35,106 bases of DNA from IMG/VR virus record IMGVR_UViG_3300027278_000024, positions 1 through 35,106 of that record; one strand, given 5' to 3'. The position numbers and the translations under genes are program-made. The DNA is from a virus (lineage: Duplodnaviria; Caudoviricetes). Below, piece after piece: positions 1-35,106 of the stretch (position 1 is its first letter; the number at the start of each line of letters is the position of its first letter). The notes beneath the pieces are model-generated. The model searched no databases. It was given only the letters and a program-made list of their open reading frames with translations, and was not told where the DNA came from.

Positions 1-161
1 CTTGAACGCGTACATGCACACAATGGAACCTTTCGACCCCAACCCAAGCGCGCCCGTGCGCGGCCTTGCGTTCGAGCATCGCCATAGGGTCGCTGGGCCT
101 TGCCAGATGCGACGCAGCACACAGCCTCGTGGGGCTTCACAGTGCGTGTCAAGGATTGACA

Positions 162-659
162 GTGCCGGGGCGTAACCCGAAGCCTGTTCCGCTGGCTCGC
201 CTGTCTGGCGATCGCCGGGTCGCCGCTCGCAACCCGGTGGACATGCCATTCGCTGTCCCGGTCGCGCCGAACTGGTTGACGAAGGAGGCTTCCCGGGAGT
301 GGGACGAGATCACTCCGGTGCTGGCGCGCATGCGCGTGCTAACCGAGGCGGATCGAATCGCGCTCGCTCAACTCTGCGACTACCTCGCGCGATGGAAGCA
401 CGCAGCGGCCATGATCGACAAGCAGGGATACGCGTACCCGGTGAAGGACGCTGGCGGTCGAGTCATCGCCGTCAAGCGATCGCCGTATGTCGCGATCCAC
501 TTGGAGTATGGTGTGATGATCCAGAGACTGCTCTCGCAGTTTGGAATGACACCATCGGCACGCGCGAGGATCACGCAGAATGAAGCGACAAAGGAAGCAA
601 CCAACATCTTCTCACGACTCGCAGCAATCCAGTCCGGCCCTCGACTGGAGTCGGCCTGA
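162..659 (+). CDS. terS: Terminase small subunit (P27 family)
   Basis: GTG start at 162 with AAGGA RBS at 151-155. Protein MPGRNPKP...APNWLTKEA...FGMTPSARARI fits the P27-type TerS pattern and lies directly before TerL. Confidence 0.9.
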   Translation: MPGRNPKPVPLARLSGDRRVAARNPVDMPFAVPVAPNWLTKEASREWDEITPVLARMRVLTEADRIALAQLCDYLARWKHAAAMIDKQGYAYPVKDAGGRVIAVKRSPYVAIHLEYGVMIQRLLSQFGMTPSARARITQNEATKEATNIFSRLAAIQSGPRLESA

Positions 660-2247
660 CGACTTCAACGGTCTGCCAAAGTACGACGCGATCGCGACCG
701 CTGGTGATGCGAAGTGGAACGGCAACGCCGCGCTGCACGCAGTCACATTCATCCAGACGATGTGCAGGTTCACCGAAGGATCGTGGAGTGGCAAGCAGTT
801 CATCCTTCAGAAGTGGCAGCGAGATCTGATCGCGAACCTGTACGGATGGATCAGGCCAGACGGAACGCGCAGGTATCGCAAGGCTCATGTGCTCATCCCT
901 CGAAAGTCTGGGAAGACCGAGACGGCTGCGGCGATTCTTCTCTACTCGCTCCTTGCTGATGACGAGCCAACGCCTGAATGCGTCGGAATCGCGCGCGACC
1001 GAGAGCAGGCGAAACTCTGCTTCAAGCGCGCCAAGCGCATGGTTGAGTTGGAGCCACAGATGTCCTCGATGGTCGAGGTGTTCCAGAACCGACTCGTCTC
1101 TCCGGCTGTGCATGGCGTGTACAAGGTGCTGTCCTCGGATGCTCCCGGCGCACACGGATTGAATGTCAGTGCATGCGTGGCAGATGAGATTCACTCGATG
1201 GAGAACCGCCGCGATCTCTGGGATGCAGTCGCAACATCTCAGGGCGCGAGGAAACAGCCGCTCATGCTGTCCATCACGACAGCCGGAACCCTCCGAGAGT
1301 CTTTGGAGTTCGATCTGTTCCAGTACGGACAGAAGGTGTGCGAGGGCGTGATTCAAGACCCTTCATTCCTGCCGTGCATGTACTACGCAGACGAGGCTGA
1401 TGACTGGCAGTCTCCAGACACATGGCGTAAGGCCAATCCCTCTCTGGGAACGACAGTCTCGCTCGACTGGTATGCAGCGGAGGCCAAGCGCGCGGTCGAT
1501 CAGCCTTCGCACGAAACTCCGTTCAGAACCTACTTCCTGTGCCAGCATGTGAGCGCGTCGAGCCGCTGGCTTCGAATGTCAGACTGGGATGAGTGTGAGA
1601 GGGAGATCGACGAGGCATCCCTCGCCAAAATCCCGTGCTATCTCGGTATTGACTTGGGACAGACGCAGGATCTCTCATCTCTTGCGGCGGTCTGGGTGGA
1701 TGGAGACCGCATCGTCGTGAAGTCGTGGAACTTCGCTCCCGAGGTTGGGGCTGCTATCCGCGCTCGCAGAGATGGCGTTCCGTACTTACAGTGGCAGGAG
1801 CGCGGGTGGCTCACGCTCACACCCGGCGACACGACCGACTACGCATTCATCGTCAAGCAGATCGAGGAGATCGCCAGCAGGTACAAAATCCGAATGATCG
1901 GCTATGACCCGTACAACTCGCAGAACTTGGCGAACGACCTTGAGCACAAGGGCATGAATGTCGTTCGCGTTCCGCAGTCGTTCCTCAACCTGTCTACGCC
2001 TACGCGCATGTGGGAGCGCGCGGTGACTGGCAAGACGCTTGAGCATGATGGGAATCCGGCACTGGCGTTCGCGATGGCGAATACGGTGGTTGAGACAGAC
2101 TTTGCAGGCAACCCGCGCCCGTCGAAGCGTCGGTCAGTTGAGCGAATCGACCCGCTCGTCGCGGCGATCGTCGCGCTGGCTGCGAGCCTTCACGATGAGA
2201 AGATTGGCGCAAGCGTCTACGAGAAGCGAGGATTGACATGGCTCTGA
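580..2247 (+). CDS. terL: Terminase large subunit
   Basis: Adenine-binding LQKWQ, Walker A IPRKSGKT, Walker B VADEIH, ITTAG coupling motif, nuclease motifs GIDLG, YDPYN and RIDPLVA. Confidence 0.97.
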   Translation: MKRQRKQPTSSHDSQQSSPALDWSRPDDFNGLPKYDAIATAGDAKWNGNAALHAVTFIQTMCRFTEGSWSGKQFILQKWQRDLIANLYGWIRPDGTRRYRKAHVLIPRKSGKTETAAAILLYSLLADDEPTPECVGIARDREQAKLCFKRAKRMVELEPQMSSMVEVFQNRLVSPAVHGVYKVLSSDAPGAHGLNVSACVADEIHSMENRRDLWDAVATSQGARKQPLMLSITTAGTLRESLEFDLFQYGQKVCEGVIQDPSFLPCMYYADEADDWQSPDTWRKANPSLGTTVSLDWYAAEAKRAVDQPSHETPFRTYFLCQHVSASSRWLRMSDWDECEREIDEASLAKIPCYLGIDLGQTQDLSSLAAVWVDGDRIVVKSWNFAPEVGAAIRARRDGVPYLQWQERGWLTLTPGDTTDYAFIVKQIEEIASRYKIRMIGYDPYNSQNLANDLEHKGMNVVRVPQSFLNLSTPTRMWERAVTGKTLEHDGNPALAFAMANTVVETDFAGNPRPSKRRSVERIDPLVAAIVALAASLHDEKIGASVYEKRGLTWL

Positions 2248-5177
2248 TTGATGGTCTGTTGAAGCGGTTCAAGTCGATGGTCAACCCGGGACAGCCGCTC
2301 GGCTCGACTCAGGTGTACACGGGCCAGTACAGCGATACTGGTCAGGCGATCACGCCGACCGTGGCTCTCACATGCACGACCGTGAACGCGTGTGTGCAGG
2401 CGATCGCGACAGAACTCGCGAAACTTCCGTGGAGTGTCATGTCGATCGCGAACAACGGTCGAGTGATCGCACGCGATCACCCCGTTCATCGCTTGCTGTC
2501 GCGCGACGCGAATCCCGACATGTCCGCGCTCATGTGGCGCGAACTGATGATTACCTCTGCGGCTCTGACTGGCAACGGCTACAGCCACATCGAGCGCGAT
2601 GTCGCCGGAAGGCCCGTTGCGCTGCACTACCTCCGTCCAGACCTGATGAATGTGATCCGGCTCGGCACTGGCGAGATCGCATACATCTATTCCGGCTCGG
2701 AAGGTCGCGCGGTCTTCAGTTCATACGACATCTTCCATCTTCAGTGGCTGAGTGTCGATGGTCTGCTTGGCTACAGCCCGATCAGTCTGGCTCGCCAGTC
2801 CATTGGTCTGGCGATCGCTCAGGAGACATTCGGAGCCTCATACTTCAAGAACGCGAGCAGGCCGAGCGGCGCGCTGGTCGCGGACAAGGAACTGAGCGAT
2901 GAGGCTCTCCAGCGCATTCGCGAGTCATGGGAAGCGCGCATGAAGGGCGTTGCTGCGGCTGGATCCGTTGCCGTGCTGGAAGGCGGTCTCAAGTGGCAAC
3001 CGATCTCGCTCTCTCCAGAAGATTCGCAGTGGCTGCAATCGCGAGAGTTCCAGCGTGATGAGATCTGTTCGATCTTCCGCGTGCCGCCGAGCGTCATCGG
3101 CATGGGGCAGAACGCTTCCTATGCGAGCGGCGAACAGCAGAACCGCGCTTTCGTCTCTGGCTGTTTGTCTAGTTGGAGCGCGCGCCTCGAAGCAGAGGCG
3201 CAGCGCAAACTGCTTCGAGCCGAGGAGGCCGCAGACTTCTGCACCGAGATCTCATTCGATGTGCTCCTCAAGAGCGATGTGATGACTCGATACCAGACCT
3301 TCTCGATCGCGCGGCAGTTTGGCTTCCTCAGCGTGAACGAGATTCGCGCCGAGATCGGTCGAGGCTCGATCGGCGAAGAGGGCGACACCTACCTGCAACC
3401 GACCAACATGGTTCCTGCGTCAACGCCGTTCGGCGGAACGCAGTTGACTCCTCCCGGGACTGAAGAGCCAGCGATGACTGGTATCGAACCGAATCCCGAT
3501 GCCGTCCCCGACGAGCCGATCGCGAGGTGGCTTTGGCGCATCTTCGAGGAAGAGATCAGGAACTGCGGCACTGGTGCTGGCGGCTTCGCTTCGGGCAACG
3601 ATTGCGCGAAGGGTGGCGGAGGCGGTGCGTCCGATCGTCCGAGCGCAAGAACGCTAGCGGAGTTCATCGCTGACCCAAAGAACGCGGATGGATTCACGAC
3701 GGATCCGTATGTCAAGAATCAGCCTGACAGCGGGATCATGGTCTCTGAACTCCCGCAGCACGAGTTGAAGATCAGTCGCGACATGCTCGTCTCTGGAGAC
3801 GGAGCGAAGGCGATTGATGCGTGGCTCGACAAGGCGTGGAGCGACATCGAAGGTCGTGACGATCGCTTCATCGGAGGCTGGTACAACGCTGGAGAAGGTG
3901 TCTTCTACCTCGATGTCGCGACTCGATTCGAGAACGGGCAGGACGAGCGCGCGCTAGAGGCCGCGCGCGATGCCAAGCAGTTGGCCGTCTTCAATCTTGC
4001 AACGATGAAGGCGACTTGGGTGAAATACCCGAACGGTGACGCGCGCAAGCCTGATGGCTGGGATACTAAGTATGCAGACGCGATCGGAGGTATGGACGAC
4101 GACGCGCGTCAGGAGACTGAATCATCTGGGTCGAACAAGGTGCGTAGCAGCACCAGAAGGAAGACACATGGAACAGGAAGCATCTCAGGATCGTCACTTC
4201 ACCTTGCCTCAGGAGACCGACAAGGAGAAGGTGCGCGCAATGCTCAAGGAGTTGTTCGCGAAGATCGCCGAAGAGCACAAGGCGAAGAAGGACTGACCGA
4301 GCGAGATTGCGGCACTGGTGCTGGCGGTTTTCAGCCGGGTAACTCGTGCGCGAAGGGCGGAGACGGTGGATCTGATGAGCCTGTGGCTGTGACAGCCGAC
4401 ACGATGAAGGGCTACGCCGAGAAGGTCGATGGAGGTGCGACGGCTGATCCAGAACTGGACGGCGCGCTCGTGCCGAAGGATCCCGAGACCATCGCGAAGG
4501 AGCACGAGCGTCAGAAGCAGGAAGTGGCAGATCGCATCGGAGTTCCGAGCGACTGGTCTCCCAACATCTCGAACTCCGCGAAGACGCGAGACGAACTTGC
4601 CGCCGACGCTGAGTCTGTCGGTGAAGAGTTCAAGTCGATGCTGCGCTCGATCGCGGATGAGACTGAAACGGTTCCAAACTTCGGCCCGGGCGACGCATTT
4701 GCAGTCAAGACACGCGAGTCTCTGTCTCGAAAGGTTGAGGCGAAACTTGCTGGCAACTCTGGGAAGACCGAAGAGCAGGTTGTCTCGCAGATCTGCGACT
4801 CTGTGCGGGGAACGCTAATCGCAGACTCGCCCGAGCAACTCGGAGATGCGCTGCGTCAGTTCAAGAGCAAGATTGAGGCCGATGGTGGAAAGATGCGCGT
4901 TGGAAACATCTTCTCGGAAGGTCGCCCGGACGGGTACAGTGCGGTGCACACGGAAGTAGAACTGAAGACGAGCACTGGCAGATCTGTGCTCGCAGAAGTG
5001 CAGTTCCACTTGAAGAGCGTGCACGATGGAAGCACCAAGTCTGCGAAGGAGCAGGCACACAAGTTGTACGAGAAGGCTCGCACTGGCAAGGGTGGTGCGA
5101 AGGCGTTGCACGCGATGCAACTCATCTTCGCTACAGCCGTAGCAGTCGCCGTTGGAACGATCGGAGGAGTCAAGTGA
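2238..5177 (+). CDS. HK97-family portal protein (first ~395 aa) with long C-terminal extension: two CGTGAGGF-tagged modules, the last RelA/SpoT-like
   Basis: Portal motifs GNGY, GLLGYSPI, ASRPSG, VLEGGLKW, ICSIFRVPP, LSVNEIR and GDTYLQPTNM, followed by ~580 extra aa in the same open frame. Confidence 0.92.
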   Translation: MALIDGLLKRFKSMVNPGQPLGSTQVYTGQYSDTGQAITPTVALTCTTVNACVQAIATELAKLPWSVMSIANNGRVIARDHPVHRLLSRDANPDMSALMWRELMITSAALTGNGYSHIERDVAGRPVALHYLRPDLMNVIRLGTGEIAYIYSGSEGRAVFSSYDIFHLQWLSVDGLLGYSPISLARQSIGLAIAQETFGASYFKNASRPSGALVADKELSDEALQRIRESWEARMKGVAAAGSVAVLEGGLKWQPISLSPEDSQWLQSREFQRDEICSIFRVPPSVIGMGQNASYASGEQQNRAFVSGCLSSWSARLEAEAQRKLLRAEEAADFCTEISFDVLLKSDVMTRYQTFSIARQFGFLSVNEIRAEIGRGSIGEEGDTYLQPTNMVPASTPFGGTQLTPPGTEEPAMTGIEPNPDAVPDEPIARWLWRIFEEEIRNCGTGAGGFASGNDCAKGGGGGASDRPSARTLAEFIADPKNADGFTTDPYVKNQPDSGIMVSELPQHELKISRDMLVSGDGAKAIDAWLDKAWSDIEGRDDRFIGGWYNAGEGVFYLDVATRFENGQDERALEAARDAKQLAVFNLATMKATWVKYPNGDARKPDGWDTKYADAIGGMDDDARQETESSGSNKVRSSTRRKTHGTGSISGSSLHLASGDRQGEGARNAQGVVREDRRRAQGEEGLTERDCGTGAGGFQPGNSCAKGGDGGSDEPVAVTADTMKGYAEKVDGGATADPELDGALVPKDPETIAKEHERQKQEVADRIGVPSDWSPNISNSAKTRDELAADAESVGEEFKSMLRSIADETETVPNFGPGDAFAVKTRESLSRKVEAKLAGNSGKTEEQVVSQICDSVRGTLIADSPEQLGDALRQFKSKIEADGGKMRVGNIFSEGRPDGYSAVHTEVELKTSTGRSVLAEVQFHLKSVHDGSTKSAKEQAHKLYEKARTGKGGAKALHAMQLIFATAVAVAVGTIGGVK
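3558..3617 (+). repeat. CGTGAGGF tag repeat copy 1 (RNCGTGAGGFASGNDCAKGG)
   Basis: Peptide and DNA repeat, also present at 4302 and 5387. Confidence 0.9.
4168..4296 (+). CDS. Small ORF (42 aa) nested in another frame of the portal extension; possible partner/immunity protein
   Basis: AGAAGGAAG RBS at 4155-4163, ATG at 4168, genome-typical codons (gac aag gag aag gtg cgc ... aag gac tga), whereas the portal frame uses atypical codons over this stretch. Confidence 0.6.
   Translation: MEQEASQDRHFTLPQETDKEKVRAMLKELFAKIAEEHKAKKD
4302..4361 (+). repeat. CGTGAGGF tag repeat copy 2 (RDCGTGAGGFQPGNSCAKGG)
   Basis: Peptide and DNA repeat. Confidence 0.9.
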
Positions 5178-6538
5178 GCAAGAAGCAGTTCTACATCATG
5201 GAAGGCGATGTGATCGAGCAGGTCGGGCTTGATCTCTATCTGCTCGGTGTGAATGGAACTCGCGCTCCATTCGATGACTATGCGGCCTTCGCCGGGAACG
5301 CCCGTGGAGTTCCAGAGGACTTCGCGATGGCGGAACTGGCGAAGCAGCGCGCGGAGTACATCGAGCGCACTGGAGGTTCGGAGGCTCGCGACTGCGGAAC
5401 TGGTGCTGGCGGCTTCAAGCCCGGGAACGCGTGCGCCAAGGGTGGTGGCGGTGCTGAAGAACCCGAGGGCGGATACGGGCCTGATGGCGGTCACAGGATG
5501 ATTGCCGGAATCACGCTCGTCGAGACGGAGAAGATCAAGGGCATTGAAGTGACGACGGAGGTCGTCGATGCGGTCATGGGAAATGTGACGGACGAGATCG
5601 CATCTCTTTGCGAGTCTGATTACAACCTCGATGCGATGGATGCTGAGGGAAACGATCCGAAGCACGCTGACGAGATCCAGCGTGGATCTGGCAAGTATGC
5701 GCTGAACGCTTGGCAGGGTGCTGGATTCAAGCCGATGCTGATTGCGATGAACGGAGAACTCAGTGACGCGTACTGGGATGACGAAAGCAGCGTGTATCCG
5801 GCGGGACTCTTCGCGCAGATGAATGAGTTGTCTGCCGCAAGCGGAGGCTTGATTGCGCCGCCCATGTCATGGGAAGACACGCTCGTATATGAGCGTGAGG
5901 ACTTCGCAGACAAGATTGAAAAGAAGGGCGAGTATTCGGCTGAGGTGGTAGAGGCGATTCGCAACGGAGACTACGACTCACTCCGAGATGAAGATGGTGC
6001 ACTGCTCGATGTGCATGACGAACTTTGGAACAATCAGGTCATGTGGAAGCAGCAATGGTTCAAGGACACCGAGCAGCAGTTGCAGAAGGTCGGAGAGTCG
6101 ATCTCTCAGATGGCGAAGGACACGCCGCTTGATCTCGGAGAGGATGCCAATCTGTTCAGAGGCGGAACTCTTCCGCGCTCCTTCGCAGAGGACGGATTGG
6201 GTCTCTACGACTTCGCTACGCAACTTGCGAAGGACGGTGACTTCCAGATGGACAATCCGCATTCGAGCACGAAGGATCCGAACGCTGCGCGATCGTTTAT
6301 GACTGCTGGTCAGTCCGTGATGATGGTGTTCCGCAATCCGAAGTCTGGAATCGACATGAATCAGGTGAACGAGACATCCAACTTCGCGAGTGAGGCGGAA
6401 GTTCTACTGCCGCCTCAGACTTACAAGGTCTCGAAGGTTCGCGTCATTCATTCGAAGCACTCGAAGATCCCCGGCAAGACGATTCCGCGCGGCGTGATCG
6501 TTGAACTCGTCCCGAAGGAGGCATCAGATGTCGCTTGA
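5174..6538 (+). CDS. CGTGAGGF-tagged protein with C-terminal ADP-ribosyltransferase (VIP2/C3-like, R-S-E) domain
   Basis: GGAGGAG RBS and GTG overlapping the portal stop. Motifs LFRGG, HSSTK and SEAEVLLP occur in the order and spacing of R-STS-ExE ARTs. Confidence 0.75.
   Translation: MSKKQFYIMEGDVIEQVGLDLYLLGVNGTRAPFDDYAAFAGNARGVPEDFAMAELAKQRAEYIERTGGSEARDCGTGAGGFKPGNACAKGGGGAEEPEGGYGPDGGHRMIAGITLVETEKIKGIEVTTEVVDAVMGNVTDEIASLCESDYNLDAMDAEGNDPKHADEIQRGSGKYALNAWQGAGFKPMLIAMNGELSDAYWDDESSVYPAGLFAQMNELSAASGGLIAPPMSWEDTLVYEREDFADKIEKKGEYSAEVVEAIRNGDYDSLRDEDGALLDVHDELWNNQVMWKQQWFKDTEQQLQKVGESISQMAKDTPLDLGEDANLFRGGTLPRSFAEDGLGLYDFATQLAKDGDFQMDNPHSSTKDPNAARSFMTAGQSVMMVFRNPKSGIDMNQVNETSNFASEAEVLLPPQTYKVSKVRVIHSKHSKIPGKTIPRGVIVELVPKEASDVA
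5387..5446 (+). repeat. CGTGAGGF tag repeat copy 3 (RDCGTGAGGFKPGNACAKGG)
   Basis: Peptide and DNA repeat. Confidence 0.9.
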
Positions 6539-6938
6539 AGACTTTCCACTCGACATGATTGGCTGGAGGCCAAAGGCCAAGCAGGAGGCTTCGCGAGCGA
6601 AGCCTGATTCGTATAAGCCAACCAGTGGCATGGTTACTGAGGCCAAGCGTGGTCTCGCGTGGAGAAGTGAGTTCGGACGGGGAGGAACCGCTGTCGGCAT
6701 CGCCCGCGCACGAGACATTGCCAACGGCAAGTCGTTGCCTCTGGCGACTGTCAAGCGCATGATGTCGTTCTTCTCGCGCCACGAGGTGGACAAGAAGGGC
6801 ACTGGCTTCAGCCCCGGCGAGGATGGATTCCCAAGCAACGGGCGAATCGCGTGGGCACTCTGGGGCGGAGATGCCGGATTCTCTTTCGCGCGCTCGATCG
6901 TTGCCCGTGCCGCTAGCGCAAAGAAAAAGGGGAAGTAG
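6528..6938 (+). CDS. Conserved phage head-module protein of unknown function (PTSGM...GGTAVGIARARDI...IAWALWGGDAG)
   Basis: AAGGAGG RBS at 6515-6521, ATG at 6528. I recall this domain near portal/protease genes in environmental phages; not checked. Confidence 0.7.
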   Translation: MSLEDFPLDMIGWRPKAKQEASRAKPDSYKPTSGMVTEAKRGLAWRSEFGRGGTAVGIARARDIANGKSLPLATVKRMMSFFSRHEVDKKGTGFSPGEDGFPSNGRIAWALWGGDAGFSFARSIVARAASAKKKGK

Positions 6939-6947
6939 GATCGAATC

Positions 6948-7553
6948 ATGGCTGATCTCGAATATCGAGCGAAGAAGAATCTTTCTCTGCGTTGCCAAAG
7001 CGGCGAGCCTGTCTCGCTGGTCGGATACGCGTCAACCTTTGACAGCCCATACGAGGTTGAGGGCATGATCGAGACTGTGCATCGAAGCGCGTTCGATCGA
7101 ACGCTGCGCGAGATGCCTGATGTCTTCGCGCTTGTCTCGCACGACCCGGGTCGGGTGGTTGGCCGAACGACGAACGGCTCGCTGGCCCTTCGATCCGATG
7201 ACAACGGCCTGCATGTCACCCTGACTCCGATCGACACGCAGGAGGGTCGCGATCTCGCTACTCTCGTGCGAACCGGAACGATCGACTCGATGTCGTTCGG
7301 CTTCATCGTGAAGGATGACAAGATCGAGATGCGCGATGGTCGCATGCACAGGCAGATCAGGGATCTGGAACTGCACGAGGTGAGTTGCGTTGCGTTCCCT
7401 GCCAACAGTCAGGCTCGAATCTCTGCTCGATCGAAGCAGCGAGCCGACGAGATCGCGCGGAGCGCGGTCTCGCAGATCAGACTCGAACGGATGCGGAGGC
7501 TTCTGATCCTGCCGATCCACAACATTGGAGGCTCGACGAATGGCACTGTCTAA
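6948..7553 (+). CDS. HK97-family prohead protease (peptidase S78)
   Basis: GYASTF, SHD (catalytic His), MSFGF (catalytic Ser), LHEVSCVAFPA. Confidence 0.95.
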   Translation: MADLEYRAKKNLSLRCQSGEPVSLVGYASTFDSPYEVEGMIETVHRSAFDRTLREMPDVFALVSHDPGRVVGRTTNGSLALRSDDNGLHVTLTPIDTQEGRDLATLVRTGTIDSMSFGFIVKDDKIEMRDGRMHRQIRDLELHEVSCVAFPANSQARISARSKQRADEIARSAVSQIRLERMRRLLILPIHNIGGSTNGTV

Positions 7554-8634
7554 CTCGAACAACGGGCAACTGGCTCCGCGCACGATCGCTGAGGCTGCGT
7601 GGACGCGGCTCTACGATTCGTTCCCGCTCAACCTTGTGAGTCGCGCTACTGGCCCGCGCGGTTTCATTCAGCCAGCGAGCACGAACGCTGCTGATGGGAC
7701 GATTCAGTATCTGTCCGAGGCAACGGCTCAGGGAGCAGAGAGCACTTTTCAGCCGACGATCAATCAGAAGTCTGATGATCTTGAGACCTACCGCGCGAGC
7801 GTTCTCGTGTCGAATCAACTGCTGGCGGACTCGCGCGTGCTGGAGTTCATCGGCGCGCGTCTCGCGGGTCAGATCATCGAGCGCGTCGCGCGTGATACCG
7901 TCCTCGCAATCGCCACAGCCCTCAAAGATGCAAGTCGATTCTCTGAGTACAATCACTTCGATGTCGGAGCGGTTGGCGTGACTGGTACTGCCAAGATCGA
8001 GGATCACACCGGGTTCAAGGCTCTGTCCAACCTGTCGAATACCTACCGCTCTCGCGCTTGCTGGGTGTTCTCTCAGACTGGTCTCCAGAACTGGGGCACG
8101 CAGGAAGGTCGAATCAACCTCGTTACTCTCGGAGTTCGTCAGGAAGATGGCGCGTATCGTCGCGTCATCGGAGAGCCGATGAGTTCGGAGTCGCTGCTTG
8201 CTGGCGGTGGCGGTGGCGGTGGCGGTGGCGGCGGCGGAGGTGGTTTTGTCGGCGGTGGCGGCGGTGGTGGTATTGGCGGTGGTGCTGGCGGCAATCTGGG
8301 CGGTGGCGCAGAGCAGGCAGGCAGCGGCCTGACGCTCGAAAGTCGAGCGAAGTTGGTGTCGAAGACTCCGACGACCGATCAGTGGCACACCGCGTATCTC
8401 GGATGCCCCGTCTACACATCGACTGGCCTCTCTGCGACTCACAACGAACTCGATGGAGTGTGGATGCTTGTCGCAGACATGTCTGCGTATCTGCACTTCG
8501 ATCAGCCGCTGTCTGTGCGGCTGGACACTGAGAGCCGTATCGCACAAAATCAGACTGTTATCCATGCCGCGTACCGTGCGGGTGGAGCGTTCATGGAACC
8601 GACAGCGGGATGGGCAATCGTCTCACCCGCGTAA
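7540..8634 (+). CDS. Divergent HK97-fold capsid-like protein with poly-Gly insertion
   Basis: GGAGG RBS. Collinear blocks with the MCP: VSNQLLAD/VSNELLAD, YRSRACWV/YRANAKWV, YLGCPV/LLGYPV, AQNQT/ANNQT. Confidence 0.75.
   Translation: MALSNSNNGQLAPRTIAEAAWTRLYDSFPLNLVSRATGPRGFIQPASTNAADGTIQYLSEATAQGAESTFQPTINQKSDDLETYRASVLVSNQLLADSRVLEFIGARLAGQIIERVARDTVLAIATALKDASRFSEYNHFDVGAVGVTGTAKIEDHTGFKALSNLSNTYRSRACWVFSQTGLQNWGTQEGRINLVTLGVRQEDGAYRRVIGEPMSSESLLAGGGGGGGGGGGGGGFVGGGGGGGIGGGAGGNLGGGAEQAGSGLTLESRAKLVSKTPTTDQWHTAYLGCPVYTSTGLSATHNELDGVWMLVADMSAYLHFDQPLSVRLDTESRIAQNQTVIHAAYRAGGAFMEPTAGWAIVSPA
8203..8308 (+). repeat. GGC/GGT low-complexity tract encoding poly-Gly
   Basis: ggcggt iterations encoding GGGGGGGGGGGGGGFVGGGGGGGIGGGAGGNLGGG. 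Confidence 0.9.
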
Positions 8635-8653
8635 CCCTTAGAGGAGCACTGTG

Positions 8654-9991
8654 ATGGATCAGCCGATGGAAAAGCCCGCAAGTGGCAAGGAGATGAAGAA
8701 GATGAGCATTCGTGAGATCACCGACGAGATCGGTCGTCTCTATGAGGGCATGAAGTCCCTCGTGGACGAGTCGCAGAAGGAAGGCGAGCCTCTCGCGCAG
8801 GAGAAGGAAGAGCAGTACAGCCGCATGAATGGCCGTCTGACCGACCTCATCAAGATGCGCGATCAGCACTACCGCCTGCTCGACGCTCAGGCTGCGGCCA
8901 CTCGCTCGATGGATCGCAAGGTTGAGGATGCGAGCCGCGCTCGTGACCTGACCGCGAAGCAGAGCGACAATCTCCGCAACTTCACTGGCAGTGAGGAGTA
9001 TCGCAGCGCGTTCTCGAAGTACCTGCGCGTTGGTGCTAACGAACTGACCATTGACGAGCAGCGCGCCATGAGCGAAGGAACCGACTCCGCTGGTGGGTAT
9101 CTGCCCGCTACCGAGTTCCTCTCGACTCTGATCGAGCAGCGTTGGCAGGCCAATGCGATGCGTCAGGTCGCGAATGTCATTCCGCTGGGCACTTTCAACA
9201 CCGAAGTGGTGTATGAGAGCGCGTTCGCAACTGCCGCGTACTCGAACGAGGCCGCTGACTTCTCCAGCAGCGAGAGCAACGGAACCTTCGCCAAGTTGAC
9301 TCTGAAGCCGTACACCCTGCGCGTGTTCACGAAGGTGAGCAACGAACTGCTGGCGGACGCTCCGAGCCGTGGCCCGTCGTTCAATGTCGAGAGCATCATC
9401 GCCCGTCAGTTCGGTCGCGTGATGGGCGAGAAGGAAGAGGCGGCGTTCCTGACGGGCAGCGGCAGCGCACAGCCCAAGGGCATTCTGTCCTACACCTCCG
9501 GCACTGGAACGACGATCAGTCCTGTGACCGCATCCGCTACGACGAGCGTCACGATTCTGGAACTGGCTCAGGTGGTCGCTGCGCTTCCTCGCAAGTATCG
9601 TGCGAATGCGAAGTGGGTGATGAACGACGCGACCTTCTGGAAGATCCGTCAGTTGCTCCAGACGCAGAGTGGCACGAATGTGGGCATCTCCTACGCGCCG
9701 TTCGCATGGAGCCTTGGCGATGGTCGTCTTCAGGACGGCGAGCCGGATCGTCTGCTGGGCTACCCGGTCGTGTGCGCCAACGGCGGCAACTCGGTCGCGG
9801 CTGGCAACATCGTGGCAGCGTTCGGTGACTTCAACTACTTCCACATCGGCGAGCGTGAAGGCGTGTCGATCAAGACCGCTCGCGAGGCGTTCCTCGCGAA
9901 CAACCAGACGGGCTACTTTGGCTTCGCCCGTCACGACTCGCAGGCTTCGGTGCTGGATGCGTTCCGCTACCTGAAGATGGCCGCTTCGTGA
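8654..9991 (+). CDS. Major capsid protein, HK97 family, with N-terminal delta (scaffold) domain
   Basis: GAGGAG RBS, coiled-coil N-terminus, EQR-AMSEGTDSAGGYLP junction, VSNELLAD, FLTGSGSAQPKGI, LLGYPV, FGDF. Confidence 0.96.
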   Translation: MDQPMEKPASGKEMKKMSIREITDEIGRLYEGMKSLVDESQKEGEPLAQEKEEQYSRMNGRLTDLIKMRDQHYRLLDAQAAATRSMDRKVEDASRARDLTAKQSDNLRNFTGSEEYRSAFSKYLRVGANELTIDEQRAMSEGTDSAGGYLPATEFLSTLIEQRWQANAMRQVANVIPLGTFNTEVVYESAFATAAYSNEAADFSSSESNGTFAKLTLKPYTLRVFTKVSNELLADAPSRGPSFNVESIIARQFGRVMGEKEEAAFLTGSGSAQPKGILSYTSGTGTTISPVTASATTSVTILELAQVVAALPRKYRANAKWVMNDATFWKIRQLLQTQSGTNVGISYAPFAWSLGDGRLQDGEPDRLLGYPVVCANGGNSVAAGNIVAAFGDFNYFHIGEREGVSIKTAREAFLANNQTGYFGFARHDSQASVLDAFRYLKMAAS

Positions 9992-10011
9992 TGAATGACT
10001 GATCGCAACAT

Positions 10012-10045
10012 GGGGCACGCGGAGCGAACCTCCGCGTGCCCCTTT
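10012..10045 (+). terminator. Intrinsic terminator after the capsid gene
   Basis: 13-bp stem ggggcacgcggag/ctccgcgtgcccc followed by ttt (short U tract). Confidence 0.7.
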
Positions 10046-10060
10046 CACTAGGAGCACGCT

Positions 10061-10288
10061 ATGAAGGTCAAGATCCTGAACACCGTCATGGACACTGAGA
10101 CGCGTGCCATCTTTGTTGGCACGCAGATCTACACGCTCGACGACGCGCTCGCTGCTCGACTGATCGCAACTGGAGACGCGGAGGCATTCGTGGAGGAGCA
10201 CGCAAGTGCTGATACCACGACGGACTTGAGTGCGGCTGTCAAGAAGGAGAGGAAGACATGCGCCCGTACCCGACGACTCGATCAGTAG
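10061..10288 (+). CDS. Small head-module protein, unknown function
   Basis: AGGAG RBS; lies between the MCP and head-tail connector genes. Confidence 0.75.
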   Translation: MKVKILNTVMDTETRAIFVGTQIYTLDDALAARLIATGDAEAFVEEHASADTTTDLSAAVKKERKTCARTRRLDQ

Positions 10289-10863
10289 AGTCTGCCGCTC
10301 CAGTCACGGAGCCAATCACGCTTGCTGAGGCCAAGTTGCATTGCCGCGTTGACGCGTCCGACGATGACACGCTGCTGACTCGGCTCATCACCGTTGCGCG
10401 CCAGTACGCGGAGCGCGCAACTGGCAGAGCGTTTGCGTCGCGGGCATTCACCATGACGATGACATCGTTCCCGCCAAGCGGCGGAGACATCGTTCTTCCG
10501 GCGGCTCCGCTCACCGCAGTCGCGAGCGTTGCCTATTACAACTCGGCAGGATCTCTGGTGACGATGGTCGTCGGTACGGATTATCGAGTCTCTGTGAATC
10601 CGATCCCCGGGCGCATTCGCTTGCCAGTTGCGACGAGCGTGAACGGCGGAGTGTGGCCGGAGACAGCCGCAGTCGATGACGCTGTGCAGATCTCGTACAC
10701 GGCTGGAGCGTCTGTCGAGACAGCCAAGCACGCCATGCTCCTGCTGATCGGACACTGGTACGAGAACCGAGAAGAGGTCGTCGGTGGTGAGACTGGATCT
10801 CAGATCGAGTTGGCCGCCAGAGCACTTCTGGGCCAGTTGCGATCTCGCGAGGTCATGCCGTGA
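10258..10863 (+). CDS. Head-tail connector (gp6-like / phiE125 gp8 type)
   Basis: EPITLAEAKLHCRVD and AMLLLIGHWYENRE motifs. Confidence 0.93.
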   Translation: MRPYPTTRSVESAAPVTEPITLAEAKLHCRVDASDDDTLLTRLITVARQYAERATGRAFASRAFTMTMTSFPPSGGDIVLPAAPLTAVASVAYYNSAGSLVTMVVGTDYRVSVNPIPGRIRLPVATSVNGGVWPETAAVDDAVQISYTAGASVETAKHAMLLLIGHWYENREEVVGGETGSQIELAARALLGQLRSREVMP

Positions 10864-11189
10864 ACGGAACTCCCGGGATCGGTGAACTGAGAGATCGGGT
10901 CACATTCAGCAGTCCAAGCAGCACGCTTGATGACTTCGGACAGCAGGTGGAAGCGTTCTCGAACAGCGTCACGGTCTGGGCCAATGTGAAGCAGCGAGAG
11001 GTGACGGAGACTCAGGTCGCCGAAGGTACGGTCGCGAACGCCCGTCTTGAGATCATCATTCGGGCACTCGTTGGACTGACGACTCGATCGAAGGTTCTGT
11101 ACATGGGCAACTTGCACAATGTGACCGCGATCACCCACACGGACATCTACAGGACTCACCTGCGCGTGCTTGCCGAAAGGCGGGTGTGA
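10860..11189 (+). CDS. Head closure / head-tail adaptor (SPP1 gp16-like)
   Basis: GELRDRVTF...DDFGQ...VWANVK pattern and synteny. Confidence 0.88.
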   Translation: MNGTPGIGELRDRVTFSSPSSTLDDFGQQVEAFSNSVTVWANVKQREVTETQVAEGTVANARLEIIIRALVGLTTRSKVLYMGNLHNVTAITHTDIYRTHLRVLAERRV

Positions 11190-11746
11190 TGAAGAACAGG
11201 ATCTCTGTTGGTCGCTTGCGAGCGCGCGAGCAGGTCAAGGTGTACGGGCTTGCTGAACTCGAAGAGAAGATGAAAGACCTCGCACCGCGCGTGCACCAGA
11301 AGATCTTCAAGAGGGCTGTGAGGCCGTCTCTTGAAGGAATGATGGCCGCTGCGAAGATCAATGTGATGGCCGTTCCGGTGCTTCACCCGGAGCACAAGGT
11401 TCGCAAGGCGATTGCTGGCAAGATTCAGATCAGGATGAAGGGTGCTGTCGGGTCTCGATACAAGACCATCGGATCGCTGGCCGTGTTCTACGGAAAGAGC
11501 GCGACTGGTCGCGCGAAGAGGTTGAACTCTGACAGCCTGCGCGCAACGCTGGCTCACCTGATCGAGTTCGGATTCAACCTCACTCACTACTTCGGTCGCT
11601 TCAGGCCGACGCTGGGATTGAAGGTGAAGAAGATCCTCCCGAGGCCGTTCATGCGGCCAGCGTTCGAGGACAATAAGAGCGCGGCGGAGGCGACCTTTCT
11701 GCGTGAGATTCACGCGGCGATTGAAGAGGAGGATGTCAAGGGATGA
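11189..11746 (+). CDS. HK97 gp10-like neck/tail completion protein
   Basis: GLAELEEKMK, AHLIEFG and PRPFMRPAF motifs. Confidence 0.88.
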   Translation: MKNRISVGRLRAREQVKVYGLAELEEKMKDLAPRVHQKIFKRAVRPSLEGMMAAAKINVMAVPVLHPEHKVRKAIAGKIQIRMKGAVGSRYKTIGSLAVFYGKSATGRAKRLNSDSLRATLAHLIEFGFNLTHYFGRFRPTLGLKVKKILPRPFMRPAFEDNKSAAEATFLREIHAAIEEEDVKG

Positions 11747-12153
11747 CACTGATCTCTAAGGCTGTCAGGGCTGTGCTCGCTGGCAACACGGCTGTCGCCA
11801 GCGTGGTTTCTACGCGGATCTCTCCAGAGGCGCGCCAGCAGGGTGATGCGCTTCCGTGCATCATTTATGCAATCAGCGAGGACGAGAGTGCTCCGACGCT
11901 CTCTGGCTCTGGCGGATTCCGCAAGGCTCAGATCGAGGTCATGGCTGTTGCGGACTCGGCTGCGACCGCTGCGGATGTACACGAGAAGGCTCGTACTGCC
12001 TTGCACAAGTTCGTTGGAACCAGCGGTGGCGTTGCCGTGATGCACTCTCTACATTTGCGGAGCGTGACGAGTTACCAGTCGCCACAGGCGGGTGAAACTG
12101 CGGGAGCGTTCCTGCACACGGGCATCTACTCGATCATGTACTCGGAGACCTGA
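11743..12153 (+). CDS. Tail terminator (DUF3168-like)
   Basis: V..RI.P...Q...LPCIIY..IS pattern; lies just before the tail tube genes. Confidence 0.8.
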   Translation: MTLISKAVRAVLAGNTAVASVVSTRISPEARQQGDALPCIIYAISEDESAPTLSGSGGFRKAQIEVMAVADSAATAADVHEKARTALHKFVGTSGGVAVMHSLHLRSVTSYQSPQAGETAGAFLHTGIYSIMYSET

Positions 12154-12157
12154 ACCA

Positions 12158-12538
12158 ATGGCCGTATCTAGTCAAGGAATCACTCTCAGCACGGGCACGC
12201 TCGTCGGCGAGATCACTGCGATCTCCTTCAGTGGTGTCTCGGTCGCGGAGATTGATGTGACCTCAATCAGCGACACTGTGAAGAAGTATGTCACGGGCAC
12301 TCTCGATGGAGGTACGGTGGAAATCACCGCCAACTTCACGACTGCTCCGACGATGCCTTCGCAGGGCGCGGAAACTCCGTCATCGTTTGGTATCACCATC
12401 CCGACCACTACGCCAACCGTGCTTTCGATCACGGCGTTTGTCGTCGGCATGTCGATCGACGCGTCCGTCGATCAGCAGGTCGTCGTCAAGTACACCCTCC
12501 GCATCTCGAACAGCGTGCTCGGCACGACCAACGCCTAA
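12158..12538 (+). CDS. Tail tube protein, paralogue 1 (126 aa)
   Basis: EIDVT..D..KKYVTG..DGGTV motif typical of siphophage tube proteins. Confidence 0.85.
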   Translation: MAVSSQGITLSTGTLVGEITAISFSGVSVAEIDVTSISDTVKKYVTGTLDGGTVEITANFTTAPTMPSQGAETPSSFGITIPTTTPTVLSITAFVVGMSIDASVDQQVVVKYTLRISNSVLGTTNA

Positions 12539-12550
12539 AGGAGAACCGAC

Positions 12551-12931
12551 ATGGCTCTTTCTAGTCAAGGAACACTCTTTACGACTGGTGGTGTGGTTGG
12601 TGAAGTCACCGCCATCTCCGTCAGTGGCGTGTCGGTCGCGGAGATTGATGTCACCGCGCTCGCTGATACGGTCAAGAAGTATGTGACCGGAACTCTCGAC
12701 GGCGGTACGGTGGAGATCACCGCAAACTTCACTGCGGCTCCAACTATGCCTCAGCATGGTGCTGAAACTCCGTCGCAGTTCACGATCACATGGGGCGGAA
12801 GTGTCGCTCAGACCTTCTATGCCTTCATCGTCGGCATGTCGATCGACGCATCTGTCGATCAGCAGGTCGTCGTCAAGTACACACTGCGAGTCAGTCATCA
12901 GATCATGGGAGTCGGCTCCGCACCCGCGTGA
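12551..12931 (+). CDS. Tail tube protein, paralogue 2 (126 aa)
   Basis: AAGGAG RBS; close paralogue of 12158-12538. Confidence 0.85.
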   Translation: MALSSQGTLFTTGGVVGEVTAISVSGVSVAEIDVTALADTVKKYVTGTLDGGTVEITANFTAAPTMPQHGAETPSQFTITWGGSVAQTFYAFIVGMSIDASVDQQVVVKYTLRVSHQIMGVGSAPA

Positions 12932-12993
12932 GGGGGTGGCGGGGGCGGCATCCCCGGAGAAGGAAGCGACTGACTCTGGGTATTGATCCCCGG

Positions 12994-13029
12994 AAGGACG
13001 GCGGAGGGCTTCGGCCCTCCGCTGTCTTT
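12994..13029 (+). terminator. cUUCGg hairpin, probable terminator/attenuator after the tube genes
   Basis: aaggacggcggagggc-ttcg-gccctccgctgtcttt. Confidence 0.6.
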
Positions 13030-13060
13030 GATAGAGTTCCGCACTAAGGAGACACTGCAC

Positions 13061-13417
13061 ATGAACATCAAGGAACAGATCCTCGCGCTCAAGAATCGTC
13101 TGACGATCGAGTCCGTGCCCGTTGAGGGACTGGCTGATCCGATCTATGTCCGCACTCTGACTGGCCGCGAGCGCGACGGCTTCGAGTCGTCATGCTTTGT
13201 TCAGAAGGGCAAGAATCGCACGCTCTCTACCGAGAACATCCGGTCGAAACTGCTTGTGCGCGCCATCTGCGACAAGGAAGGCACGCGCGTGTTTGGAGAC
13301 GACGACATCGACGCTCTGGGTCTTCTCCCGGCGGATGTGCTCGACAGCCTCTTCACCGTCGCGCAGCGGCTCTCTGGCCTCTCGTCGAACGATGTCGAGG
13401 AGATGGCGGGAAACTGA
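13061..13417 (+). CDS. Tail assembly chaperone (gpG-like)
   Basis: AAGGAG RBS, ATG at 13061, VRTLTGRERD and AICDKEG.RVF; located between tube and tape measure genes. Confidence 0.88.
   Translation: MNIKEQILALKNRLTIESVPVEGLADPIYVRTLTGRERDGFESSCFVQKGKNRTLSTENIRSKLLVRAICDKEGTRVFGDDDIDALGLLPADVLDSLFTVAQRLSGLSSNDVEEMAGN
13408..13414 (+). other. -1 programmed ribosomal frameshift slippery site G GGA AAC
   Basis: X XXY YYZ heptamer in register immediately before the TGA; the -1 frame stays open to 13764. Confidence 0.85.
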
Positions 13418-13764
13418 GGAAGGGCGGCGCGAGACGCTTCCTCATGCGTCTCGCGCTGGCCCTGAGCAGGACGGTTGGAGAACTGCTCGACACGATGGAT
13501 TCCGAGGAGATCTCGTGGTGGATCGCCTTCGATTCTGTTGATCCAATCGGAGCATGGCGAACGGACTACTCCGTCGCGATGCTCTGCGCGCTGCAAGCGA
13601 ACTCGAATCGCGGTCGCGGACAGAAGCCGCTGACCGTGAATGACTTCATGCCGTTCCTCCCGGTGGATGAAGACAAGAAGTTGCAGGACGGATTGGAAGC
13701 ACTGATGGCGATGGTCGCGTCAAAGCAGCAGAATGCTGCAAAGACCGATCCTCCCATCACCTGA
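13408..13764 (+). CDS. Frameshift extension of the tail chaperone (gpGT-like)
   Basis: -1 frame reads GKLRKGGARRFLMRLALALSRTVGELLDTMDSEEISWWIAF..., the usual gpT-type segment. Confidence 0.82.
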   Translation, partial: GKLRKGGARRFLMRLALALSRTVGELLDTMDSEEISWWIAFDSVDPIGAWRTDYSVAMLCALQANSNRGRGQKPLTVNDFMPFLPVDEDKKLQDGLEALMAMVASKQQNAAKTDPPIT

Positions 13765-13772
13765 GACAACGC

Positions 13773-16700
13773 ATGGCAACGATTGGAAATCTCTTCGTCA
13801 ATGTCGGAGCCTCGACCGAGGGGCTTGAACGCGGCATGCAGCGCGCGAAGAGTTCTGTGAAGTCGTTCCACAGCGAGGTGATGGGTGCGCTCTCGAAGGT
13901 TCCCGGCGCGGATGCTGTTCTGGGGCCGCTTTCGAGCATCATCTCGCTCGTCGAGAAGGCCACGCAGCGTGTCGAAACGATGTCGAAGACGATGAAGTCC
14001 GCGTCTGAGATGCAAGACAAACTGACCAAGGCAACAGAGAAGGCCACAAAGGCTCAGGGTGATCTGAACGCTGGTGCGAAGTACACGCGGATGCTTTTTC
14101 AGAAGCAGGACATCGAGGGAACGATGTCTCGCATGCAGGCGAAACTCTCCGTCGCCGCAGACGAGTACAGGAAGGCGCAGCAGGCCGTAGGCAAGGCGAA
14201 GACTGACAGTGGTGTCGCAGCAGCGTTGCAGCGCGAGCAGGCTGCTCTCGGCAAGTTGAACGGAATGATGCGCGAGCGCGCTCGTCTTGAGGGCGAGCAC
14301 AGGTCGATGTCATCGAAGGTCGGGCGAGCCGGAGCGGTGCTTGAGAGCCGTGGGGTCAAGATCGGTGCTGACGGCGGCATCGACATGAAGAAACTGACCG
14401 ACAGGGCTGCGAAGGCTCACTCCGCCGTTGCTGGACTAAAGGACAAGATCAAGACTGCGGTCTCGACGGTGAAGGAGTTCGCTGGAATCTCCGTGACGAG
14501 CGGGCTTGGTCTCGGCATTCTTGCTGGCGGAGCGATTGCGGCTGTTGGCGCAATGATCGCGCTCACTGTGTCCTCGGCGAAGGCTGCGGAGGAACTGAAG
14601 AATCAGGCTGTCGCTCTCGGAGTGACAGCCACGCGCTTGCAGGCACTTCGAGACACCTACGGAAACTTGGGCATCGCATCTGGTCTTGCAGAGAACACGA
14701 TGCAGCGGTTCGCTATCGCGGTCGGAGAGGCTGCGGAAGGTGGCAAGGAAGCACAGGACAAGTTCGCTCGCATCGGTCTTGACTCGACAGCCCTTGCAGC
14801 GATGGATTCAGCCGACGCTTTTGACACGGTGATCCAGCGCATTCGCCAGATGGGAACTCAGGCAGAGAAGATGAAGACGCTGCGCGATCTCTTTGGTCGC
14901 GGCGGCACTGGCCTTGCGGCGGCTGTCAACGCGACTGCGGAAGAGTTCTCGAAGGCTCAGGCGACGGCGAAGAAACTTGAGTTGCCAAACACCATGTACA
15001 TGGAGTTGGCTGCGACATCTGGACGCGTAACGGAACTCGGTAGGGCGTTCGAGAATGTGATGACCATGCTTGCGAGCGCGTTCGCCCCGGTGGTTGATCT
15101 CATCACTGAAAGCCTGACTGACATGATGACGCAAGACACCGACAGTCTGATGCAGGGTATGCAGACTATCGCTCTTGTCATGGCTGCGATCTACGATGTG
15201 ATCGCGATGGCGGTCAATCGCCTTCGTCAGTTCTGGAACTACGCACAGGCGATTGGTGGCGTGCTCGTTGCGCTTGGAAGCATCGTTGTCGCCGCCTTCC
15301 TGAAGCCGATCGAGTCGATTGTTTACGCGATCGAGTGGCTGACTGGTGCGACGCACAACATATCGCAGACGATCGGAGATGCCGCCACAACTGCGTTCAA
15401 CATGACCGTCGAGGCGGCGAAGGCTGCTGGCGCAGATGCAATGGAGGGATATCAGGCTGGTGTGGACGCGGTGAACTTCGACGGAACGAAGGCCGTTTGG
15501 GAGAACATGAACAAGGCGGACAGTGCTGCGAAGGGAGCAGCGCGCTCGATGGTCGCAATCGCTGGAGCCGCAGAGATCGACCGCAAGAAGGTGGAAGCAC
15601 TGACGAAGCAGATGGAGGATCTGCGAGAGAAGGCTGCTACGGCTGGCATGACCGAGGAGCAGAAGACCACGCATGGCCTGATGAAGACTGGCGCGAACAG
15701 CATTGAAACTGGGAAGGCAATCGCAGAGGCGCGTCAACTGTTGACGACGATCAAGGTGGCCGAGTTGCAGGCCAAGATGAAGGACGATCTGAAGGACGCG
15801 CTCGAAGAGCAGTACAAACTGACAGAGACTGCGGACGCATACGCGTACAACACGGCTCGCGCCGCTGGATCGTCTGAGGAGATCGCCGACATGCTCGGCA
15901 AGCAGGCGGCTCAGGCCGAGGCGATCCGAAAGCAGAACGACGCTCTCAAGGAGACGCGTTCGATCATGGAAGACTTGCAGCGCAGCACGGATGAGGCACT
16001 GATGAGCGACGACGAGCGGCTCATCAAGAAGTTGCAGATGAACAACGCTGACGCTGACACGATCAAGAAGGCGCAGAGTCTGCTTGCGCTGAAGTCGAGC
16101 CGAGAGGCTACGAAGTCCGCGCTCGCCGACTGGGGTTCCTTCACGAAGGGTCTGTCCGATTCGATGGCCGAGGCAACATCGTCTCGGGAAGAACAGATTC
16201 GACGCATGGCCGCTGCGGCTGGGAAACTGGGCAAAGATCTGGATGATGCCGTCGCCAACGCTATGCAGATGGAGTCTGCGATTGCGGCTGCGAAGAAGGC
16301 TGATGAAGACCGCAAGGGCGCGGTTGAAACGCTCAAGAATCTTCAGGACGAGGTTCGCAAGAAGCAGATTGGTGCAGACGCGTTCGAGCGCGAGAAGTTT
16401 GCTGCGGCAGTCGGAAACGACGCGGCGATGCTCAAGCAGTACGACGCGCTCAAGGCACAACTTGGTGGTACGGACGCGAAGGATCCAGCGCAGGGAATCG
16501 TGAACTCGATTGACACTGCATTCGGTCAGATGAGCATCGGTCAGGACACGAGCGGAAAGATCCTCGACCAGAATGTCCAGCAGACTGAACTGCTGAAGCG
16601 GATCGCTGGCAAGGAGGTTGCGCCGGGAACCCTAATCGACGACACTGCGCTCCAGTCTGGAGCGATGGCATCGACCGGAATCGTTGGTAAGGCTGGGGGG

Positions 16701-16793
16701 GCAACTGGATCATCTGATCTACTCGCCACTTCCAACCAGTACCTGTCACAGATCGAACGAAACACGCGAGCGTTTGCGGGAGTCCTTTCATAA
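13773..16793 (+). CDS. Tape measure protein
   Basis: 1006 aa, Ala/Lys-rich helical composition, MATIGNLFVNVGA N-terminus, hydrophobic segments, synteny. Confidence 0.93.
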   Translation: MATIGNLFVNVGASTEGLERGMQRAKSSVKSFHSEVMGALSKVPGADAVLGPLSSIISLVEKATQRVETMSKTMKSASEMQDKLTKATEKATKAQGDLNAGAKYTRMLFQKQDIEGTMSRMQAKLSVAADEYRKAQQAVGKAKTDSGVAAALQREQAALGKLNGMMRERARLEGEHRSMSSKVGRAGAVLESRGVKIGADGGIDMKKLTDRAAKAHSAVAGLKDKIKTAVSTVKEFAGISVTSGLGLGILAGGAIAAVGAMIALTVSSAKAAEELKNQAVALGVTATRLQALRDTYGNLGIASGLAENTMQRFAIAVGEAAEGGKEAQDKFARIGLDSTALAAMDSADAFDTVIQRIRQMGTQAEKMKTLRDLFGRGGTGLAAAVNATAEEFSKAQATAKKLELPNTMYMELAATSGRVTELGRAFENVMTMLASAFAPVVDLITESLTDMMTQDTDSLMQGMQTIALVMAAIYDVIAMAVNRLRQFWNYAQAIGGVLVALGSIVVAAFLKPIESIVYAIEWLTGATHNISQTIGDAATTAFNMTVEAAKAAGADAMEGYQAGVDAVNFDGTKAVWENMNKADSAAKGAARSMVAIAGAAEIDRKKVEALTKQMEDLREKAATAGMTEEQKTTHGLMKTGANSIETGKAIAEARQLLTTIKVAELQAKMKDDLKDALEEQYKLTETADAYAYNTARAAGSSEEIADMLGKQAAQAEAIRKQNDALKETRSIMEDLQRSTDEALMSDDERLIKKLQMNNADADTIKKAQSLLALKSSREATKSALADWGSFTKGLSDSMAEATSSREEQIRRMAAAAGKLGKDLDDAVANAMQMESAIAAAKKADEDRKGAVETLKNLQDEVRKKQIGADAFEREKFAAAVGNDAAMLKQYDALKAQLGGTDAKDPAQGIVNSIDTAFGQMSIGQDTSGKILDQNVQQTELLKRIAGKEVAPGTLIDDTALQSGAMASTGIVGKAGGATGSSDLLATSNQYLSQIERNTRAFAGVLS

Positions 16794-17578
16794 TGGCTGC
16801 ACGGCTCATATCTCAGGACTGGGTGTACGGTGTGCAAGATGTCTCGATGACTGAGACATGGGTCGTTACGAATGTCACGACTGCTGCGGCTGCGGCTGCG
16901 GCTGTCGGATACACGCCCGGGAACACCGCTGCTGTGGTGCAAAGTCCGTACCACAGCATCAATGGCATTTGTCGATCGGTCTCAGTGAAGTCTGTTGCAG
17001 ACAGTGTTGGCAAGGTCTGGGAGGTCACTGCATCGTTCGGCACTGAGCAGTCTGAGTCTGCGTACACAGCCTTCAGCAGCGACATCAGTGGCGCGTATGT
17101 CGATGCGTGGAGGACGACGAGTATCCCATCTGGCGGTACTCCCACAGAAGACGACATTGGTGGCACGAAGATTGACTCCGCCGGAGAACCAGTGTCGCGG
17201 TTCATTTGGCAGACAAACATGCAGATCACCAGACGCTACGGCTCCTCTGGTATCTCTGCGGCAATGTCAAACGCTTGGTCTGGGCTTGGAAAGCGGAACA
17301 GCGGATCATTCGAGGGTGCTGCTGGAGGTCAGTTGCTATTCAAGGGCTTCAAGGTTCAGAGCATTGGCAAGTGCAGGTGGGAGATCGCATACGACTTCGT
17401 TGGAGACGAGTGGTATCACCTCCGGCAAGTTCCAAAGCGCGAGACAGATGGGCGCGTGCAACTCTCTAACAGCAGCGACAACCCGCAGGCTCTGTTGGTT
17501 CGCTGGTTTCAGCCGTTCACAGCCACTGCCAACTTCTCGGCTCTCGTTGGATCCGGCTACTCCGTCTGCTCGGACTGA
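16793..17578 (+). CDS. Putative tail-tip (distal tail-like) protein
   Basis: Immediately follows the tape measure gene (TAATG overlap), beta-rich; product inferred from position only. Confidence 0.6.
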   Translation: MAARLISQDWVYGVQDVSMTETWVVTNVTTAAAAAAAVGYTPGNTAAVVQSPYHSINGICRSVSVKSVADSVGKVWEVTASFGTEQSESAYTAFSSDISGAYVDAWRTTSIPSGGTPTEDDIGGTKIDSAGEPVSRFIWQTNMQITRRYGSSGISAAMSNAWSGLGKRNSGSFEGAAGGQLLFKGFKVQSIGKCRWEIAYDFVGDEWYHLRQVPKRETDGRVQLSNSSDNPQALLVRWFQPFTATANFSALVGSGYSVCSD

Positions 17579-17580
17579 AC

Positions 17581-18177
17581 ATGGGAATCAAGCCAGTCAT
17601 CGGCAAGGGTCTTGGCGCGCTCACTCCGGAAGTGTGGGCTGAAATCGTCAAGGCCATCTCATTTGCAAAATCGAACGCGACTCTCTCCATCTCAGATCAG
17701 ACTGGGCAGACTTCATTCCCTAGCCTGACTCTTGCGAAGATCACCGGATCGTCCGCGCTCGAAGGCTCTGGGCAGGGAGAACGAAGATGGAAGTATTCAT
17801 GGAAGCGCGTGGTTCTGCTTGGCTCACAGTCAACATGTACTGGTGAGGAGCCGGAAAATGGGCGCGTCGTTGGATCTCTCACGAACGGAACAACCGACCA
17901 GTCTCCATCGACTTGGGCAATCAATCTGTTCGAGATTGGAAACACTTCGATTCTTCGCGGCGGATACACGCATTCTTCTGAGAGCAACGACATCGTTGCA
18001 TCCAGTGGCTGGCGCACAGTAAAGGTTCCCGACGACACCATCGTTCCGATGATTCCTATGCGACTTGCACAGGGAAGACTTCAGTGGTGCTTCTGGTATC
18101 CCAACCCGGTGAGTGGAGCGTGCACCACAGCACTCGTCAACACCTATGACGGTGGCAACTTCTACGGAGTGACTTGA
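17581..18177 (+). CDS. Putative tail protein
   Basis: Tightly packed ORF in the tail module. Confidence 0.6.
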   Translation: MGIKPVIGKGLGALTPEVWAEIVKAISFAKSNATLSISDQTGQTSFPSLTLAKITGSSALEGSGQGERRWKYSWKRVVLLGSQSTCTGEEPENGRVVGSLTNGTTDQSPSTWAINLFEIGNTSILRGGYTHSSESNDIVASSGWRTVKVPDDTIVPMIPMRLAQGRLQWCFWYPNPVSGACTTALVNTYDGGNFYGVT

Positions 18178-19745
18178 TGTCAGACATCATCAGGCTGAAG
18201 CGGAGCAACACGCCGGGACTGGTTCCAGATTCTCTGGAGATGTCTGAAGGCGAACTCGCGATCAACACATTCGACGGCATCCTGTACGCGTACAGATCTG
18301 GAGCAACTCCAGTCTCCGCAGTTGGCGGACGAACGATTGTGTACACGGATGCGGATCTCACGCTCACTACTGATCTTCACGACGCGTGCATCGTGCAGTC
18401 ATCTGCTGGTCAGAGGGCTGTATACATCCCATCCTCATCGCAGCAGGCAATCCGCGTTGGATCGACTGTGCAGATCATTCGACTCTCTGGATCTGTCGAG
18501 GTGTGGCCGTGCAGTGGGGTGACTCTCTACGCTCCAAACGGTCGCGCTCTCAAGTCAGCGGGATCGTCTGCCTATGCGACGAAGATCGGTGAGGACGAGT
18601 GGGTACTTCATGGTGACACATCGAATGGAGACTGGACTCTCTCATTCGACTTCACCACGAACGCGCTCGACTCGCGCTTGACACTGACGCGCGCAACGGT
18701 CGGCACATACATCGACTCACTTGGGTTCGTTGCCTCAGCGGCATCCGGCGTTGCGCGATTCACGCACGATCCAGTGACGCTGGAACGCCTTGGCCTGCTC
18801 TGCGAACATCAGACGACCAATCGCCTGAACTTCAGCGAGACCTTCGCCGCCACAGGCGGATCGCAGAACAACTGGACGACGACAAATCTGACGCGCACCA
18901 GCACGAACAACCTGAGTCCACGGAATGACCTGACTGCTCTGCGGCTCACTGCCACAGCCGCGAACGCGACCATCATCGCGTCTGCTGCGATCGGTTCGTC
19001 TGCACAGCGCACGCTCAGCGTCTGGCTCCGTCGCGTGACTGGCACTGGTTCGATCCAGTACACAACCAACAACGGCTCTACATACACCACGCAAGCAATC
19101 ACGAGCACATGGACGCGGTACACATTCGCCGCGACAACCGAAGCGCAGCAAGTCGGGTTCCGCGTGGTGACATCAGGCGATGCGATCGAGATATGGGGAG
19201 CACAGGTGGAGGACGGCGGTGGCTCGTCCAGTTACATCGTCACGACTACTGCGACCGCAACGCGCAATGGCGATCAGTTGACCATGAGCGACATCAGTGC
19301 GCTCGGCTACAGCACGACTGCTGGCACGCTGTACCACAGTGGGCGATTCACATACAGCAACAGTGGTTCATATCCAACGCGCGCTGGCTTTATGACGGCT
19401 GGAGATCAGCCGACTTGGGAAGTGTTCACGAACGGCAGTCGCCTCTTCTCAGCAGCGCGTGGATCGGGCGCAGCACCAGAAGCGAATCTGACCTATAGCG
19501 CGAACACAGCGACGCGATTCGCCGCATCATTCGACGCAAGCCTCTCAACGGCAGAGGTCAAGATCAACCTGAACGGCTCTGCGACATCGGCTGGGCCAAC
19601 ATCGCTGAGCGCGACATTCACACCCACTCGATTCGTGATTGGACGACCGGGATACGAACTGTACTTCTCGGCAGGCCCGATTGCGAAGATCAAATACTGG
19701 CCGACGATCAAGACCGCGACTGAGTTGGCGGGGCTTGTCACTTGA
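18177..19745 (+). CDS. Putative tail fibre / receptor-binding protein
   Basis: N-terminal IRLKRSNTPG..P.....GELAINT.DG fibre-type motif; Thr/Ser-rich body with LTRATVGTY..., GLLCE..TTN and WGAQVEDG..SSYI.T motifs. Confidence 0.75.
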   Translation: MSDIIRLKRSNTPGLVPDSLEMSEGELAINTFDGILYAYRSGATPVSAVGGRTIVYTDADLTLTTDLHDACIVQSSAGQRAVYIPSSSQQAIRVGSTVQIIRLSGSVEVWPCSGVTLYAPNGRALKSAGSSAYATKIGEDEWVLHGDTSNGDWTLSFDFTTNALDSRLTLTRATVGTYIDSLGFVASAASGVARFTHDPVTLERLGLLCEHQTTNRLNFSETFAATGGSQNNWTTTNLTRTSTNNLSPRNDLTALRLTATAANATIIASAAIGSSAQRTLSVWLRRVTGTGSIQYTTNNGSTYTTQAITSTWTRYTFAATTEAQQVGFRVVTSGDAIEIWGAQVEDGGGSSSYIVTTTATATRNGDQLTMSDISALGYSTTAGTLYHSGRFTYSNSGSYPTRAGFMTAGDQPTWEVFTNGSRLFSAARGSGAAPEANLTYSANTATRFAASFDASLSTAEVKINLNGSATSAGPTSLSATFTPTRFVIGRPGYELYFSAGPIAKIKYWPTIKTATELAGLVT

Positions 19746-21109
19746 CGCTGCACAGAAGCAACTGCTGCTGTGCATTGGAACCGCCATGCACGGTGTGCGA
19801 TCTTCCGTGGAGGTGCACGGACGACTGCGAAGTTTGTGGGCCGCGTGACAGAACGATGCCTCTTCAAGAGGGATCAACGATGAAGATGAAGATTCAGATG
19901 GTGACATCCCGAGTGTTCGGAGGTGGCACGCTTCCCGGTGGATGCGATTGCACGGTACTTGTCTTGATGCCATCAAGCACAACGATGGTGCTTGAGTGCG
20001 ATCCCAATGCAGGACACATCTGGGTCTCGCAATCGCAGCAGGAGATAGAACTGCCATACGCAGACACATCGACTGCATGCGATGCAGCATTCTGCTGTTC
20101 AACGATGCAGATGGACTGTGATGTGGTGGTGCGGCAAAACTGCTGGGTTGACGGAGCGGTTGAGGTAGCGTTCGTGCCTTCGTCCGACTACGCGGAAGAC
20201 ATTGCTGCGTCGAATGAGTGCATCGAGTATTACAGGCCATACACCTTCAGGGGGACTACGAGGCTTGCGTACCGGATGTCGATTCGGCTCGAAGACATTA
20301 CTGCTACTGGCGCGCCATCATGCAAGTATCTGTGGCAGCGCACAGGCACTGCGACGCTCTACGGTAGTTGGAATGGAACGCAGACAGACGACACGGTTGG
20401 CATCTTTGACTATGAACCAGTCATTCCGCTTCAAGACTGGAGCGCGGAGGCGATTGGGTTGACATCGGGTTCGACTGCTGAAGAGCGATACAACACGGCG
20501 TACAGGTACACAGACTGGTGCACAACGCGAGGCAACTACATCCGCGTTGACTGGGTGAATCAATACGCCTACAGCCGAGACGAATGCAAGTGCGGCGAGT
20601 CACGGGAGGGTGAATGCGATCTCAGCATCGGCCAGACAACCGGGCCGACTTACTATGGACTTGATCTTCAGCCCGGATTGAATAACGCATGCAGGTGTCA
20701 ATACAGTGCCTACACCGCAGCAATCAAGTTCTGTTCTGGGGCAACAGTCACATACACCGGATCGGGGAATACGGGAACGAAAACGGTGTCTCAGTTGTGC
20801 GTGGATGACTACTGGACTCTCGACCCGGGGCCGTTCGACACCACATCAACATGGACTCGATACCCCGGTTCAATGTCGTTTCAATACACGGCTGGACAGG
20901 CGGAAGTGTTCACCTTCGTTGGGCCATCTGAGTCGCTGGTCAAGCCTTCCTCGTATCAGTGTTACCCATGCCTTGATATCTGCGACAGGAACGCAGGCGA
21001 AGAATGCTGTGAACAAAAGGTCTGCACTCCGACATGCGCCCTCACAACTATCTCCTACACCCTGACGAGCACGGTCGCAATATCGGCTGTCTCGTGTCCC
21101 GTGTACTGA
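19742..21109 (+). CDS. Cysteine-rich protein, probably virion-associated
   Basis: 455-aa ORF, TTG start overlapping the upstream stop (start uncertain); CCC, CxxC and CC clusters. Confidence 0.65.
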   Translation: MTLHRSNCCCALEPPCTVCDLPWRCTDDCEVCGPRDRTMPLQEGSTMKMKIQMVTSRVFGGGTLPGGCDCTVLVLMPSSTTMVLECDPNAGHIWVSQSQQEIELPYADTSTACDAAFCCSTMQMDCDVVVRQNCWVDGAVEVAFVPSSDYAEDIAASNECIEYYRPYTFRGTTRLAYRMSIRLEDITATGAPSCKYLWQRTGTATLYGSWNGTQTDDTVGIFDYEPVIPLQDWSAEAIGLTSGSTAEERYNTAYRYTDWCTTRGNYIRVDWVNQYAYSRDECKCGESREGECDLSIGQTTGPTYYGLDLQPGLNNACRCQYSAYTAAIKFCSGATVTYTGSGNTGTKTVSQLCVDDYWTLDPGPFDTTSTWTRYPGSMSFQYTAGQAEVFTFVGPSESLVKPSSYQCYPCLDICDRNAGEECCEQKVCTPTCALTTISYTLTSTVAISAVSCPVY

Positions 21110-21119
21110 GGATCGAAAC

Positions 21120-21545
21120 ATGGAAGAACACCGTTCGTACCTTCGTCAAGCCGCCGAGTACATGCGAGCGGAGGCCAGCACTGTCACTCGTGGCGAGACT
21201 GCTTCCGAGACGCGTGAGGCTCGCGTGACTGCGTGCCAAGGCTGCGATAGGCGCAAGGACGCGTCTGGAGATCTGCAAGACTCGCTGGGGTTCTGCGGAG
21301 CATGCGGATGCTCTGGAAAGCGCGCTGCACTGTCCGTCAAAGTCACCATGCCGGGTGCGAACTGCCCACTGGGCAAGTGGCCTGCCGAGGTGAAGGTGTG
21401 CGGAGTCGCTGGCCCCGGCGAGGCACTTCATGCGGCTCGCACTGCGGTGTCATCCGTTGCCATGACGGTAGCGGAGCAGTTGAAAAAACTGAGAGACTTG
21501 AACAGTCGGGCTGCTGGTGGCAACGGACAGCCTCCATCCGCGTGA
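21120..21545 (+). CDS. Small Cys-motif protein (CxxC...CxxCxC...CP.GKW)
   Basis: GAGGA RBS; putative metal-binding Cys pattern. Confidence 0.7.
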   Translation: MEEHRSYLRQAAEYMRAEASTVTRGETASETREARVTACQGCDRRKDASGDLQDSLGFCGACGCSGKRAALSVKVTMPGANCPLGKWPAEVKVCGVAGPGEALHAARTAVSSVAMTVAEQLKKLRDLNSRAAGGNGQPPSA

Positions 21546-21559
21546 CTAGTCTGGGTGAC

Positions 21560-21823
21560 ATGAACGGAGACGGCACGGCTTCAAGGACGGTAGCCGCGTG
21601 GGTGCAGGTCGCTGTATTCGCGCTCGGGCTTGGCGGTCTCGCTGTGTCGATCGGTCGCAAGGACGCGACGATCGACCAGCACTCTGGTCAACTCACTGAA
21701 CTGAAGTCCATCACGGCTGATCTCGTCCGCGCTCAACTGAGCCTGAGTGGAAACGATCAGGTGACAGCGCAGCGACTTCAAGAACTGGAGCGTCGCCTTG
21801 CCACGCTTGAAGCCAAGCGATAA
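21560..21823 (+). CDS. Single-TM coiled-coil membrane protein (possible lysis accessory)
   Basis: Hydrophobic VAAWVQVAVFALGLGGLAVSI followed by a coiled coil; start could instead be GTG at 21542. Confidence 0.6.
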   Translation: MNGDGTASRTVAAWVQVAVFALGLGGLAVSIGRKDATIDQHSGQLTELKSITADLVRAQLSLSGNDQVTAQRLQELERRLATLEAKR

Positions 21824-22733
21824 GCAGAAGCCGCTTCCGTTTCGCGTCGTTGAGAAGTCGCGGAACATCCATATCGTCGAGATGGAGGCAAGCGCGCGCG
21901 GCGGTTGGGAGCAATGGTATCTGCTCCGATCGGACGCGCACCATGACAACCCGCACAGCGACCACGATCTTGAGCGCAAGCACCTTCGCGAGTGCGAGCA
22001 ACGCAATGCTGGGTGGATTGATTTTGGTGATGCCTTCTGTGCTATGGCGGGCAAAGCAGATCCACGACGCGCCAAGCACGGCGTGACTCGCGACGAGCAC
22101 GCAATCGCGAACGATTACTTCGACTCTCTGGTGAGACACGCAGCGGACTTCTATGCGCCACACGCGCGCAGGTGTGTCCTGCTGTGTCGCGGAAATCACG
22201 AGACAGGAGTTCTCAAGAATCAGGAAACGGATCTCACTGAGCGGCTCGCCGAACGGCTCAGTGAGCGACTCGGATCTCCGGTGATGACTGGTGGCTACGG
22301 TGGCTTCATCCAGTTCAGAACGAAGGTAGCCAACACCGTGCACACTCTGACGATGGCCTACTTTCACGGCTCGGGTGGTGGCGGCATGATGACCTTCGAT
22401 ACCCTTCGAGTTCGTCGGCAAGCGTCGTTTCAACCCGACGCTGATGTGTTGGTGTGCGGTCATGTGCACGAGCGATGGTGGCTCCAGACGGCTCGCTATC
22501 GACTGCGGACGAACAACGGCATGTACCGAGTGACTGTCGAGCCGCAGCACCATGTGCGAACTGGCACTTACAAGCAGGAGCACGGCGACTCATTCGGCGG
22601 ATGGGCTGTCGAAAAGGGAATGCCGCCGAAGCCGATTGGTGCGATCTGGATGCGCCTCTATATGAAGCACATCGAGAAGGTGAATGGCATCTCCATCTGG
22701 AGACTCGAATGCGAGTTCCACGAGGCATCCTGA
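21798..22733 (+). CDS. Calcineurin-like metallophosphoesterase
   Basis: SDAH, FGD, GNHE, HG and GHVH motifs in canonical order. Confidence 0.88.
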   Translation: MPRLKPSDKQKPLPFRVVEKSRNIHIVEMEASARGGWEQWYLLRSDAHHDNPHSDHDLERKHLRECEQRNAGWIDFGDAFCAMAGKADPRRAKHGVTRDEHAIANDYFDSLVRHAADFYAPHARRCVLLCRGNHETGVLKNQETDLTERLAERLSERLGSPVMTGGYGGFIQFRTKVANTVHTLTMAYFHGSGGGGMMTFDTLRVRRQASFQPDADVLVCGHVHERWWLQTARYRLRTNNGMYRVTVEPQHHVRTGTYKQEHGDSFGGWAVEKGMPPKPIGAIWMRLYMKHIEKVNGISIWRLECEFHEAS

Positions 22734-23020
22734 GTATCCGAGTTCGGTTCGGTGATTGCACATACACGATCAGGTGGATGCCCGCCAAGCACATGGGCAA
22801 GGACTGGGGCCGCTGCTACCCGCGCAGAGGCAAGCGCGGAGTGATCGAGATTCGCCAGTCGCTCAGTGAGAAGAACATGATGGACACTCTGATTCACGAA
22901 TGCCTGCACGCTGCGAACTGGTGCGCTGACGAAGAGTTCGTTGACGCTACTGCTTGCAGCATCCAGAAGGCTCTCTACGCTGCTGGATGGCGGCGAACCT
23001 CAACAAAGGAGAAGAGATGA
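22709..23020 (+). CDS. Small zincin-like (HExxH) protein
   Basis: GGAG RBS, ATG at 22709, WGRC...IEI...DTLIHECLHA...EEFV. Confidence 0.7.
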   Translation: MRVPRGILSIRVRFGDCTYTIRWMPAKHMGKDWGRCYPRRGKRGVIEIRQSLSEKNMMDTLIHECLHAANWCADEEFVDATACSIQKALYAAGWRRTSTKEKR

Positions 23021-23205
23021 ACAATCAATCGAGTTGGCGCACGAGTCTTGCGGGTCTTGCAGCGATCATGGTTGCTGTCGGTGCGGCTGTGAAGGCGTTC
23101 ACGGACAACGATCCTCTGACGGTTCCAGACATCGGAGCATGCGTCGCAGCAGTGATCGCTGGCATCGGTCTGATTCTCGCGCGCGACAACAAGAGCGCAC
23201 AGTGA
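23017..23205 (+). CDS. Holin-like two-TM protein
   Basis: AAGGAG RBS; SWRTSLAG...GIGLILARD with two hydrophobic helices. Confidence 0.7.
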   Translation: MNNQSSWRTSLAGLAAIMVAVGAAVKAFTDNDPLTVPDIGACVAAVIAGIGLILARDNKSAQ

Positions 23206-23375
23206 CGCAGTGGCTCGCGTCGATGTGCGCGGCAATCGTCGCGCTGTTGATTGAGCGATACGGATCTCTGTTCGGCAAGACGATTGCCAAGGATGCAACA
23301 CATGACACGAGCACTCTTCGTCGCGCTGGCTCTCGCATTCGCAAGTGGATGCAATCGCGTCACACTCGTCACTGA
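23202..23375 (+). CDS. Possible i-spanin-like membrane protein
   Basis: GTGA overlap with the upstream stop, N-terminal hydrophobic stretch, overlaps the downstream lipoprotein gene. Confidence 0.45.
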   Translation: MTQWLASMCAAIVALLIERYGSLFGKTIAKDATHDTSTLRRAGSRIRKWMQSRHTRH

Positions 23376-23529
23376 GGGAAGCCCAATCCGAATCGGGCCA
23401 GACGCGCGCGCGCGCGTGTATGTGCTGACGGATGATGGGTGGACGCTCTCACCAGATGCGGTCGAGATACCAGAGGGCTGGTACTGCGTTCCGCCGTCAT
23501 TCGTTGACGATCCTACGGCTGCACAGTGA
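23302..23529 (+). CDS. Lipoprotein, o-spanin (Rz1)-like
   Basis: Signal peptide MTRALFVALALAFASG-C (lipobox), Pro-rich mature part, AAGGA RBS. Confidence 0.65.
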   Translation: MTRALFVALALAFASGCNRVTLVTEGSPIRIGPDARARVYVLTDDGWTLSPDAVEIPEGWYCVPPSFVDDPTAAQ

Positions 23530-23550
23530 CTGAACCTGCGGCCCTGTGGC

Positions 23551-23583
23551 CCCGCGTTTCCCATGCAGGAAACGCGGGCTTTT
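23551..23583 (+). terminator. Intrinsic terminator ending the late operon
   Basis: 11-bp stem cccgcgtttcc/ggaaacgcggg followed by ctttt. Confidence 0.75.
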
Positions 23584-23590
23584 GCATGGG

Positions 23591-23619
23591 TTGACCCTAC
23601 CTTCCCCATCGGGTAATAT
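23591..23619 (+). promoter_or_regulatory. Sigma70-type promoter
   Basis: TTGACC (23591-96), 17-nt spacer, TAATAT (23614-19), directly after a terminator. Confidence 0.8.
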
Positions 23620-23625
23620 CCGTGT

Positions 23626-24114
23626 GTCAGGTTCTTTGACAAGTGAGGCACTGGAACGGCAAACGAGCCGCGCGCCCCGAACGGCGCATCGCGGCTCGGC
23701 GAACGGGACGACCGACACGACAGGTCGAATAAGGCGACAACGCTGAAGACGCTTCCCGAAACGATCACCAAGCCGCTCTCTCCCGGACAGACTTTGTGCG
23801 AGTCGATCACCTAACGGAGTCCACTGAGAGAGCAGATCATCGAGCCGCCAGAAACTCGGAAGCCCAAGAGACCGAGCCTGCCTCACGACGACAAGCAAGC
23901 GCGAGTCCGACAGACTCAGTAAAGCCAGCACCTCTAGCGAAGAGCAACGACGAGGCCAGCATGGTGGGAACGGTCGGGACGAAGCGACGAACAGAGCGAC
24001 GAGCATCAGCAAGTGGGACGACCCACCTATGCCAGACCAGTGTGAGTGTGACGCACGAGGCGAGGCGCGGTGAAGTGCTCGGAGCGGAGAACCTGAAGCG
24101 CAACGAACGCAAGA
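23626..24114 (+). ncRNA. Putative large structured non-coding RNA / leader
   Basis: No credible ORF. Long-range stem gtgaggca 23643-50 / tgcctcac 23879-86 encloses several nested helices, with A-rich linkers. Confidence 0.6.
23631..23642 (+). promoter_or_regulatory. boxA-like (NusB/NusE) antitermination site
   Basis: GTTCTTTGACAA, 10/12 identical to rrn boxA GCTCTTTAACAA, a few nt after the predicted start site. Confidence 0.65.
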
Positions 24115-24210
24115 AACAGAACAAGCCACGCCGACCTTCGGTCAGGAGGGTCGGCTGGCCTGCGCTGTTGCAGGAGACACTGACTCGAACGCGGCGCACG
24201 CCGCAAGGAG
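24115..24210 (+). repeat. Structured intergenic element, copy 1
   Basis: aacag-5nt-gcca-c-stem-tggc; cctgc-gctgtt-gcagg; gcggc/gccgc hairpin; AAGGAG. Confidence 0.85.
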
Positions 24211-24216
24211 AACGCC

Positions 24217-24447
24217 ATGACGAAGGCCAAGAAGGTCACGAAGGTCAACACGAAGAAGTTCAAGAAGGTCAAGGTTCGCCTCACTGGCACAGACGGCAAC
24301 GCCTTCGCTGTGCTCGGCAAGGTTGGCAGAGCACTCAAGGCCGCTGGCGCGACGGCGAAGGAGGTCAACGCCTTCTACAAGGAAGCGATGGCTGGCGACT
24401 ACCTCACGCTGCTGGCGACGGCGATGAAGTGGGTCACTGTCACCTGA
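24217..24447 (+). CDS. Hypothetical phage protein (LTGTDGNAF...GDY motif)
   Basis: Strong RBS, genome-typical codons. Confidence 0.85.
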   Translation: MTKAKKVTKVNTKKFKKVKVRLTGTDGNAFAVLGKVGRALKAAGATAKEVNAFYKEAMAGDYLTLLATAMKWVTVT

Positions 24448-24538
24448 CGGGACGAGACACGCACGCTCGCTCGCGCGAGCGTGCTGTCCCGCATCGTCGC
24501 GGGTTCACTACCTCGAACGCGGCGCATGCCGCAAGGAG
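24445..24538 (+). repeat. Structured intergenic element, copy 2
   Basis: tgacgg-5nt-gaca-c-gcacgctcgc/gcgagcgtgc-tgtc; cccgc-atcgtc-gcggg; gcggc/gccgc; AAGGAG. Confidence 0.9.
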
Positions 24539-24544
24539 TTCACT

Positions 24545-24877
24545 ATGCGATTCGTGAGGAACCAAAACCGAAAGCAGCAAGAGCGCGTGCTGCTCGACAC
24601 CGTTGTTCGCAAGGCTGCGGAAGTCGGGTTCAAGGTGACGGCTGTGTACGACGGAGAGGAGTGGGTGAAGTTCGAGACCACGCCCACGCCGGAAGAACTG
24701 GCTCGTGTGGCCTTCGCAACGGACGACGCTCAGGTGCAGTTCAACGGCAAGCAGTGGGTGTTCTTCGTCTGGGGCAACGGTGTCGATGCCGCAACTGACT
24801 GGGGCGTTGGCAACGAGGCGTTCGCGAAGGCCGTCGAGGAGGCGACGCAACAGGTGTACGAGGCGTTCGCGCCTTGA
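24545..24877 (+). CDS. Hypothetical protein
   Basis: RBS supplied by the repeat; typical codons. Confidence 0.82.
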   Translation: MRFVRNQNRKQQERVLLDTVVRKAAEVGFKVTAVYDGEEWVKFETTPTPEELARVAFATDDAQVQFNGKQWVFFVWGNGVDAATDWGVGNEAFAKAVEEATQQVYEAFAP

Positions 24878-24969
24878 CGGGACTCGCCACGCACGCTCGC
24901 TCACGCGAGCGTGCTGGCCTGCATCGTCGCAGGATTCACTACCTCGAACGCGGCGCACGCCGCAAGGAG
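24875..24969 (+). repeat. Structured intergenic element, copy 3
   Basis: Same architecture; gcca/tggc and cctgc-atcgtc-gcagg. Confidence 0.9.
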
Positions 24970-24976
24970 TTCACAC

Positions 24977-25327
24977 ATGGCACGGCTCTACGCTCTCATC
25001 AACGAATGCGCTCGCAAGACCACGCCGACCGCTCGCGCGCACTACCAAGTGGCGGCGACTGTGAAGAACTGGGAGTACGCGGTGGAGGCTCGCATCGACC
25101 GCGCGAAGACAGAGGCTCAGGATCAGTTGACGCTGCGCGTCACCAACCTGCGGACGCGCGAGACGGTTGAGGTCGCAGCGGACGAGATCGCGAAGGTGTT
25201 CGCTGCTGCGAAGGCGAAGCAGCAGCGCGCTGCGAAGAAGGCGGCGAAGCGCGCCGCCGAGGAGGCTGCACTGACCCGAGCCGTCATCGAGGAGCCGTGG
25301 CTGGCTGCTCAGGTGCTGGCTGCTTGA
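24977..25327 (+). CDS. Hypothetical protein
   Basis: ATG at 24977 after AAGGAG. Confidence 0.8.
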   Translation: MARLYALINECARKTTPTARAHYQVAATVKNWEYAVEARIDRAKTEAQDQLTLRVTNLRTRETVEVAADEIAKVFAAAKAKQQRAAKKAAKRAAEEAALTRAVIEEPWLAAQVLAA

Positions 25328-25424
25328 CGGTCGCACGCCAGCGCAAACATTCAAGTTTCTTGAATCCTTATGCCTGCATCGTCGCAGGAGACACTGACTC
25401 GAACGCGGCTCATGCCGCAAGGAG
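25325..25424 (+). repeat. Structured intergenic element, copy 4 (divergent first stem)
   Basis: tgacggt; attcaag/cttgaat stem; cctgc-atcgtc-gcagg; gcggc/gccgc; AAGGAG. Confidence 0.85.
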
Positions 25425-25430
25425 TTCACT

Positions 25431-25775
25431 ATGGCTCTCTACTGGGATCTCACTCGCATCAAGAACTACAAGGTCGTGGCGATCAATCCAGAAACGCTCC
25501 ACCCGTTTCAGACGGTTGAGGAACTGATCTACCTCACCATGAAGATCGGACTTGCCGGGGTGACGGAGAAGAATGTCGAAGAGTGGAAGTGGCGACTCGC
25601 CTTCCTGTGGAACACCGGGGGGAACGACTTCTACACGAAGTTCAACACGGAGTTCCTGAAGGGGCTGGTCGGACTCACAACGAATGCGACGCAACTCACT
25701 CGCGCTCAGTGGATCAAGAAGTGGCTGAAGAATCAGACGCTGGAGGCTGACTACCAAGCGCGCAAGTGGGAGTAA
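25431..25775 (+). CDS. Hypothetical protein
   Basis: RBS and typical codons. Confidence 0.82.
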   Translation: MALYWDLTRIKNYKVVAINPETLHPFQTVEELIYLTMKIGLAGVTEKNVEEWKWRLAFLWNTGGNDFYTKFNTEFLKGLVGLTTNATQLTRAQWIKKWLKNQTLEADYQARKWE

Positions 25776-25787
25776 TGGATGAACCCG

Positions 25788-25868
25788 TAACGGCTTCGGC
25801 TTACCGCTCTCTTCGGAGAGCGGGACGGCCTGCTCCGTTGCAGGAGACACTGACCTCAAGCAAAAGGA
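25788..25868 (+). repeat. Structured intergenic element, copy 5 (lacks the last hairpin)
   Basis: aacgg; ccgctctc-ttcg-gagagcgg; cctgc-tccgtt-gcagg; agacactgac. Confidence 0.85.
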
Positions 25869-25874
25869 AACACC

Positions 25875-26096
25875 ATGACCACACCTCTTCCGATCCTTCG
25901 CGATGGCCTTGAGTGGAAGCCCGGGACTTGCATGTCTTGCGGTGAAGTCGGCCATGTCTTGCACGACCGCGACGCAACCGTGGAAACGCACGCTGGCGAC
26001 GGTGATGGATGCTGTCCCGCATGCTGCACCGCTCTGTGGACTCTGATGACGAATGACTTCACCGAGCGAGTGGAAGCACCGTGGCGTGAATACTGA
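25875..26096 (+). CDS. Small zinc-finger-like protein (CxxC...CCxxC)
   Basis: AAAGGA RBS; CMSC and CPAC motifs. Confidence 0.7.
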   Translation: MTTPLPILRDGLEWKPGTCMSCGEVGHVLHDRDATVETHAGDGDGCCPACCTALWTLMTNDFTERVEAPWREY

Positions 26097-26131
26097 ACTT
26101 TCGAGGCACAGCCTCAGATTGGAGAACGCAA

Positions 26132-26359
26132 ATGGAACGCAACACTGAATGCAAGCGCGCTAGCCGTGATCGTGCACGCAACATCCGCAACCTGAAGAAG
26201 TACGGATACGAGGCGTGCAAGATCTGCTGGGAGACCTGTGTGATCCGTGGAGAAGGCCCGACCATGCAGTCGATCAACTCTGGCCTGCACTTCAACGCGA
26301 CATCTGCCGCAATCGCGGCCTACGCCTTCGCGCTGCGCGAGGCCGGAGTGAGGAACTGA
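26132..26359 (+). CDS. Hypothetical protein
   Basis: GGAG RBS preceded by a gaggc/gcctc hairpin. Confidence 0.7.
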   Translation: MERNTECKRASRDRARNIRNLKKYGYEACKICWETCVIRGEGPTMQSINSGLHFNATSAAIAAYAFALREAGVRN

Positions 26360-26450
26360 CGGCTCGCGCCCCACCGCTCTCTTCGGAGAGCGGGACGGCC
26401 TGCGCTGTTGCAGGAGTTACTACCTCGAACGCGGCTCATGCCGCAAGGAG
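26357..26450 (+). repeat. Structured intergenic element, copy 6
   Basis: tgacggc; cUUCGg stem; cctgc-gctgtt-gcagg; gcggc/gccgc; AAGGAG. Confidence 0.9.
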
Positions 26451-26456
26451 TCGAAC

Positions 26457-26885
26457 ATGGCGCGTTACACGCCGACATACTGGAACTGCAAGGGCGAACT
26501 TCAGGAGGTGTACGACATGCTGCACAAGGCTATCGTGCCTGAGACTGGTCGCGCGCCAACGCCGCACGGCAACGCGCTGCGGCAAGTCGCGAATCTGTAT
26601 CACGAGGTCTACAACAACGGCGGCGGCAACGCTGCTGGGCAGAACGGTTTTGGTCTCAACCAGAGGTACAAGGATGCGATCGCTGCTGTCGTCGAAGGCG
26701 CAGCACTGGAGCCGGAGGATGCAAAGGTGCTGCGCCGCGCTCTTGTGCGCGGAGACGAGATGTGCAAGGGCGAGATGCCGAAGACAGCCCGACGCTTGGA
26801 TGAAGTTGTGACGAAGGTCGTTCGACACGCGCTGGCTCAGACGCTGGCGACGATCAAGCGACCCAAGAACAACCGCGAACTGTGA
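26457..26885 (+). CDS. Hypothetical protein (YWNCKG...LY..VYNNG.GN)
   Basis: RBS and typical codons. Confidence 0.82.
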   Translation: MARYTPTYWNCKGELQEVYDMLHKAIVPETGRAPTPHGNALRQVANLYHEVYNNGGGNAAGQNGFGLNQRYKDAIAAVVEGAALEPEDAKVLRRALVRGDEMCKGEMPKTARRLDEVVTKVVRHALAQTLATIKRPKNNREL

Positions 26886-26901
26886 AAGAAAGGAGACAGC
26901 C

Positions 26902-27081
26902 ATGACTGCCAAACTGATCGCATACGAGAACGGTGAACTGAACGAAGAGGAGACTCTGAATCTCTTCGAGGAGTTGGTTGCGACTGGCCTCGCGTGGACG
27001 CTGCAAGGTGCATACGGTCGCACCGCGCAAGCGTTGCTGGAGGCTGGCTTGATCGGCCTGCGAGCAGCAGGCGTGAACTGA
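26902..27081 (+). CDS. Small conserved phage protein, 59 aa (IAYENGEL...LVATGLAWTLQGAYGRTA); absent from the ORF track
   Basis: AAAGGAG RBS, ATG at 26902, TGA at 27079-81. Confidence 0.85.
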   Translation: MTAKLIAYENGELNEEETLNLFEELVATGLAWTLQGAYGRTAQALLEAGLIGLRAAGVN

Positions 27082-27172
27082 CGGCACAAGACACGCACGC
27101 TCGCGCATGCGAGCGTGCTGTCCTGCATCGTCGCAGGATTCACTCACAAGAACGCCGCGAAGCGGCAAGGAG
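27079..27172 (+). repeat. Structured intergenic element, copy 7
   Basis: gaca/tgtc; cctgc-atcgtc-gcagg; last hairpin flipped to gccgc-gaa-gcggc; AAGGAG. Confidence 0.9.
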
Positions 27173-27178
27173 AGCACT

Positions 27179-27385
27179 ATGAAGAAGAAGGCAAAGATCT
27201 GGCTCACGCACAACGGCGACCCGTATGTCCGAGGGTTCACTGGTACTGAAGAGGCCGATGATGGACGCACCTTCTACCGTGGAGATCTGGGAGTGCAGAC
27301 GCGCGATTGGTGGCGCGCGTATGCACGAGCGAACGGTTACGAACTCGGCGAGGTGCGCCCGTTCAAGAAGGCGCGCCGCGCGTAA
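27179..27385 (+). CDS. Hypothetical protein
   Basis: ATG at 27179 after AAGGAG. Confidence 0.78.
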   Translation: MKKKAKIWLTHNGDPYVRGFTGTEEADDGRTFYRGDLGVQTRDWWRAYARANGYELGEVRPFKKARRA

Positions 27386-27420
27386 GCACACGCCGCTCAT
27401 GCGGCAGAAAGGTCACTGAC

Positions 27421-27681
27421 ATGAAGACGATTCGGATCATCGGACTCGAACGACTGATGGAGGTGTTGGACGACGACGGCTCGCTGGCTGTTCGCGAGCA
27501 GTCTGAGGTGGCAGAACTGTTAGGCATCTCGCGCCACGCAGTCTCGTATCACGAACGCTCGGCGAAGGAGAAGATCGCGCACGCGATCCGAGAACTGGCT
27601 GCTGGAATGAGGCTGGAGCATGGCGGCGTAGCCGCGCGTGTGCTGGCTCGCTCCGGTCGCAGGAAGGCTGGTGCTCGATGA
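27421..27681 (+). CDS. HTH DNA-binding protein (sigma region 4-like)
   Basis: QSEVAELLGISRHAVSYHERSAKEKI; GAAAGG RBS. Confidence 0.75.
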   Translation: MKTIRIIGLERLMEVLDDDGSLAVREQSEVAELLGISRHAVSYHERSAKEKIAHAIRELAAGMRLEHGGVAARVLARSGRRKAGAR

Positions 27682-28160
27682 CAGCCGGAGAGGATCGGTG
27701 TCTCAAGCAGGGCATCCTGCTCGGGCACGCCATCGCTGTTGTGTTTCAGATGGGTGGAGGAGAGGAGATGCAGACCGGATGGTCGTTCGTCTCTTACGGA
27801 GAGACTCCGATGCGCGCGAGCGATCGGATCCTTCGTGTCGGGCCGCTTCGATCATTCGTGTCTGTGTCTGGCGTTGAGTTCTTCGGAGTTGCTGGAGGCG
27901 GCGTTCAGGAACTCCTTGATCGCATGGCTGGCTCTGATGAGTTCAGGAACGAGCGCGATGATGCTGATGGAGTGCGAGACCTGTCGTGCGATCTCGCCTT
28001 CATGCGCGGCTTCGGTCTCACCCTGAGTGAGTACGGCATTCGACCAACGGTCGAGCAGCAGCGAATCGAAGGCTCGAACACCACAACATATCTGCTCGCA
28101 GCAGTGAAGCACGAGCAGCGAAAGGAGGTGCGTCATGCCGATGGGCCGCGCGCACATTGA
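27678..28160 (+). CDS. Hypothetical protein
   Basis: ATGA overlap with the upstream gene. Confidence 0.65.
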   Translation: MTAGEDRCLKQGILLGHAIAVVFQMGGGEEMQTGWSFVSYGETPMRASDRILRVGPLRSFVSVSGVEFFGVAGGGVQELLDRMAGSDEFRNERDDADGVRDLSCDLAFMRGFGLTLSEYGIRPTVEQQRIEGSNTTTYLLAAVKHEQRKEVRHADGPRAH

Positions 28161-28428
28161 GTTCATCAGATACTGCGTGAGATCGAAGGCCCGTCGAGAC
28201 ATGAAGGCCAAGCCGCACTACGCGGCAGACGCGCTTCGTCGTCTTCGGATTGCCGACGACTGTGATCGCATCATGCAGATGCTGTCACGGAACTGGCGAG
28301 CCGAGCCTCACGAGGTGGCGACGATGCTTGGATGGCAACCTCCACTCGTGCTGTTCGAGGGAAGCCTGAACGATGCCGCGCAGCAATGGCTGGATGCGAG
28401 GCATGCGGACTGGAGAGGGTCGCCGTGA
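28135..28428 (+). CDS. Hypothetical protein
   Basis: AAAGGAGGT RBS before ATG at 28135. Confidence 0.7.
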   Translation: MPMGRAHIEFIRYCVRSKARRDMKAKPHYAADALRRLRIADDCDRIMQMLSRNWRAEPHEVATMLGWQPPLVLFEGSLNDAAQQWLDARHADWRGSP

Positions 28429-28526
28429 CGGAACGCGCCACGCACGCTCGCTCACGCGAGCGTGCTGGCCTGTGCCGTGTGGTGCAGGTGCTTGATTCAA
28501 CACGATGCCAAGCGCATCAGAAAGGA
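28426..28526 (+). repeat. Structured intergenic element, copy 8 (divergent 3' half)
   Basis: tgacgg-5nt-gcca-c-gcacgctcgc/gcgagcgtgc-tggc; cctgt...gcagg; gatgc/gcatc; AAAGGA. Confidence 0.8.
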
Positions 28527-28533
28527 CACTGCT

Positions 28534-29412
28534 ATGACAGTTGCAAAGTGGAATGAAGTGAAGGTCGGAGACTCGCGCCTCGTGCTGCACTGCGGAGCAC
28601 ACGCGGTCACGGAGAACGAGGTGTTCGCGTCGATCACGCCGGAGGCCACGGAGTCGCACTTCCCGATCCCGCACTCGATGCTGCTCCAGAGCGTGACGAA
28701 CACGCTCTCGGATCTGGGTTGGGCCGTTCGCGAATCGGCGCACGCGCTGATGAATGACGGCGCGCGATACTTCGGTCTGCTCGCGATCCGACCGAAGGTC
28801 GAGTCGTCTGTGCTCGCCATCTCCGGTGACGGCACATTCGACTGGGTGATCGGTCTCCGCAACGCGCACGACAAGGCGTTCAGCGCGGACGGGATGCTCG
28901 GCAATCGCGTGTTCGTGTGCGACAACCTCGCGTTCAGCGGAAGGGCTGGAAGCGTGTTTCACTTCGCTCGCAAGCACACGCGCTACATCGAGCGCGATCT
29001 GCCGGGACTGGTTGCTGGGTCGTTCGGCAACATGGCGCGCGCGATGCACGACGAGAAGCGTCGTGTCGAGGTGTATCGAGCGCACGAGATCGGAGACGAC
29101 GATCAGGTGCACGACTTTATGATTCGTGCGATGGATCGTCGTGCGATCACTCCGCAGCAACTTCCGCATGTGCTGAAGGAGTGGCGGCGCGATGACGGCC
29201 CGGGTGGTCTGGGCGAAGCCGCTCGTGAGCGAGACCCGGCCTTCGAGGCTCGCACTGCTTGGAGGCTGCTGAACTGCTTCACCGAGGTGGAGAAGCAGCG
29301 GCCATCGCCCGTCGCGAGCCCCGCTCGCAACGCGCGTCTGGTTGGTCTGCTCGATGGCCTCGTCGGCCTGTCGAGCAGCGCGGATACGGTGATCGACGCT
29401 GAGGTCGCCTGA
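28534..29412 (+). CDS. DUF932-like phage/plasmid protein
   Basis: TESHFPIPH, GLRNAHD, RVFVCDN, RKHT and TAWRLLNCFTE motifs. Confidence 0.75.
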   Translation: MTVAKWNEVKVGDSRLVLHCGAHAVTENEVFASITPEATESHFPIPHSMLLQSVTNTLSDLGWAVRESAHALMNDGARYFGLLAIRPKVESSVLAISGDGTFDWVIGLRNAHDKAFSADGMLGNRVFVCDNLAFSGRAGSVFHFARKHTRYIERDLPGLVAGSFGNMARAMHDEKRRVEVYRAHEIGDDDQVHDFMIRAMDRRAITPQQLPHVLKEWRRDDGPGGLGEAARERDPAFEARTAWRLLNCFTEVEKQRPSPVASPARNARLVGLLDGLVGLSSSADTVIDAEVA

Positions 29413-29416
29413 TACA

Positions 29417-29464
29417 GAACAAGGCGGAGGTGCGGTGGGTCATCCACGCACCTCCGCCTGTTCG
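29417..29464 (+). other. Long hairpin (terminator or processing site)
   Basis: aggcggaggtgc...gcacctccgcct inverted repeat; no clear U tract. Confidence 0.5.
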
Positions 29465-29520
29465 TACCGCTCCGAACAACGGCGTTCGGAGTCTAGCCAC
29501 TAACAACACGAAGGAGAACT

Positions 29521-29721
29521 ATGAACACTGAAATGGTCACGACGCGCGATGTGGCTGATGCGTATGGAGTCTCGATCCGTCGCATCAATCAGATCGCGAA
29601 CAAGCGAGGCATCGAGCCTCGCAAGGCAGGGCATGTCAACCTGTGGACAGCGCGTCAGGCTCGGCTGCTGAAGCCAGAGCGATCGGCGCATCTGTCGAAG
29701 CGGATTGGAGGCGCGCGATGA
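29521..29721 (+). CDS. Small HTH (excisionase/MerR-like) DNA-binding protein
   Basis: TTRDVADAYGVSIRRINQIA; AAGGAG RBS. Confidence 0.78.
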   Translation: MNTEMVTTRDVADAYGVSIRRINQIANKRGIEPRKAGHVNLWTARQARLLKPERSAHLSKRIGGAR

Positions 29722-30623
29722 TTACAGACAAGCAGCGTGAGGCTCGGATGAAGTCGCTGGGATCGAGCGACGCGCCAGTGATTCTCGGCGTTGATCCATT
29801 CCGAACGCCATACGATCTCTGGCTACAGAAGACATCGCGAGTTCCACAGACGAAGGAGAACGACGCGATGCGGCTTGGAAGCGTGCTGGAGATTCCGTTG
29901 CTGCAACTGGCTGGCGAGCGCATCGGCGCGCGTGTGGTCAGACCGAGCAGCGCATTCGTAGGTTGCTACCCGTACCTCAAGGCCAACATTGACGGCATGG
30001 TTGGAGAGGCGAAGCGAGGCTCGGACATCGTTGAGGTGAAGACGACGAGCAGCACCGAGGGTTGGGGAACTGAGGGAACCGATCAGGTTCCTGATCGCGT
30101 GCGAGTGCAGGTGGCGTTCCAGATGTCGTGCGCGAGCGCGAATCTGGCGCACATCGCCTGCCTCACTGGAGCCTTCGGTCTTCAGTTCAAGATGTACAGG
30201 ATTCCGTATGACGCGGACTTCTGTGGGTATGTGATGGAACGGTGTGACGCATGGTGGCGCAAGCACATCGAGGGCGGAGAGCCGCCGCCAGAGCGAGGAA
30301 CGCTCGACCTGCTCAAGCAGGTGCGCCGCACGGATGAGGCGGTGAACTTGGATCCGGCACTGTTCGAGGAAGAGCGTCGGCTCGCATCGGCACTGGCAGA
30401 TGCGGAGAAGGCGCATGAGGCTGCGAAGGCGCGGCTCGTCACTGCACTTGGATCTGCTCGTCGCGGATTCGGTGGTCAGCACTCGATCAGCGTGATCGAG
30501 GTCGAGACTGACAGATTCGATCGCAAGGCATTCGAGGCGGAGCACGCCGATCTGGCTCGACAGTATGTCGTGCCGTCGTCGTACTCTCGCATCGACATTC
30601 GCACCAAGAAGGAGAAGCCATGA
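29718..30623 (+). CDS. YqaJ / lambda-exonuclease family recombination nuclease
   Basis: LGSSDAPVILGVDPF.TPYDLW..K, G..LE, ANIDG, EVKT and QVAFQM motifs. Confidence 0.93.
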   Translation: MITDKQREARMKSLGSSDAPVILGVDPFRTPYDLWLQKTSRVPQTKENDAMRLGSVLEIPLLQLAGERIGARVVRPSSAFVGCYPYLKANIDGMVGEAKRGSDIVEVKTTSSTEGWGTEGTDQVPDRVRVQVAFQMSCASANLAHIACLTGAFGLQFKMYRIPYDADFCGYVMERCDAWWRKHIEGGEPPPERGTLDLLKQVRRTDEAVNLDPALFEEERRLASALADAEKAHEAAKARLVTALGSARRGFGGQHSISVIEVETDRFDRKAFEAEHADLARQYVVPSSYSRIDIRTKKEKP

Positions 30624-31387
30624 CACGCACGAAGGACAAGATCGTTGAGCACATGAACGCACCCAACCAGCACGCGATCGACCTCAAGGAAGAGATCGAC
30701 AGCCAGACTCGCACTTGGGAATGGCGACTGGTCGCGGCTCAGGCCGCGATGTCTCGCGTGGTGAAGGACTCACGCGTTGCATTCGGCAACCAGCGATACG
30801 CCTACACGAGCGCGGAGGACATGATCGGCGCGTGCCGCGAAGCACTTCTCAGTGCGGGCCTCGCACTGACGCGCTCGTGGGACATCGTTCACTCTGAGCA
30901 TGGGACTGTGGTGCTGAGTCACTTCTCGCTGCACCACACGAACGGAACGGTGTCGATGGGATCGTGCCCCTTCCCTGTCATCGGACAGAACGGAAAGGGT
31001 GAGGACAAGAGTGTTGCTACCGCACTGACGAGTTCGCTGGCGTACTTCCTTCGTGACCTGCTGATGGTTCCGAAGGAGGACGACGCGCAGCAGATGGTCA
31101 AGGCTCCAGAGATGGATGCGCGTGACGACCGAACTCAGAATGGCGCGCAGGTGATTGGCGTTCAGGGCACAGTCGCGCTGCTTCGGAAACTCAAGGCGGC
31201 GAATGCGACCGTCGCTGAGGTCGTCGAGGTGATGGCGAAGGCGGGACTGCATCCGCCAGAGAATCTTGAGCAGTGGCCTCGCACGCTCCTGCCTCGAATC
31301 GACAAGTGGCTTGAGAAGCGCGTGGCAACCGTTGACAGTGGAAAAATCTCGGATTCACCACAGCAGGCGGCTGGAGTCGAGGCATAA
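30620..31387 (+). CDS. ERF-family ssDNA annealing protein
   Basis: VVKD......Y.YTSAED...REAL...GL and DKSVATALT..LAYFL..LL.VP.EDD; paired with the exonuclease. Confidence 0.8.
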   Translation: MTRTKDKIVEHMNAPNQHAIDLKEEIDSQTRTWEWRLVAAQAAMSRVVKDSRVAFGNQRYAYTSAEDMIGACREALLSAGLALTRSWDIVHSEHGTVVLSHFSLHHTNGTVSMGSCPFPVIGQNGKGEDKSVATALTSSLAYFLRDLLMVPKEDDAQQMVKAPEMDARDDRTQNGAQVIGVQGTVALLRKLKAANATVAEVVEVMAKAGLHPPENLEQWPRTLLPRIDKWLEKRVATVDSGKISDSPQQAAGVEA

Positions 31388-31712
31388 TGCTCGACCCCAT
31401 CTGATCGCCATCGCTCTCATGGCGCGACTCCTCAGGGAGTGAGAGCAGCGAGCCGACATCGCTTCGTTCAGGTCGATCGCGCCAGTGTGCTGATGTGCAC
31501 ACGCTGGCAGAGTCAGGGATGTGGCGACTACCCTGATCCGCTCTAGTAGAGCGCGCTCCACAGTACAGGAAGCGACTGCACAGCGAGCAGTGAAATGGTG
31601 AGATGTACTGCATGCGACCGATGCCGTGACAAGCAACGCGCCGCAGGCGACCGAGTAGTTGGGTCGCCTGCTCACTCCGCCGCAACAAGCAAACGAACGG
31701 AAGGATTCGATC

Positions 31713-32552
31713 GTGAAGAAGAAGAAGCAGATGGGTGTGATCGAGACTGGTACGCAAGAGATTCCGCTGACGAGCCTGACTCTCGTAGCGGACACGCAGG
31801 CTCGAACTGGGCTGCGTGAGAATGTGCTGGAGGACTACGCGGAGGCGATGCGCGATGGCGCAAAGTTCCCTCCGATCAGTGTGGTGTCCGATGGCTCGAC
31901 GACATGGGTCTGGGATGGTTGGCATCGCGTGGTTGCTGCTCGCAGCATCGACGCGAATGCTGACATCGCGGCAAGCGTCATTCACGGAACGCTTGACGAT
32001 GCGATCTGGTTGGCCGCGTCTGCCAATCGAACGCATGGATGCAGGCGCACCAACACCGACAAGGTGCGTGCGCTGATGCTGGCTCTACGCGTCAGGCCAG
32101 ACGAGTCTCTCCGCGTGATCGCCGAGTGGTGCGGCGTATCGCACGAGATGGTCAGGCAGTACAAGCAGAGCCTGCAAGCCTCAGCAGAGATCGAGCAGGC
32201 TGCTGTGGAGGTCGCAGACGGTCAGGGTGTCGAAGTGATCGAGGAAGGAACGCCAGTGTCGCAAGCGATGTCTGGTGCTCAGGCCGCGATCTCTCTCGTC
32301 TTGAAGGCGATTGATGCTCTGGAGACGAAGGTCGAGGCTCTCGCAGACTCGAAGCACGGAGCGTGGATCAATCGCCAGTCTGTGATGAGCGATATCTCGA
32401 ACGCTCGGAGCGCAGTCGCCCACGCGGCTCCGCACGAGCAGTGCCCGGTGTGTGTGGGATCCGGGTGCGCGACCTGCCGTGAACTCGGTTGGGTGTCACG
32501 CAAGCAGTGGCAACTCATTCCGAAGCGGAAGACTGGTGAACGCGGCAACTGA
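31713..32552 (+). CDS. ParB-like N-terminal domain protein with HTH and C-terminal CxxCxGxGCxxC zinc finger
   Basis: FPPISV...DGWHRV, AN..HG, SLRVIAEWCGVSHEMV, CPVCVGSGCATC; GTG at 31713 after AAGGA. Confidence 0.8.
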   Translation: MKKKKQMGVIETGTQEIPLTSLTLVADTQARTGLRENVLEDYAEAMRDGAKFPPISVVSDGSTTWVWDGWHRVVAARSIDANADIAASVIHGTLDDAIWLAASANRTHGCRRTNTDKVRALMLALRVRPDESLRVIAEWCGVSHEMVRQYKQSLQASAEIEQAAVEVADGQGVEVIEEGTPVSQAMSGAQAAISLVLKAIDALETKVEALADSKHGAWINRQSVMSDISNARSAVAHAAPHEQCPVCVGSGCATCRELGWVSRKQWQLIPKRKTGERGN

Positions 32553-32579
32553 GGTTGTCGCTGATCGAGGTGGAACTGG

Positions 32580-32613
32580 GACGGCGGGTGATTCACGGGA
32601 ATCATCCGCCGTC
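32580..32613 (+). other. Hairpin between the ParB-like and helicase genes
   Basis: gacggcgggtgattc-acgg-gaatcatccgccgtc. Confidence 0.55.
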
Positions 32614-32635
32614 TCTCATTACCGAAAGGGCAAGC

Positions 32636-34282
32636 ATGGAACTTCGCAAGTATCAGGACGACGCTGTGCGCGCGGCGATGGAATCGCTGCGCGGTGGCGG
32701 CTCGACACTGCTCGTGATGGCAACTGGTCTGGGCAAGACGGTCGTGTTCTCTGAGATCATTCGGCGATACATGGCTCAGGGCACTGGCAGGCGCGCGCTG
32801 GTGCTGGCGCATCGAGCCGAACTCATTCATCAGGCTGCGGAGAAGATCCGCGCGATCGTTGGATGCGATGTCGAGATCGAGATGGGAGATCTGCGAGCGC
32901 ATGAGGATCGCTTCTACCGCGCTCCTGTCGTCGTGAGCAGCGTGGCTACTCAGGTCGCCGGGAGCGGTGATCGGAAGCGCATGCACAAGTTCAACCCTGA
33001 GCACTTCGGGATTGTCGTCGTCGATGAGGCGCATCACGCTGTCGCTGGATCGTATGAGCGAACGCTCGCGCACTACATGCAGGGCAACCGTTGCAGGCTG
33101 CTTGGAGTGACTGCGACTCCCGATCGAGCCGACGAGATTGCGCTCGGCAAGGTCTTTGGCTCAGTGTGCTTCGAGTACGGGATCAGGCAGGGCATCGAGG
33201 ATGGCTGGCTCGCTCCGATCATGCAGCGAATGGTCAGTGTGCGATCGTTGGACTACAGCCAGTGCCGCACGACCGCTGGAGATCTGAACGGCGCAGACCT
33301 CGATGGAGTGATGCAGTACGAGGAGACCCTGCATGGGATGGTGTATCCGACGATCGAGATCGCTGGAGACCGTCGCGGACTCATCTTTGCGGCCAGTGTG
33401 GCGCACGCGGATCGCGTCGCCGAGATCATCAACCGACACCGTGCCGGGTCTGCTGTCTCTGTCAACGCATCGACTCCGGCAGACGATCGAAGGAACCTGT
33501 TCCGTGGATTCTCCGAGGGTCGATACCAGTGGCTCGTGAATGTGGGTGTGGCTACCGAGGGCTGGGATGACTCGGCACTCGATCGGCGCGGCGTGCAGAT
33601 CGTCGCGATGATGAGGCCAACCAAGTCACGCGCTCTGTACTCGCAGATGATCGGTCGCGGCACGAGGCCGCTTCCGGGCTGCGTCGATGGGATCGAAGGG
33701 GCAGATGCGCGCCGTCGAGCGATCGCATCGAGCGCGAAGCCTCACATCACGGTGCTCGACTACTGCGGCAACGCTGGCCGCCATCGCTTGGTTCACTGTG
33801 CAGACGCGTTGGCTGGCAAGGATCGAGATGTGATTGCCGACCGCGCTGGTGCTGCGATGCGTCGTGATGCCGTGGACGCTGATGTGGATGTGCTCGCGCT
33901 GATGACGCGCGAGGAGGCTGAGTTGAAGCGCGAGCAGGAGGCCGAGCGTCGTCGAGGGCTTCGGGTGAAGGCCGCATATGTGAGCGCGCTGATCGACCCA
34001 TTCGCTCTAGTCGATCTCGCTCCTGATCGACAGCAGGCATGGGAGAAGGGGATCCCTGCATCGGAGAAGCAGTTGAGTGTGCTCCGTAGGCTGAAGGTTG
34101 GAATCCCTGACAGGCTCACGCGCAAGGAGGCGAGCAGGTTGATCGACGCGGCGATCTCGACACCGACACCGAAGCAGTCTGCTGTGCTGCTGAGGGCTGG
34201 ACTCGATCCAGCGAACTACGACAGGCGATCTGCCAGCGCGGCGATCGACCAGATCATGCAAGGCAAGGAGGCAACCAGATGA
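32636..34282 (+). CDS. Superfamily 2 (DEAH) DNA helicase
   Basis: LRKYQ, MATGLGKT, VDEAHH, VTATP, TEGWD and QMIGRGTR; ATG at 32636 after AAAGGG. Confidence 0.95.
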   Translation: MELRKYQDDAVRAAMESLRGGGSTLLVMATGLGKTVVFSEIIRRYMAQGTGRRALVLAHRAELIHQAAEKIRAIVGCDVEIEMGDLRAHEDRFYRAPVVVSSVATQVAGSGDRKRMHKFNPEHFGIVVVDEAHHAVAGSYERTLAHYMQGNRCRLLGVTATPDRADEIALGKVFGSVCFEYGIRQGIEDGWLAPIMQRMVSVRSLDYSQCRTTAGDLNGADLDGVMQYEETLHGMVYPTIEIAGDRRGLIFAASVAHADRVAEIINRHRAGSAVSVNASTPADDRRNLFRGFSEGRYQWLVNVGVATEGWDDSALDRRGVQIVAMMRPTKSRALYSQMIGRGTRPLPGCVDGIEGADARRRAIASSAKPHITVLDYCGNAGRHRLVHCADALAGKDRDVIADRAGAAMRRDAVDADVDVLALMTREEAELKREQEAERRRGLRVKAAYVSALIDPFALVDLAPDRQQAWEKGIPASEKQLSVLRRLKVGIPDRLTRKEASRLIDAAISTPTPKQSAVLLRAGLDPANYDRRSASAAIDQIMQGKEATR

Positions 34283-34524
34283 CCGAGGTGGAACCGAAGT
34301 ACAAGACAGACGAGTTCGTGTTCGTCCGTGCACGCGTTGTGAAGCACGCCAGTCAGATCCCAACGCTTCAAGGATTGCAGGGCACTCAGAATGAGTGGGT
34401 GCTTGCGATGGTGAACGGTGCTGGGAAGGAACTGATGGACACTCCGATCCTCTGGATCGACGAGCGTGCCATCGTCAGTGCGAGCGAGGCTCGCGAGATC
34501 ATCAGCAGGAAGAAGAAGCCATGA
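34279..34524 (+). CDS. Hypothetical protein
   Basis: AAGGAGG RBS; ATGA overlaps at both ends. Confidence 0.75.
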   Translation: MTEVEPKYKTDEFVFVRARVVKHASQIPTLQGLQGTQNEWVLAMVNGAGKELMDTPILWIDERAIVSASEAREIISRKKKP

Positions 34525-35106
34525 GAACCTTCATGCTCACAGATAAGCGCACTGGGGAGGTCGTCTTCGACGGTGTGGAGGCGAGCCGATCTCTCCCGTG
34601 CTGGGTGTGCGGCGATCGCCATCGTAATCAGGGCTGGTGTCTGCTGGATGTCGAGAGGCGCGTGGCGATCTGCCCACGCGTCGAGAGCCAGCGTCGGATC
34701 GGCGAGGCTGGTTGGTGGCATGGAGACGGCTCGAAGGCTTCCTCCGCATCGCTGGTGAGCCACTCAAGGCCAGCACGCGAAGAATCGTCGATCGACTGGG
34801 CTGCTCGATGGTCTGACGCGGTTCAGGCAGCGCGCCAGTCTGATGTCGCCGCTCTGGCTGCAAGTCTCAGGCTTACGCCTGAGGCAGTAGGGGCATCCAT
34901 CGAGGTCGGCATCGAGCGGAACCAGTCTGGGGAGCGTTCATGCTGGGCATTCGCGATGCGGGACGCTTCTGGCTCGGTGTGTGGCCTGAAGTTGCGGATG
35001 AGTGACGGTCGCAAACTCTGCGCGAAGGGATCGCGGCTCGGCATCATCCGCTCGCGAGGCTTCTCCTCTGGGTCTGGAGACCTGTACATCACCGAGGGGG
35101 AGTCGG
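34521..35106 (+). CDS. Primase (Zn-binding + TOPRIM), truncated by the window end; absent from the ORF track
   Basis: Translated by hand: MRTFMLTDKR...PCWVCG...WC...IC.R...FAMRDASGSVCGLKLR...LYITEGES; the frame stays open to the end of the window. Confidence 0.8.
   Translation, partial: MRTFMLTDKRTGEVVFDGVEASRSLPCWVCGDRHRNQGWCLLDVERRVAICPRVESQRRIGEAGWWHGDGSKASSASLVSHSRPAREESSIDWAARWSDAVQAARQSDVAALAASLRLTPEAVGASIEVGIERNQSGERSCWAFAMRDASGSVCGLKLRMSDGRKLCAKGSRLGIIRSRGFSSGSGDLYITEGES

Follow-up and report, generated by a model that had tools for sequence, protein, structure and literature searches.

Tag-Led Cargo Proteins behind Predicted Protease Sites in the Head Module of an Aquatic Phage

Organization of the Head Module

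An aquatic phage was found to carry three cargo proteins in series downstream of its portal gene, each led by the same short tag. Judging from the sequence, these three cargoes, two of which are fused to the portal and all of which stand behind predicted protease sites, are on balance probably built into the prohead, cut free and delivered together with the DNA. The window analysed is the whole stretch of 35,106 nucleotides of IMG/VR record IMGVR_UViG_3300027278_000024, and all features given here with coordinates lie on its plus strand. Pfam profile matches gave the order TerS, TerL, portal, S78 protease and capsid for the packaging module. The HK97-type portal with its Pro/Glu-rich linker (2238..3557; PF04860, E ~1.3e-97; TIGR01537) forms the N-terminal part of a 979-aa polyprotein, the ORF of which (2238-5177) comprises portal, tag 1, cargo 1, tag 2 and cargo 2 (RSH) in one chain, thereby confirming an earlier sequence-only reading in which the first two modules were placed in frame with the portal. 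The third tag stands at residue 72 of a second ORF (5174-6538), which is devoid of a head-protein anchor. Downstream follow the prohead protease (Peptidase_S78; 6948..7553; PF04586, E 2e-40), which has the N-terminus E-Y-R / A and is the predicted cutting enzyme, and the major capsid protein (8651..9991; PF05065, E 1e-49) in which the maturation junction is predicted at residue 138 (E-Q-R / A). An assembly error can be discounted for this region, since a second record (G001) is 100% identical across 2238-7553 and a third (G002, 97%) leaves the frames unchanged.

The 20-aa tags, located at 3558..3617, 4302..4361 and 5387..5446 as previously noted, represent copies of one repeat family (D7) with 72-81% identity to the reference copy across 67 nt; the tag motif occurs three times in the six frames of the window and not once in 100 nucleotide shuffles of it. 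The tag was detected in at least 145 viral stretches in a partial scan, with a total estimated at ~280. A head-protein domain was present on 30 of 57 non-redundant tag ORFs, namely the HK97-type portal (13), the lambda-type portal (13), the S78 protease (3) and MuF (1, in which the tag stands after the MuF domain), and ART-PolyVal scored above the cut-off in seven of the 57. In partial scans, 148 segments downstream of tags fell into 55 cargo clusters, most of them without a name, and the proposal that the tag precedes variable, often enzymatic domains in the head modules of many phages was thus borne out. Tag-bearing head modules are also found on contigs of bacterial genomes, where a loose tag pattern picked up mostly noise, 7 of 121 stretches being true tags.

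Predicted Protease Site in front of the Tag

The tags of the window are preceded by the predicted cut sites E-I-R / N (tag 1), T-E-R / D (tag 2) and E-A-R / D (tag 3). The leading Arg had originally been counted as part of the tag; it is more likely part of a head-protease cut site, as the K or R preceding the tag equals the predicted maturation residue of the capsid protein in 17 out of 19 clusters. The junction used in this comparison is taken by us to be the maturation site by likeness to HK97. At 70% capsid identity the 19 clusters comprised nine R/R, eight K/K, one R/K and one R/none (Fisher p 4e-4, for related phages in which the K/R label changes only twice on the capsid tree), and at 50% identity 10 of 11 were concordant, both figures covering the loci with a capsid junction and leaving out the 149 of 236 where none was found. 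The K and R groups overlap in GC content and in Arg/Lys usage. The cut-site pattern is loose: further E-x-R sequences lie within the portal and within cargo 1, and T-E-R is what precedes tag 2; in one cluster the tag stands ~25 residues downstream of the nearest fitting Arg.

These findings might also be explained if the tag only completed an extended protease site on its downstream side, or formed a small two-Cys cap that shields the new N-terminus. It would then play no part in loading or ejection, and the cargo would enter the head by fusion to a head protein alone. The predicted site is almost always directly in front of the tag, of 117 distinct upstream contexts 106 have D or N as the last residue, and where a long tag ORF has a recognisable anchor it is mostly a head-protein fusion, all of which would fit. 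However, phages with different proteases carry the same tag behind K and R sites and, on visual inspection, also behind L/F, A, E and N sites, which is unlike the site of one enzyme. Furthermore, unrelated tags occupy the same slot: in front of cargo-1 homologues 60 of 154 slots fit one of eight tag patterns, different tag families even occur within one protein (L210), and the third cassette of the window is carried by an ORF without any head-protein anchor. We regard this explanation as rather unlikely, although it survives better than the other alternatives considered below.

Cargo Proteins and Their Candidate Partners

As had been suggested, the domains following the three tags are unrelated to each other. 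Cargo 1 (3645..4085; AF2 pLDDT 94.5) is a widespread alpha/beta phage domain to which no function is assigned. We obtained 166 relatives at E<=0.001 and 20 viral fold matches at the same threshold, none of the latter with a function name for the domain. Solved structures gave neither a PDB sequence match nor a Foldseek PDB match at E<=0.001, the best wide structural Z being 4.2; no Pfam family was common to more than one of 68 relatives, and the Atlas hit reached no more than 0.88. Weak rows of the structure and fold searches gave rise to the idea of a SAM lyase, to which the comparisons made lent no clear support (structure Z 2.9 and 2.5; hhalign with a single T3 sequence, probability 0.3-0.4%). 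The homologues are often tagless, 34 of 154 beginning within 30 residues of the protein N-terminus, and the domain is also found as stand-alone small proteins.

RBS-like sequences were confirmed upstream of positions 4168, 5174 and 6528, where the sequence-only reading had seen three short segments, each following a domain. The segment at 4168 is, by its conservation across relatives, a separate gene overprinted in the +1 frame within the portal ORF. This nested gene (4168..4296), which overlaps the polyprotein linker in the +1 frame, encodes 42 amino acids, and its product is a candidate for the partner, or immunity protein, of cargo 1. Of 16 read-through relatives, 15 have a homologue in the same frame, and no main-frame stops were observed compared to 35.6 expected. 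Together with the two related records, these data rule out assembly error and chance as the source of the read-through that joins cargo 1 to cargo 2. Nested genes are not supported as a feature of every cassette: they accompany only 10 of 118 later tags, compared to 43 of 1967 control positions, and at those tags they mostly stand after cargo 1. Standard gene calling tends to miss overprinted ORFs, and therefore polyprotein effectors that seemingly have no partner may have hidden antidotes.

Cargo 2 (4560..5177) is a small alarmone synthetase (RelA/SpoT synthetase) domain. A single-sequence search matched PDB 8VX3 (E 1.8e-5), and in the profile search (E 5.6e-20) SaSAS and Tas1 ranked above RelA. 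The synthetase motifs are intact, with K, K, D, R, Y, E and H invariant in seven aligned rows, and cargo 2 also matches the C-terminal part of the "head morphogenesis" family phrog_7625 (E 2e-5). The group of its nearest solved relative is reported to make both (p)ppApp and (p)ppGpp (PMC12691689). The 71-aa segment ahead of tag 3 (5174..5386) is a hypervariable candidate partner of cargo 2: G002 differs from the window at 48 of 213 nt in this segment compared to 4 of 606 in the protease, and a variable patch of cargo 2 accompanies it. A similar ORF start after an RSH homologue was seen by eye in another locus (L276).

Cargo 3 (5453..6538) consists of an acidic N-terminal region and an ADP-ribosyltransferase domain (6029-6535) with the R, S-x-S/T and E-x-E motifs on an ART fold of the R-S-E (Alt/VIP2/C3) type. 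The R, S and E residues (R44, S79, E122 and E124 of the domain) are invariant in 21 rows, the profile match to a solved ART reached E 1.6e-11, and C3/VIP2-type ARTs ranked top among 125 Foldseek matches at E<=0.001. A weak search for longer relatives of cargo 3 found none. The following ORF (6528..6938) consists of an N-terminal peptide of ~25 aa and a conserved head-module domain, phrog_2859 (E 2.6e-31), which 140 of 236 tag-bearing loci contain. As this is a general head-module domain, an immunity function of the main part of the ORF was rejected; the first ~25 residues alone look ART-linked. Of the three small segments, two behave like cognate partners, the nested gene and the 71-aa segment, whereas the third is largely not an immunity gene.

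With a small partner placed after a toxin, the arrangement is similar to that of toxin-antitoxin modules. The cassettes might accordingly be late toxin-partner modules that act in the producing cell, in superinfection exclusion, defence against rival phages or lysis timing, and ride in the strong head operon instead of being injected; the stand-alone proteins with the cargo-1 domain would agree with this. Nevertheless, the portal fusion is kept in frame under dual coding, which would be costly if the link to the head were needless, and the residue upstream of the tag tracks the capsid junction, so that we judge a role confined to the producing cell to be improbable.

Loss and Exchange of Cassettes

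In one contig of sequencing run X8, cassette 1 is absent in frame from tag to tag, with a 741-nt skip from 3622 to 4364 and a depth of zero over 3648-4190; tags 1 and 2 share at most 20 exact bases. This deletion was seen in one contig in one of eight runs compared, and no further joints were found in four more runs. Because a related strain is without one whole cassette, tag to tag, the tag likely marks swappable proteins. In two related loci (L483 and P0005) the second cassette differs from that of the window; the cassettes are polymorphic within this lineage, in agreement with the polymorphic system suggested earlier, and in L483 the tags stay in place as islands of likeness amid unrelated cargo.

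The sequence-only reading had further considered the tag DNA as a homology anchor for swapping cassettes. The deletion in X8 is one direct example, but general support across 15 lineages is weak: tags within a genome share 3.5 of 8 silent positions compared to about 2.9-3.0 (permutation 167/5000; Wilcoxon p 0.23). The repeated tag DNA likely provides occasional recombination points for the loss and exchange of cassettes. That the tag is mainly such an anchor, or a relic of repeated duplications with the peptide as a neutral Gly-rich linker, is very improbable: the tag-to-tag deletion, the islands of likeness in L483 and the 6.0 of 8 silent positions shared by the tags of the window (3.2 expected) would speak for it, but beyond the eight residues fixed by the search a G, the N and the second C are conserved in 94, 96 and 95 of 97 distinct tags, respectively, whereas silent sites differ freely between lineages (2.9 of 8 shared), which argues that selection acts on the tag peptide.

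Proposed Route of the Cargo

In the reading that we prefer, delivery of head-carried cargo, cargoes 1 and 2 would enter the prohead with the portal, whereas the third cassette, being unfused, would likely be loaded via its tag. The S78 protease would cut after the Arg and so leave (D/N)-CGTGAGGF as the new N-terminus of each cargo. The small partners, that is, the nested gene product, the 71-aa segment and the first residues of the ORF at 6528, are likely to keep the cargo from being active while it is in the producing cell, and maturation would then separate them from it. Once injected, the alarmone synthetase and the ADP-ribosyltransferase may alter host metabolism or weaken defence at an early stage, like Alt of T4.

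A wider interpretation, which we offer only tentatively, is that the tag represents a portable, protease-exposed address by which any protein behind it is loaded or ejected, and one member of an interchangeable family of short tags that serve portal, protease and MuF fusions alike, with its DNA as swap point and with antidotes overprinted in the linkers. If true, this would be a general code, not yet described, for loading and delivering proteins via the heads of tailed phages. How phages choose the proteins that are carried in the head and injected is known in few cases only, such as T4, and the tag together with its predicted cut site makes this selection open to direct experiment. In addition, injected anti-host or anti-defence proteins could be sought by means of the tag sequence, among the cargo clusters of the partial scans.

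Comparison with Known Systems

Effectors fused to head proteins are known (Iyer 2017, 2022), and fusions of effectors to the portal, to MuF and to the capsid peptidase are already described (PMC9503650, 2022); literature searches for the tag itself returned no publication on it. In the polyvalent or head-fused effectors of Iyer et al. 2017 (PMC5512222) and PMC9503650, enzyme domains of disparate function, ART and RelA/SpoT among them, are likewise linked to each other or to a head protein in a single polypeptide. Their genes lie in the packaging module, as here, and the products are predicted to be packaged and injected. There, processing is attributed for the most part to metallopeptidase domains of the protein itself, and the sections consulted mention no short repeated tag, link to the capsid maturation residue or overprinted partner genes.

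With the MuF polymorphic toxins (PMC5576092) and Apk2/IapK/Aph1 (PMC12226406) the window shares the position, the RelA-like and ART domains and a small ORF after the toxin domain. In contrast, its anchor is the portal and its tag-led cassettes stand in tandem, and the 95%-complete record gave no match to the two MuF profiles searched (MuF1/MuF2; PF04233, PF06152), in agreement with the original observation, to HD_4 hydrolase, whose profile Aph1 itself may escape, or to tyrosine integrase (PF00589), the one integrase type searched. Compared to the Apk2 (p)ppApp synthetases, the Syn motifs are intact in cargo 2, whereas the MuF fusion and an HD_4-type downstream aph1 hydrolase were not found. 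The earlier notion of a MuF-independent system holds for this record only, as effectors fused to portal or protease had been published and the tag, being found on two portal types as well as on the prohead protease and MuF, is not specifically MuF-independent.

In T4, a short capsid-targeting peptide marks proteins destined for the head, among which are internal proteins, the prohead protease trims these proteins, and the ADP-ribosyltransferase Alt is packaged (PMC9958956). There the N-terminal peptide is cut off, whereas the tag of the window lies downstream of the predicted cut, would stay on the cargo and is repeated inside polyproteins.

Cassette Layout and Cargo Domains

The linear virus record of 35,106 bases is 95% complete (CheckV), and profile searches demonstrated that its left part is filled by an HK97-type head module with the gene order small and large terminase, portal, S78 prohead protease (6948–7553), capsid-like gene, major capsid protein (8651–9991), and head-tail connector. 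The three copies of the 20-residue, two-cysteine, glycine-rich tag (core CGTGAGGF) proposed by the sequence-only reading were all found at 3558, 4302, and 5387, far above chance. Tags 1 and 2 lie inside the portal ORF (2238–5177), confirming that the first two modules are fused in frame to the portal, and tag 3 starts at residue 72 of ORF 5174–6538. A second record (G001) is 100% identical across 5,316 bases, and the frames are kept in two 97% relatives (G002 and G003) where these overlap the window. The additional capsid-like gene upstream of the true major capsid gene (7525–8634; PF05065, E = 1.6 × 10−8; TIGR01554) contains a long poly-glycine insert; similar extra genes occur in the related locus L483 and, judged from position, in other relatives.

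Cargo 2 (4560–5177), read earlier as RelA/SpoT-like, is indeed an alarmone-synthetase domain: the single sequence matched PDB 8VX3 (E = 1.8 × 10−5), and a profile of seven rows retrieved SaSAS, Tas1, and RelA enzymes. We infer that the 8VX3 protein is the Streptomyces synthetase producing both alarmones, as the entry code appears in the paper on that enzyme (PMC12691689). The third module was likewise correctly recognised, cargo 3 (5453–6538) carrying an R-S-E ADP-ribosyltransferase (ART) at its C-terminal end by alignment, profile, and fold search. Cargo 1 (3645–4085) has a confidently predicted fold (pLDDT 94.5) and is frequent in phages (166 relatives; 20 viral fold matches); PDB sequence and structure searches found no solved relative. 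A cargo-1 homologue also forms the C-terminal end of Mycobacterium phage MoMoMixon gp107 (L274:6168–9560), preceded by an R-T-A motif recurrent in neighbouring proteins and with a 70-aa gene after gp107; as MoMoMixon is in culture, it would allow cargo 1 to be tested.

The Residue Preceding the Tag

HK97-type proteases cut the capsid protein at a maturation junction. In the window, arginine precedes each tag and is also found in the protease start (E-Y-R-A) and at the predicted capsid junction (E-Q-R-A, residue 138). The capsid junction residue was compared with the K or R closest to the tag in the five positions upstream of it, using 236 tag-bearing loci as input and leaving out 149 without a capsid junction. 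At 70% capsid identity, the strict-tag loci fell into 19 clusters, nine R/R, eight K/K, one R/K, and one R/none (Fisher p = 4 × 10−4), a test whose strength is limited by relatedness since the K/R label changes only twice on the 20-row capsid tree. At 50% capsid identity, 10 of 11 clusters were concordant (p = 0.024). The R and K groups overlap in GC content and Arg/Lys usage. Inspection by eye indicated that in lineages with other proteases the tag is preceded by L/F, A, E, or N, and that these residues reappear in scaffold or protease proteins of the same lineages. Nevertheless, E-x-R is present inside folded domains too, and tag 2 is preceded by T-E-R, both of which argue against a cut site.

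Distribution of the Tag

An exact scan detected the 8-residue core in at least 145 viral stretches (approximately 280 estimated). Among 57 non-redundant tag ORFs of at least 250 aa, taken from 143, the anchors were HK97-type portal (13), lambda-type portal (13), S78 protease (3), and MuF (1, just below its cut-off); the remaining 27, many truncated at contig ends, had no recognised anchor. A head-protein domain was therefore present in 30 of the 57. Named cargoes comprised ART-PolyVal, VIP2-type ART, zeta toxin, PARP-like, and GNAT domains, and the 148 distinct segments following tags in all loci examined fell into 55 single-linkage clusters. The domains behind the tag are thus variable and often enzymatic, the association that the sequence-only reading had named as a condition of its proposal. 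Its view of a MuF-independent system holds for the window record, in which profile searches for MuF1 and MuF2 detected neither, but is qualified by the one MuF-bearing tag ORF elsewhere.

Several short glycine-rich motifs, the tag among them, occupy the same slot. Upstream of 154 cargo-1 homologues, one of eight patterns was found in 60 and the strict tag in only four, with almost no upstream sequence in 34; three tag kinds occur within one region of locus L210. This region (L210:5383–18031, from an 'archaeon'-titled genome bin) carries two giant ORFs of ~2,400 and >1,750 aa with many modules divided by A-N-E-like sites. A sister tag (R followed by [AG]F-C-x-T-G-x-G-G-G-x-D-N) was observed in 174 viral stretches (L284–L351 and others); a single head region can contain as many as seven or eight copies.

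Runs containing window DNA carry the labels marine, freshwater, plankton, or plain metagenome. Seven of 121 tag-pattern matches in genome contigs are true tags, and the titles seen for five of them (Lentisphaerae, Opitutaceae, Singulisphaera, Pirellulaceae, and one 'archaeon' bin) lead us to guess at a planctomycete or verrucomicrobial host.

Cassette Exchange and Loss

Two loci (L483 and P0005) belong to the window's portal lineage and have its tag 1 as well as its cargo 1, but their second cassette is different; in another (P0031), tagged cargoes 1 and 2 occur without a portal. One contig of sequencing run X8, the only such case among eight runs examined, joins 3622 to 4364 (depth 9.7; the shorter side spans 102 bases), so that 741 bases including cargo 1 and the nested gene are lost in frame; depth across 3648–4190 was zero in this run. 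Since tags 1 and 2, the joined pair, have only 20 exact bases in common, an assembly chimera is less likely. The suggestion that tag DNA anchors cassette swapping gains from this tag-to-tag loss. Likeness of tags at silent sites is high in the window (6.0/8 versus 3.2 expected) but weak across 15 hand-picked lineages, which argues that selection acts mainly on the peptide and that recombination at the tag is a side benefit.

Small Genes Following the Cargoes

A small RBS-led segment had been proposed after each domain; those at 4168 and 5174 are partner-like, whereas that at 6528 is mostly a widespread head-module domain. The nested ORF 4168–4296 lies inside the polyprotein in the +1 frame. 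Of 18 non-redundant cargo-1 loci whose downstream DNA is long enough (four further matches without anchor motif were skipped), 16 read through in frame, and 15 of the 16 contain an RBS-led +1 ORF, chosen by eye among candidates. Each of these 15 beats all 200 of its own shuffles against the profile of the others, and conservation is higher in the nested frame (mean BLOSUM 1.20) than in the main one (0.43). No main-frame stops occur in 835 codons versus 35.6 expected by synonymous resampling, a deficit whose joint probability is overstated because the loci are related. Nested genes are not supported as a general cassette feature; this one is specific to cargo 1.

In G002, 48 of the 213 bases of the 71-aa segment (5174–5386) differ, alongside ~30 differences in a patch inside cargo 2 and 1-2% in adjoining genes; G003, whose record does not reach this patch, has 17 differences in the segment. 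Such variation fits a candidate partner co-varying with cargo 2. Within the variable patch, at 4750–4765, a one-base insertion and a compensating one-base deletion shift the reading frame over ~4 codons in G002 and runs X6 and X7. Most of ORF 6528–6938 is taken up by a domain that 140 of the 236 tag loci share, and only its first residues resemble, by eye, short leaders after ART domains elsewhere. This phrog_2859 domain (6600–6935) is highly conserved, occurs alone or within portal polyproteins, and may be a core part of the loading system.

Proposed Function

We moderately favour a joint scheme in which cargo would be loaded via portal or tag, the prohead protease would cut after Arg, partners would hold the cargo quiet inside the producing cell, and cargo delivered along with the DNA would alter nucleotide pools and host proteins; toxicity and immunity are putative properties of cargo and partner. 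What the sequence itself shows is how the cassettes are laid out, which domains they encode, the agreement between the residue before the tag and the capsid junction, the nested gene, and the loss of a cassette. Effectors fused to portal, MuF, or capsid-processing peptidase have been described, with packaging predicted (PMC5512222 and PMC9503650), as have Apk2, IapK, and Aph1 (PMC12226406) and the T4 capsid-targeting sequence (PMC9958956). MuF toxins, as defined in PMC5576092, have small downstream ORFs and a MuF domain, whereas the window's system lacks MuF1 and MuF2. The cassettes are a real system that by membership is not a MuF toxin and would work like head-fused phage effectors. It is set apart by a predicted rule for the cut site, an overprinted gene for a candidate partner, and a single natural case in which a cassette was lost from tag to tag. 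The tag is apparently undescribed; searches with tag strings found no paper, though most subscription journals and supplements, where the motif could be noted, lay outside their reach.

Elsewhere in the window, six to seven intergenic repeats (24116–28506) lie upstream of a row of small unknown genes, each with a hairpin-like part, then a conserved stretch, and AAGGAG RBS plus ATG at the end; these probably serve as common promoter or leader cassettes of early genes. The tail region contains two tandem paralogous genes (12203–12888) with DNA blocks 78-90% identical and ~390 nt apart.

Follow-up and report, generated by a model that had tools for sequence, protein, structure and literature searches.

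Large ornate phage RNAs are, to our knowledge, few, and we know of none with an established function. The described large RNAs GOLLD, ROOL and OLE have reported lengths that run from 577 and 659 to over 800 nt (PMC12286853), and GOLLD and ROOL often lie near tRNA islands and carry conserved pseudoknots or kissing loops. RNA-based antiterminators are represented by HK022 put, described as a ~65-nt double hairpin, and by B. subtilis EAR (PMC8632103), and the early RNase III sites of T7, such as R1.1, are reported as long internal-loop hairpins of about two turns between early genes (PMC6121014). The leader of ribosomal RNA (rrn) operons combines a boxB-boxA-boxC arrangement, a Nus/SuhB/S4 complex, a leader-trailer helix and release by RNase III. 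Published boxA consensus sequences are UGCUCUUUAACA and AUGAUCUUUGAAA, boxA likewise precedes suhB and CRISPR operons, and boxA by itself is reported to prompt an rrn complex that hinders intrinsic and Rho termination (PMC13753749). In rrn complexes the 5' end is reported to be tethered and folding to be chaperoned, mainly via boxA, with boxB dispensable (PMC8632103), and for 16S rRNA the pairing of leader with trailer is described as essential (PMC10250234).

Here, we describe a real and apparently undescribed family of large phage RNAs with an rRNA-like expression signal. The window, i.e., the whole 35,106-base virus record that was analyzed, derives from an HK97-like siphophage as judged by gene content (family profile scans of ORFs). 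Terminase, portal, protease, capsid, and tail genes fill the window to about 21 kb and are followed by small genes, and the early region from 24217 contains DUF932, YqaJ, Erf, ParB-like, and helicase genes. The sequencing runs that contain the stretch are marine, with four of these marked as a possible source, and freshwater, and two of them (X6 and X7) span all 30 bins of 21000-30000. Among cultured phages, the RNA region had no DNA match other than 23 chance matches of at most 36 nt each, and the best terminase matches showed 37-38% identity. Several features elsewhere in the window were also recorded. A second, weakly capsid-like ORF precedes the major capsid gene (7525-8634), two neighboring ORFs at 12092-12931 each match tail-tube profiles, and the portal ORF (2238-5177, 979 aa) matches portal profiles over its first ~420 residues only, and the long remainder is unannotated. 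A metallophosphoesterase-like gene (824 relatives) and a SprT-like gene occupy the expected lysis-enzyme position (21798-23020), and no classical endolysin was recognized among the 48 ORFs scanned.

Table 1. Features of the leader and early region (positions are those of the window).
Feature	Position	Strand	Description
Intrinsic-terminator-like hairpin	23551..23586	+	11-bp stem, T-rich tail; ends the late/lysis-region transcript just 5' of the promoter
Sigma70-type promoter, TTGACC-17-TAATAT	23591..23619	+	TTGACC at 23591, TAATAT at 23614; predicted +1 near 23626
Structured RNA	23626..24126	+	~470-nt body (23626-24097), then an A-rich tail up to the first repeat; covariation, fold, RNA-run contig
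P0 5' arm	23627..23637	+	Pairs with 24086-24096; includes the first 7 nt of boxA
boxA	23631..23642	+	Core TCTTTGACA; same in all homologues
Domain 1	23643..23886	+	P1 (23643-50/23879-86 and 23651-54/23848-51), P2, conserved hairpin, two more arms, one window-specific hairpin
Domain 1 conserved hairpin	23664-23698	+	CCGA loop
Domain 2	23900..23986	+	Long irregular hairpin; conserved GA/GAA internal loop; holds the most conserved core
Domain 2 core	23931-55	+	GC-GAAGA-GC pentaloop plus AACGAC
Domain 3	24000..24081	+	Irregular hairpin stacking on P0; window-specific side hairpin 24013-26
P0 3' arm	24086..24096	+	Partner of 23627-37; 11/11 pairs, probability 0.7-1.0
First repeat element	24115..24216	+	Irregular long hairpin at 24115-24169 with a short alternative at 24159-24174; a further hairpin and the Shine-Dalgarno follow; predicted site of processing
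First early gene	24217..24447	+	76 aa, phrog_1933, unknown function; first credible ATG 24217
Seven further repeats, each before early genes	24445..28533 (about 24445, 24875, 25325, 25790, 26358, 27079, 28426)	+	Repeat search, folding

An earlier sequence-only reading had reported the promoter, a boxA, and ~590 nt up to the first credible ATG, and its coordinates are correct; the boxA-like 12-mer starts at 23631 and the ATG lies at 24217 (Table 1). The promoter scored 9/12, and the four such sites found against 2.8±1.8 expected do not exceed chance on their own. Between 22000 and 35106, it was the sole promoter-like site flagged on the + strand. In 4 of 4 relatives inspected by eye, a -10-like hexamer lies 12-17 nt 5' of boxA, at sites that the promoter scan did not flag. 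Inverted repeats adjoin or span the promoter region (window 23560-23590; lineage B, L060:5904-5933) as a possible operator, and small HTH-like genes occur at 27421-27681 (weak Pfam HTH and sigma70_r4 matches) and 29521-29721.

The boxA core is present in the window as a single exact copy, and the downstream + strand lacks even a one-mismatch copy. Among 301 Planctomycetota genomes, 7 have the core 90-291 nt 5' of the 16S start (control 1), and among 81 genomes from the phylum to which a Rhodobacteraceae MAG belongs, 10 have it 60-300 nt 5' of 16S (control 0); these are counts and not frequencies, as the genomes searched may be without 16S genes. The rrn leader of one Planctomycetaceae MAG lacks the core. 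By sequence comparison, the core is a genuine rrn boxA variant; it occurs in both phyla tried and does not name the host.

A search with a neighboring gene returned 10 viral loci, and 7 non-identical IMG/VR contigs besides that of the window have a homologous leader in the same place. All 8 matches to a boxA-anchored pattern belong to this clade, comprising the seven contigs and one identical to the window, and in a metagenome scan 3 of 18 matches were genuine homologues and the other 15 arose by chance. The homologous RNA is ~390 nt long in the relatives and ~470 nt in the window. Three lineages can be distinguished: W (the window), A (L004=L010, L005, L006, L049, and L007=L040), and B (L008 and L011). 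W and A are ~55% identical in global alignment, and the window terminase shares 69% identity with those of three relatives. The gene 3' of the RNA changes among lineages and the RNA stays.

Covariation was assessed on six lineage A and B sequences, excluding the window. RNAalifold gave 121 pairs, of which 12 weak or uninformative ones were removed to leave 109. Double changes occurred in 23 of the 109 pairs, compared with 6.6±2.0 in shuffled controls (0/500 shuffles) and 1-3 in slid controls; as the structure was derived from the same six related sequences, the shuffle figure is not a probability, relatedness alone can beat the control, and much of the signal stems from the one lineage-B sequence included. 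The double changes were spread over 12 of 15 helices, 98.5% of cells across the 109 pairs were paired, and every one-sided change was to or from G-U on the + strand. When the window helices were placed by eye on the structure of the relatives, they fitted the same three domains with further compensations. A sequence profile built without the window found its best match at window positions 23890-24009 (E 2e-4), and a window-free covariance model of domain 2 did so at 23888-24002 (E 5e-4, rough calibration). No more distant homologue turned up in further loci, many of which may not reach the equivalent position: a profile gave 7 matches on 95 phosphoesterase-linked loci, all in the known clade, and the covariance model gave nothing credible on 97 other loci (best E 0.85, inside a coding region). 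A repeat-motif scan (29/64 parts) returned 122 loci, 5 of which had RNA matches (four known contigs and L248). One further candidate, L027, was rejected as a chance match. These alignments give the structure good support within a small clade.

The helices named in the sequence-only reading are all fully complementary at the positions given, and most are well paired in the predicted ensemble. Pairing was 0.75-1.0 for 23643-50/23879-86, 23704-08/23754-58, 23709-13/23723-27, 23775-82/23826-33, 23855-59/23872-76, and 24013-17/24022-26, and for 8 of 9 pairs of 23664-72/23690-98, of which the innermost pair reached 0.15. The exception is gagtc/gactc, which is weakly paired (0.23), competes with the conserved helix 23900-11/23973-86 (mostly ~0.7), and is probably wrong. 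The ctcgg/ccgag (23855-76) and gtggg/cccac (24013-26) hairpins are, by eye, insertions specific to the window. That reading missed the closing helix P0 and likewise the conserved core of domain 2. P0 starts at the predicted transcription start and closes the RNA in the window, L004, L007, and L008; the relatives keep it with a different sequence, and the homologous helix shows double changes in 4 of 10 pairs. The folding-energy test that had been proposed was passed only marginally (z -1.7 to -2.3). The z-score was -2.26 for 23625-24216, including the first repeat hairpin, and -1.69 for the body (23626-24097), for which 6 of 100 shuffles were equally good; once the 5' arm of P0 was omitted, it was -0.4. 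Three relatives refolded with full ends gave -2.28, -1.89, and -1.86. The structure is established by covariation and not by energy alone. Among the unpaired columns of alignment A3, no conserved complementary run of at least 4 was found that could form a pseudoknot or kissing loop. The GAAGA pentaloop may resemble lambda boxB, and readings of parts of the RNA as a hairpin ribozyme or kink-turn were rejected by eye against their consensus.

The unpaired parts of the RNA are also conserved. Between lineages A and B, 73% of unpaired columns (116/159) are identical, versus 38-42% at the four-fold sites of the neighboring gene, and over four sequences 65% are invariant, versus 29% at such sites. 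The A-rich linkers noted in the sequence-only reading were confirmed, with A making up 51% of unpaired positions versus 28% overall, and A accounts for 48 of the 103 invariant unpaired columns in the alignment. Two substitutions among the sequencing runs touch the fold: T23744C in X19 and X7 converts G-U to G-C within a small hairpin, and three runs have T23935C, so that the core motif can vary at its first base. It is conceivable that the fold simply shields the leader against Rho and nucleases while stabilizing the 5' end of the early mRNA, without any specific partner. The modest folding energy, the varying domain sizes with extra hairpins in the window, and the lack of a detected pseudoknot would agree with such a passive structure. 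However, a single 5' hairpin would suffice for this purpose, the unpaired bases are conserved far beyond neutral sites, and the GA/GAA loop and 16-nt core persist between lineages that are ~55% identical. We therefore regard a passive structure as improbable.

Three open frames (253, 210, and 120 aa) overlap the RNA region, which could in principle encode a protein, in ORF 23796-24557 or in minus-strand ORFs, or act as an element at the DNA level. This explanation is largely refuted, and we give it almost no weight. An extra A after 23851 in the near-identical X19, X6, and X7 shifts the 253-aa frame as well as the two spanning minus-strand frames, neither PHROG nor Pfam gave a match for the 253- and 210-aa frames, and no Shine-Dalgarno lies 5' of 23796. 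When the tested frames were compared with five relatives, the best tblastn E was 0.016 and lay outside the RNA, versus 1e-52 or better for a control gene. The preference of one-sided changes for G-U on the + strand also argues against coding. The translation of ORF 23796-24557, which had been named as one observation that would count against an RNA, is contradicted by a frame shifted in three strains and the lack of a homologue in five relatives.

Two lake RNA runs (X19 and X20) were compared over 29 kb. X19 yielded one 475-nt contig at 23653-24116, nearly exactly on the RNA, and its 11 loose letters correspond by eye to the next window bases up to 24126, i.e., the 5' arm of the first repeat. 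Elsewhere, X19 gave capsid (8577-8910) and tail-tube (12434-12569) pieces plus two short foreign pieces. The X20 pieces fall at 24174-24351, 5791-6067, and 8278-8565, with none on the RNA itself. Depths in these runs are 2-4 (4.2 for the X19 contigs), the contigs give neither ends nor strand, DNA carry-over is possible, and X19 was chosen for containing the stretch; lack of cover in X20 or elsewhere in X19 proves nothing. The X19 contig is a weak hint of RNA expression.

A search of Rfam 15 found no match to the RNA or elsewhere in the window above cut-off; the hits at E ≤10 sit on the repeats or in coding DNA, with scores that fall far short of it. The GOLLD, ROOL, and OLE models were unmatched in the window, L006, L007, and L008, and the window contains no tRNA or tmRNA genes. 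The RNA is not GOLLD, ROOL, or OLE, because it has no Rfam match, no tRNA, and no conserved pseudoknot, and membership of put, which the sequence-only reading had named beside GOLLD and ROOL, is likewise not supported. The central proposal of that reading, a new large structured RNA, stands on same-place homologues, covariation, conserved loops, a non-coding frame, and the missing Rfam match. We found no description of the RNA in the literature, where a search combining boxA, bacteriophage, structured RNA, and covariation gave nothing. Four supplement files of Fremin 2023 (PMC10690425) gave no match by short motif or contig id, and a fragment of the RNA may still be among the candidates of that study.

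Comparable layouts were noted in unrelated phages. In L209 (IMGVR_UViG_3300031539_000114, 3250-4030, + strand), the boxA core is followed by ~750 nt of apparently non-coding paired sequence and by the same hairpin and Shine-Dalgarno motif as in the window, and the covariance model of the window-clade RNA has no match there. Within this leader, 3783-3869 is twister-sister-like (24.9 bits, below the cut-off of 34; E 0.01). In L172 (3200-4030, minus-strand numbering), two copies of this hairpin and Shine-Dalgarno motif lie behind hairpin-rich intergenic DNA. The sub-threshold match in the boxA-led leader of L209, together with the multi-domain fold and invariant internal loops of the window RNA, would be compatible with control or processing of the early transcript by a ribozyme or riboswitch. 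Against this, no ribozyme or riboswitch model matched the RNA at E 10 or three relatives at E 1, the downstream gene varies, and there is no obvious expression platform. A catalytic or ligand-sensing RNA is thus very unlikely.

The eight repeats downstream of the RNA are ~100 nt each. The suggestion that they work together with the RNA is plausible. The first repeat starts directly behind the RNA in every lineage, forms a long hairpin, and was flagged as intrinsic-terminator-like in the two relatives scanned (L059:9322-9347 and L060:6349-6376), where its U-rich tail is able to pair upstream or downstream as well. In the window, the terminator scan found no terminator behind the RNA and no terminator-like site on the + strand downstream. 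The predicted geometry (10-bp stem, 1-nt bulge, 4-bp stem, internal loop, and basal helix) is found in most copies of five phages, and the repeat near 25325 departs from it. The basal five pairs of the long hairpin covary between copies. The 3' strand of the basal helix doubles as the loop of the alternative short hairpin, which gives two mutually exclusive folds, and the short hairpin, if formed after a cut, could in this model cap the downstream mRNA. We rejected an H-type pseudoknot for the repeats, because its third loop would be left with zero bases. The repeats also flank single genes that relatives shuffle, and a joint in X7 (25322->24873) falls at two repeats, which suggests recombination cassettes. 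We take these repeat-flanked genes to resemble T4-type PeSL cassettes.

Our preferred explanation, to which we assign an evenly balanced probability, is an rRNA-style unit that releases a stable RNA at the first repeat, the RNA then likely acting early in infection as a host-protein decoy or scaffold. Host sigma70 polymerase would start near 23626, at the site present in the sequence, and boxA, by the identity of its motif, would load NusB-S10, NusA, NusG, and SuhB. As in rRNA synthesis, the Nus complex would shield the ~590 untranslated bases from Rho and keep the 5' end near the polymerase. The three domains would then fold and the ends pair as P0, as covariation indicates. The finished RNA would bury half of boxA, in which case boxA would serve mainly the structured RNA. 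RNase III would cut the first repeat hairpin, or partial termination would occur there in the relatives, and the RNA would be freed; the later repeats would divide the early mRNA into single genes in a T7-like manner. Finally, the conserved A-rich loops would form a tertiary structure or a protein site. The conserved loops alone suggest that a decoy or scaffold role is likely.

It is also possible, if in our estimate somewhat doubtful, that the leader acts in cis, boxA and the body riding the polymerase in rrn fashion, perhaps with help of the put or EAR kind, through the 11-kb early operon, with any freed RNA a by-product. The RNA is transcribed first from the sole flagged + strand site, boxA alone is reported to prompt a termination-hindering complex (PMC13753749), and the terminator-like first repeat of two relatives would offer a target. 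However, boxA would suffice for this without 390-470 nt and conserved loops, and put is given as only ~65 nt (PMC8632103). Once the RNA is complete, P0 would hide half of boxA, cleavage at the first repeat would break the tether with no second boxA to restore it, and the window has no + strand terminator-like site downstream. The free RNA is favored over a cis antiterminator because boxA alone needs no conserved body of ~400 nt, because of the burial of boxA by P0, and because of the loss of the tether. The two readings overlap, in that boxA probably helps early transcription in both.

A broader and rather unlikely conjecture is that infection by many unrelated phages begins with an rRNA-style cassette of promoter, boxA, large RNA closing on itself, and processing hairpin, by which host ribosome-biogenesis machinery would mass-produce a folded RNA effector. 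The window RNA would be the founding family member, acting alone on a host target, e.g., RNA polymerase, a Nus factor, or an RNA-sensing defense protein. 

Independently of that conjecture, the locus suggests a borrowing of the rRNA complex for antitermination and folding by phages via boxA alone, with no N-like protein identified here, and as the same layout occurs in the unrelated L209, the answer may apply widely. The new fold is compact (390-470 nt), has clear ends, and occurs as natural variants in three lineages, which makes it accessible to work in vitro.

Compared with known systems, the repeats are like the early RNase III sites of T7 in their long internal-loop hairpins between early genes. 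Unlike R1.1 as reported (PMC6121014), they recur as sequence repeats, include a short alternative hairpin, have a second hairpin before the Shine-Dalgarno, and lie behind a large RNA. HK022 put (PMC8632103) is likewise a structured RNA that heads a phage early operon, whereas the phage RNA is 6-7 times longer, closed at its ends, and equipped with boxA, and it has no Rfam match to put or EAR. GOLLD, ROOL, and OLE are similarly described as large, multi-domain RNAs whose A-rich loops are conserved and whose function is unknown; of these, GOLLD and ROOL are phage-encoded, and all three exceed the 390-470 nt found here (PMC12286853). In contrast to GOLLD and ROOL, the phage RNA has neither a tRNA island nor a conserved pseudoknot or kissing loop, and in contrast to all three it is co-transcribed with the early operon behind boxA; by analogy, it may work as they do. 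With the rrn operon leader it shares an identical boxA core, a long untranslated structured RNA with paired ends, and likely release at a long hairpin. The phage boxA lies ~5 nt after the predicted +1, which leaves no room for boxB, and no boxC was seen by eye. Whereas rRNA follows the rrn leader, the phage RNA heads phage protein genes, and its closing helix includes boxA itself.

Follow-up and report, generated by a model that had tools for sequence, protein, structure and literature searches.

Pseudoknots impede the 5'-end scanning of RNase E and RNase G, whereas plain stem-loops do not, and in the part of PMC9943677 considered here the composition of the obstacle matters little for the block, short knots are weak obstacles, tandem hairpins are nearly inactive and the neutral spacer is an (AC)n stretch. 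Other structures serve as processing sites: the portions of PMC3867540 and PMC1540722 used here describe five RNase III signals in phage T7 and the requirement of Escherichia coli RNase III for an 11-bp helix, respectively. For antitermination, an excerpt of PMC5725501 provides the boxA consensus GYTCTTTAANA.

The window, i.e. the whole stretch of 35,106 nt analysed here, comes from an uncultured aquatic phage and contains, on its + strand, an array of small genes with a repeated RNA element before ribosome-binding sites (RBSs). The element consists, in order, of a 5' strand (P0), a 5-nt linker, stem A (10-14 bp), hairpin B (5 bp), a spacer, an optional hairpin C and a Shine-Dalgarno sequence (SD), and the loop of hairpin B pairs with P0. 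The sequence-only reading of the window had located eight copies, and all eight are present where it placed them. Copy 1 (24115..24216), between the leader RNA described below and gene 1, pairs P0 at 24115-24119 with 24165-24169 and has hairpin B from 24159, hairpin C and an RBS. The corresponding P0 pairings are 24446-24450 with 24494-24498 in copy 2 (24445..24544), 24876-24880 with 24924-24928 in copy 3 (24875..24976), 25326-25330 with 25379-25383 in copy 4 (25325..25430), whose stem A is degenerate, and 25789-25793 with 25835-25839 in copy 5 (25788..25874), which is devoid of hairpin C. In copies 6 (26357..26456) and 7 (27079..27178), 26358-26362 pairs with 26405-26409 and 27080-27084 with 27128-27132. 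Copy 8 (28426..28533), 5' of a DUF932 gene, pairs 28428-28431 with 28475-28478. The claimed match between the 5' strand and the loop of B extends over 5/5 pairs in copies 1 to 7 and 4/4 in copy 8; as a correction to that reading, hairpin B of copy 8 is irregular.

In copies 2, 3, 4, 6, 7 and 8 the 5' strand starts within the TGA that ends the preceding ORF, and in copy 5 it overlaps the TAA of a possible three-codon ORF (25779-25790). Hairpin C behaves as a separate module: it occurs with an RBS but no knot 5' of an HTH gene (27392..27420, + strand; hairpin at 27392-27405), and it is absent from a whole lineage. The twelve small + strand ORFs of the array (24217..28428), mostly of unknown function, include phrog_1933, phrog_4158, DUF7417/phrog_3908 and an HTH protein, and their content and order vary between relatives. 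They likely form an early operon with the + strand genes that follow (28534..34282), which code for DUF932, HTH, YqaJ exonuclease, ERF annealase, ParB-like and helicase proteins. The region from 24217 to 29412 has 13 ORFs but eight elements; in refinement of the earlier description, the elements precede gene clusters and not every gene. A search by model found the element in three of the 69 loci with DUF932 relatives, with partial matches in one; hence, DUF932 genes are not generally accompanied by it.

A covariance model trained on 34 copies, two of them from the window, recovered all eight + strand copies with scores of 78, 75, 66.5, 61.4, 52.3, 41.9, 31.6 and 18.4 bits. The lowest score belongs to the degenerate copy 4; as the top + strand score outside the array is 17.7 bits, this copy is recognized by its hairpin B, spacer and hairpin C rather than by its score. 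Single-strand fold z-scores range from -2.1 to -4.5 in seven copies and amount to -0.6 in copy 4.

We assembled a comparative set of 98 distinct copies, drawn from 35 phage loci. Stems A and B as well as the P0 pairing show compensatory changes, which bear out the helix covariation proposed earlier; in a 34-sequence alignment, double-sided changes affect 4/5 P0 pairs and 13 of the 23 pairs overall, and P0 and B also exist in fully swapped versions among relatives. Over 28 distinct combinations of P0 and loop, the in-register pairing averages 4.32 of 5 pairs versus 3.40 after permutation, a value reached in 0/20000 permutations, with 1.07-2.64 in slid registers; these permutations take no account of how closely the copies are related, and part of B was preset in some of the search patterns. 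When the register is left free, P0 pairs only slightly better with the loop of B than with other loops (4.51 vs 4.04), and P0 is weak in some copies, with three pairs or fewer in 5/28 combinations. The compensatory changes support both crossing helices. Nested folds pick either P0 and A or A and B. P0 and B presumably form at once, as a true pseudoknot and not a two-state switch.

The element appears to act as RNA, since a cUNCGg loop caps stem A on the sense strand in 44/98 copies and on the antisense strand in none. Together with the G-U pairs, this agrees with the earlier assignment to + strand RNA, and the proposal of a conserved + strand pseudoknot is supported by the covariation in homologues and the sense-only loops. 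The same features speak against a site that works as DNA alone, attC-like or PeSL-like and devoid of an RNA role, to which we give hardly any credence. Gene order does vary among relatives, and strain contigs have joints at the copies: in close strains copy 5 is joined to copy 6 through 31 shared nucleotides, with 570 nt left out, and 24544 is joined to 24977, while loose contig ends link the end of one gene to another copy. However, two further deletions lie outside the elements, no integrase family was found among 26 scanned proteins of the window, and the array differs from integron attC arrays, which have a bottom-strand DNA hairpin with GTT/AAC cores, in its unconserved core and RNA-type loops. 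The joints would be explicable by homology alone, through the phage's own YqaJ and ERF proteins. Judging from these sequences, crossovers at the repeats may, as a side effect, add, remove and reorder genes.

No Rfam family matched the element in the comparison that had been proposed: at gathering score, Rfam 15 gave no match in the window or in five loci, and in E-value mode there were none or matches far below gathering only; those to MIR535, guanidine-II and Lambda_thermo were dropped for this reason. A literature search found no description of the element, and four of six data files from PMC10690425, which covers 8,495 IMG/VR candidate RNAs, gave no match, although the element may overlap with an unnamed candidate among those 8,495 RNAs. 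It is well supported that the element represents a new family of RNA motifs, known here from about a hundred natural variants.

Stem A has 10-14 pairs, counted across bulges, in 96/98 copies, 85% of its pairs overall are G-C, and the sequence of its base is conserved across lineages. The stem of hairpin B exists in eight versions, with a ninth in L384; position 1 of its loop is A in 78/98 copies, as is the base that follows B in 95/98, and B is not followed by a U tract. The spacer is 74% A+C and 6% G. In 84/98 copies a stop codon lies 31-64 nt before B, which places P0 at this upstream stop or immediately 3' of it. The 34-sequence alignment has 16 invariant columns, all helical except a bulged C, which is itself absent from the L386 copies; no invariant unpaired residue of the kind expected of a self-cleaving ribozyme was thus found in this set. 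Self-cleavage, one of the functions offered earlier, is disfavoured for this reason and because a sister lineage (L386/L387/L388/L392) replaces the knot with two tandem hairpins.

An intrinsic-terminator-like hairpin (23551..23586, + strand) closes the upstream, late gene block and is followed by a sigma70-like promoter, TTGACC-17-TAATAT (23591..23619, + strand), with an equivalent at the same place in relatives. It is the sole + strand promoter upstream of the array, and no other + strand promoter or terminator was found at the copies; a TTGACA was dropped as a second -35 box, as no -10 box follows it. Behind the promoter lies an rRNA-type boxA motif, GTTCTTTGACA (23631..23641, + strand), a predicted Nus antitermination site. 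It agrees with the consensus at 10/11 positions, equals a variant found in Planctomycetota 16S leaders and is the only 9-mer common to all three leader groups. As expected of an rrn-type boxA, this consensus-like sequence is located shortly downstream of the promoter, either following a hairpin or on the 5' strand of a closing stem. CTTTGACA occurs within 600 nt in 9/30 Planctomycetota 16S leaders, with one match in controls, and most of the remaining leaders have a GAAA variant of boxA. The promoter, the boxA motif and the leader RNA of 470 nt had all escaped the sequence-only reading.

Antitermination, offered earlier as a role of the element itself, is probably signalled outside it, in the boxA motif (23631-23641). 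It is quite unlikely that the elements are put-like boosters, pause signals or Rho roadblocks that renew antitermination along the operon. The boxA at the operon start fits this possibility, and put and boxB are similar in size to the adjacent stems and the 5-bp/5-nt hairpin of the element. However, loop sequences differ within a single genome, the U tract is missing behind B, and in one lineage the first copy is merely tens of nucleotides past boxA.

The leader is a structured non-coding RNA of about 470 nt (23627..24098, + strand) with a long-range closing stem (23628-23635 with 24088-24095), and it is U-poor (11% U). Homologous or analogous leaders in relatives measure 370-600 nt, except for one lineage without a leader; in four sequences the pairing is kept, with changes on both sides in 21 of the 112 predicted pairs. 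The leader matched no Rfam family at the thresholds tested, and leader-motif patterns yielded no new leaders, 7/7 and 9/9 inspected new contigs being unrelated. We dropped its reading as a CsrB-like sponge or T-loop tRNA recogniser, for which the support was a recurring AUGCGAC-capped hairpin. The juxtaposition of this large, ornate RNA with kept pairing and a compact pseudoknot between cistrons might suggest a new ribozyme, either self-cleaving or cut in trans by the leader. We consider this very improbable: in addition to the missing invariant unpaired base and the knot-less sister lineage, no Rfam ribozyme matches, and in G403, G404 and G408 the first element directly follows boxA, with no leader there and, using one leader query, no leader homologue elsewhere. 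Complementarity between leader and element amounts to one 8-nt match in 20 comparisons. A broader idea, that the early operon mimics an rRNA operon in which boxA loads Nus, the ornate RNA, as a new class, comes first and the knots are catalytic or RNA-processed punctuation, seems very unlikely as well. In this idea the knots would divide the transcript into its cistrons, either by cleaving themselves, with a fold not seen before, or by being cut by the leader RNA.

Relatives offer natural variants that may constrain function. In G409, four genes have a sigma70-like promoter directly 5' of the spacer, hairpin C and RBS, without the knot. In L310 a promoter is followed by hairpin B alone, the primary transcript being predicted to start 2-3 nt before B. 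In L384/L385 promoter-fed genes begin with another 5' hairpin and internal genes retain the knot. In the tandem-hairpin lineage, the long hairpin B' has 9-11 bp, matching B plus P0 (about 10 bp), and there is no consistent P0. The same element is carried by phage lineages with only one tested protein in common, which suggests exchange of a host-adapted expression module.

We tentatively favour, at somewhat less than even probability, the reading that the element is a stabilizer which protects the individual cistrons of a long antiterminated transcript from decay, probably by obstructing the scanning of RNase E/G. Among the functions offered earlier the nuclease block fits best, but with RNase E/G scanning as the probable target rather than RNase J/Xrn1. 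Host RNA polymerase would start at the sigma70-like promoter and boxA would recruit the host rRNA-type Nus complex, yielding a multi-kilobase transcript that includes the untranslated leader. Upstream endonuclease cuts would then create 5'-monophosphate ends from which RNase E/G scans 3'. The compact A/B/P0 fold would form a coaxial obstacle that halts the scan before the unstructured spacer and SD, and stem A and B might, in addition, guard the message upstream of them against 3' exonucleases. A knot would be dispensable for genes that have a promoter of their own, presumably because of their triphosphate start and 5'-terminal hairpin. This reading is supported by the interchangeability of knot and 5' end (G409, L310, L384/L385) and by the conservation of shape over sequence, as seen in the B stem versions, the variable loop and flank bases and the tandem hairpins. 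It also has a precedent in the pseudoknots that impede RNase E and G, where the neutral (AC)n spacer is comparable with the A+C-rich spacers of the element. Those same hairpins also count against it, as they are of the type nearly inactive in the part of PMC9943677 considered here. Furthermore, the loop lengths (L2 = 1 nt, L3 = 0 nt) suggest that the upstream strand enters where P0 and B meet, in which case the discontinuity may be limited to ~5 bp, and terminating ribosomes would melt a P0 located on or behind the upstream stop.

The conserved sequence of the stem A base would suit a protein-recognized processing site, and an endonuclease processing signal in the manner of T7, for RNase III or another host enzyme, is a somewhat unlikely alternative. 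Stem A stacked on B plus P0 (or on B') would form a 21-25-bp quasi-duplex, nicked near the A/B junction, and cleavage would release the leader RNA and monocistronic mRNAs beginning with hairpin B. The lambda nutL-RNase III-N layout is a parallel. The length of stem A, the equivalence of B plus P0 with B', the position of copy 1 between leader and gene 1, the predicted L310 start and the T7 precedent are in keeping with this model. However, one lineage has only ~7 continuous stem A pairs, and the portion of PMC1540722 used here lists GC/CG pairs as antideterminants of E. coli RNase III; judged by the overall 85% G-C of stem A, AU/UA pairs at the proximal and distal box positions are not indicated, although host rules may differ.

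It is unlikely that the element is instead a translation-initiation platform, in which the knot and the C/A-rich single strand form an S1/30S standby site and internal cistrons initiate independently of upstream translation. In every case an unstructured spacer and SD follow the element, one copy in G407 precedes a helicase gene, and the S1-dependent standby site of tisB combines a pseudoknot and a single strand (PMC7708055, in part). However, the element precedes SDs that are strong and for the most part accessible, unlike the sequestered RBS of tisB, and the tandem-hairpin lineage has no consistent P0.

The nuclease repertoire depends on the host. The phage metallophosphoesterase gave two weak matches in 401 Planctomycetota genomes, the closest cultured-phage capsid match is 32%, and DUF932 matched only Salinibacter phages (28%). 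In Planctomycetota, a guessed host phylum on which these counts are conditional, RNase E/G scores over the cut-off in 40/41 genomes, RNase III in 58/61, consistent with processing, and RNase J in 0/61; an xrRNA would require such a 5'-3' exoribonuclease in the host and a threaded ring fold. Among 73 pattern matches in genome contigs, none had an element-like context by eye; 151 Planctomycetota genomes, with 33 candidates scored per genome, gave at least five weak single model matches (24-29 bits), and the 122 metagenome pattern loci are mostly chance matches.

The promoter replacement, hairpin B alone and tandem-hairpin substitute are natural controls that make the function of the element directly testable. 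If the insulator reading is true, the element would be a natural, dedicated and repeated block to the scanning of RNase E, which, in the literature considered here, has been studied for the most part with obstacles of riboswitch, viral or engineered origin. It would also offer a compact part of 60 nt with which cistrons in synthetic operons could be stabilized. Phages also apparently borrow rRNA-type boxA antitermination, and the large structured leader, outside Rfam, merits separate study.

The comparisons that follow refer to the parts of the cited papers considered here. Nus antitermination at rrn boxA (PMC5725501, PMC10250234) also occurs in CRISPR leaders (bioRxiv 10.64898/2026.07.09.737519); unlike in rrn operons, the motif here heads a phage operon with a large non-coding RNA and protein genes, and no N-like protein was identified. 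The leader resembles GOLLD, ROOL and OLE (PMC12286853, PMC5737381) as a multi-branched non-coding phage RNA of several hundred nucleotides, but differs in its lack of an Rfam match, its boxA at the start and the absence of tRNA or tmRNA genes from the window and 13 loci. PeSL cassettes of the T4-type phages RB49 and phi1 (PMC2839356) are likewise repeated intergenic modules in a variable small-gene region, where recombination between copies shuffles genes as it does here; however, PeSL combine promoter and terminator, whereas the elements are neither and alternate with promoters. The tisB standby site (PMC7708055) shares the pseudoknot and single strand 5' of the RBS, but its RBS is sequestered and it is a single-copy element. 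Like the T7 RNase III signals (PMC3867540, PMC1540722), the elements punctuate a polycistronic early phage transcript; those sites are long hairpins with AU-type determinants, in contrast to the 85% G-C, partly short and pseudoknotted structures here. Finally, the RNase E scanning obstacles of PMC9943677 share a 5' UTR pseudoknot 5' of an unstructured A/C-rich stretch and RBS, with protection set by shape and not sequence there and presumably here; those knots are viral or engineered and of the H-type, whereas the phage element has an embedded helix and L3 = 0 and is a dedicated repeat.

All eight copies of the intergenic element proposed by the sequence-only reading were found in the window (24115..28533, + strand), each in the predicted order: a 5' strand (P0), a linker, stem A, hairpin B, a G-poor spacer, hairpin C, a Shine-Dalgarno (SD) sequence and an ATG codon. 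Hairpin C is absent from copy 5. P0 does track the loop sequence of hairpin B, with pairing at 5/5 positions in copies 1-7 and at 4/4 in copy 8. A model built from 34 copies recovers 8/8 window copies and yields a single other match on the + strand (17.7 bits). The element could not be assigned to a known family: the window and five related loci gave no Rfam match at the gathering threshold, and only sub-threshold matches in E-value mode. A possible three-codon ORF lies at 25779-25790, with an SD-like GGAG upstream and a TAA that overlaps P0 of copy 5.

Related phages were gathered by pattern scans and protein scans. A descriptor independent of P0, which missed window copies 4 and 8, gave 113 distinct rows in 39 chosen loci, of which 15, either weak or with mis-called stems, were removed; the remaining 98 copies come from 35 loci that include several near-identical strains, with a few loci on one contig. 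In five near-complete relatives, sense-strand matches to the model concentrate in the array; outside it, phage record G407 has one clear copy ahead of its helicase gene, and G403 a weak 15-bit match. Records G403, G404 and G408 carry the element, though they share only the metallophosphoesterase among 21 window proteins tested. This gene (21798-22733) is the most widely shared one, with 823 relatives at E <= 1e-20 and ~50% identity across otherwise unrelated phage lineages. In G403 (locus L363, 5870-5990), close to where the small-gene array ends, an intrinsic terminator is preceded by short tandem repeats and by a repeat of the CGTTGAAC type; these may represent an origin or a protein-binding array. 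In the first copy of loci L053, L064 and L297-L316, the P0 strand lies within the loop of an extra hairpin, implying a loop-loop contact with B.

The element is real, and the covariation of its helices, pseudoknot included, was borne out. Among the 50 copies whose stem A has the canonical base, the 28 distinct P0/loop combinations pair at a mean of 4.32 of five positions, versus 3.40 after permutation (maximum 3.93; 0/20000 permutations reach the observed value) and 1.07-2.64 in slid registers. Each of the five P0 positions shows at least two Watson-Crick pair types, and 5/28 combinations pair at three positions or fewer. With a free register and all classes, the margin for P0 is small (4.51 vs 4.04). 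In a 34-row alignment, 95.3% of paired cells are complementary, compared with 84.0% in shuffled and 25.6-51.1% in slid versions, and 13/23 pairs, including 4/5 in P0, have changed on both sides; these permutation and shuffle controls leave relatedness in, and two search patterns fixed part of the B loop. Wholly swapped versions in distant phages (P0/loop GAAGU/ACUUC, GCGAA/UUCGC, ACAGC/GCUGU, GACGC/GCGUC and ACGGU/ACCGU, with B stems CCUAC/GUAGG, CCAGC/GCUGG, CCCGG/CCGGG, CCUCC/GGAGG and CUUGC/GCAAG) should be a stronger covariation argument than these statistics. The P0 and B helices probably form together.

The claim that the element works as + strand RNA also held. A cUNCGg loop, with all four N variants, caps stem A in 44/98 copies and in none on the opposite strand. 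Since these loops are sense-only and the stability of UNCG is a property of RNA, the element most likely acts on the sense RNA; a site functioning in DNA alone is very hard to credit.

Natural variants suggest where the element is required. In G409, four genes fed by their own promoters have the spacer, hairpin C and ribosome-binding site without P0, A and B, while internal genes retain the element. Four near-identical sigma70-like promoters lie within the G409 array (L371, 5534, 5850, 7061 and 7508), two of them after very G+C-rich repeated tracts. In locus L310, the promoter is followed by hairpin B alone, and a different 5' hairpin opens promoter-fed genes in L384/L385. A further lineage (L386, L387, L388 and L392) retains stem A, in many cases on an unchanged base; next come a short linker, AUU, and a hairpin of 9-11 bp that has no consistent P0. 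This sister element has GNRA-type loops on stem A and a GCGU loop on the long hairpin; as a speculation, tetraloop-receptor packing might replace the pseudoknot. First copies stand behind boxA or a leader rather than an ORF, and 14/98 copies have no upstream ORF stop within range. No unpaired position of the element is invariant. Taken together, these variants imply that a cistron without a primary 5' end of its own would require the element, and that the shape of the element would count for more than its sequence. That it is a ribozyme strikes us as very improbable.

To judge from its sequence, the window (60% G+C, 35,106 nt, estimated 95% complete) is a tailed phage without close cultured relative. 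It encodes terminase, portal, protease, capsid and tape-measure proteins, then small unknown proteins, DUF932, YqaJ, ERF, ParB-like and helicase proteins. A coding repeat of the Cys-Gly-Thr-Gly-Ala-Gly-Gly type occurs three times (3558-3624, 4302-4368 and 5387-5453), within the portal gene, which is enlarged (979 aa), and within the ORF that follows it. A 369-aa ORF with a Gly-rich tract (7525-8634) separates the protease and capsid genes, and small tail-region genes are duplicated in tandem (12203-12888; 78% identity over 194 nt). Two hairpins of a type unlike the element lie behind DUF932, at 29412-29520 and in L019 (10560-10605); one of them is long, with about 22 bp in the window.

Upstream of the array are a terminator-like hairpin (23551-23578, +) and a sigma70-like promoter (23591-23619), the sole one detected on the + strand between 22500 and 30000; the array that comes after it is presumably the early operon. 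Only one 9-mer, TCTTTGACA, is common to all leader groups behind the promoter, and it also lies 3' of the promoter in phages without leader. It stands directly behind the array promoter in the window and in 5/6 other records, the exception being G409, where it is absent; in each of two records, a single additional match lies elsewhere. The window site (23631-23641) agrees at 10/11 positions with the boxA consensus GYTCTTTAANA given in PMC5725501, and we read it as a predicted rRNA-type boxA at the head of the operon. In Planctomycetota, a phylum picked by guess, CTTTGACA occurs within 600 nt in 9/30 16S leaders versus one control match, and most of the remaining leaders have a GAAA variant. 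This likeness does not identify the host, as similar motifs exist in other phyla. No N-like gene was identified with the boxA-headed phage operon.

A long-range stem closes the 472-nt leader (23627-24098) that the window has between boxA and copy 1; no other 400-nt stretch of the + strand is as poor in U. Leaders of 368-427 nt are found in relatives (L011 4285-4672, L003 2099-2486, L019 5955-6322, L081 2678-3091 and, on the minus strand, L047 587-1013). L386 (4066) and L392 (3651) have longer ones behind boxA, of about 600 nt. Predicted pairs are doubly changed in 21/112 cases among four group-A leaders and in 14/107 between two group-B leaders. Folded by itself, the window leader outperforms shuffled versions by only a modest margin (z -1.9), but it has two motifs of a 3' domain in common with group A. 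Some leaders contain repeated hairpins capped by AUGCGAC. The leaders, 370-600 nt long, poor in U and multi-branched, had no Rfam match; with their covariation and their place immediately after boxA, they would make up a family of non-coding RNAs. They are a second finding that merits separate study; the elements are independent of them.

According to PMC9943677, RNase E and G scan from a 5' monophosphate; coaxial pairing, for instance in a pseudoknot, hinders them, plain stem-loops do not, and obstacle composition has little effect. Our tentative preference, somewhat short of an even chance, is that the element would be such a coaxial obstacle. Such a role would account for the natural variants, for A/C spacers that are poor in G and for a leader that is poor in U. 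However, the knot topology may yield a short discontinuity, and tandem hairpins are poor obstacles in PMC9943677. Ribosomes terminating upstream would also open P0. An S1 standby site is improbable, and an antitermination booster distinctly so. An RNase III-type processing site would fit helices that hardly vary in length and a stem A base that is conserved, but 85% of stem A pairs are G-C, and we regard this reading as unlikely. It is compatible with an obstacle to RNase E/G: an upstream cut could be followed by protection by B. In the guessed phylum, RNase E/G scores over the cut-off in 40/41 genomes, RNase III in 58/61 and RNase J in 0/61.

We found no description of the element in the literature, where an unnamed overlap with the alignments of PMC10690425 is possible; its fold and operon plan appear undescribed, and its likeliest function is of a known kind. 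Relatives differ in gene content and order. Among eight runs compared, copy 5 is connected to copy 6 over a shared 31 nt in one contig, a second links 24544 with 24977, and a third steps back by 450 nt from one copy to another; each is a single contig at 80% likeness and may be an assembly artefact. At loose contig ends, the end of one gene is joined to a different copy; two more deletions lie outside elements. Gene shuffling at the copies, which resembles the PeSL-mediated shuffling of PMC2839356, is probably a side effect.
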